Below, in pieces: positions 1 through 64,000 of a stretch of DNA of 64,000 nt. Source of the DNA: Antedon mediterranea (Eukaryota; Animalia; Echinodermata); contig NC_092674.1 of NCBI RefSeq assembly GCF_964355755.1, positions 30,318,001 through 30,382,000 of the forward strand, read 5' to 3'. The position numbers and the translations under genes are program-made. The notes beneath the pieces are model-generated. The model ran no database searches and was not told where the DNA came from. It saw only the letters and a list, made by a program, of their open reading frames with translations. Position 1 is the first letter of the stretch; each line of letters starts with the position of its first letter.

Positions 1-681
1 CATGTGATATCTATGTATATTACCAGCATATAAACATCTGTTTATAAATCATGTGAATTCAGTAGGTAAATAGACTCCCATTTCAAATTTTATTGGACTT
101 CCTGTTTTCATCTTCTGTCTCATCAGGATGTATAAAGTTTGATGAGAGAAATGCAATATTTTATTGTACAGATAATAGCTGTAGTATACAATGCTGACGT
201 ATCTATATTACAGTATGTGTAAAATGTTAACCAGTTTGTTAAAAGCATCTAATTTCTTAAAAATATTGTCCCCATGAAAAAACAAATTTTGTTTTTAATG
301 TTTTTATTGAAAATGCCATTTTAATGTCATACTGTAAAATAGTTCAATTCACTTTGACCAAAAAATGGATCGAAAAAAAAAATCACCTGAAAAAAACTGT
401 AATTAAATAAAGCAAAACAATTTCAAAATAATTGGAATTCAATGGGTTTTTGTTAAATATCAAACTGTTTAAAAATCATTATTTTTTAAAGTTTTCTTTT
501 CTGAAGTTATTAACTTTATTAATATATTAAAACTGCGAAATGTTATTCAAAGTCTGATTTTATTTAATCTTCATTTTTAATGTTTTGGGGACAATATCAC
601 ATCTTTAATGTTGTTTCTTTGAATTGTTGAAACTTACATACTGTATTTGTTTTTTAAACGTACCTGGTATACTAAATACTA

Positions 682-3600
682 ACTAGACATGAAACTCGTC
701 ACATTGACGAGTTAGTTATCCGCTCGACAAACGCCACGTGCACGTCATACGTTAGAATATTGCACACAGAAAAATATTAAGGCATTATGACTTGAACTGA
801 AGAATATGATATGTTGTTATTTCTGAATTCTGTTATTTTGTGTCATATAGTATACACAGTACAATCTGTATACATATCACAAACAGTGTAAAATAGGTGA
901 AATTACGGGACCCGTATTTTATTGTAATTTTTAACATCTTGACGATTTCAAAATGAAATGTAAAAGTAGAAATTTCTGAATGAAATTATCTCAGCAACAA
1001 CGTATTAATGTGTAGAAGAAATTTGAATACGTGAAATATTGATGCGCGCTCTTTTAAATGTAATGAAATATAATGCAAAAGATGAAAATACGACTTTTTT
1101 TATTTAACTGGCCATATGATGACGTCACAACATTCAATTGGCACAATTTACACATTATTTTGTATCTACAATACAATAGCTTCCTGAAAACGTTTTAATT
1201 GTGATTATCACATTTTATTCTTACGAGGCATAACAGATTAAAATTTACTGTAAAGATGAAATTAATGACCAACGTAATTTAAATATTTAGGCATGATGAC
1301 GTTAAAAAAATTAAAAAAGTTTTAATTCATGCAAAAGATAGTTGATAGATCTAGAATATATTAAAATCGGAATGAAAATGGACAACGAATAAGTGGAGAT
1401 GCGCTCTATTAAATGTGATGAGCTATGACGAAAGAGACAAAAATCCTATATTTTATATTCGCGTGGCCATACGATGACGTCACTATGTCCGGTTAGCCAT
1501 ATTAATGCATGATCCGATATCTACAACTCATCAACTTCCAGAATATGTAATTAAAAAAAAGGTCTCCATGTAGTTTAGAATCTATGACTGTTTAAAAATA
1601 GGCATAATTTTGACGAATTTTTGAACTTTTTCACCAAAAACGCGTACAAATTATCTAATTCGACGTGCTCGTATGACGTAATTTTAAGTCGAAATTGTTT
1701 AAAATTTGGTAACATTACTAGAAAAGGCTAAAAAAACATAAATCACGCGAAAAAAATATGTTTTTAACGCTACGTGTGCATCGCGTGCGTAAAAATGTTC
1801 GCGCGCGTGGGAATTTTTGACATGCTCAAAATGACATGAAACGCATAGAAAGTTGATTAGAAGTTTATATTTCGCACGTTAAAATTTTAAACGCGCGTGC
1901 GCGCGTAACTTTTTGTGAAACATGCTATTTTTAATCCATAGAAAGTTTGCGCTTGATATGACTTAAATTTTCACAAAGTTTCAAAACAAAATTATGTTTG
2001 GTTTTTAGTCTATGATCAATCATTGAAATTCATAAAATCGCACGTAAGTCACGTTGCGCAACTCTGACGTCATTCAAAAATAGGAGGTGCACAAGTTCAC
2101 GTAAATGTCGATATGTTGACAAAGTTACGATATGTTCTGTGTACACGTTTTAGAGAAACGCGACGCACAAAAATGACAGAAAGAAAGAAGTACTAGACAT
2201 GAAACTCGTCACTTTGACGAGTTAGTTATCCGCACCACGACAAACGCCACATGCACGTCATACGTTGGAATATTCCACACAGATAAAGATTATGGCATTA
2301 TGACAAGAACTGAAGAATATGATATGCTGTTAGTGCTGAATTCTGTCAATTTTGTGTCATATAGTATACATGCAAACACTGCAGTATAATCTGTATACAT
2401 ATTACATACAGTGTAGAATAGGTGAAATTACGGGATCCGCCATTTATTCCAATTTTTAACATGGCGACGGTATCAAAATGAAACACTTAGATAGCAATTT
2501 CAGAAGGAAATTATCTTAGGAACAACATATTAACGTGTAGAAGAAATTTGAATACGTAAAATATAGATGCGCACCCTTGTAAATGTGATGAACTATTACG
2601 CAAAATATGAAAATACAACTTTTTTTATTCAACTGGCCATATGATGACGTCACAACATCCGATTGGCAAAATGTTTACATGAATTCGTATCTACAATCCC
2701 ATAGCTTCCAGAAAACGTTTTAATCATGATTATCACTTTTTATTCTGATGAGCTATAACAGATTGAAATTTACTGTAAAGATGAAAATAAGTGACCCACG
2801 TTATTTACAATTTTCGACATGATGACGTCATAAAAATTAAAATATTTTTAACTCATGCGAAAGATAGTTCATTCACCTAGAGAATATCAAAATCGGGGTG
2901 AAAATAAAAAACGGATAAGTGGAGATGCGCTCTATTAAATGTGATGCGCTATGACGAAAGATATAAAAATCTTATATTTTATATTCGCGTGGCCATACGA
3001 TGACGTTATAATGTCCGATTAGCCATATTAATGCATGATTCCATATCTACAACTCATCAACTTCCAGAATATATAATTTAAAAAAAGTTCACCTCGTAGT
3101 TTAGAATCTATGAATGTTTAAAAAAAGGCATAATTTTGACGAATTTTGACAAATTTTTTAACTTTTCCATCAAAAACGCACGTAAATTATCCAATTGGAT
3201 GTGCCCGTATGACGTAATTTTAGGTCAAAATTGTTCAAAAGTTGGTAAAATTACCAGAAAAGGCTGGAAAAACATGAATCACGCGAAAAAAATTTATTTT
3301 CAACGCTACGTGCGCACCCTGCGAGTAAAAATATGCGCGCGCGTGGGAATTTTTGACATGCTCAAAATGACATGAAACGCGTAGAAAGTTGATTAGAAAT
3401 TGATTTTTCGCATTTTGAAATTTTAAACGCCCGTGCGCGCGTAACTTCTTGTGAAACATGCCATTTTTTTTCCACAGTCAGTTAGCGCAAGATATAAATT
3501 AAACTTTTGTTAAATTTCAATTTAAATTGCTATATGGTTTTCGATCTATGTTAAATACGCGAAATTCGTTAAAATGCGCGTAAATCACGTTGCGCAATTC

Positions 3601-6600
3601 TGACGTCATTCACAATAGGAGGTGCACAATTTCACGTGAATGCCCACATGTTGACAAAGTTATAAAATGTTTTGTTTACAAGTTTTTGAGATACGCGAGA
3701 CACAAAATTGACAGAAAGAAAGAATAATACAGAAAAAAAAAAAAAAAAAAAAACTAGACATGAAACTCGTCACATTGACGAGTTAGTTATCCGCACCACG
3801 ACAAACGCCACGTGCACGTCATACGTTGGAATATTGCACACAGATATTAAAAGATTATGGCATTATGACAAGAACTGAAGAATATGATATGCTGTTAGTG
3901 CTGAATTCTGTCAATTTTGTGTCATATAGTATATACATGCAAACAGTATAATCTGTATACATATTACATACAGTGTAGAATAGGTGAAATTACGGGACCC
4001 GCCATTTATTCCAATTTTTAACATGGCGACGGTATCAAAATGAAACACTTAGATAGCAATTTCAGAAGGAAATTATCTCAGGAACAACATATTAACGTGT
4101 AGAAGAAATTTGAATACGTAAAATATAGATGCGCACCCTTTTAAATGTGATGAACTATTACGCAAAATATGAATATACGTCTTTTTTTATTCAACTGGCC
4201 ATATGATGACATCACAACATCCGATTGGCAAAATGTTTACATGAATTCGTATCTACAATCCAATAGCTTCCAGAAAACGTTTTAATCGTGATTATCACAT
4301 TTTATTCTGATGAGCTATAACAGATTAAAATTTACTGTAAAGATAAATATAAGTGACCCACGTTATTTACATTTTTAGACATAATGACGTCATAAAAATT
4401 AAAAAAATTTTTACTCATGCGTAAGATAGTTGATTGACCTAGAAAATTTCAAAATCTGGGTTAAAATGGAATACGGATAAGTGGAGAGGCGCTCTATTAA
4501 ATGAGATGCGCTATGACGAAAGATACAAAAATCCTATATTTTATATTCGCGTGGCCATACGATGACGTCACAATGTCCGGTTTGCCATATCAATGCATGA
4601 TTCCTTATCTACAACTTATCATCTTCCTGGATATGTAATTTAAACAAAGTTCACCTCGTAGTTTAGAATCTATGATTGTTTAAAAAAAGGTATAATTTTG
4701 ACAAATTTTTGAACTTTTTCCTCAAAAACGCACATAAATTATCCAATTCGACGTGCCCGTATGACGTAATTTGAAGTCGAAATTGTTTCAAAGTTGGTAA
4801 AATTACTATAAAAGGCTTGAAAACATAAATCACTAGAGAAAAATTGTTTTCAACGCTACGTTCGCACCGCGCGCGTAAAAAAAAGCGCGCGCGTGGGAAT
4901 TTTTTACATGCTTAAAATGACATGAAACGCGTAGAAAGTTGATTAGAAATTGATTTTTCGCAATTTGAAATTTTAAACGCGCGTGCGCGCGTAACTTCGT
5001 GTGAAACATGCCATTTTTTCCCCATAGTCAGTTAGCGCAAGATATAACTTAAACTTTTTTTCAATTTCAATTTAAATTGTTATATGGTTTTCGATCTATG
5101 TTAAATACGCGAAATTCGGAAAAACGCGCGTAAGTCATGTTGCGCAACTCTGACGTCATTCAAAAATAGGAGGTGCACAATTTCACGTAAATGCCCACAT
5201 GTTGACAAAGTTATGAAATGTTATGTTTACACGTTTTTGAGTTACGCGAGACACAAAAATGACAGAAAGAAAGAAGAATACAGAAAAAAAACTAGACATG
5301 AAACTCGTCACTTTGACGAGTTAGTTATCCGCACCACGACAAACACCACGTGCACGTCATACGTTGGAATATTGCACACAGATAAAGATTATGGCATTAT
5401 GACAAGAACTGAAGAATATGATATGCTGTAAGTGCTGAATTCTGTCAATTTTGTGTCATATAGTATACATGCAAACACTACAGTATAATCTGCATACATA
5501 TTACATACAGTGTAGAAAAGGTGAAATTACGGGACCCGCCATTTATTCCAATTTTTAACATGGCGACGGTATCAAAATGAAACACTTAGATAGCAATTTC
5601 AGAAGGAAATTATCTTAGGAACAACATATTAACGTGTAGAAGAAATTTGAATACGTAAAATATAGATGCGCACCCTTTTAAATGTGATGAACTATTACGC
5701 AAAATATGAAAATACAACTTTTTTTATTCAACTGGCCATATGATGACGTCACAACATCCGATTGGCAAAATGTTTACATGAATTCGTATCTACAATCCCA
5801 TAGCTTCCAGAAAACGTTTAAATCATGATTATCACTTTTTATTCTGATGAGCTATAACAGATTGAAATTTACTGTAAAGATGAAAATAAGTGACCCACGT
5901 TATTTGCAATTTTCGACATGATGACGTCATAAAAATTAAAATATTTTTAACTCATGCGAAAGATAGTTCATTCACCTAGACAATATCAAAATCGGGGTGA
6001 AAATAAAAAACGGATAAGTGGAGATGCGCTCTATTAAATGTGATGCGCTATGACGAAAGATATAAAAATCCTATATTTTATATTCGCGTGGCCATACGAT
6101 GACGTTATAATGTCCGATTAGCCATATTAATGCATGATTCCATATCTACAACTCATCAACTTCCAGAATATATAATTTAAAAAAAGTTCACCTCGTAGTT
6201 TAGAATCTATGAATGTTTAAAAAAAGGCATAATTTTGACGAATTTTGACAAATTTTTGAACTTTTTCATCAAAAACGCACGTAAATTATCCAATTGGATG
6301 TGCCCGTATGACGTAATTTTAGGTCAAAATTGTTCAAAAGTTGGTAAAATTACCAGAAAAGGCTGGAAAAACATGAATCACGCGAAAAAAATGTATTTTC
6401 AATGCTACGTGCGCACCGTGCGAGTAAAAATATGCGCGCGCGTGGGAATTTTTGACATGCTCAAAATGACATGAAACGCGTAGAAAGTTGATTAGAAATT
6501 GTTTTTTCGCATTTTGAAATTTTAAACGCCCGTGCGCGCGTAACTTCTTGTGAAACATGCCATTTTTTTTCCACAGTCAGTTAGCGCAAGATATAAATTA

Positions 6601-6959
6601 AACTTTTGTTAAGTTTCAATTTAAATTGCTATATGGTTTTCGATCTATGTTAAATACGCGAAATTCGTTAAAACGCGCGTAAATCACGTTGCGCAATTCT
6701 GACGTCATTCACAATAGGAGGTGCACAATTTCACGTGAATGCCCACATGTTGACAAAGTTATAAAATGTTTTGTTTACAAGTTTTTGAGATACGCGAGAC
6801 ACAAAATTGACAGAAAGAAAGAATAATACAGAAAAAAAAAAAAAAAAAAAAGATGATTTCATACAGTTACAAGGAGTTATCCGCTACTAAGCGGATAACT
6901 AAAAAAAAAAGATGATTTCATACAGTTACAAGGAGTTATCCGCTACTAAGCGGATAACT
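682..6959 (+). mobile_element. Tandem/nested array of four ~1.5-kb non-autonomous Helentron/HINE (DINE-1/pearl-like) elements, probably in FCHSD2 intron 4
   Basis: Units begin ACTAGACATGAAACTCGTCAC at 682, 2192, 3753 and 5291. Each has a 5' hairpin (AACTCGTCA...TGACGAGTT) followed by AGTTATCCGC, and ends in a GACAGAAAGAAAGAA microsatellite/A-tract. The 3' end carries the hairpin AGTTATCCGC-TACTAA-GCGGATAACT, complementary to the 5' subterminal motif, twice (6852-6900, 6911-6959). No TSD and no transposase ORF. Family assignment is from architecture only. Confidence 0.75.
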
Positions 6960-9306
6960 AAATAGAAACTAAAAGTTGACTATACTGTTAGTTACAGTAC
7001 TGTATCATATACATATTTTACAGATCTCATAAAAATTAGTTTTGATAAAGGAGTTAAGTACATTATTGATTCTGTGAAGTATTCTTGATCAAACAAATGA
7101 CCCTTGACATAACTTTCACAAGCAATTCAGTTTTTTAATTGGACTTTGAACATTCAACAGTCTAAGTCATGTACTTGTAAAAGTGTTAGATTTAATTGTT
7201 CCTTGTAAACAACGATTTTTGAGTGGAATGTTGATTTAAAGAGGTGAAAATTGGAGAGTGTGAATTTACGTCACCTTTGGAAGATTTTCCAATAATGTTT
7301 AACTTTTATTGTTAGGTTCCCTTCCATGCAGCTTTATTTTCTAAATCAAACCAAATCAATCTACTCATGGAGCCAGAAACGTTTTTTCATTGGTTTTTTT
7401 GTGAGTTTTTGATGATATAAAGAATATCTGGTTTGATTTTGGTAATGTAACAATTCTTCAAAAATCTATTCTCTTGTTGAAAACTCAATAAATCCAATAA
7501 CACATGACTCAGACTGTATTTCATAAATTGAATAGCCTGAGGGTGATCTTCCTGTGTTTGTTTTGATTTTCAAAAAAAATTAAATTATATATACGTATAT
7601 ATATATACCATGTGGATAAAGAATGGCAGGAAATAGAAATGGTTGCATGATAGTGTTTGTAGCATTACAGTTAGGCACACATTGGTAAGCTACATTAGGC
7701 CTACAGTATGTTATAACATAGAAACAATCTGCAAAACAACAAATTACACCTCTCCTCACCATAAATAATGATACTTGTAGGTAGGGTACAGCACTGTACA
7801 CACACTGCAATACAGTTGATCATTTATTTATAATTAACTGCTTTAAAAAAATTAGTCGAATATTATAAACTAGGGGCAACTACTTTGTTTCCGTAATTTG
7901 AAACGTACAGTAGTACCAGTATTATTTTCATATTCCTAACTACCGGTATTAATAATATCAAAACATCATCGTGTTGTCTTGGTATTCAATTATGACCCCA
8001 ACCCCATACCAGGGTAGTACCAGCTACTATACAGTTAGCCAATGAATGTCAGAGTTTACAGATCCGAACATGACCCCAACCCCCCCCCGGCATACCAGGG
8101 TAGTACCAACAGATAGCATGAATGGCAGAGTTTACAGATTGAAGGGTATTGTGGGGATTTCCTTCCAATTAATAATATTCCAGAATGCCAACAAGGACAC
8201 AACATAGGAAATCCTAAGACAGATTCTCTATTTACCCTTCAAATTGATATGTATCACACTGTACTTGCTCAATATTCCTAAGTTTAACCTAAGCTTAAAA
8301 TAATTCACCATTTTACAATGGAATTTACTAGTTTAAAATTATAATTCAATCATTAAGGTTGGAATTAACTGGTTTAACATAACAAAAGGCGATATTATAT
8401 AAACACAATGGAATGACATCCTGTTTGATGTAAGCCTACTAGCTACTACACAAACGTTGATGTGTTGATGTCGTTGGTTTATGTTTTATTCAGAAGAAGT
8501 GTCAGATTAAAGGGTCAAGGATTCTATAGGAAAAGTAAAAATATTATTATTAATATTAATTATTATCCATTTCTTTACCATTTTATTCACTTTTTGATGA
8601 TTGAAAGTAACGTTTTTTTTATATAAAAAATACAGTACTGTTAGGAACAGGAGTGCCACAGTGGGGGTGAGGGATATCTTTTAGAAAGAAAGATGGCAAA
8701 ATACACACAAAAAAAAAACCATTATGAATTGCACAAAAACAGGATCATTTGCATGTATCCTGAAATTTGTTGAATGCATGATGAGTAGTTGGCTAACTTT
8801 CCATAAGGAGGTCATTCAAATGCCTTGACGGTGTGTGACAGTGTCTCAGTATCCTGTAACAGGTTTGTCATCGTCTATTTGTGGAAAAGTCATAAAAAAC
8901 AAAACTTTGTATCACAAAGAATGGCAGGCCTGACCAAGATTAAAGGGGAACCACAGCAAAGCTTTCCATGTCTGAAACACAAGGACCTCCTGCTTATAAC
9001 ATATCTTAAGGCCTTGCTTAGTCATGGAACTTAGTTTCATAGAACGTCATTCTAAAAATAACCGACTGATTCAGCCACAACAGAAAGTAATTATTAAGGA
9101 ACGGGTCTATGGTTAAAAGATTTGATAAAAAATGGTGGAACTTGAGAATCTACAATAAAATGAGAAAGGTTCCTTATTTATTCTGGGCATAGCCAGTATT
9201 TCATTTCTCATACACATCCAATAGCAAATAACTCACCAATTACAGAAACGAAATTACAAATATCATGCTTATATAAAGTTTAAGTCTCATTTGATGCTAA
9301 AAGGGA

Positions 9307-9561
9307 GTAGAGTTGTGGCTTAGTGGTTATGATGCTTGGCTACCACTCCAAGGGTCCTGGGTTCAAGTTCCATCACATGTCAGAATTTTTTCTACTGTAA
9401 GGACAAAATTACAACTCCACTCTCAAAGACTTGTAATAAGACTTTGTTTATGTAGAGCATCTTGTGTATATGTTTGTCTTGTGAACCTCTGAGGGTCCCT
9501 AATAATCAGCAATTTCTGGATGGATCACCCTCATTAAATATGGTAAAAAAAACAAAAAAAA
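9307..9561 (+). mobile_element. tRNA-derived SINE
   Basis: Box A TGGCTTAGTGG and box B GGTTCAAGTTCC with tRNA-like spacing, a unique body and an A-rich tail. Confidence 0.6.
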
Positions 9562-9779
9562 CTCTCATACTAGTTCAGGATTGAACCTTGTATCTTGTGA
9601 TTTGCAGTGGCAGAGATCCAGGATTTTGAAATAGGGGGCCCAGGGCCTAAAAGTAGTGAAATGAAGGACTGAGCTTTATTTGATAAATCTTTGCATTACA
9701 ATTTGTGAAATTTAGAAGGGGTCCGGGTCGACTGGGTACTGAATCCTCCCTGATCTCAAGCATGATAAGCACAACTTAC

Positions 9780-12700
9780 CTGTGTTCTTTATTCTCATCT
9801 GAAATTTCAACATCTTTTGCCCCTTCTCGTTTCTGTTGAAACTGTGCAACTAACTTCTGTAAACTCTAAAAAAATAAAGAAATTCAATTAAAACACCACA
9901 TAATACTTTAAAGCAATAATTATTATCTAGACCTTCCCCATATCTTGACTTATTAGCTGATCTGTTGCTAGATTTACTGATAACACACCCCCTTAGTGAT
10001 TTACTGATAACACACCCCCTTAGTGATTTACTGATAACACACCCCCTTAGTGATTTACTGAAAACACACCCCCTTAGTGATTTACTGATAACACACCCCC
10101 TTAGTGATTTACTGATAACACACCCCCTTAGTGATTTACTGATAACACACCCCCTTAGTGATTTACTGATAACACACCCCCTTAGTGATTTACTGATAAC
10201 ACACCCCCTTAGTGATTTACTGATAACACACCCCCTTAGTGATTTACTGATAACACACCCCCTTAGTGATTTACTGATAACACACCCCCTTAGTGATTTA
10301 CTGATAACACACCCCCTTAGTGATTTACTGATAACACACCCCCTTAGTGATTTACTGATAACACACCCCCTTAGTGATTTACTGATAACACACCCCCTTA
10401 GTGATTTACTGATAACACACCCCCTTAGTGATTTACTGATAACACACCCCCTTTAGTGATTTACTGATAACACACCCCCTTAGTGGTTTACTGATAACAC
10501 ACCCCCTTAGTGGTTTACTGATAACACACCCCCTTAGTGATTTACTGATAACACACCCCCTTAGTGATTTACTGATAACACACCCCCTTAGTGATTTACT
10601 GATAACACACCCCCTTAGTGATTTACTGATAACACACCCCCTTAGTGATTTACTGATAACACACCCCCTTAGTGATTTACTGATAACACACCCCCTTAGT
10701 GATTTACTGATAACACACCCCCTTAGTGATTTACTGATAACACACCCCCTTAGTGATTTACTGATAACACACCCCCTTAGTGATTTACTGATAACACACC
10801 CCCTTAGTGATTTACTGATAACACACCCCCTTAGTGATTTACTGATAACACACCCCCTTAGTGATTTACTGATAACACACCCCCTTAGTGATTTACTGAT
10901 AACACACCCCCTTAGTGATTTACTGATAACACACCCCCTTAGTGATTTACTGATAACACACCCCCTTAGTGATTTACTGATAACACACCCCCTTAGTGAT
11001 TTACTGATAACACACCCCCTTAGTGATTTACTGATAACACACCCCCTTAGTGATTTACTGATAACACACCCCCTTAGTGATTTACTGATAACACACCCCC
11101 TTAGTGATTTACTGATAACACACCCCCTTTAGTGGTGAACATACAAACACCTCTGTACTGTAGAACACTTAATATATAATCACACCCATTGCAAATAGTG
11201 ATTGCACAAAACATGGACAAACTGGATAGGAATTGATTTTTTTTTCAAAAGTATTCTCACAGACGTACTTTGTAGAGTATCATTTTTCTTTAATAATACT
11301 TTAGGAACTTTTTATAATAATTTAATACAGTCATTAAAAAGCCAGCAAACTTTTGAGCTGGACAAATTGTCAATTTTTCTCAGAAATGTTTGTTTTTGAG
11401 AATCCACATAATTATTATGAATTTTACTTAAAGATGTATTGTCCCTTTGACTAATTCCAAAAAAATAAAAAATAAAAGATTTCGAAAAAAGGTGGGTCAT
11501 TTTGAAGCATCATAATAGTTATTAACTATCACCAAAAATTTTTCGAAAAAAAAAAATTTTTACTGAAATACAGACGTTTTTTTGTTAAAAAAATAACTTT
11601 GACTTCCAGTCAAAGTTTTCAATCAAAACATATCCCATAATGAAACGCGCTTGTTTGGTTACTCTGTACGCATAATCATAAAACTTCCTCATGATCTGTT
11701 TGAAAATACCTTCTTAACCGTGACGAGTTGTAAACAATTCTAATTTAGCATATGCATAATGCGTACTCATGGTTTGAAATCTTTGTTTACTTTCGCTCGT
11801 GACGATTTTCCAGATGAAATGTAATCAAACTAATTTACCTGTTAATTACGTAAACTTGTTGTTTTTGGCTCAAATTTTCGACTCAAAGTGAATAACTTTA
11901 ATATTACTTTGATATGGCCACTTTAAATTTAGAATATTTTGACCTTCATTTTTTTGTGTTTCAAGGGACAATACATCTTTAAACACTACTGACATACATA
12001 CCTGAGCACAAACCCTTTCAATAATTGACCGCTGTTTAGCAAACTCTCTGAAATTAAACAAAAGCAAACAATAACACACCAACACAGTTGCTTGGAAAAA
12101 TCTCTTACAACCACACAATGTTTGGAGTTTTCGGGAGAAGTCAGATTTTTAGAATGACTTTTATTATTGATCTTAGTAGAATTGATAAAAAGAGATTGTG
12201 GTTTGTTATAAAATAAATGAATAAAAATTATATTGAGGACATCTTTAAGATCTAACAAGGTTTTCCCAAGTGCTGTCCCTTGAATAAGTGTTATTTCTAT
12301 TTCTATAGTGGTAAAACTAATATTTCCCTTGGTCATGTCATTGGAAAGTGTCCCTTTTATGTCTTAGGTAGGGGTGTCCATAAGGAATAGCTATAAGTGT
12401 AACTTAGGGCCTATAGATCACTACTGTACAGTGCATTATCTGATTGAATGTCTGTAATCTTTCAATTCACAGAGATTGAACAAACACATTATTGACATAA
12501 AGTAGAGTTTATCTGACACTCCTCTCCTGTCAAAGACATGCTTGTTAAATAAGCAAAGTTCATAAATATTTTGTATCAAAAAATAAAACATTTATTTATC
12601 TGTACTTTCAATCAGACTTCCCATTATTATACGTTTCATAAATTAATTTATTTTATTTTGACCATGGACAGTCTACTTATTTACATATTTTTGGCTTATT

Positions 12701-15700
12701 TACAAAATCTGGTTTACTTTGTACTTTGACCTGTAACGTTTAGTCAGGTGATTCTTGACCAACAGATCGACCTGATTGACCTGTATTCAAGTCCATTTAA
12801 TATACTGTACATCAACAATTAAAATATGACAATGAAAGCTTTCCTATTGTACTAATCCAAGTACTGTACAGTTTTAAGGGTTGTGTGGGTACAGTATACT
12901 GTACTTCCAATCCAATGGTTTGAAGTTACATACTGTATTAGCTTTTCAATTTTGTTTAAAGGTTTTTTTTACAAAAGATCCGCAGAAGCATAGTGTACCA
13001 ATTGCGTTTATCATCATGGTATTTGTTTGATTTATTTTTTCGTCTACCGTCTTGTATTGCAGCAAAAGCCTGCTATTGTCACAGGGAATCCAGATAATCT
13101 ATGTTCAGACACAGACAGAATCATGATTACAGTACTTAACAATGGTTCACACTGGCACAGCAGGTCTACAGTATTGATTGAACTTAACAATGGTTCACAC
13201 TGGCACAGCTATTGATTGAACTTTAAATGTGCCAACAGTTTGTACAGTATTGTGTTTTGATATTTAATTCTATTGTCTTGTGAACTGATATTATTGAACC
13301 TTCCTAACTAGGCCATTGTAGTCAGTGTTTTAATTCTTCAATTCTAACATGTGCATCTTTTCAATCTGATGCATTTAAAACCAGTATACACATGGAATAC
13401 ACTTGATGTACTGTACCTGACAATAGATACAAGACAGATTAACAAGACTGTCTTCAACCAGTATTTTCTCAAAACCATTATACTGGAATACACTTGATGT
13501 ACTGTACCTGACAATAGATACAAGACAGATTAACAAGACTGTCTTCAACCAGTATTTTCTCAAAACCATTATAATGGAATACACTTGATGTACTGTACCT
13601 GACAATAGATACAAGACAGATTTACAAGACTGTCTTCAACCAGTATTTTCTCAAAACCATTATAATGGAATACACTTGATGTACTGTACCTGACAATAGA
13701 TACAAGACAGATTAACAAGACTGTCTTCAACCAGTATGTTCTCAAAACCATTATAATGGAATACACTTGATGTACTGTACCTGACAATAGATATAAGACA
13801 GATTTACAAGACTGTCTTCAACCAGTATTTTCTCAAAACCATTCAGATTAACAAGACTGTCTTCAACCAGTATTTTCTCAAAACCATTATAATGGAATAC
13901 ACTTGATGTACTGTACCTGACAATAGATACAAGACAGATTAACAAGACTGTCTTCAACCAGTATTTTCTCAAAACCATTATAATGGAATACACTTGATGT
14001 ACTGTACTGTACCTGACAATAGATACAAGACAGATTAACAAGACTGTCTTCAACCAGTATTTTCTCAAAACCATTATAATGGAATTGTGTGTAAAATGTA
14101 CAGCAAACAGACAATACACAAGAAAGAAAAGTGTGTTCAACCATTAGGCCTTAAATATGTTCTCAAAACCATTATAATGGAATTGTGTGTAAAATGTACA
14201 GCAAACAGACAATACACAAGAAAGAAAAGTGTGTTCAACCATTAGGCCTATCAAAACCATACACATGTATATACTGTAATGTGTTACAATTGATGACATA
14301 CTTAATATATACATTTAGGAAAGAATAACAAGACTATCTTCAACTAGTCTAAAGCTCTGTCTACACTATCAAACTTTATTTGACAAAAAAATGTGATGTG
14401 CCCATATACAGTTGTCAAACTAGTTTGATAGTGTAGACAGAGCTTAAAAACAGTGACATTGTAGGCCTACACATGGAATAATGCACTTGATGTATGTACA
14501 TGGCAACAATATATAATGTACAGTATCTGTACAATTAGAAAGAAGTACTGTAACAAGTGTTTTAAACTTTAAATTATGGAAAGATATGGTGTCGGGCAGA
14601 AACCAATTTTAAAATGTTCAGCTTTCAAATGATACATAACAAGATGAAGGCACACACATAATGGCCTTGAGATAATTGTTTGACCTACAAACATCTATGA
14701 TACAATAGAAAGTGATGACAATGACTTGGCCTGAAGCACTAAAGACATTTTAGATCCGGAAGGAAACATATCATCCACCGTCAATTTAATTATGTAATTG
14801 ACTTCAGTTCCATCCGGGGTGGTTGCATTTCAGTTCTATACTGTACTTGAAAGCTTGTAATTTACTGTACTTTATTGATTATTTTTCTGGTACTTTAAAC
14901 TAATTGAATTATTAAGAAGAAGTTAGAATTATTAATTAGAAGTTTTTAACAGTATTTATTTACGCTTGTTAATTCATTTATACCAACACGTAAATTTCCA
15001 AAGAACCAGAAGCAAAAAAATAAGATATTTTTGGGTGTTAAGTCTAAATTGGCCTAAAATTAGGAAGTTGAATTAAACTTGTTGTGCATGGATACTTGGT
15101 CATACAGTATGGTAATGATTCATTGAAACATAATAAAATGTTATTAGTAAATTTCCAAAAAGAACAAAAAAATTGAGTATTCATTAGTAGGCCTGTTCAC
15201 TGAATCCTGAAATTGTGTACACTTTTACACGTCATACATCATTACTCATTTCAATGGAAAAAAATTAGTTGAACAATAATATGTGTGGTAGACCACTAAA
15301 TCCGCCTGAAAAGAATTTATTGTTATATTTACACTACAATACCATGCATTATACACAACACACTATAGCATGGCTGAATTGTTGTTTTTCGGTAAATTGC
15401 TGTAGAATCCATTACAGTATTGTATATTAATTATATTAAATTATTTTATTTAGATAGTAGTACTAATATACAGTGAACTTAAATTTAGTAAAGTACTTAG
15501 GCCTAATATTAAATATTTTTCAGATTAATTTATCAATAAAGTTAATGATAATCTACCTGACAGTAATAGAATTGACAAATATCAATTAATGTCAGAGGTA
15601 CTCTCGTGTTTCATTTTCTAACCTATGGTATATTACTGAACCCACAAATGTGCACATTACTATGAGTGTTGTCTAGTCAAAATATGAGTAAAACGACAGC

Positions 15701-16901
15701 AAAATCCACAGTGACTGGTGAGAAATAACAGGTGCCAAAATTATTGGTCATCTAGATCATGAATCACAGTTTAAAAGGAAACTTAAAATGTAGACATTTT
15801 ACATTTGTACAGTTACATGTTTTACATACGAAAATACTGTATGTAATATGAACACTGAAATTCATAAAAGCTATGGTGGTATGGTACAGTAATTCTATTT
15901 ATGATAGGATTAGTGGTTGAAGCAGCTGTAATCCTCATAATGGTCTAGTGTGTAACAAAATTACTGTAACACTAACACATCTGGTTGGGTCCAATCATTT
16001 TTTCCTCCATGGTCCAATTAATTAGATTAACTTAAAACAATAAATTAGAAAAAAAATATTGCAACCATGTATAATTATCTGTTAATTTTGGGGATACGTC
16101 ATGGTATACCTTTCCCAAAAGTACTGATAACAAAAGCAAAAATACTTTCAGAAAATGTGTACACACTGTGTAAACATTCTGGAGCTAGCTTTAGGCTATT
16201 ATGATACCCCTTTCTTTCACATTGCCTTGGAAAACTCCAGAGTTTGCACAGACACCTGGAAGTAAATGCCATACAAAGACGCAGGTGGTGGGTTTGTGTT
16301 TGTGAACTCCAGAGTTTTGCTAGGCGAAGTGAAAGGGATATAGGATTAAATAGGCCTTATTATCAAGGTTAGGGTCATGTTTGACCATTGATTGTGTGCT
16401 GTGCTTGTGCAACATGTAACAATTTTTGTTGGGCCTTTATTAGAGCACCTCCACGATATTCACCTGATGTCATCGAGAATGTCCAGGTCAGACTGGTGTT
16501 TAGCATGGATTCTTGACAACTGTTCATTCTGAACATTGCGAAGCACTTGAGTTATTTTCACCTAAAAAAAGATATAAACAAATAAAATCTTGATTTACAA
16601 TAGGCCTAGTAATCTTAGTATAGCTAAAATTAAATTATTGGTATGTTTATCATTTTTTGTTATGCATAACCTAAAGCTGGTCTAGTCCCTGCCTTAGGCT
16701 GTCTGCTGGCCTACTACTAGCTAGGCCTAATTCTAATTACTAGGCTATATTAGCAGAGCAACTTGGGCCTAAACCTACCCAGCGCAACAGCAGCATGCCA
16801 GGCTCTAGCTAGGCCTAAAATACTACTACTAGAGTAGGTCTATCCGGCTAGCCTATAACTGTACATATTTATTTGATTACCTTTCTCGGTGGTGGCTGCA
16901 T
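9780..16901 (-). CDS. FCHSD2: F-BAR and double SH3 domain protein (FCHSD2/nervous wreck), coding exons 1-4; remainder probably left of the window
   Basis: GT-AG exons 16881-16901 (MQPPPRK), 16464-16561 (VKITQVLRNVQNEQLSRIHAKHQSDLDILDDIR), 12002-12047 (EFAKQRSIIERVCAQ) and 9780-9865 (SLQKLVAQFQQKREGAKDVEISDENKEHR) splice in frame. They match the FCHSD1/2 N-terminus as I recall it (MQPPPRKVKVTQELKNIQ...). Confidence 0.92.
9971..11134 (+). repeat. 27-bp minisatellite, ~43 near-perfect copies
   Basis: Unit GATTTACTGATAACACACCCCCTTAGT, in FCHSD2 intron 3. It explains the (DLLITHPLS)n ORF. Confidence 0.97.
13393..14250 (+). repeat. 91-bp tandem repeat (~7.5 copies) followed by a ~100-bp duplication
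   Basis: TGGAATACACTTGATG recurs at 13393, 13484, 13575, 13666 and 13757, then in partial units. 14060-14250 is a further direct duplication. Confidence 0.92.
14353..14444. mobile_element. Short palindromic MITE (family also at ~22268-22391, ~25673-25823, ~26677-26760, ~29517-29654)
   Basis: TIR AGCTCTGTCTACACTATCAAA...TTTGATAGTGTAGACAGAGCT with a TGTGATGTGCCCA core and T/A-rich flanks; five copies in the window. Confidence 0.8.
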
Positions 16902-17253
16902 AGTAATACAATCGGGTCCAAATGAAAAAAAGTAAGCCAAGAGCGTTATATCCAAGTTACCGCCAAGCAAGCAAGAACTTCTGAAACTGTATCAGCTCGC
17001 GGCGTACAAACTCGATTAGACTTCTCTTGATCGGAAACGTACCTCCCGGCCCAGTTTGTTATGAGAAGTCCATTAACTGATCCACCTCCCTTCCAGTATT
17101 TTTACGCTGCAACTAATAATCTAATACTGTAATGCTTAATTTCACTAAATGATTACTGAAATTTATCTTATGTAACATCAATTCTGCTTGGAATACTTAT
17201 ATGAAATGATAGAAAACAAAAATTAAAAATAATTAATACTAATCATACCAGGG

Positions 17254-19190
17254 GGAGGTATATTCAGAGCGTCATTCTGGCGACTGGAGCATTCTCTACT
17301 TCTCTACGGAGCGCCATTTATGCCTTTATTAACTTTAGCTTCCAGGGTAGCACAGTGTATAAAAAGGAAATAAGTCACTACTTTTAATATCGTTTCGTAA
17401 GTTAATACACTGTGCTCAAGTGGATCCAATTTGGCGCCAGTGGAGCACAGTGATATAAAATAGAAATAAATAAAGTCATTTATTAGTTTCAATATCTTTT
17501 CGTATGTTAATACACTGTGTTGTGGGCCTAATTTGAAGTCACTTAAGTCTTTTCGTATGTTAATACACTGTACTCAAGTGGACACGATTTGGCACCAGTG
17601 GAGCACAGTGATATAAACAACAAATAAGTTACTGAATGTTAATATCTTTTCGTATGTTAATACACTGTGCTCCAGTGGATCCAATTTGGCGTCAGTGGTG
17701 GAGCACAGATAGTCACATACAAAAACATCGAGAAAAAATACTTCTGAAAATACTTCAAAAATATTTCAAACTTCCAGGTATATAGGCTATGGTAAAATCG
17801 GTTACTCCATAAAAATTAGTTTCAAGCCACATCAGTGATTTTAATAACTTGCGTTTGTCTAAGATAAATACTTATTTAGTGTCACCGGAGAGTGCACCTA
17901 TTCATTGAAATATGACATTAAATATTAAGTTGGGGCAGAGTTAATAATGAAAATAGAGCCAAGAATTGCACTTATACTTATAACTATACATAATCACCTA
18001 TGGTAATATAATTATGGTAATGTTAAAATTTCAACTATTCAGATGCGACTTCAAAATTTTAGGTGGGGTTTTCTACTTTAAAACTTGACTTCCTATAAGG
18101 CCTACCCGGCGGCGGAATTTGGTCTAGAGATCGGCATCTTTACAAAATGTTCTATATTTGATCTATTTCACTCTCCACCATTAACCCCATACAAAAACCA
18201 TCGGAGACAAACTATCTGTTTATAAAACATGTTCTTCTGATAACGGTGTGGCCATACACACCAACTATCATAACAGTTTATTCATAACATTATACAATAC
18301 AATATCTTGCATGAATCGGAGATTTTCGCTACCAATGTAGCAACATAATAAAAATGTAACAGTGTGGCGTGTTGACCGCGAATGAAACAACACCTGCACA
18401 ACCATTGCATAACAACGCACGGCATTCCAAACCGTTTCGTACACCTGCGATGAAAATATAAAATTCATTTTTTTAATTGAGGGCCGCAAACATAAAATTT
18501 AGAGATAGAATACAGGTTGAAAAAAAAATTTAAATAAAAAAAAAATAAAAAAAAAAAGATGTTAAATGTGCTCTCCCTGCCTCAGCACTAAGGCCCTGCC
18601 AATGTTGTTCCCTCATGATGTGTGGTGGACGTATAATCCTGTGAACTCCAAACGTATGCCTTTAACTCTATTCCACCGACCAGCATGGAAATCGAACCCA
18701 CGACATACGTGTTGTGAACTCAGGCGACTGAGCTAACTGATTTTGGTTTTAACAAGGTTAATGTGATATTTATGATGAAATAATGAATTACGTAATACAC
18801 GTATAAATACACTATTATCAGCTGTTTAGTCATGTACTACTTTGTGGCCTAACGGGTAATGCTCAGCTTTGGGTACTCTCCCAGTTCTAGTAGATTTGGG
18901 TTCGAACCTCTAGGGATATTTTTTTTTTTTAATAAAAAATAATAAAATTCATAAATAAATAAATAAAATAATGAATATTATTTCTATATACCACTGTGCT
19001 CAATTGAACCCAATTTGCCACCAGGGAAGCAAAGTGTATTAACATACAAAATATATTAAAATTCAGTGACTGGACCAGTTGCCGTACAGTAGTACTATTT
19101 CTATTTCTGAAGTAAATAAAGGCATAAATGGCGCTCCGTAGATAAGTAGAGAACGCTCCATTGTCAGAATGAGGCTCTGAATATACCTCC
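17254..19190. mobile_element. ~1.9-kb non-autonomous TIR DNA transposon between the divergent FCHSD2 and MYND-gene starts
   Basis: Imperfect TIRs of >=90 bp (GGAGGTATATTCAGAGCGTCATTCTGG... / ...GTCAGAATGAGGCTCTGAATATACCTCC) and subterminal repeats at 17340-17710. The direct repeat CCAGGGGG at 17248-17255 and 19189-19196 overlaps the termini, so TSD length is ambiguous (4-8 bp). Confidence 0.85.
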
Positions 19191-20531
19191 AGGGGGTGGA
19201 AGACGCTGTTCTATTATAGAGGGCGACATTCCAGATAGAGGTAGATTAAAAGGGAAATTCCCTACACTGCACTGCAGATACTGAAGTCTGTGTGGTGAGT
19301 AATGCGAGTTTTAGTCTAAATAAATAACAATTAATAAGGTAATTAATTAATATTGATTTAGATCATGAGTTACTATCTTATGTTTATAGTTTCATACACA
19401 CATTTTGCAAGGCGTTCCACCCTTTTGCCCTACCCCCTATACCCCCTACCCTACTGCCTCTCATCAAAGAATATATATCACAAGAATGAGTATTCCGCGA
19501 TTTTTGCATGAGAAATTTGTAACAGAGAGCTCCAGTGAGTGATGCCCGCCCTCATAAGGGCGGATGTATACATACTAAATAAGACTTGATTTAATAGATA
19601 TTATACATGTCACATTAAATAGAATTATGATAATAGTTTTTGCAATTGTAAACTATTTTATAATACATATTTATTAACAAACTAGTGTACATTCACTTTT
19701 ACAGACAATTATTTACTAACATGCTAAGTTAGTTCACAAAAAAGGCCTGACACAGCAACACCAAAAATCAATGAATCGTTACTCAGCACGGCCTATTCTT
19801 TACCATTGCCGTGTACTACTCTACGCCCGGTAAATTAAGTATTGTTTTTATGATATAAATTAGTATAAAATACATGTTATTAATAGGAAAAAATGTTAAA
19901 TGTTATTAACATTTATTTGTTTTACCAGAAACAAGTTAAATATAGGAATATTATTAAACAATCCTTCGTGAAAACGCGTAAACACCAACACGCCCGGTCA
20001 CGCTATCGTAGCGCCCGGTTGATAAAGCAAACTGTTTATACGGCAGATTTTACTAAATAAATTGCATAAAACGAACAATTAAATATCCAAATAGTATTTA
20101 ACATGATGTTGGCATGTAGTTGATAACATTTTTTATCATGAAAATACTACCGGTGGTCTAGCCTTTGATTATTGAAACCGTCACAAAAAGTTGTATACAT
20201 CCCAGATACATCCACACTTATGGCGGCGCCCTACCACATGGACAATATTACTGTTACAGGGAAAATCGCGGAATACTCATTCTTGTGATATATATTCTTT
20301 GCTCTCATCTACCATTTTTTGCTACCTAGTAGTAGTAGGGTCAGACCTGTTCTCCCCTCCTCTCAATCCTAAACATCCACAGGATCCACCCTTGGCCTCT
20401 GACTGACATAATGTGGAGAGATCAAATTACTTTAATATCCTGAATAAGTTGATCATTCTCTATGGTTAAATTAATGAACTGATGTTTATTTATATAAATA
20501 ATCAACAGATTAGATTCTGGGATGGGAAAGT

Positions 20532-21375
20532 ATGTCTGCAGAAATTAGCCAACAATGCAGAATTTGCAAGATCAGCAAACCTACAATGATGAGGTGTACT
20601 CGTTGTTGTTGTGCATATTATTGGTAATACCACACATTTTTATTGTTTAACAATAGAGATATAATATCTCTATGGTTTAATGCATTTTCTAATATTTTCT
20701 CCTTCTTGTCTTTAAATTTTGTTGATGCTGCAGATGAAGGAAATGAGAAAATCACTGGTTAAAAGAAATACAAAGTTTTAAGTTCAAATACTTGTTTTTT
20801 CTTAAGCGTAAAATGCAAAATATATTAACCTTACTAGCTTTGATTTTGTTTATAGTTCACGAGCATGTCAAGTTAAAGAGTGGCCAGTTCACAAAGGGGT
20901 CTGCTGCCCAGCAGCAGCACACCTAACAGAGAAATCACAAAATGCAGACACAGTCTCAAGCAATACAGCAACAGTGCAATGCAAAGGGATAGAAGAAGAT
21001 AAAAGTATTAAAACTACTTGCGAAGAAAGACTTACAATAGTTATCAAATGCCACAAGGAGAAAATTAAAGTAAACATTAGTAAACACTGGAATGGTGAGG
21101 AGATACTCAACCACATTTCTGTTGCAATTAAAATAAAGAAATTAAAGTTAATTCATAAAGGTCGAATAATGAATGCAGATAACGTATTGGAATGCGTAAG
21201 AGAAAACGCTCTTTTTCAAGCAATTGGTGAAAAAAATGAGGACGAGGACGGACTGAATTCATCAGATATTGACTGCATTGTTGCACAAGCGAAAGTGAAT
21301 AGAAACGAAGCTGTGAGGGCGCTGAGAAGAACTGGTGATGTTGTAGATGCTATTTTATACATTTCAAATAAATGA
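20532..21375 (+). CDS. ~203-aa protein: N-terminal MYND zinc finger, ubiquitin-like domain, C-terminal NAC-alpha/HYPK-type UBA domain
   Basis: Exon 20532-20623 (MSAEISQQCRICKISKPTMMRCTRCCCAYYC) splices in frame (phase 2) to 20856-21375 (SRACQVKEWPVHKGVC...KLKLIHKGRIM...DGLNSSDIDCIVAQAKVNRNEAVRALRRTGDVVDAILYI). The MYND C/H pattern is intact across the junction. A probable non-coding exon 1 ends at the GTGAGT donor at 19295. Confidence 0.85.
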
Positions 21376-21934
21376 GCAATAGGTCTGACACTGGCAGGGT
21401 CATTTTTTAGTGTCATGTTTTGTATAGGAGTCAAGTATCATTAAAAAAAAACATTTTTAAGACAATTTTTACCATCTGATAACTGTTTTATTTACTAATT
21501 TTCAAAATGTTGTTAAATTTTTGAAATTATAAACTTTTCTACTCAATCTTTTAAGTTGATGTTACATAAGTTTACTTAACATTTTTTCACTTTTTGGATC
21601 ACATTGCGACTACTGTCATTATTATACAAAGAATTTGTATTTAATGTAACATTCTGGATATCTCACATTCTTGAGATACTCCAGAACCATCTGTGTCTCA
21701 ATTTATTGGAAATAATTAAAAATCAAAACATTGTACAGTATCTATCATTTCTACATATGAATTATTAAATATAAATCTATCTAAACGAGAGTTTGTTATT
21801 GTTATATGCCTTTGTTGAGTTGACATAGTTAAGTAGTATCTTAAAAAATAAGCACATTATACATCAAGGCTTCTTAGCAAGTCAAGGTCTGACCTTATGT
21901 CAATGACAAAATCACAAAATACAAAATTATAGTA

Positions 21935-22108
21935 CAGTCAACTCTCTCAATACCGGACTCCCTAAAAACCGGAAAATCTCCCAATAATAGACTTTTCAAG
22001 TCCAAAAGGTCCAAAATTCATTAAAAACACATTCTGAATACCAGACTTTCTGGAAAACCGGACATATTTGGCCAGCCCAAATGTGTGCGGTATTGGGAGA
22101 GTTGACTG
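21935..22108. mobile_element. Tc1/mariner (pogo-like) MITE
   Basis: TA-CAGTCAACTCTCTCAATACCG...CGGTATTGGGAGAGTTGACTG-TA: TIRs with a TA TSD. Confidence 0.85.
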
Positions 22109-22995
22109 TATAACATTAAATACATTCATTATTTATATATAAAACATTATGAAAGCAACAATGCAAATATAAAGAACTATTCAAGGTAAAAATTATTAAA
22201 ATTCAAGGTATACACATGGCTTTATGTCAATATTTGCATTTCTTTTGATTTATTTTATGTAACTTAAGCTCTGTCTACACTATCAAAGTTAATGTGACAT
22301 GCCCATATATGGACATGATGATGTAATATCACTACCATATTTGAGACATCACACTTTTGTGAAATTAGTTTAATTTAGTGTAGACAGAGCTTTATAATAT
22401 TAATTTTTTAACATGTTTGTACATATGTTCCAGTGGGTATAAACACCAAGCAGATACATAATTAGTAATTAAATAAACAAGTTTATTATTTATACAATAA
22501 AAAACAAATTAATGTAAATATAATAAATAATTATATAATTGTCAGAAATTGCTACATAAGATTGCAGTTATTTGGTATACAAAACCGTGTTACACCTCCG
22601 TTATTTATCAGGATTTATATTTAGTGGGTTCCTATGGAAATTAACAGTAGTGATTATGTGGCATTCAGTTTAGTTTATATTATATATACATTTGTAATGA
22701 TAAATATTAAATAATTGATTCATGGTCAGAGGGCCCTGAAATCAAAGGTTTAAATTTGCTGATATATTCTAAATGTTTCTTAGCTTAATAGTTAAAACTA
22801 CAGTACTGCACTAACCATAACATTTTTATTTGAGGACTGTCAGGTGATCTGTCAGGTGATCTAAACTCAATTATCTAATTACTAGAAGGTACGTTTCTTT
22901 ATGATTTACAAGTGAAAAGTTAAGATCTGTGCTTTGTTGTGTATGTGGAATAAAGGTCAATTGAATCAATCCAATTGACCTCAGTAACCTATGAA

Positions 22996-31277
<8,282 letters not shown>

Positions 31278-32139
31278 CTAAAAAGTATATAAACAAATAT
31301 ATTATTATTATCATTATCAATCATTATTAAATACATTTTACACAAAACATACATAGACTATATGATTTAATAAACATACAGGTAAGGCTCTACAGTGAGT
31401 ATATATACCCTTTGTGTATATAGTTCTTTTACAGCCACATTTTCTGGCCGTTTTACTTTATCGTTTTGATTTAGCGTTTTGCTTATTTTATTTTGTATCT
31501 CCATTGACATCCAGCCACTGATACACACAGCATTTTAAGTAATTTGCCATTTGATTTATATGTTAAAAATAAACTTTAAATCTATGATGCTTTCAACTTT
31601 TTTCTTTACGTTCAATATATATGTTATTGTACCTTTAATGCAAATTAGTTGATACTTGTTGATACTATACTGGGCCTCTTTTGAAATCAATGCTTTCGCA
31701 CTGAAAAGTATCATTCAATATAAATATTGTGTTACACAAAAACCTCATGAATTCATGCAGTAGAAAACAAACAAGATTCCTCAATTATTATTTAAATATC
31801 AGAATATTCCATTCACAAGAATTAGTAAAGAATGGCATCGTTGGAAAGTTTTCAAAATAGAGGGTCATGATAAAAGGTATCCTTTCAAAACCATTTAATA
31901 TATGAATGGAAATAAAGAAAGTATATATATAGTGTTATTATTATACTAGGTTCTTTAAAGTACACATGAGCTAGATGTGTACACTGGACCTACGTTTATA
32001 GTCCTTATACCAGAACCATGGAGCGAGTGAGCCTCGAACCCCTGCCGATGTTATGGCTACGTGATTACAGTTTACTGTCTTAACCGCTCGGCCTTGACCC
32101 ATACCCATTTCCGGAATTGAAATTGTAAGGAACAATTCA

Positions 32140-32325
32140 AGCTAAATAATGACGTTCAACACGGCTAAATGACGACATCAACAAAGAGACCAATCAGATC
32201 TCTAAAGACTAAGAGTGACAAATTTCCTAAAAATAACCCTATATAAGAACGCCAACAAGAAACGCGGGTTAGACCATTTCACTCCTTCGTGGTTGGTAGA
32301 CATACATAGAAAGCTAAAGGTAAGT
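32140..32325 (+). promoter_or_regulatory. Pol II core promoter and non-coding exon 1 of nested gene copy 1
   Basis: TGACG motifs, CCAAT at 32190-32194, TATATAAG at 32240-32247 and a strong AAG|GTAAGT donor after 32319. Paralogous promoters have CACGTG plus CCAAT (38282/38299, 44931/44948, 59556/59573; copy 4 has only CACGTG at 53725), with donors after 38376, 45025, 53805 and 59650. Confidence 0.65.
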
Positions 32326-32332
32326 GTTGTAT

Positions 32333-33572
32333 TGTAGTGAAGAGATTAATTTACAAAGAATTTCTTAAATACAGTATAAAACAACTTTATTTAAGAATTT
32401 GAAATCTCAAACTTCTGTACTAAATAGTCAGTATGGTAGTCTTCACATGTAATAAATGCATTTTCTACTAGCCTAGGCCTAGCTAACTAGCTATAATTAG
32501 TCTCCAGGATCACATTATACCAGTATGGAATTATAGTACAATTCTTATTTTGGATGTTATATAATTCTCATACATAGTGTATCACACAACAAAATAGATT
32601 ACTGTATTGGCACTTTAACTTTTTACATCAAAAGATTTCATTATGTCGATGCAATAAGTTCCTTAGTACAATGACTCTTTTAAATATTTCATCATCTTGA
32701 TGCAATAAGTTCCTTAGTACAATGACTCTTTTAAATATTTCATCATGTTGATGCAATAAGTTCCTTAGTACAATGACTCTTTTAAATATTTCATCATGTT
32801 GATGCAATAAGTTCCTTAGTACAATGACTCTTTTAAATATTTCATCATCTTGATGCAATAAGTTCCTTAGTACAATGACTCTTTTAAATATTTCATCATG
32901 TTGATGCAATAATTAGTTCCTTAGTACAATGACTCTTTTAAAGATTTCATCATGTTGATGCAATAAGTTCCTTAGTACAATGACTCTATAAAAGATTTCA
33001 TCATGTCGATGCAATAAGTTCCTTAGTACAATGACTCTTTAAAAGATTTCATCATGTTGATGCAATAAGTTCCTTAGTACAATGACTCTTTTAAATATTT
33101 CATCATGTTGATGCAATAAGTTCCTTAGTACAATGACTCTTTTAAAGATTTCATCATGTTGATGCAATAAGTTCCTTAGTACAATGACTCTTTAAAAGAT
33201 TTCATCATGCAACTTATTGCATCGACATGATGAAATATTTAAAAGAGTCATTGTACTAAGGAACTTATTGCATTGACATAATGAAATCTTTTGATGTAAA
33301 AAGTTTAAGTTAAAATGCCAATACAGTAATCTATTTTGTTGTGTGATACACTATGTATGAGAATTATATAACATCCAAAATAAGAATTGTACTATAATTC
33401 CATACTGGTATACTGGAGGCTAATTATAGCTTTTAGCTAGTAAAAAATGCATTTATTACATGTGAAAAAACCATACTGACTATTTAGTACAGAAGTTTGA
33501 GATTTCAAATTCTTAAATAAAGTTATTTTATACTGTATTTAAGAAATTTTGTAAATTAATCTCTTCACTACA
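32333..33572. repeat. Foldback: ~300-bp inverted arms enclosing ~11 copies of a 51-bp tandem repeat plus inverted units
   Basis: 32333-~32650 is the reverse complement of ~33260-33572. Unit GATGCAATAAGTTCCTTAGTACAATGACTCTTTTAAATATTTCATCATGTT (period 51) flips orientation near 33210. Confidence 0.92.
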
Positions 33573-33745
33573 TATATTTGTGTTTAGTATAATAAACAAT
33601 GTAGGGGAAGGATGTAGATGGGGTGTGTGGGGGAATAAAATGACCAAATTGTTTTTTTTTAGGATTTCGATTTTCCGTTGCCAAAGTGCCGAAAAAGCTG
33701 GGCCGTAGCTACCTGACCACCTTTACACCAAAACCTCTGAGAACC

Positions 33746-36060
33746 ATGTGGTTTGAACAAAAATGGTTGCCTTTTCCTTTGTTAAACAGTAAGTAATTGT
33801 TATGTTTCGTCTTTTGTGGCCATTTTAACATACATTCATACCAATTTTTAAAACGTAAAGCATCACATTTAGTAAATTCAGACCATCATAACAGGGTGTT
33901 AACATTTTGTTTGAGTTGTACCAGTTCATACAGGAACAATAATGCATAATAAAGGATTCCCTCAAGTAGAAAACATGATTGCTATACTAAACTATTTAAA
34001 CTACTGTGCTGTTTGGCAGTTTTCAAATATTAATAAATTTAAGATATCCTTATCACTCAATTCATGTACAAAATACAATAATGTTTTAAACCCTCTACTG
34101 ATATCACCCTTTGAACAATAATTTGTATTAACTATAATTATAGATTAATCTACAACCAACAAAAGACATCTTCATTTGTGTTTGTTTTGTACCCATTGTA
34201 CATATTCATACAAAAACACAATACAGTACATAATATGATTCCCTCAAGTAGAAAACATGACTATGGTATTTACTATTATTACTATTATTAAGTAAATATA
34301 TTGGGAAGTATCCTACATTTGTACAATTTTTTCTTGCAGCCCAAGAAAATGATTTAATGAAATGGAAACTAACAGGAGGACAGGATGAAAATTGGTTAAA
34401 AATTGCAGATTATTTAAGTAAGTTTAACAAAGTCGATCAAAAAGACAATTTGTAACACTCAACACAGTGGCGGATCCAGAGGGAGGAGCACCCTCCTCAC
34501 GCCCCCTATAAATCTGGAGAAAAAAAAATTATCCTACCATAAGGAAAAAATTGGGAAAAAAGGCGTAAAAAAAAGTAAAGTACTTTCACTTTTGATTAAA
34601 ACACATTGTTTCAGCGCCGTGCTAATTTACTTCTTAGTAGAGGTCACCATAACCGTTGCTGTCTGTAAGAGTTGCGAAATGAATTTCCTATTTTCACCTG
34701 AAAAATAAACGCATTTTGGTCCCTGGATGTAACATGGTATTGACACGTGTATCGTACTCATACACAGCGAGGTGGGTATGAACGATTCGTACAAAGGACA
34801 CATGTTTATTGGAGGGAAAAAGTATGATCGTTTTGCTCATTGGTAGCATGCTACATATGAGAGTGTCTTTTCCTGCAAATTAGTGGTGCCATTTATCATG
34901 AATTTTATGTGCGAGAGTACCATTTCCGGCCATCTGGGGCGTCATTTACAAAGTTCGCTTCGCCACAGGTCCTGTCGACAGCCCTGGACAAGCACCTTTT
35001 TCCGCCATGTACGTGCAAACGCTGACTGCGCGAAACACCCTGTTGTGACGCTTTTACACAAAATAGGTCTATGGGGAAAATGTCACCCTTTAATAGGCTA
35101 GTACCTCAGTTTTCATATTTAAAATATCAATTTTTAATACATTTATTTAACGTAAGAGTGCCATTTCCGACCATCTAGAGGTGTTATATTTTCAAAATCG
35201 CCTCAACTCAGCCCCACAATGGTTGGGTTGGTGTGGCCTCTCTACAGTTGCGCCTCCCCTTTCACAAAATCCTGGATCCGCTCCTGCAACAGGCGTCAAA
35301 AGTTGATGGTATCAGCATTGTTTTTATTTTACGCAACTCTAGTTTATTGAATTATTTGAATATAATGCCTTTTACAAAATGAATTTCATAAAATATGTCC
35401 AATATTGAATTGTTTGAACATATTGAAATTGGAACATGGTTCCTGTACATATTTTGTAGTTTTTATTTAATGTTAATCAGAAGTACTTCATAAATTGTTA
35501 CTGATCTTGTTGTAATAATAAAGGATTAAAATTATATTTCAGTATAATCTTGTAAAAAATTGTTTGTAATAAAATTGAAAGTGATATTAATGCACTAAAT
35601 TTCTTCTGCTCCTCAATACTGTCCTATCATTGGCCAGTATACCTCTGTTGTGAAACTCGACTAAAAGCCCAACCTTGTTATTTTAAGTCGAACTGCAAAC
35701 TTCGACTACTTCTTTTATGAATCGAATTTGAACTACGACTGAAGTCCGGTTTAAGAATATGGGCTGAAAACCGCATATTTCATTCGTATTTATAGAAATA
35801 ACTTTTTTTTTCTGTTTATAGAATTCCTCTGTGGAAATCCCAACACTAAAGATTGTGATCCCACAAGTATTTTTCAAATATATAAATTAGTGCACATTGA
35901 TTTATATTTTATATATTTATATATTATATTTATCAAAATTTATAAATATGGCCTGAATTTTGATTTTAAAAATAAAAATATTATAAAAATTTATATCATT
36001 ATCAATGTCAATGGAATAAAAATTCTTATACTTATAAAAATATATATCTATTATATATAA
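33746..36060 (+). CDS. Nested orphan gene copy 1, predicted 119 aa with an Ile/Tyr-rich C-terminus
   Basis: ACC-ATG at 33746. Exons 33746-33788, 34340-34417 (78 nt, phase 1-1) and 35822-36060 give MWFEQKWLPFPLLNTQENDLMKWKLTGGQDENWLKIADYLKFLCGNPNTKDCDPTSIFQIYKLVHIDLYFIYLYIIFIKIYKYGLNFDFKNKNIIKIYIIINVNGIKILILIKIYIYYI*. The last exon has 78 stop-free codons in very AT-rich DNA. Confidence 0.6.
34465..35286. mobile_element. hAT-like MITE with a 5-bp TSD
   Basis: Termini CAGTGGCGGATCCAG...CTGGATCCGCTCCTG, flanked by CAACA at 34460-34464 and 35287-35291. Confidence 0.85.
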
Positions 36061-37889
36061 AATTAAAACAATTAAACTAAAAATTTATTCATTCATTTAT
36101 TCAAATAATTAATGAAATAAATTATAGTCATACATTATAGTTTTATACAATTAAAAAAAATATTTTGAATCCTACATTTTGGGTCACAAAAAAACATACT
36201 GTGGAAGGAAAACGAAAATGAATTGGAGGGTTAACATGGACAAACATGCCATTCTACCAGCTTCTGGATTCCTGCTAAAGACTGTCAAAGTTGGAAGGAC
36301 TTGGTGCACTGTACCTCATCTACTACACCCCTACAATCTTCACAAGATAACTAGAACTATTGTACATGACTAAGCCAAGTTTGAAGAATTTAAAATAAAT
36401 GTTATGCCTGTGAAATAAAAAAAAAAAAAGTTTTTTTAATGTTGATCTATCTGTTTTTTTTTTTGTCATCAAGTTTCGTAACCCATCCAACATAAACATT
36501 GGTAGAAGTGCTATACATACTGTATTTGGTGTGGTTCTACGGTTCAATCTAGTCTATGTTCTAAACAGCGATGTTTTGGCTTAATATTGGTAAATATATT
36601 ATTTGAAAAAACATCCCATTTTGAAAAAAAGCTTCCATAGAACATCGTTTGGAAAAAAACCCGCCTTAGAATAAACGCCTGCCAAATGCATACTGTATAT
36701 ACACAATATTGCATGATATTACATGACTTATGTTTTATATCGGTAAAATATAAGATTTGACATACCCTCGAGTATGATATTTTGCTCTCGGTAATTTATT
36801 TCCCTCAGCTTGCGCTTCAAGATATATATTCCCTCAAGCAAAATATCATTCCCTCTGGGATGTCAAATCTTATATTTCACCTCTAAGCAGGCAATATCGA
36901 TAACAACAAATTTGTATTTGTTGTTTTATCGGAAATATATCGCAGAGCCTTTTTGTTCAGTGTCTTTTATGTGATGAGCATCCTCTTATGTTGATATAAA
37001 GTTTGCAATACACCATGTATATTAGTTCTGAAAAGATCTGTTGAGTTTTTCTACAATTCGATCAATATACTATGATCGTCCTCAGTAGTGAGTATGCAAA
37101 ACGTCCAGGAAACTGGAATACATAGGTGAAATTGGGTGGGAGCATAATCTTGAAAATGATGAGTCTGTCTGGTAACAAATGCAATTCACAAAGAACAGGT
37201 TTGATGTGTTAACTACTTTTTCTATTTGAATTGCAAATAGTTCCGTTTGCTTTATTTTATTTTGTATCTACATTGAGATCCAATCACTGATACCCACACC
37301 ATTGTCACTTGTTTCAGTAATTTGTCTTTGGATTTATATATTAAAATAAACTTGAAATCTATGATGCTTTCAACTTTAAAAAATTCTATCCACAATATAT
37401 GAACTTTTTTCTTTACAGTACTTTCAATATATATGTTATTGTACCTTTAATGCAAATTAGTTGATAATTGTTAATACTATACTGGGCCTCTTTTGAAATC
37501 AATGCTTTGCCCTGAAAAGTATCATTCAATATAAATATTGTGTTACACAAAAACCTAATGAATTCATGCAGTAGAAAACAAACAAGATTCCACAATGATT
37601 ATTTAAATATCAGAATATTCCATTCACAAGAATTAGTCAAGAATGACATCAAAATAGATGTAAAGGGTCATGATCAAAGGTGGTCCTTTCATCGAATCAA
37701 CCATCAACATTATATTATTATTCTTTCTTTAATTCCATTCATAAACATTAAAAAACATAAACATGCATAAATAAGTATAATACAAAGAGAAATAAAAGAA
37801 TGGAAAGGAAAAATCTCCCTGTTACAAAAAAAAAATATACCGGTATAAGTATTTGAATATTTCTACCTAGCTGAAATCTGTGAAACTCA

Positions 37890-38178
37890 TGTTTGTTATT
37901 ATTTATATGGGGCTACCTCTTCTCTCCCAGTTGGTGATCAGTGGCTGTGTGTGCACTAGTACACCAGGGTAATCCCCTACTCGTTTCAAAAGATGTACTA
38001 GGTTCTTTAAGGTGCATATGAGCTAGATGTGTACAGTGGACATACTGTACAGTTTATAGTCCTTATCCGAGAAGACTTGTTCTACCACCAGAACCATGGA
38101 GCGAGTGAGCCTCGAACCCCTGCCAATGTTATTTCTACGTTATTACAGTTCCACTGTGTTAACCGCTCGGCCATGACC
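37890..38178 (-). mobile_element. tRNA-derived SINE upstream of each nested gene (also ~31945-32100, ~44545-44827, ~53335-53617, ~59165-59452)
   Basis: The minus-strand head has box A TGGCCGAGCGG and box B GGTTCGAGGC, then a body (CTCGGATAAGGACTATAAAC) and a (AAT)n tail. It was duplicated with the cassette. Confidence 0.75.
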
Positions 38179-39358
38179 AATACCTATTTCCGGAAGTGAA
38201 ATTGTAAGGGACAATTCAAGCTGAATAGTGATGAAATACAGTAATATTTTTTATGAACGTTCGTTTGACTTATGTCATAATCACGTGATCAAAGGGGACC
38301 AATCAGCACTGGTTCTCTACTCAGAAGCTGTATAGAAGAACAATTTTCTAGCCTAACGAAAGAAGACTCTCCAACGGTAGGTGTTAATTTTATTATCAGA
38401 TTGTAGTTAAGAGTTAGTTAGTTACAAAGAATTTCTTAAACAGTATTTTCAATATGTTTGTTGAAAATAACTTTATTTAATAATTATAGTTAGTTGAAAT
38501 CCCAAACTTCTGTACTAAATAGTATGGTTCTTCACATGTAGTAAATGCATTTGTAACTAGCCTAGGCCTCGCTTATAATCAGTCTCTGGGCTACACAACA
38601 GTACACCAGTAATTATTATAGTACAATTCTTATTTCGGATGTTATATAATTCTCATACATAGTGTATGACACAGCAAAATAGATTACTTTATTACTATTT
38701 TAACATAAGTTAAACTTTTTATGGTAGGGTTTAGTTGCATCTTTGATGAAAACTACCACAGGCTAGATCCAAATAAATACCACCTATATCACTCATCAGA
38801 TCTAATGTATAAAATGAGAAGAGATTTCACTCTGAAAATGATGTGTTCTATAAAAAGTTAATCTATATAACTAATGCTTAATTAGTCTGAAATATCTAGA
38901 CACAAGAAAACCTTCTAACTCTAGAATATTCCACAGAATGTAGATTTGATAACATTATAGCAAAACCCTGCGGTATTGTTTCATATTTATCTTTAGTATG
39001 ATAAAATTAAGGGTTGTTGCAATCATAATTTTTCACTTTCATTGCTAGGTTTTTACATTTAAAAATTTGATTTTTCATCCTTTTAGATTTGTCGAGAACA
39101 ATAAAACCTGACACCTTTCACTAAAACCCAGTTGCTCAAACAGAGGTTGCAAAAAGATCATCTAAACGCCACGGAAATGGGGATTAACAGTAAGTAATTA
39201 TGTTTCGTCTTTTGTAAGCATTTTAACATACATTCATACAGGAACAATAATATCTAAATAAAGGACTCCCTCAAATACAGTAGAAAACATGACTGCTATC
39301 TACTAAACTATTTAAACTCCTGTGCTGTTTGGCAGTTTTCAAATATTAATAAATTTAA

Positions 39359-39985
39359 AGACCCCTTCCCTGCAATTTTGGACGTTTTTTGGAAAATAAT
39401 ACATATATATCACTTTAAAAACATTAAACCATGTCATTCCTTGTCTTAAATGTACGTTTTATGGTAAATTATGATAAAAAGTGAGAAACAATGCACTACC
39501 TAAAGTAGCTCGCGGCGATCGACCTCTCGTGGACGGTCTTAGGCCTAGCCTAGCTAGGCTTAGTTTTGTAGGCCTAGCTGGTAAACATCGGTAACGTACG
39601 AACATCGTACGCGAGCTATATACCTAGCCTGACGTTGTATAGTTGCTGCATTAATTGTCTTTCTATTTTTTCCAGACTCCGTTGATACAAATTTGGGAAA
39701 ACCCGGTATTTTCGCTGAAAAGTTAGTGGTCTTCCATTGGTTTTGGCCTCACGATCAATCGAAAAGTGGGCGAATTACAGGTGAAAAACAAAAATATCAA
39801 TCCGCGCGCAATGCATTTTGGGATTTATAGCGGGCCGCTATAATTATTAGAATCGACTTATTTTTCACATTTTTAACCGTTTAAAGACGAAAAAAGTTAT
39901 CGCAATAGGACCATATAGTATTATTTTTACATTAAATATAGTTTGTGATCTTAAATTAGATCTAAAAAACGTAGGGAATGGGGCT
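39359..39985. mobile_element. Kolobok/piggyBac-like non-autonomous element with TTAA TSD
   Basis: TTAA-AGACCCCTTCCCT...AGGGAATGGGGCT-TTAA. The paralogous empty site (AAATTTAAGATATCC) is at ~34035. Confidence 0.85.
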
Positions 39986-40029
39986 TTAAGATCTCCTTAT
40001 CACTCAATTCATGTACAAAATACAATAAT

Positions 40030-40540
40030 AGGGAGGTTTAGCAACCTTATGAATACGATAACGAAAACGGATACGTCACACATTTGTGAAACTTTTGAGC
40101 TGATCCCCATTTCATATTCGTAAAGCGTATTCGTGTTGACGAATATCACCAGTCATAATTCGTAACTACAAAACGAGTATAGTTTTTGATCTATTTTGCA
40201 CATTTTGCATTTGAATCAGGAATGATTCATGATTATAATATAATTATACTTTTATTGAAAGTAATTGACTAAAGTAATTTACTAAAATGCCAGGTCAATT
40301 TTGATAAATAGCAGTTTTTAAAGTCCTCACTCGCTTTGATGTTACGCTAGGCCTAGGCAGTCAAGCACCAAGCAACACGTACCTGCACTTCGCTCAAATT
40401 TACCGCAGTCATATTTTGGACGGCGCCCTTAATATTTTGTTGCCATGCGAAACAGGATTTTACTGGCTTACGAAAAACGAATACGTGTGCGTGACGTATC
40501 CGTTTTCATTATCGTATTCGTAAGATTGCGAAACTTCCCT
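40030..40540. mobile_element. TIR MITE with a 3-bp AAT TSD
   Basis: ~50-bp TIRs (AGGGAGGTTTAGCAACCTTATGAATACGAT... / ...ATCGTATTCGTAAGATTGCGAAACTTCCCT). The empty paralogous site (CAATAATGTTTT) is at ~34076. Confidence 0.85.
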
Positions 40541-42369
40541 AATGTTTTAAACCCTCTACTGATATCACCCAATAATTTGTATTAACTAAGATTAATCTAC
40601 AACCAACAAAAATACACCTTCATTTGTGTTTGTTTTGTACCTTTTCTACAGTTAATACAAAATAACAATACAGTACATAAATATAAACTAAGCTATTTAC
40701 TATTATTGTTAAAAGGTAACAATTTTGGTGATGTATCAGGGAAAAATTTCATTTTAAAATTTTGTTTAGCAATATTGCTAATCAAACTGATTTTTGAGTC
40801 AAGGAACATAGTTTTGTATTGTATTTTTTGCTATACAATTTTCAAAATGTGTAGCAATAAGGTTGTTTTGTATAGCTTTTTGCTATGCTACACTGGCGAA
40901 ATTATTCCCTGTGTATCCAACATGTGTACATTTTTTGTTCTTGTAGACCGTGTAACACCAAAAGAAGATGCATTGTATTTGCTTGCAAATATGAATTCTA
41001 TTAATCAAACTAAATGTCAAACAAACCAAAAAGATCTTGAAAAGACAGAAAATTGGCGGCTACTCAACATAAAAAAGTCACCAACATCTGATGGTTAGTT
41101 TTTATTTTACACAACTCTTGTTTATTCAATTATTTGTTTGTTTTTTGTAATAAAATGGAAAGTGATATTAATATATATACTTTTTTTTCTCTTTCTGTTT
41201 ATAGAAGTCATCTTTTTTTTTCTCTTTTGTGGTGTTACTATTCATTTCATTCTCAAGTGATCAATTATTGAATACAATGATTTTATACATCTTTCTAATA
41301 TATATTCCATTGTTATTCTGACTTTTTTTCCCCGTTATCTTATATTTTCTCATATTCTTCATACAATTTGATCAAAACAATTTGATCAGTAGCATGTTTA
41401 TAACATTCTATACTTCATATACCTTTGTTGTTGTATCCACCTTTTTTCATAATTTCATTTTATTTTGCTATTTTTCTCTATATCTAAAACTTGAATATCA
41501 AAATGTATTAAAAAACATTGTTTTATATTTATCTCTTATAGGAGTAATCTTTGAAAATAGACCTAAGAATTCCAGCTTGGGAATGTTTTGTGAAAATGCT
41601 TCCACTATAATATATTATGGGTTTTGTAACTTTAAAATATATAATGAAATTTACTTTGATATACATTTTGCGGTAAATTCAGAAAATAAATATATTATCA
41701 CCATTTATATCATTATTGAAATAAATGGAATAAAAATAGTCATAATTATAAAAATACAAATGTATTCTATATAAATATAAAATTTAAAAAATTTAAATTA
41801 ATTTGAAATAATAATTTGTTAAACTATATTTAATTCGTCACTATGACAAATTAGGTTATGCATTGATTAAAATAAAGATAATTGATTTGTAAAAGATATA
41901 TTCATGAGGCAAAACTCTCCCTTAGCAGAAATGGTCCACAGGCCTGTCAAGAGTGACTGCCCATAAAACACACAATTGTAATTTGATTATATTAACTGCC
42001 CATCAAATACAACCCAAGGGTACTATTAGGTCATTTACAACAAGGTCACCTGGACAGCTCATGAAAATTCCTACATGGTTTTCAGCAATTTCTGTAGTGA
42101 AGTGTCTGTCACACTTCAGCTGGCCTCTCATGTGTGTCAAGATAAACAATCAGAACTGGTAAATTGTTTAAAACAGACCAAGATTTATTACCCAGATTTT
42201 TTCAAAAACCCGGGTGAAATGGACTGATTCTGCTAAGGGAGAGAAATGCCTAATGTTGTTTAATTATAGGTTATGCATTCATTAAAATAAAGATAATTGA
42301 TTTATAAAAGATATATTGTTTAATTATAGGTTATGCATTGATTAAATTGTTATATAAATAAATTGTTAG

Positions 42370-42567
42370 TTGTGACCTTGACCCATGACATTTTTCCCTC
42401 AAATTTCGAACTCGTCTGAGCTTTTGGGGCATAGATCATTGTTGCCAAATTTGGTGAGAATCGGATAAAAACTGTGGCCTCCAGGCTGTTCACAGACACA
42501 CACACACACAACACCCAAACACACAAACATACAGGGGTGAAAATATAACCTCCTTGGCGGAGGTAAT
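42370..42567 (+). mobile_element. 3' fragment of a pearl/HINE-like element
   Basis: GTGACCTTGACC core, (AC)n/ACAG microsatellite and terminal hairpin ACCTCCTTGGCGGAGGT, within short AT-rich tandem repeats. Confidence 0.6.
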
Positions 42568-43289
42568 TATAGGTTATGCATTGATTAAAATAAAGATAAT
42601 TGATTTGTAAAAGATATATTGTTTAATTATAGGTTATGCTTTGATTAAAATAAAGATAATTGATTTGTAAAAGATATATTGTTTAATTATAGGTTATGCA
42701 TTCATTAAAATAAAGATAATTGATTTATAAAAAATATATTGATTGATTGATTTTGTCAGAATCTTTAATCATTATATTACATAGCCTATGTAAATATGTG
42801 AACGTGATTGGTTGAAACTGCATCACATGACTACTGCTGCAAGGATCGTAAATCGTATATATCCTCGAGTACGATGATATTGACTGAGTAATTTTCGCGT
42901 AATTATCGTGTCCCTGTCATTAAACATATAAAATTCAGCAAATTCTCGAGTACGATGATATTTGACTGTGTAATTTTCGTGTGGCAACACTCGCGTTTGG
43001 CGATAAATAAACAAAAGTCATCTACTGAGTCTTGAACTTGCGATGAAATTGTCAATCCATCACAAAACAACCCTTCAACCGCTGCGCTACGGAACTGGCT
43101 TGAAGAAATTAATCAACTAAACTATTTAAGCTATGCATATACATAGCGCCCTCATTTGTTATTAGTCCTCCCTAGATGTGATGAAACACCGTTTGTGATT
43201 GGTCAATACTCACGCTAGTAACTAGTACACGCTGAACATCCGGTGATTAGGCTCGAAGAAGACGAATTGTTTATTTGGCCTACCTGATT

Positions 43290-43500
43290 TTATTAGGTGA
43301 TCATTTAGAATAAAATGATCACCTATTGTTATTGTATGAAATCTTTATTAGGTGATCATTTAGAATAAAATGATCACCTATTGTTATTGTATGAAATCTT
43401 TATTCTTTCTGTACACTATTTTGTGTAACAATTATCTCAAAAAGTTGAATGTCAATGATCACATACTGTAACTTAATCCTAATAAGCTTTTCAGCGTGAT
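43290..43500 (-). mobile_element. 3' end of a HINE-like element with a doubled terminal hairpin
   Basis: The minus strand reads ACACAAAATAGTGTACAGAAAGAATAAA-GATTTCATACAATAACAA-TAGGTGATCATTT...AAATGATCACCTA, with the terminal module present twice (period 55). It is homologous to the 6852-6959 terminus. Confidence 0.6.
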
Positions 43501-45687
43501 CACTCATCCGTGACTCGACGGACGCAAAAAAAAGTTGTTGATAGATGACGTCATTTCAATCATGTCGTTGGTTGGCCAGAATCCATAATTACCGCGCGGT
43601 ATTTTCACAAAATTGAATCTCTTTCGATCCTGAGCGGATTTCCGCTCAACCGATCGTCCGCTCCGCGTTCTGTGTAAATGGTCATAAGAAATAACATAGA
43701 TTCTATTTTTGCGTTTTCCGCTCAACTTTACCGCTTACCGTTACCGCTCGTCTGCGTAAATTGGCCTTTAGTGAAAGTGATGAGTCTGTCTATTGGTAAC
43801 AATTTAATTCACAAAGAATAGGTGTAATTTGTTAACTACTTCTTCTATTATTTGAATGGCAAATAGTTCCGTTTGCTTTATTTTATTTTGTATCTACATT
43901 GAGATCCAATCACTGATACCCACACCATTGTCACTTGTTTCAGTAATTTGCCTTTGGATTTATATATATTAAAATAAACTTGAAATCTATGATGCTTTCA
44001 ACTTTTTAAAATTCTATCCACAATATATGACCTTTTTTCTTTACCGTACTTTCAATATATATCTTAGTGTACCTATTCTTAATGTAAATTAGTTGATACT
44101 TGTTGATTGACTATACTGGGCCTCTTTTGAAATCAATGCTTTCACACTGAAAAGTATCATTCAATATAAATATTGTGTTACACAAAAACCTAATGAATTC
44201 ATGCAGTAGAAAACAAACAAGATTCCACAATGATTATTTAAATATCAGAATATTCCATTCACAAGAATTAGTCAAGAATGACATCAAAATAGATGTAAAG
44301 GGTCATGATCAAAGGTGGTCCTTTCATCGAATCAACCATCAACATATTATTCTTTCTTTACTTCCATTCATAAACATTCAAAAACATAAACATGCATAAA
44401 TAAGCATAATACAAAGAGAAACAAAAGAATGGAAAGGAAAAATCTCCCTGTTACAAAAAAAAATATACTGGTATATATATTTGAAAATTTGAAAAAGGCA
44501 CAAGGGAATGGAAATAATTTCTACCTAGCTGAAATGTGAAACTCATGTTTGTTATTATTTATACGGGGCTACCTCTTCTCTCCCAGATGGCTCAGTTATG
44601 ATCAGTGGCTGTGTGTGTACAGAGGTAACCCTACTCAAAAGATGTACTAGGTTCTTTAAGGTGCATATGAGCTAGATGTGTACAGTGGACATACTGTACA
44701 GTTTATAGTCCTTATCCGAGAAGACTTGTTCTACCACCAGAACCATGGAGCGAGTGAGCCTCGAACCCCTGCCAATGTTATTTCTACGTTATTACAGTTC
44801 CACTGTGTTAACCGCTCGGCCATGACCAATACCTATTTCCGGAAGTGAAATTGTAAGGGACAATTCAAGCTGAATAGTGATGAAATACAGTAATATTTTT
44901 TATGAACGTTCGTTTGACTTATGTCATAATCACGTGATCAAAGGGGACCAATCAGCACTGGTTCTCTACTCAGAAGCTGTATAGAAGAACAATTTTCTAG
45001 CCTAACGAAAGAAGACTCTCCAACGGTAGGTGTTAATTTTATTATCAGATTGTAGTTAAGAGTTAGTTAGTTACAAAGAATTTCTTAAACAGTATTTTCA
45101 ATATGTTTGTTGAAAATAACTTTATTTAATAATTATAGTTAGTTGAAATCTCAAACTTCTACACTAAATAGTCAGCATGGTTCTTCACATGTAATAAATG
45201 CATTCTTAACTAGCCTAGGCCTAGCTTATAATTAGTCTCTGGGTTACACAACAGTACACCAGTAATTATTGTAGTACAATTCTTATTTTGGATGTTATAT
45301 AATTCTCATACATAGTGTATGACACAGCAAAATAGATTACTTTATTACTATTTTAACATAAGTTAAACTTTTTACGGTAGGGTTTAGTTGCTTATAGTAC
45401 AATGACTCATCAAAACTGACAATATAAAAGATTTCATCTTTGATTTAAACTACCACAGGCTAAGACCCAAGTAAATACCACCTATATCACTCATCCGATC
45501 TAATGTATAAAATGAGAAGAGATTTCACTCTGAAAAAAGATGTGTACTAAAAGTTAATTTATATAGATTACACTTAATTAAAACACTCTCTCATCATACG
45601 TTGGTCTTGATTCTTCATTCTGGTGAAAACATGTAGTGACCGCGCAGAGTAACTAAACAGTTTCATTTTTATTTTCTTGTAGCAATT

Positions 45688-46336
45688 ATGGATTTTGGTG
45701 ATACTAAAATTGATTGGTTTTTAAAAGATTACATCAAAAAGCCAATGTCTGAACAAGAAGCATCAAAGTTACAAAGTAAGTATTAGCAGTGTAAACGGTT
45801 TGTTTTTATTTTATGCAACTCCTGTTTATTCAATTTTCTATCCAGACGTGTGAAACTCGACTAAAAGCCCAACCTTGTTAAGTCAAGTAAAACTGCTTAC
45901 TTTGACTACTTCTTTTATGAATCAAATTTGAAGTGATAGATCGAACTAGCACGTTTGAAGTTGAAGTTCGGTCTATGACTAAAGTTCAATTGAAGAATAC
46001 AGGCGCAAAACCTCATTATATTTCATTCATATTCATAGAACTTTTTTTCTCTTTCTGTTTATAGAAATATTCTTTAAAAACCCTAATATTAATGATTTTT
46101 ATTCAAAAATTGGCATTACAAAAAATAATCTAAAATTGTTTGTGGAAAATAAAATCAAATTATATAAAGAAGGACAAAAATTTATTTTGTCAAATAAAAT
46201 TATTATAATAACTGTAATAATAATAATAATCATCATTATTATTGTGAATGATGTTATTATTATTTTTATCATTTTTATTATTATTTTTATTATAATAATA
46301 ATAATAATTGTTATTATAATAAAATTTAAGAATTGA
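45688..46336 (+). CDS. Nested orphan gene copy 3, predicted 119 aa with a poly-Ile tail
   Basis: Exon 45683-45775 (ATG 45688; MDFGDTKIDWFLKDYIKKPMSEQEASKLQ) splices in phase 1 to 46065-46336 (KIFFKNPNINDFYSKIGITKNNLKLFVENKIKLYKEGQKFILSNKIIIITVIIIIIIIIIVNDVIIIFIIFIIIFIIIIIIIVIIIKFKN*). This is in frame with the 46136 ORF. Confidence 0.6.
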
Positions 46337-46754
46337 AAAAAAAATTTGGAAAAAAAAAATATTATAATACTTATTTTATATAAAATTAAAACAATTGAAA
46401 AAACCTATTCATTATTCATTTTATCATTACTATTACGTTATAGATACAAAATTTAAAAAATGTAATGCTAATTTTGGGGTAAAAAATCAAATACAACATA
46501 AGATGCTCATCAAGACACTGACCAAAAAGGCTGAGACCATACTGATGAGGGGATAGTAGGATTTCTATGACCAGATAGACCAACTTATTGCCAAAACAAG
46601 CCTTCAAGCAAACTGTTTCAAGCCATCAAGCTTTGCGCTAACCATCCTCCAATGACCTGTGGAAGAAAAACGAAAACAAGGCTGTCCCAGAATAACTTGG
46701 AGGGATAACATCAACACCTGGACAAACATGTCATTCTACCAGCTTCTGTCAGAA

Positions 46755-47545
46755 ATCTTCGTCATTCATTTATATCTTCGCCTCGACTATTCCAACTAAG
46801 AACATGTAGACATATGTTTGCTGATCAGTCATTCTCTTGCACAGCTCCATCCTTATGGAATACTCTTCCACAATCAATCAAGAACGCCAAAGCATTACCT
46901 ACATTGAAAGCAAATGAATCCAGCCAGACAACCAACGATAAGATAGGATAAGAAATTTCAAGAGAAATAAGAAATTCCTAAGGAAAACAAACAATATATT
47001 CAGACAAATAACACCAGAACACGGAATAATATATGTGGTCAGATCTTGTTTCATTACATTGGCTGCTGGTTAAACAACGCATAGAATTCAAGATCCTCAC
47101 GCCTACCTACAAAGCCATCCATAAACAATCACCGCAATATTTTTCATCGCTCGTCTCCTTCCAGAACACTCACAGAAATCTTTGTCTATATCTTTCTTAG
47201 CCTCGACTATTCCAACCAAGAACATACGTTTGCTGATCAGTCATTCTCTTGCACAGCTCCATCCACAATCAATCAAGAACGCCAAAGTATTACCTACATT
47301 GCAAGCAAATGAATCCAGCCAGACAACCAACGATAAGAAAGCGGAAATGTTATCAGGAGAAATATAAGGTTCCTAAGGAAAACAAAAGAAATATTCAGAC
47401 AATAAACACCAGAAATTGACTTTGATGAGCCAGAAGAACAACAATGCATCATAGACACAATGGAAACAGAGCTAACGAAACTGCAATGACAAGATCAGGA
47501 AGAGCAGTAAACAAGTCACAATATTTAAAAGACTATGTCGCATAT
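46755..47545 (+). mobile_element. Decayed L2/CR1-clade LINE 3' fragments plus a Gypsy-like pol tail (duplicated at ~61350-62190)
   Basis: Remnant peptides LHWLLVKQRIEFKILTPTYKAIH and SFSCTAPSLWNTLPQSIKNA resemble the L2/CR1 ORF2 C-terminus. TRSGRAVNKSQYLKDYV resembles an LTR-element pol tail. Confidence 0.65.
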
Positions 47546-48019
47546 GTGGTATAACCCAATGTGCATGACCAGTATGGTTGCAATCAGAAAGACATTTAAA
47601 CAACTAATTTCATTCTCTTTTCTTACAAGTTTACTTAATATACCTTATTTTAATAAGTCACACAGCTATCACTATCAGGCATTTAAGCAAAATACGATTA
47701 TCAGATGTATATGAGACACTTCATTAACACTACTGTTCATAATCCACGGGCTTAGCGTTTTATATTTTGTTGGGGTAGGGATAATGTCAACAGCCCAGTA
47801 ATTAAAACACTAACCAATATAATCTTGGTATCATTGTGTAGCATTATCTTATGTTTTGTAATCATATAAAATTTTAATTCGGAACAATTATTAAAGGTCA
47901 AAGGTCATTTACCTGTTGGTGTTGCACAAATTCACATTTTATCTAATAATATAGATACATTTTAATATCGCATCTCTAAATTTTGATATAAATCGATTTA
48001 AATAAACATAAATAAATAA

Positions 48020-49414
48020 ACTAGATTTAATTCGTCACTATGATTATATGCATTGATTTAAATAAAAATAATTGATTTTTAAAAAGATATATTGATTGAT
48101 TGATTTTCACAGAATCTTTAATTATTTTAATATATCATAGGATCTTGCTAACGGGAATACAATGGCCGGTATCACAATCTGATCGAAGATCCCTCTGCGT
48201 ATAATGTCATAAACCACATTGTTACATAAGTAATAAAGACATTACTTACTTTTTATATAGATTTCATTATAAATTATGTGTATAATCTATACACTAAAAA
48301 ATAAAATTGAACAAACCATACTGATAATAAAAAAAAAATCTTATTTCGTTTCCCAAGGTGAGACTCGAACTCGGTACCTTGAGTGCCATAGACACGAGCA
48401 CAGACCACTGAGCCATACACAACTGACTAAAACTTGTAGAAAGATTCCTCCGTGTATCTACTATGCAGTAACCACTTTGGTGCAAATAGATTATTACATA
48501 CCGCAATGAATTATAATTTTTTACCATGATGACATCTTTAAAAATGCAAAAAAAAATGATGCACTGTCAAACTATGAACTTTTGAAGGAAGAAAGTTATT
48601 AATGTTAAGTTTGTTATTTTGGCCTAAGACAATGTCATAATTTGTTTGATTGTCGGAATTAATTTTTTTAAATTTAATATGCAATTAATGATGACTTAAT
48701 CAACGTTTGTTCTCTTAATTTCATAATAAATCATATGATACATGCACTTCAAGAAAATGAAATAAAAAATAGGTGTTCCCGAGCATTCTAACGATATATA
48801 TTAATTTTAAAATTTAGCATATTTTCACCATTTTGTTAACTTACACGTGCGTAGACTGTCACTTTAGACGTGCTCGTATAACGATGTTTCGCGTTGAAAA
48901 GTGAATAAAATATGATGATATTATTAAAGAAAGGTTATACAACAGTAATCGGACAAAAAAAGTGCGCACTCATGGTAATTTTTTAAACGCTTAAAATTGC
49001 CTGAAACGTACTCTAATTTCATCGAAAATAAATTCGGACAATTTTGAAAATTTTAAGCACGCGTACGCATGCGTTATATGCGCTACGCACGTAATTGTAT
49101 CGCCATATGATGAAATATGACCGGAAATTTATGAGTACCAAATTTTGTTTAAAAATGATTCATGCTTGTGAAGATATGATTACAACGTGATTTCATTAAA
49201 TCGCGCGTAGACCAGGTAATGTTTGATTGCGCACCGTGAAAACATAACCACATCGATTCCTGGCCATAAGGAATATACTCTGAAAAATTGACTTAGCTAG
49301 ATGAAACTGATATCAAGATAATTCACGGACAAAATAGTGCTAAGGAAAGAATAAATAAATAAATAAAGATTTTGACAGAATCAAGAGGTTATATGCATGA
49401 TAATGCATATAATC
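48020..49414 (+). mobile_element. ~1.4-kb HINE-like element distantly related to the 682-6959 family
   Basis: 5' ACTAGATTTAATTCGTCACTATGATTATATGCAT and 3' hairpin TTATATGCAT-GATA-ATGCATATAA. The internal motif TTTTGAAAATTTTAAGCACGCGTACGCATGCG resembles the left-array body. The element is absent from the paralogous flanks at ~62690 and ~57525. Confidence 0.65.
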
Positions 49415-49613
49415 ATTAATGTAGGCTTATTGATGGAAATTCTTCTGTTAATTTAAACGGCCTAGGTCTAAAGTGAATATTTTATTGCCAAGGAATCATT
49501 AATTAGTAATTATCTGTATATTATTCTTCGCAAGGTAAGGTGAATGCAACGCCTAACTAGGCAGGCTTATTACATAAAGGAGGCCTAGCTACACCCGACC
49601 CAGCAGTTACATT

Positions 49614-51874
49614 GGGTGCTGGTCAACCCGTACCCAAACCAACCCTACCCATGCCAACTCGTACCCAACTTGGCTAACCCGTACCCAAATAATTGGTCAA
49701 CTCGTACCCACTTTGGCTAACCCGTACCCAAACCAACCCGTACCCATGCCAACTCGTACCTAAATATTTGGCTTACTCGTACCCAAGTATTTGGCTTACT
49801 CGTACCCATTATTTGGCCTACTCGTACCCATTTTTGGCTTACTCGTACCCATTATTTGGCCTACTCGTACCCAATTTGAATAATTACTTGTAATGATTTG
49901 ATCGCAAAACTAGTGGTATGCTTTTGCCGTATGAATATTTTTATATTTAAATTTTTATTTTATTTTACAGGTCTCGGTGAAATGTGTGCTAATAAAAATG
50001 ACCATTGATTTGATTGTATGCTTCGTTTAATTAGGCATATATTTGTTAACATTTATTTAATAGTATTATAGTTTTATAAACGTATGTTTGATGTGTCTTT
50101 TTTATTTACGTAAGAGAACATTAATTAATAAAAAAATATTTTAACTGTTGTATAGTATTACAATTCTTAATTAAGCCCAGTAAAGTAGGTCTACCAACAA
50201 CGTATAATTTTTATACTTATCAATTTTTATCACCTAATTATCTTCCCTGATTAGATTCGATCAAGTAATTATTATTTCTATTGTATTGGTAATTTAAAAT
50301 TGGTTGAATTAACAACGTCCTGTTTTAAGCAAAAACCCCACGGGGCTATGGGGTCAAATTACTCGTAGATTTCGTGTTACGTGTTTTTGCTGACCGGGAT
50401 TAACCTTTTATTATTAAAAAACACGCATTTATAGGGTATCAAAGAGACGACTCAGTAATGACGTATGATCGTTTTCCATATATTGTATTTATTAATAATT
50501 CAGTGAAATGATCATATCGGGGATCATAATACACGTACTGTAAGGCATGCAGGGCTATGGGGTCGAATTACTCGTAGATTTCGTGTTACGTGTTTTTGCT
50601 GACCGGGATTAACCTTTTATTATAAAAAAAACACGCATTTATAGGGCGTCAAAGAGACGACTCAGCAATGACGTATGATCGTTTTCCATATATTTTATTT
50701 ATTAATAATTCAGTGAAATGATCATATACACGTACTGTAAGGCAATTAAACATTTTGGCAGATTTTCTTCTATAACAGCTACGTGTTTTTGCTGACTGGG
50801 GATTCCTCTTTTATATTAAAAAAACGCATTTGTAGTGCGTCAAAAAATAGACAACGCAATGTGGCGTATGATCGTTTCCTATTTATTTTTTTTCTAAATA
50901 ATTCAGTAAAATGATCTGTTTGTTTACATTTTTGGTAGATGTTTCCGCAATAACAGGCCAGCTACGTGTTTTTGCTGACGAGGGATTCCCTTAAAAAAAA
51001 AAAAAACCCTTTCTATAATGTGTCAAATAAGACAAATCTACGGCCGTATGTCGTATTATTTACTAAAATAATATAAACGTTCTGAAAGCCTACCTACACG
51101 TGTCTGAGTATACTTAGGCCTACGTATCTGTCAGCGATAAGATGATTTTTTTAAATAGTTTTAGTAGTATGTATTTTGTTTTTTTAGTCATAATAATACA
51201 GTAATAATCATTATAAAATGAAAACGTAATAACAGCAAATGTCGTCGTTTGTAATTAAATGTTAAATTATTGGAGGTTACCTTTTATTATTATTCTCACA
51301 TCCGTCATTGTATACTAGATAAACGACAAAAATATAATCTACTACTAAATGCTCATACCAGCAATGAGGCTGGTATCCACTTAAATAGTTTCGTGATTTA
51401 AAATACGAGTGACTACTTAAAAATGTATTAGATATTTTCGAAATGTTAAAACAGTTTAATATTTTCCAAAACTTGCAAAACAAAACAACAAAAACCATTC
51501 GTTTTAAAACGATTTTCAAAAAGCACATTAGGCCTACTTCATTATCTGTAAAATAAAATGAAAATACAAATTATGTATAAGATATTCATGTTTACTCTTA
51601 ATAATTCAAGTTTTCATCATCACAGACTAGTGGGTATTTCAATTTCCGTGTACAGGCTATTCATAGTAAATAATAGATTAATAACTATTCATAAATAAAA
51701 AAAAATAGAATGCAGCACAGCCGACCACTGACATCTTCCATGTAAAACAGCGCCCTCAAGTATTAACTTGACCAAATACGACGTACCCAAATACGATGAA
51801 AGCTGTGCTTTTTTCGTACGAGTCAAAACAAAATTTGGGTACGAGTTGGCATGGGTACGGGTTGACCTGTATTC
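49614..51874. mobile_element. 2.26-kb non-autonomous DNA transposon with 8-bp TSD and subterminal repeats
   Basis: TSD GTTACATT at 49606-49613 and 51875-51882. Termini carry GGTCAACCCGTACCC / GGGTACGGGTTGACC with CTCGTACCCA arrays, and there are internal ~200-bp repeats at 50340-51000. The empty site is at ~57720. Confidence 0.88.
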
Positions 51875-51920
51875 GTTACATTCACTGGGAATACATAGGT
51901 GAAATTTGTTGGGAGTATAA

Positions 51921-52549
51921 AGGCCAATTTACACAGACGAGCGGTAACGGTAAGCGGTAATTGTAAGCGAAAAACCGCGTGGCTTTTCCCATTTACACAG
52001 CGCGCGGAGTTCGTGAACGGAGTGGTGGAAAGTAGGTGCGTGTAGGCCTCGAGGCTAATGCATGTTACAGTCACTGCTGGCCTGGATGTGACTGCATGAC
52101 TGTCAGTAGGCCTAGCACACACAGGCCTAAGTTTTAGAGGGAATTGTTGCCTAATAACGTACTAAAATGTGTATTTTCTTTTCACTGTCTTTATACGAAC
52201 ATTAGTCACGTCGTAGGTGTTTGTATTTCTGAATAAAAAGAAGTTGCAAACTAGGCTAGGCCTACTACGGCACTCGTATTTATTGTCGTCTTTCACTCGA
52301 CGGACGCAAAAAAAAGTTGTTGATAGATGACGTCATTTCAATCATGTCGTTGGTTGGCCAGAATCCATAATTACCGCGCGGTATTTTCACAAAATTGAAT
52401 CTGTTTCGATCCTGAGCGGATTTCCGCTCAACCGGTCGTCCGCTCCGCGTTCTGTGTAAATGGTCATAAGAAATAACATAGATTCTATTTTTGCGTTTTC
52501 CGCTCAACTTTACCGCTTAACGTTACCGCTCGCCTGCGTAAATTGGCCT
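51921..52549. mobile_element. PIF/Harbinger-like MITE (partial copy at ~43505-43770)
   Basis: TIRs AGGCCAATTTACACAGACGAGCGGTAACGG... / ...CGTTACCGCTCGCCTGCGTAAATTGGCCT, with TAA/TTA flanks. Confidence 0.8.
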
Positions 52550-54793
52550 TTAGTGAAAGTGATGAGTCTGTCTATTGGTAACAATTTAATTCAGGTGTAA
52601 TGTGTTAACTACTTCTTCTATTTGAATGGCAAATAGTTCCGTTTGCTTTATTTTATTTTGTATCTACATTGAGATCCAATCACTGATACCCACACCATTG
52701 TCACTTGTTTCAGTAATTTGCCTTTGGATTTATATATATTAAAATAAACTTGAAATCTATGATGCTTTCAACTTTAAAAAATTCTATCCACAATATATGA
52801 CCTTTTTTCTTTACCGTACTTTCAATATATATCTTAGTGTACCTATTCTTAATGTAAATTAGTTGATACTTGTTGATTGACTATACTGGGCCTCTTTTGA
52901 AATCAATGCTTTCACACTGAAAAGTATCATTCAATATAAATATTGTGTTACACAAAAACCTAATGAATTCATGCAGTAGAAAACAAACAAGATTCCTCAA
53001 TGATTATTTAAATATCAGAATATTCCATTCACAAGAATTAGTCAAGAATGACATCAAAATAGATGTAAAGGGTCATGATCAAAGGTATCCTTTCATCGAA
53101 TCAACCATCAACATTATATTATTATTCTTTCTTTACTTCTATTCATAAACATTAAAAAACATAAACATGCATAAATAAGTATAATAAATACAAAAAGAAA
53201 CAAAAGAATGGAAAGGAAAAATCTCCCTGTTACAAAAAAAAATATACTGGTATATATATTTGAAAATTTGAAAAAGGCACAAGGGAATGGAAATAATTTC
53301 TACCTAGCTGAAATGTGAAACTCATGTTTGTTATTATTTATTGTTGTTATTATTCAGTCAAAGACTGGTCTCCCAGATGGCTCAGTTATGATCAGTGGCT
53401 GTGTGTGTACAGAGGTAACCCTACTCAAAAGATGTACTAGGTTCTTTAAGGTGCATATGAGCTAGATGTGTACAGTGGACATACTGTACATTTTAAAGTC
53501 CTTATCCGAGAAGACTTGTTCTACCACCAGAACCATGGAGCGAGTGAGCCTCGAACCCCTGCCAATGTTATTTCTACGTTATTACAGTTCCACTGTGTTA
53601 ACCGCTCGGCCATGACCAATACCTATTTCCGGAATTGAAATTGTAAGGGACAATTCAAGCTGAATAGTGATGAAATACAGTAATATTTTTCATGAACGTT
53701 CGTTTGACGTAGTATGACTCAATTCACGTGATCAAAGGCACTGGTTTAGAAGAACAGCTGTGTAGAATAACAATTTTCTAGCCAACGAAAGGAGACTCTC
53801 CAACGGTTAGTGTTAATTTATTATCAGATTGTAGTTAGTTACTTAAGAATTTCTTAAATACAGTATTTTCAATATGAAAAATAACTTTATTTAAGAATTA
53901 TAGTTACTGTAGTTGAAATCTCAAACTTCTGTACTAAGTCAGCATGGTTCTTCACATGTAGTAAATGCATTTGTAACTAGCCTAGGCCTAGCTTATAATT
54001 AGTCTCTGGGTTACACAACAGTACACCAGTATGTTATTATAGTACAATTCTTATTTCGGATGTTATATAATTCTCATACATAGTGTATGACACAGCAAAA
54101 TAGATTACTTTATTACTATTTTAACATAAGTTAAACTTTTTACGGTAGGGTTTAGTTGCTTATAGTACTCAATGACATCTTTGATGAAAACTACCACAGG
54201 CTAGATCCTAATAAATACCACCTATATCACTCATCAGATCTAATGTATAAAATGAGAAGAGATTCACTCTGAAAAATGATGTGTACTATTAGTTAATCTA
54301 TATAACTATAATGCTTAAAATGGACCAAAAATGGATTTTCAATTTTTTTCATTTTAGAATGATGTTTTGGGGGCTATATTAGGTGTTGCTAGAATGTATA
54401 TGTTACAAAATATAAATTCGCCCTTTTGGGGAAAGCCCCATTTAAAAATAAAAAAAATTCACGGTTGACGTCACTTTGCGAATATATTCCTATCCCTCTA
54501 ATGGACAATTTGCAGTTTTTTGGCTATAACTCTTAAAATCTATAACCCAGTACCGTTTTGATACGATCAATCGGGAAATTACCTCACGACAACAATATTG
54601 TGTTTATTTCGTACCCATTGTACATATTCATACAAAACCATAATACAGTACATAAAATAAAGGATACCCTGAAGTAGAAAACATGACTACTATCATTACT
54701 ATCATTATCATTATACATCACCGTCGTCACCATCACCGTCGTCATTATCATCATTATTTATTATTAGGTCAAGATATTGGTGAAGTATTAAAA

Positions 54794-56555
54794 ATGTTAA
54801 AACTATTTGAAGAGACAATTATGGTAGCAAAGAAAAAATTTACCAGTCTAAAACGCAAAAGTAAGTATAATTTATGTTTCGTCTTTTGTAAGTATTTTAA
54901 CTTATTGCATCTGTTAATGAGATTTACTTATTATTGAAATACTGACAATATTGTGTTTATTTCGTACCCATTGTACATATTCATACAAAACCATAATACA
55001 GTACATAAATAAAGGATTCCCTGAAGTAGAAAACATGACTACTATCATTACTATCATTATCATTATACATTACCATCCTTACTATCTTCATTATCATCAC
55101 TATCACTACCAACTATCATTTATTATTAGGTCAAGATATTGGTGAAGTAGATGATGATCTTTTTCGATGTATCTTATACGAATATAATATTAAACACAAT
55201 TTAAAACAAGAAAGTTTACAAGATATACATTTTTATTCTGGTAAGTTTAAGTGAAATATAATAATAAAATAGAGATGATTGAAGAGGCAAAATGGATGCA
55301 TTACATAAAAAAAATTACTTTATTACTGTTTACTAAGATTACTTATTATTAAGATGCTGACAAAATTGTGTTTATTATTATTATTTATCGCTATTCGCCA
55401 TCGTTATCATTATCAATATTATTATCATCATTATTTATTATTAGGTCAAGATATTGGTGAAGTATTAAAAATGTTAAAACTATTTGAAGAGACAATTATG
55501 GTAGCAAAGAAAAAATTTACCAGTCTAAAACGCAAAAGTAAGTATAATTTATGTTTCGTCTTTTGTAAGTATTTTAACTTATTGCATCTGTTAATGAGAT
55601 TTACTTATTATTGAAATACTGACAATATTGTGTTTATTTCGTACCCATTGTACATATTCATACAAAACCATAATACAGTACATAAATAAAGGATTCCCTG
55701 AAGTAGAAAACATGACTATGCTATTTTCTATCATTACTATTATTATTAGGCAATATTTTTGATATTGGTGAAGTATCAACCATCTTTAAACTATTTGAAA
55801 TGAAGAATGATCTCATCAATTTTTCTGGTAAGTTTAAGTGAAAGATTTTAATAAAAATAGAGATGATTGCAGAGGCTCTAAAATGGATGTATTACATAAA
55901 AAAGAAATTGCTTGAGGTTTACTAAGATTAATTATTATTACTAGATGGTACGCTAGCCATCTAGGTCGTGCCCACAGATGGTTCTCCAACTGGCTATTTC
56001 AAATGTACGTACCACAGGACTATAATACATTGTCGTTTACAGAAACGAATAAATAGACAATGATTTATGTACTCAACTGAAATTAGCACCCTGGGAAAAG
56101 AATTACTTTTGAAAAAGAAACTTCTCACAAAATGAGTCCAAATGTTTGAGTCAAATTTAAACAAACCCAATGTGTGTAACATTAGGGTTGAGAGATGGAG
56201 AAGAGGATGGGTGCAAAGAGGAAAAATGTATTATGACCTTCAGACCATTCTCATCGCAAATGCCAAACTGTCTATAAATGTAAATGCACTGGACCAAAAC
56301 AATTTGTCTATTTTTTCGTAAAATATTTTTCATTATTTATAGAAATAACTCAGAACTTTCTTTTCTTTTTAATTCTTTCTCTTTATAGAAATGCTGTACA
56401 TCATTAAAAAACTCAACACCTCCAAGACAGGAAAAGGAAACATTAATACAGTTAAAACTGCAACAGAAAAAAACCACATTGTTATAATTATTTACCTGTA
56501 TATTGATGGTGTTCGCATCATTATTATTTTAAAATTTTTTTTTAATGTCTATTAA
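54794..56555 (+). CDS. Nested orphan gene copy 4, predicted 171 aa built from duplicated phase-1 exons
   Basis: Exons 54768-54860 (ATG 54794), 55130-55240, 55445-55537 and 55750-55827 (93/111/93/78 nt, all phase 1-1 and open) plus terminal exon 56389-56555 (EMLYIIKKLNTSKTGKGNINTVKTATEKNHIVIIIYLYIDGVRIIIILKFFFNVY*). Confidence 0.62.
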
Positions 56556-57765
56556 ACGTTTACGGTTTAATGGGCTTAGCATGTCTTTGTTTCTGGACTT
56601 ATGGAAGTTAACATCATGAATAACTGAGCAAAGTTTTGTATTTAATTGCTTAAAGTATGCTCTTAAAAAAATGCTTTTCTCTAGAGGATCCTCAGTTTAT
56701 TTAAACAAGATGTGGAATTAAATTTATTTTTTTTCAAATGTTGATCTATCTGTTTTTTTGTTGTCATCCAATTTCGTAACCCATCCGAATCCAACATTGT
56801 TAGTGCTATACATATTTGGTGTGGTTCTGTATGGTTCAATCTAGTCTATGTTCTAAACAGCGATTTTTGGCTTAATGTTGGTAAAAAGATAAACATTATA
56901 CCATATTTTTTTTTAAAAACATCCCATCCCATAGAACATCGTTTGGAATAAACACCTGCCACGCACACTGTATATACACAATATTGTATTATATTACATA
57001 GCCTATGTAAATACGTGAACGTGATTGGTTAAAATTGCATCACATGACTACCGCTGCGAGGATCGTTAATCGTATATATCCTCGAATACGATGAAATTGA
57101 CTGAGTAATTTTCGCGTAATTATCGTGTCCCTGTCATTAAACATATAAAATCCAGTAAATTCTCGAGTACGATGATATTGACTGTGTAATTTTCATGTGG
57201 CAACACTCGCGATTGGCGATAAATAAACAAAAGTCATCTACTGGGAATTGAACACTCGATGAATTGTCACTCCATCACAAGACAACGCTTCATCCGATGC
57301 ACCACGCAACTTGCTTGAAGAAATTAATCAACTAAACTATTTAAACTATGCATACATAGCAGCCTCATTTGTTATTAGTCCTCCCTAGATGTGATGAAAG
57401 ACCGTTTGTGATTGGTTAATACTCATGGTAGTAGTTAGTTACGCGCAACGCACTGAACATCTGGTGATTCGACTCCTCGAAAGAAGAATTATTATTTATT
57501 CGGCCTACCTGGTAATAATATCATTATTATTAATGTAGGCTTATTGATGGAAATTCTTCTGTTAATTTAAACGGCCTAGGTCTAAAGTGAATATTTTATT
57601 GCCAAGGAATCATTAATTAGTAATTATCTGTATATTATTCTTCGCAAGGTAAGGTGAATGCAACGCCTAACTAGGCAAGCTTATTACATAAAGGAGGCCT
57701 AGCTACACCCGACCCAGCAGTTACATTCACTGGGAATACATAGGTGAAATTTGTTGGGAGTATAA

Positions 57766-58394
57766 AGGCCAATTTACACAGACGAGCGGTAACGGTAAGC
57801 GGTAATTGTAAGCGAAAAACCGCGTGGCTTTTCCCATTTACACAGCGCGCGGAGTTCGTGAACGGAGTGGTGAAAAGTAGGTGCGTGTAGGCCTCGAGGC
57901 TAATGCATGTTACAGTCACTGCTGGCCTGGATGTGACTGCATGACTGTCAGTAGGCCTAGCACACACAGGCCTAAGTTTTAGAGGGAATTGTTGCCTAAT
58001 AACGTACTAAAATGTGTATTTTCTTTTCACTATCTTTATACGAACATTAGTCACGTCGTAGGTGTTTGTATTTCTGAATAAAAAGAAGTTGCAAACTAGG
58101 CTAGGCCTACTACGGCACTCGTATTTATTGTCGTCTTTCACTCGACGGACGCAAAAAAAAGTTGTTGATAGATGACATCATTTCAATCATGTCGTTGGTT
58201 GGCCAGAATCCATAATTACCGCGCGGTATTTTCACAAAATTGAATCTGTTTCGATCCTGAGCGGATTTCCGCTCAACCGGTCGTCCGCTCCGCGTTTTGT
58301 GTAAATGGTCATAAGAAATAACATAGATTCTATTTTTGCGTTTTCCGCTCAACTTTACCGCTTACCGTTACCGCTCGTCTGTGTAAATTGGCCT
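57766..58394. mobile_element. PIF/Harbinger-like MITE, duplicate of 51921-52549
   Basis: Same TIRs and the same flanking sequence, so it was copied with the cassette. Confidence 0.8.
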
Positions 58395-60316
58395 TTAGTG
58401 AAAGTGATGAGTCTGTCTATTGGTAACAATTTAATTCAGGTGTAATGTGTTAACTACTTCTTCTATTTGAATGGCAAATAGTTCCGTTTGCTTTATTTTA
58501 TTTTGTATCTACATTGAGATCCAATCACTGATACCCACACCATTGTCACTTGTTTCAGTAATTTGTCTTTGGATTTAGATATATTAAAATAAACTTGAAA
58601 TCTATGATGCTTTCAACTTTAAAAAATTCTATCCACAATATATGACCTCTTTTCTTTACCGTACTTTCAATATATATCTTAGTGTACCTATTCTTAATGT
58701 AAATTAGTTGATACTTGTTGATTGACTATACTGGGCCTCTTTTGAAATCAATGCTTTCGCACTGAAAAGTATCATTCAATATAAATATTGTGTTACACAA
58801 AAACCTCATGAATTCAAGCAGTAGAAAACAAACAAGATTCCACAATGATTATTTAAATATCAGAATATTCCATTCACAAGAATTAGTCAAGAATGACATC
58901 AAAATAGATGTAAAGGGTCATGATCAAAGGTATCCTTTCATGGAATCAACCATCAACATTATATTATTATTCTTTCTTTAATTCCATTCATAAACATTGA
59001 AAAACATAAACATGCATAAATAAGCATAATACAAAGAGAAATAAAAGAATGGAAAGGAAAAATCTCGGAAGCATAGCTTATACAAGTAGAAACCCCCCTG
59101 TTACAAAAAAAATATACCGGTATAAGTATTTGAAAATTTCTACCTAGCTGAAATCTGTGAAACTCATGTTTGTTATTATTTATACGGGGCTACCTCTTCT
59201 CTCCCAGAGGTCCCAGTTATGATCAGTGGCTGTGTGTGTACTAGTACACAGAGGTAACCCTACTCAAAAGATGTACTAGGTTCTTTAAGGTGCATATGAG
59301 CTAGATGTGTACAGTGGACATACTGTACATTTTATAGTCCTTATCCGAGAAGACTCGTACCACCAGAACCATGGAGCGAGTGAGCCTCGAACCCCTGCCA
59401 ATGTTATTTCTACGTTATTACAGTTCCACTGTGTTAACCGCTCGGCCATGACAAATACCTTTTTCGGAATTGAAATTGTAAGGGACAATTCAAGCTGAAT
59501 AGTGATGAAATACAGTAATATTTTTCATGAACGTTCGTTTGACTTATGACATAATCACGTGATCAAAGGGGACCAATCAGCACTGGTTCTCTACTCAGAA
59601 GCTGTATAGAAGAACAATTTTCTAGCCTAACGAAAGAAGACTCTCCAAGGGTAGGTGTTACTTTTATTATCAGATTGTAGTTAAGAGTTAGTTAGTTACA
59701 AAGAATTTCTTAAACAGTATTTTCAATATGTTTGTTGAAAATAACTTTATTTAATAATTATATAATTAGTTGAAATCCCAAACTTCTGTACTAAATAGTC
59801 AGTATGGTTCTTCACATGTAGTAAATGCATTTGTAACTAGCCTAGGCCTAGCTTATAATCAGTCTCTGGGCTACACAACAGTACACCAGTATGTTATTAT
59901 AGTACAATTCTTATTTCGGATGTTATATAATTCTCATACATAGTGTATGACACAGCAAAATAGATTACTTTATTACTATTTTAACATAAGTTAAACTTTT
60001 TACGGTAGGGTTTAGTTGCTTATAGTACAATGACTCATCAAAACTGACAATATAAAAGATTTCATCTTTGATTTAAACTACCACAGGCTAAGACCCAAAT
60101 AAATACCACCTATATCACTCATCAGATCTAATGTATAAAATGAGAAGAGATTTCACTCTGAAAAAATATGTGTACTAAAAGTTAATTTATATAAATTACA
60201 CTTAATTAAAACACTCTCTCATCATACGTTGGTCTTGATTCTTCATTCTGGTGGAAACATGTAGTGACCGCGCAGAGTAACTAAACCGTTTCATTTTTTA
60301 TTTTCTTGTAGCAATT

Positions 60317-60942
60317 ATGGATTTTGGTGATACTAAAATTGATTGGTTTTTAAAAGATTACATCAAAAAGCCAATGTCTGAACAAGAAGCATCAAAGTTA
60401 CAAAGTAAGTATTAGCAGTGTAAACGGTTTGTTTTTATTTTATGCAACTCCTGTTTATTCAATTTTCTACCCAGACGTGTGAAACTTGACTAAAAGCCCA
60501 ACCTTGTTAAGTCAAACTGCTTACTTTGACTACTTCTTTTATGAATCAAATTTGAAGTGATAGATCGAACTAGCACGTTTGAAGTTGAAGTTCGGTCTAT
60601 GACTAAAGTTCAATTTAAGAATACAGGCGCAAAACCTCATTATATTTCATTCGTATTCATAGAACTTTTTTTCTCTTTCTGTTTATAGAAATATTCTTTA
60701 AAAACCCTAATATTAATGATTTTTATTCAAAAATTGGCATTACAAAAAATAATCTAAAATTGTTTGTGGAAAATAAAATCAAATTATATAAAGAAGGACA
60801 AAAATTTATTTTGTCAAATAAAATTATTATAATAACTGTAATAATAATAATAATCATCATTATTATTGTGAATGATGTTATTATTATTTTTATCATTTTT
60901 ATTATTATAATAATTGTTATTATAATAAAATTTAAGAATTGA
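60317..60942 (+). CDS. Nested orphan gene copy 5, predicted 113 aa, near-identical to copy 3
   Basis: Exons 60312-60404 (ATG 60317) and 60689-60942. It differs from copy 3 by a net in-frame 18-nt shortening of the Ile tract. Confidence 0.6.
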
Positions 60943-63900
60943 AAAAAAAATAGGAAAAAAAAAATATTATAATACTTATTTTATATAAAATTAAAACAAT
61001 TGAAAAAACCTATTCATTATTCATTTTATCATTACTATTACGTTATAGATACAAAATTTAAAAAATGTAATGCTAATTTTGGGGTAAAAAATCAAATACA
61101 ACATAAGATGCTCATCAAGACACTGACCAAAAAGGCTGAGACCATACTGATGAGGGGATAGTAGGATTTCTATGACCAGATAGACCAACTTATTGCCAAA
61201 ACAAGCCTTCAAGCAAACTGTTTCAAGCCATCAAGCCTTGCGCTAACCATCCTCCAATGACCTGTGAAAGAAAAACGAAAACAAGGCTGTCCCAGAATGA
61301 CTTGGAGGGATAACATCAACACCTGGACAAACATGTCACTCTACCAGCTTCTGTCAGAAATCTTCGTCATTCATTTATATCTTCGCCTCGACTATTCCAA
61401 CTAAGAACATGTAGACATACGTTTGCTGATCAGTCATTCTCTTGCACAGCTCCATCCTTATGGAATACAAGAATCGCATCGACACAATGTAGTTGATATG
61501 GGGTTAAAAAGGCATTCGCCTAAACTTTCCCATTATAACTAAACTAAACCTACATTGAAAGCAAATGAATCCAGCCAGACAACCAACGATAAGATAGGAT
61601 AAGAAATTTCAAGAGAAATAAGAAATTCCTAAAGAAAACAAACAATATATTCAGACAAATAACACCAGAACATGGAATAATATATGTGGTCAGATCTTGT
61701 TTCATTACATTGGCTGCTGGTTAAACAACGCATAGAATTCAAGATCCTCACGCCTACCTACAAAGCCATCCATAAACAATCACCGCAATATTTTTCATTG
61801 CTCGTCTCCTTCCAGAACACTCACAGAAATCTTTGTCTATATCTTTCTTAGCCTCGACTATTCCAACCAAGAACATACGTTTGCTGATCAGTCATTCTCT
61901 TGCACAGCTCCATCCACAATCAATCAAGAACGCCAAAGCATTACCTACATTGCAAGCAAATGAATCCAGCCAGACAACCAACGATAAGAAAGCGGAAATG
62001 TTATCAGGAGAAATATAAAGTTCCTAAGGAAAACAAACGAAATATTCAGACAAAAAACACCAGAAATTGACTTTGATGAGCCAGAAGAACAACAATGCAT
62101 CATAGACACAATGGAAACAGAGCTAACGAAACTGCAAGGACAAGATCAGGAAGAGCAGTAAACAAGCCACAATATTTAAAAGACTATGTCACATATGTGG
62201 TATAACCCATGACATTGAACTAAAGACTATGATTGAGATTTATCACATAATGTACAGTGCATGAAACCAGTAAGGTTGCAATCAGAAAGACATTTAAACA
62301 ACTAATTTCATTCTCTTTTCTTACAAACAAGTTTACTTATTCAGCTATCACTATCAGGCATTTAAGCAAAATACAATTATCAGATGTACGAGACACTTCA
62401 TTAACACTACTGTTCATAATCCACAGGCTTAACGTTTTATGTTACAATATTTTGTTGGGGTAGGGATAATGTCAACAGCCCAGTAATTAAAACACTAACC
62501 AATTTAATCTTGGTATCATTGTGTAGCATTATTTTATGTTTTGAAATCATATACAATAAATTCGGACAATTATTAAAGGTCAAAAGACATTGAACTTTTG
62601 CACAAATGCACATTTTATCTCATAATATAGATACATTTCAATGTCACATCTCCAAATTTTGATATAAATTGATTTAAATAATAAATAAATAAATATATGA
62701 TTTAAATTATGTTTTACTTATGTACCTACTAACATATGTAATAATAAAATGAAAATGAAAACAATTTACATCATGTACCATTACCACTTTTGTTTATTTA
62801 TAAAATGTTAAATGTTATATTTCACCTAAGCAGGTAATACCTATATAATATTGCTGTTTTATTTGAACATAACTTAAGAAGCTCAGAAATATATCACAGA
62901 GCCTTTTTGTTCAGTGTATTGATGAGCATCTTATGTTCATATAAAGTTTGCGATACACCATGTATTATTAGTTCTGAAAAGAACTGTTTTTCTACATTTC
63001 GATCAATATACTATGATCGAATGCAGAACGTCCAGGAAACTGGGAATATACATTGGTGAAATTGGGTGGGAGTATAAGCTTGAAAATGATGAGTCTGTCT
63101 GGTAACAAATGCAATTCACAAAGAAGGTGTGATGTTTAACTACTTTTTCTATTTGAATTGCAAATAGTGCGTTTAATAAATACTCAGAATAAATACTCAG
63201 TGTAAAACACTGTAACAACGCTATAATGGAAATTAAGCCAACAGTAAAGCTACCACTGGCTGGCATTATGCCAACACAACACAGTCAGATTCATTGATGA
63301 CTGGAGTGGAAAATTCCTTTTTAGCTAATAAACATTATTTAGCATGATATCAAATCAAATGCTGATTGGTTGATTCTATGTTATAAATTAATTACGAGGT
63401 AATAATCATGTGTTCCTTCAGTGTGCTCCACTAGATCATTTTAGAGTGACAGATTACAGCTGATCATTCACACCAAAACTCTGCTGAGATCTCCGGAGAC
63501 ACCCAGAGTTTGTGACCATTCAAAACGTCGAGAAACTCCAGAGATACCCCATTAACACCATCCTAGCAACACCAGTGTTTTTAAAAATAAAATTGTAAAT
63601 ACCACCCTCTATTTTTTTAATTTACATAGTGACGATCATTAGAGTCATTTTAATTGATAATATTTTTAATTTAATAATTATTTTCAAAAGTCTCAGAAGT
63701 TATATGTTTTATTTAAATACTATTTATTATTTTTTAGACCGCTATAGTATATATTTTTTACAAATTAAAGTATTTTGAAATAAAACTAAAGAAATGATTG
63801 ATCGTGTGAGGATGACCTTTTGACCTAAAAACTCTGGAGTTTGATGTTGGTACCTTTCACATCAAAACACCGGTGTATCTCCGCAGTTCGCCTTCCGGAG

Positions 63901-64000
63901 AACATTCAGCTGTTCAAACCCGCTGTTTTTAATTCTGGAGTTTTTTATTTTACCTTTAACACCAAAACATCGGGGCGTCAACTCCGGAGTGTCTCCAGAT

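What the first reader, a model, noticed from the sequence alone, without database searches (positions are those of the whole stretch)
33663..56555. Exons diverge far more than their flanking introns across the paralogues
Seen: intron sequence after the first coding donor is nearly the same in copies 1, 2 and 4 (GTAAGT...TTATGTTTCGTCTTTTGT...ATTTTAAC at 33789, 39190, 54861). Intron 1 and the GATTCCCT...AAGTAGAAAACATGACT blocks are also shared. The enclosed exons are barely alignable by eye (MWFEQKWLPFPLLN vs MGIN vs MLKLFEETIMVAKKKF) yet keep phase and stay open. Established: this inverted conservation pattern is known from conotoxin and snake-venom PLA2 genes. Inference: diversifying selection or exon-targeted turnover.
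Basis: partly seen in the sequence, partly recalled or inferred. Interest (0 to 1): 0.75.

Follow-up and report, generated by a model that had tools for sequence, protein, structure and literature searches.

The report
Feather-star orphan genes with overwritten introns
Five neighbouring copies of a small gene with no known relatives in a feather star have nearly matching introns and promoters but mostly unrecognisably different coding exons, most likely because the copies keep overwriting each other's non-coding DNA while selection keeps the old, distinct proteins apart.

Summary
Observation confirmed. Five tandem + strand cassettes lie in crinoid DNA, probably inside a WDR19 intron. Homologous introns and promoters are 74-98% alike, while most coding exons between them score near shuffled level. 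The exons are real: six internal exons are open in one phase (P about 1e-8), copy 2 matches RefSeq XP_071951683.1 exactly, and copy 1 is transcribed.

Non-coding DNA is a mosaic of exchange tracts (P=1e-4). In the one pair alignable without bias, synonymous sites are about four times more diverged than the intron, and dN<dS. The young pair (copies 3 and 5) differs at 0 of 347 coding sites against 2.7% in flanks. Positive selection alone would need omega of about 20-40 in simulation.

Best reading: old paralogous exons kept apart by selection while gene conversion overwrites the flanks, as in L/M opsins but far more extreme, with exon chimerism, splice-site sliding and transposon exonisation. 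The proteins are orphans with no signal peptide and a shared Ile-rich tail, so not toxin-like. The scan noted the same pattern before on other DNA.

The parts
31478..32319 (+). Copy 1 upstream module, core promoter and predicted non-coding leader exon (donor 32320); core part unalignable to the other copies
32333..33576 (.). Copy 1 intron 1 folded back on itself: inverted duplication with 51-nt tandem repeats; A>G-edited in run X1
33663..33788 (+). Copy 1 first coding exon (ATG 33746, phase-1 donor 33789); RNA contig ends exactly at this donor but reads through the 33663 acceptor
33789..34339 (+). Copy 1 intron 2, 92% identical to copy 2 intron 2 over aligned sites; low copy by DNA depth, so not a high-copy repeat
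34340..34417 (+). Copy 1 internal exon, 78 nt, phase 1-1, predicted; not covered in run X1
35822..36060 (+). Copy 1 last coding exon (predicted) with Ile-rich tail
37151..39086 (+). Copy 2 upstream module, promoter, leader (donor 38377) and intron 1; 38052-38481 identical to copy 3 at all polymorphic sites scored (conversion tract)
39087..39189 (+). Copy 2 first coding exon (ATG 39177; acceptor predicted)
39676..39780 (+). Copy 2 extra 105-nt phase 1-1 exon of the RefSeq model, inside a ~630-nt insertion flanked by TTAA that is absent from copy 1
40947..41093 (+). Copy 2 internal exon, 147 nt, 100% match in RefSeq XP_071951684.1 and XP_071951683.1
41542..41774 (+). Copy 2 last coding exon per RefSeq model, predicted beta-meander ending in an Asn-Gly hairpin
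43772..45682 (+). Copy 3 upstream module, promoter, leader (donor 45026) and intron 1
45683..45775 (+). Copy 3 first coding exon (ATG 45688); positionally the internal exon of copies 1 and 2, so the exon 2/intron 2 unit is missing
46065..46336 (+). Copy 3 last coding exon, poly-Ile tail from trinucleotide repeats
52554..54767 (+). Copy 4 upstream module, promoter, leader (donor 53806) and intron 1; core promoter differs at 17 of 113 sites from copies 2, 3 and 5
54768..54860 (+). Copy 4 chimeric exon A1 (93 nt; 5' part from former intron end, donor of the exon-2 type)
55130..55240 (+). Copy 4 exon B1 (111 nt)
55445..55537 (+). Copy 4 exon A2, identical to A1 (93 of 93)
55750..55827 (+). Copy 4 exon B2 (78 nt); the intron behind it resembles exon sequence of copies 2 and 3
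56389..56555 (+). Copy 4 last coding exon with Ile-rich tail
58140..62705 (+). Copy 5, young duplicate of copy 3 (coding 60317-60404 and 60689-60942), with no coding substitutions
22999..31277 (-). WDR19/IFT144 exons for residues ~591-1391; residues 1-590 are not in the window, so the array likely sits in a WDR19 intron

Best explanation
This is a tandem family of five small spliced genes, likely all protein-coding, whose introns and promoters are a patchwork of near-identical tracts, most likely because gene conversion and unequal crossing-over keep overwriting the non-coding DNA while selection would remove tracts that run into the old, distinct coding exons.

Shown: the identity contrast, the mosaic tracts, open phase-1 frames, a RefSeq model for copy 2, and transcription of copy 1.

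Inferred: the exons are much older than their flanks; heterology and selection stop tracts near exon edges; the uniform phase-1 introns let exon loss (copy 3), exon duplication and chimerism (copy 4), splice-site sliding and transposon exonisation (copy 2) keep the frame; and the N-terminal exons evolved moderately faster than neutral.

Function is a guess: non-secreted proteins of 113-171 aa whose Ile-rich C-terminal hairpin anchors them in a membrane or drives self-assembly, with a copy-specific N-terminal part that binds different partners.
For: Mosaic: 17 informative sites among copies 2-5 fall in 4 runs against 11.2 expected (P=1e-4). Copies 2 and 3 are identical over 29 consecutive polymorphic sites, 38052-38481 (0 of 5000 shuffles), yet their coding exons are at shuffled level.

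Intron 3 of copy 1 shares one block with copy 2 only and one repeat with copy 3 only.

Copy 1-2 tail: pS 0.33 / dS 0.43 and dN 0.18, against 34 of 416 mismatches in intron 2 (p 0.0025). Copy 1-3 last-exon head: dS 1.2, dN 0.63. Copy 4 tail vs copies 1 and 2: pS 0.83-0.92, pN 0.39-0.42.

Copies 3 vs 5: 0 of 347 coding vs 108 of 4053 non-coding differences (p 2e-4).

Six internal exons are stop-free in phase (P about 1e-8) with lengths all multiples of 3. The RefSeq model maps letter for letter. An RNA contig ends at donor 33789.
Against: dS rests on short stretches (13-17 synonymous sites in the two main rows), and the tail registers were chosen by protein similarity, which inflates pS over pN.

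Most N-terminal exons cannot be aligned, so neither dN/dS nor age is measurable where divergence is greatest. The only place with pN>pS is 13 codons in copy 4 (4.5 vs 0.5 changes).

Against adjacent flanks only, the copy 3/5 contrast is weak (p about 0.04) and could itself be a conversion tract or an allelic duplication in the assembly.

Tracts are shown directly for the promoter/intron 1 module; for intron 2 they are inferred from age. No outgroup orthologue was found. Models of copies 1, 3, 4 and 5 are my predictions, and copy 1's internal exon had no cover in X1. No functional evidence exists; tail hydrophobicity exceeds composition in copies 3 and 4 but not in copy 1 or in the later-discarded copy 2 frame.
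Confidence: 0.65

Rival explanations
1. Recent duplications followed by very strong diversifying selection on the coding exons, as in venom PLA2 or conotoxin genes; the introns show the true young age.
For: Exons are unalignable but in frame. A more conserved tail with a variable N-terminal part resembles the conserved signal / variable mature split (10.1101/107672 passages). pN>pS in 13 codons of copy 4.
Against: Synonymous sites exceed intron divergence and dN<dS where measurable without bias. Simulation needs omega of about 20 at d 0.12 and about 40 at d 0.04 (8 replicates each, no indels). Young pair has 0 of 347 coding differences. Mosaic tracts are shown. Conotoxin mature exons average only 2.9 times their flanks.
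Confidence: 0.13
2. Exon interiors are replaced or hypermutated by an exon-targeted process (segment switch, ASSET-like), with the flanks left untouched.
For: Sharp edges and changed lengths in copy 4 (111 vs 78 nt between 92-98% flanks). Synonymous excess and a diverged non-coding leader also fit. ASSET is described in PMC7285919 (passages).
Against: No coding change in the copy 3/5 pair or the copy 4 A1/A2 pair. Run X1, from another sample, shows no difference across copy 1's first coding exon. No donor sequence elsewhere in the window; the rest of the genome could not be searched.
Confidence: 0.1
3. The exons are nearly unconstrained (non-coding host or decaying de novo ORFs) and the introns are alike because they hold a functional element such as a small RNA.
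For: Coding GC is 16-32% vs 41-46% in WDR19 exons. No protein relatives found. Exon edges slide between copies.
Against: Rfam gives nothing near a gathering score. Similarity spans whole introns and upstream DNA, not a short element. Neutral exons would not diverge faster than flanks and would not stay open. Tail dN<dS.
Confidence: 0.06
4. Part of the pattern is an assembly artefact (haplotypes joined in tandem, or collapsed introns).
For: Copies 3 and 5 differ by about 2.7%, a level alleles could reach; depth was not tested there.
Against: DNA contigs from three runs of one sample match copy 1 with 0 differences and show a separate copy-2-type contig (tables 5c and 8). Copy 5's upstream DNA is shared with copy 4, not copy 3.
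Confidence: 0.04

Closest known systems
Catarrhine L/M opsin tandem genes (PMC3213168; abstract and results section 12 read)
   Same: Exons, including synonymous sites, are more diverged than introns; conversion tracts lie in introns; selection acts against homogenising the exons.
   Different: Opsin exons remain readily comparable (dN and dS are measured). Here most exons are at shuffled level, exon number and edges change, and the proteins are orphans.
Bovine CEACAM32 (PMC7042247, abstract) and copepod GOT1p1/p2 (PMC3728101, abstract)
   Same: Conversion in leader and introns but not in coding exons; islands of divergence between paralogues.
   Different: Known protein families; here five copies, chimeric exons and splice-site sliding.
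Snake venom PLA2 / three-finger toxin ASSET and conotoxin genes (PMC7285919, 10.1101/107672; passages read)
   Same: Non-coding DNA more conserved than coding exons; one conserved end and one variable part; exonisation is also reported there.
   Different: Those are secreted, signal-peptide, Cys-rich products with KA near or above KS. Here there is no signal peptide, 0-3 Cys, dN<dS where measurable, and the conserved part is C-terminal.
Sea urchin Sp185/333 (SpTransformer) cluster (PMC3091723, abstract)
   Same: Echinoderm cluster of small diverse genes with similar flanks; duplication and conversion proposed.
   Different: Two-exon genes that are similar throughout and immune-induced. No sequence link was found, and no immune role was tested here.

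Membership tests
Conversion-plus-selection divergence islands (opsin type) | Exons more diverged than introns between tandem paralogues | tested here: met
Conversion-plus-selection divergence islands (opsin type) | Synonymous divergence above intron divergence | tested here: met
   pS 0.33 vs 0.08, p 0.0025, on one 29-codon stretch; dS 1.2 in a second
Conversion-plus-selection divergence islands (opsin type) | Exchange tracts in non-coding DNA | tested here: met
   promoter/intron 1 module; intron 3 incongruence
Conversion-plus-selection divergence islands (opsin type) | Intron trees group by species, exon trees by orthology | not testable with these tools
   no orthologue or second genome
Venom-type accelerated evolution (conotoxin/PLA2) | Secreted precursor with conserved N-terminal signal peptide | tested here: not met
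   N-terminal hydropathy maximum -0.05 to 1.09; no shared N-terminus
Venom-type accelerated evolution (conotoxin/PLA2) | Conserved cysteine framework or family domain | tested here: not met
   0-3 Cys; no Pfam or PDB hit
Venom-type accelerated evolution (conotoxin/PLA2) | dN near or above dS in the variable exons | tested here: inconclusive
   dN<dS in alignable parts; variable exons unalignable; pN>pS in 13 codons only
snoRNA/miRNA host gene | Small RNA family in the conserved introns | tested here: not met
   only sub-threshold hits, on the copy 1 hairpin and one at 62945
Sp185/333 (SpTransformer) | Two-exon gene structure | tested here: not met
   leader plus 2-5 coding exons
Sp185/333 (SpTransformer) | Induction by immune challenge | not testable with these tools
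   only assembled contigs of one RNA-like run were available

The most novel reading that the evidence does not exclude
The homogenised phase-1 introns act as standing recombination handles that swap, drop, duplicate and fuse whole exons between copies. This would make the array a combinatorial diversification system for a crinoid-specific family of tail-anchored or self-assembling recognition proteins, so that individuals carry different exon combinations. The copy-1 RNA contig that leaves copy 1 exactly at copy 2's insertion site could be such a recombinant allele.
Probability: 0.15. Interest if true: 0.75.

Novelty: new variant of a known kind. Interest (0 to 1): 0.47.

Why it matters
It is an unusually extreme case of a known process: flanks up to 98-100% identical around exons that have lost all alignability. 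It warns that 'exons diverge more than introns' does not by itself show venom-like positive selection, and it offers a compact locus where conversion, selection and exon-targeted mutation make different predictions testable with a sister species. It also points to an uncharacterised crinoid protein family. Two paper searches for such an echinoderm case gave 0 papers, and the listings showed nothing on it; subscription journals are not covered.

Tried and rejected
No whole genome was held, so further copies, donors for exon interiors and the 5' half of WDR19 could not be sought.

Sequencing runs: no RNA holder was listed on record; X1's RNA status is a guess, supported by its own pattern. Reads were laid only on 33300-35890, so expression of copies 2-5 in reads is untested. 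The lack of X1 cover at 34083-34430 is a hole and no evidence either way.

Homology searches were blank. Pfam: 0 significant among 11 exon translations and 3 copy-2 queries. Word-index searches with two exons: none (length-limited). HMMER over representatives with one exon: the RefSeq protein plus two weak hits in long, repetitive unnamed proteins, rejected. PDB sequences: none. Viral contigs: none. ESM Atlas: best 0.81, chance level. Foldseek: no E<=0.001.

My first model of copy 2's last exon (acceptor 41205) was replaced by the RefSeq acceptor 41542. The rows that use 41205 are dropped, as is the reading that copy 1's tail equals copy 2's 3'UTR. Two out-of-register dN/dS rows were dropped and redone. 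Codon-position counts on unalignable exon pairs were uninformative. The miRNA-family Rfam hits are the hairpin of the inverted repeat, far below gathering scores. No complex prediction was run. No supplements were read.
Full report
SETTING. The window is AT-rich animal DNA. Minus-strand exons at 22999-31277 encode WDR19/IFT144; the best hit is the crinoid Anneissia japonica at 93% identity. Its residues 1-590 have no match in the window, so the 32 kb to the right, holding the cassettes on the opposite strand, is most simply one large WDR19 intron (inferred). A copy-2 exon matches RefSeq Antedon mediterranea XP_071951684.1 at 100%, and isoform XP_071951683.1 (165 aa) maps letter for letter on four window exons. 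Self-BLAST shows five cassettes with a shared upstream module, leader and intron 1.

Between copies 1 and 2, upstream DNA (191 of 209), intron 1 (251 of 284), intron 2 (382 of 416 after removing three insertions) and the shared part of intron 3 (93 of 107) align far above shuffles, while the two exons between them score z 3.0 and 1.7. Inside copy 4, two duplicated exons have flanks at 125 of 128 and 103 of 112 but interiors at z 0.3 and lengths of 111 and 78 nt. In equal 45-nt windows at 17 homologous splice-site pairs the intron side wins 15 times, and 11 intron scores exceed the best control from unrelated WDR19 acceptors (pairs are not independent). Intron 2 is not a dispersed repeat: DNA depth there is about 1.5-4.5 times single copy, and the exons are single copy.

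THE EXONS ARE CODING. Six internal exons bounded by splice motifs are all multiples of three and stop-free in the same phase (joint P about 1e-8 by shuffling; I chose the edges from splice motifs, so this is not fully blind). The RefSeq last exon of copy 2 is open for 76 codons (P 0.0004). In run X1 a contig of depth 153 ends at 33788, the last base before the donor, and an intron contig of depth 8.8 overlaps it by 30 nt, as a splice branch would. Its 11 differences are all A>G and all within the arm of a long hairpin; 9 of 11 are not explained by the partner arm. This fits A-to-I editing and fixes the transcript on the + strand (inference; the DNA runs are another sample).

Exons are not always positional homologues. 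Copy 3 lacks the exon 2/intron 2 unit. Copy 4 repeats a two-exon unit, and its exons begin with sequence that is intron end in copy 1 (z 4.7-4.9); the intron behind its fourth coding exon resembles exon sequence of copies 2 and 3 (z 3.4-3.5). Copy 2's RefSeq model adds an exon from inside a TTAA-flanked insertion. All copies share an Ile-rich C-terminal segment, with an Asn-Gly or Asp-Gly turn in copies 1, 2 and 4. It is predicted as a beta-hairpin at modest confidence (pLDDT 59-78) and has no fold match. The proteins (113-171 aa) lack a signal peptide and have 0-3 Cys.

CAUSE. Three results point to conversion of flanks rather than young copies under extreme selection. First, the shared upstream module is a mosaic: 17 informative sites form 4 runs against 11.2 expected (P=1e-4), and copies 2 and 3 are identical from 38052 to 38481 while differing by 3-6% on either side. 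Second, in the gap-free tail alignment of copies 1 and 2, pS is 0.33 (dS 0.43) and pN 0.16 (dN 0.18), against 8% mismatch in intron 2 (p 0.0025). The head of the last exon in copies 1 and 3 gives dS 1.2 and dN 0.63 beside an intron at 16% mismatch. Third, simulated point substitution needs omega of about 20 at neutral distance 0.12 and about 40 at 0.04 to reach shuffled level.

An active exon mutator is disfavoured, because the young pair 3/5 differs at 0 of 347 coding sites against 108 of 4053 non-coding (p 2e-4; about 0.04 against adjacent flanks only). The non-coding core promoters of copies 1 and 4 are also divergence islands, which fits selection preserving any functional difference.

Against a purely neutral history of the variable exons: at distance 0.4, neutral exons stay alignable (z 11) and omega of 3-5 is needed. 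Moderate positive selection or indel-rich change in the N-terminal exons is therefore likely but unmeasurable here. That symmetric phase-1 exons tolerate shuffling is recalled knowledge, not a call result.

COMPARISON. The signature matches gibbon L/M opsins (PMC3213168: abstract and section 12), CEACAM32 (PMC7042247, abstract) and copepod GOT1 (PMC3728101, abstract). Venom genes show the same surface pattern but with KA near or above KS and secreted products (PMC7285919 and 10.1101/107672, passages); membership fails on signal peptide and cysteines. Sp185/333 (PMC3091723, abstract) is an echinoderm analogue without sequence link. Earlier AI notes of this scan report similar islands in other genomes; I did not check them.

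VERDICT. A real feature: an extreme new variant of a known process in an uncharacterised orphan gene family. Mechanism confidence 0.65; protein function remains a guess; interest 0.47.

Noticed in passing
window 32333-33576: Inverted duplication in copy 1 intron 1 forms a long hairpin; run X1 shows 11 of 11 A>G differences in its arm and reads through the 33663 acceptor, suggesting an edited, retained 5' region.
   Followed up: partly
window 34042 / 39358: An X1 contig identical to copy 1 departs exactly at the TTAA site where copy 2 has an insertion. The 39 nt before it are identical in both copies, so it is either a copy 1/2 recombinant allele or a graph artefact.
   Followed up: partly
window 35181-35712: Copy 1 intron 3 piece is present at depth 62 in X1, against 8.8 for intron 2; possible alternative exon or retention.
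   Followed up: no
window 39359-39989: About 630-nt insertion with TTAA on both sides and short inverted ends (Kolobok-like, label recalled) that supplies a 105-nt in-frame exon in the RefSeq model.
   Followed up: partly
window 62805-63168: Matches the spacer and start of the upstream module before copy 2; a sixth cassette or remnant may follow beyond the window.
   Followed up: no
window 20812-21375: Single + strand ORF (187 codons stop to stop) with weak zf-MYND, ubiquitin-like and UBA/HYPK Pfam hits, just beyond the WDR19 3' end.
   Followed up: partly
window 681-6851 and 9971-11134: Large tandem repeat with ~1.5-kb units, and a 54-nt near-perfect tandem array.
   Followed up: no
window 46200-46330: The poly-Ile tail of copies 3 and 5 is encoded by trinucleotide repeats; the copies differ by an 18-nt in-frame indel there.
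   Followed up: yes
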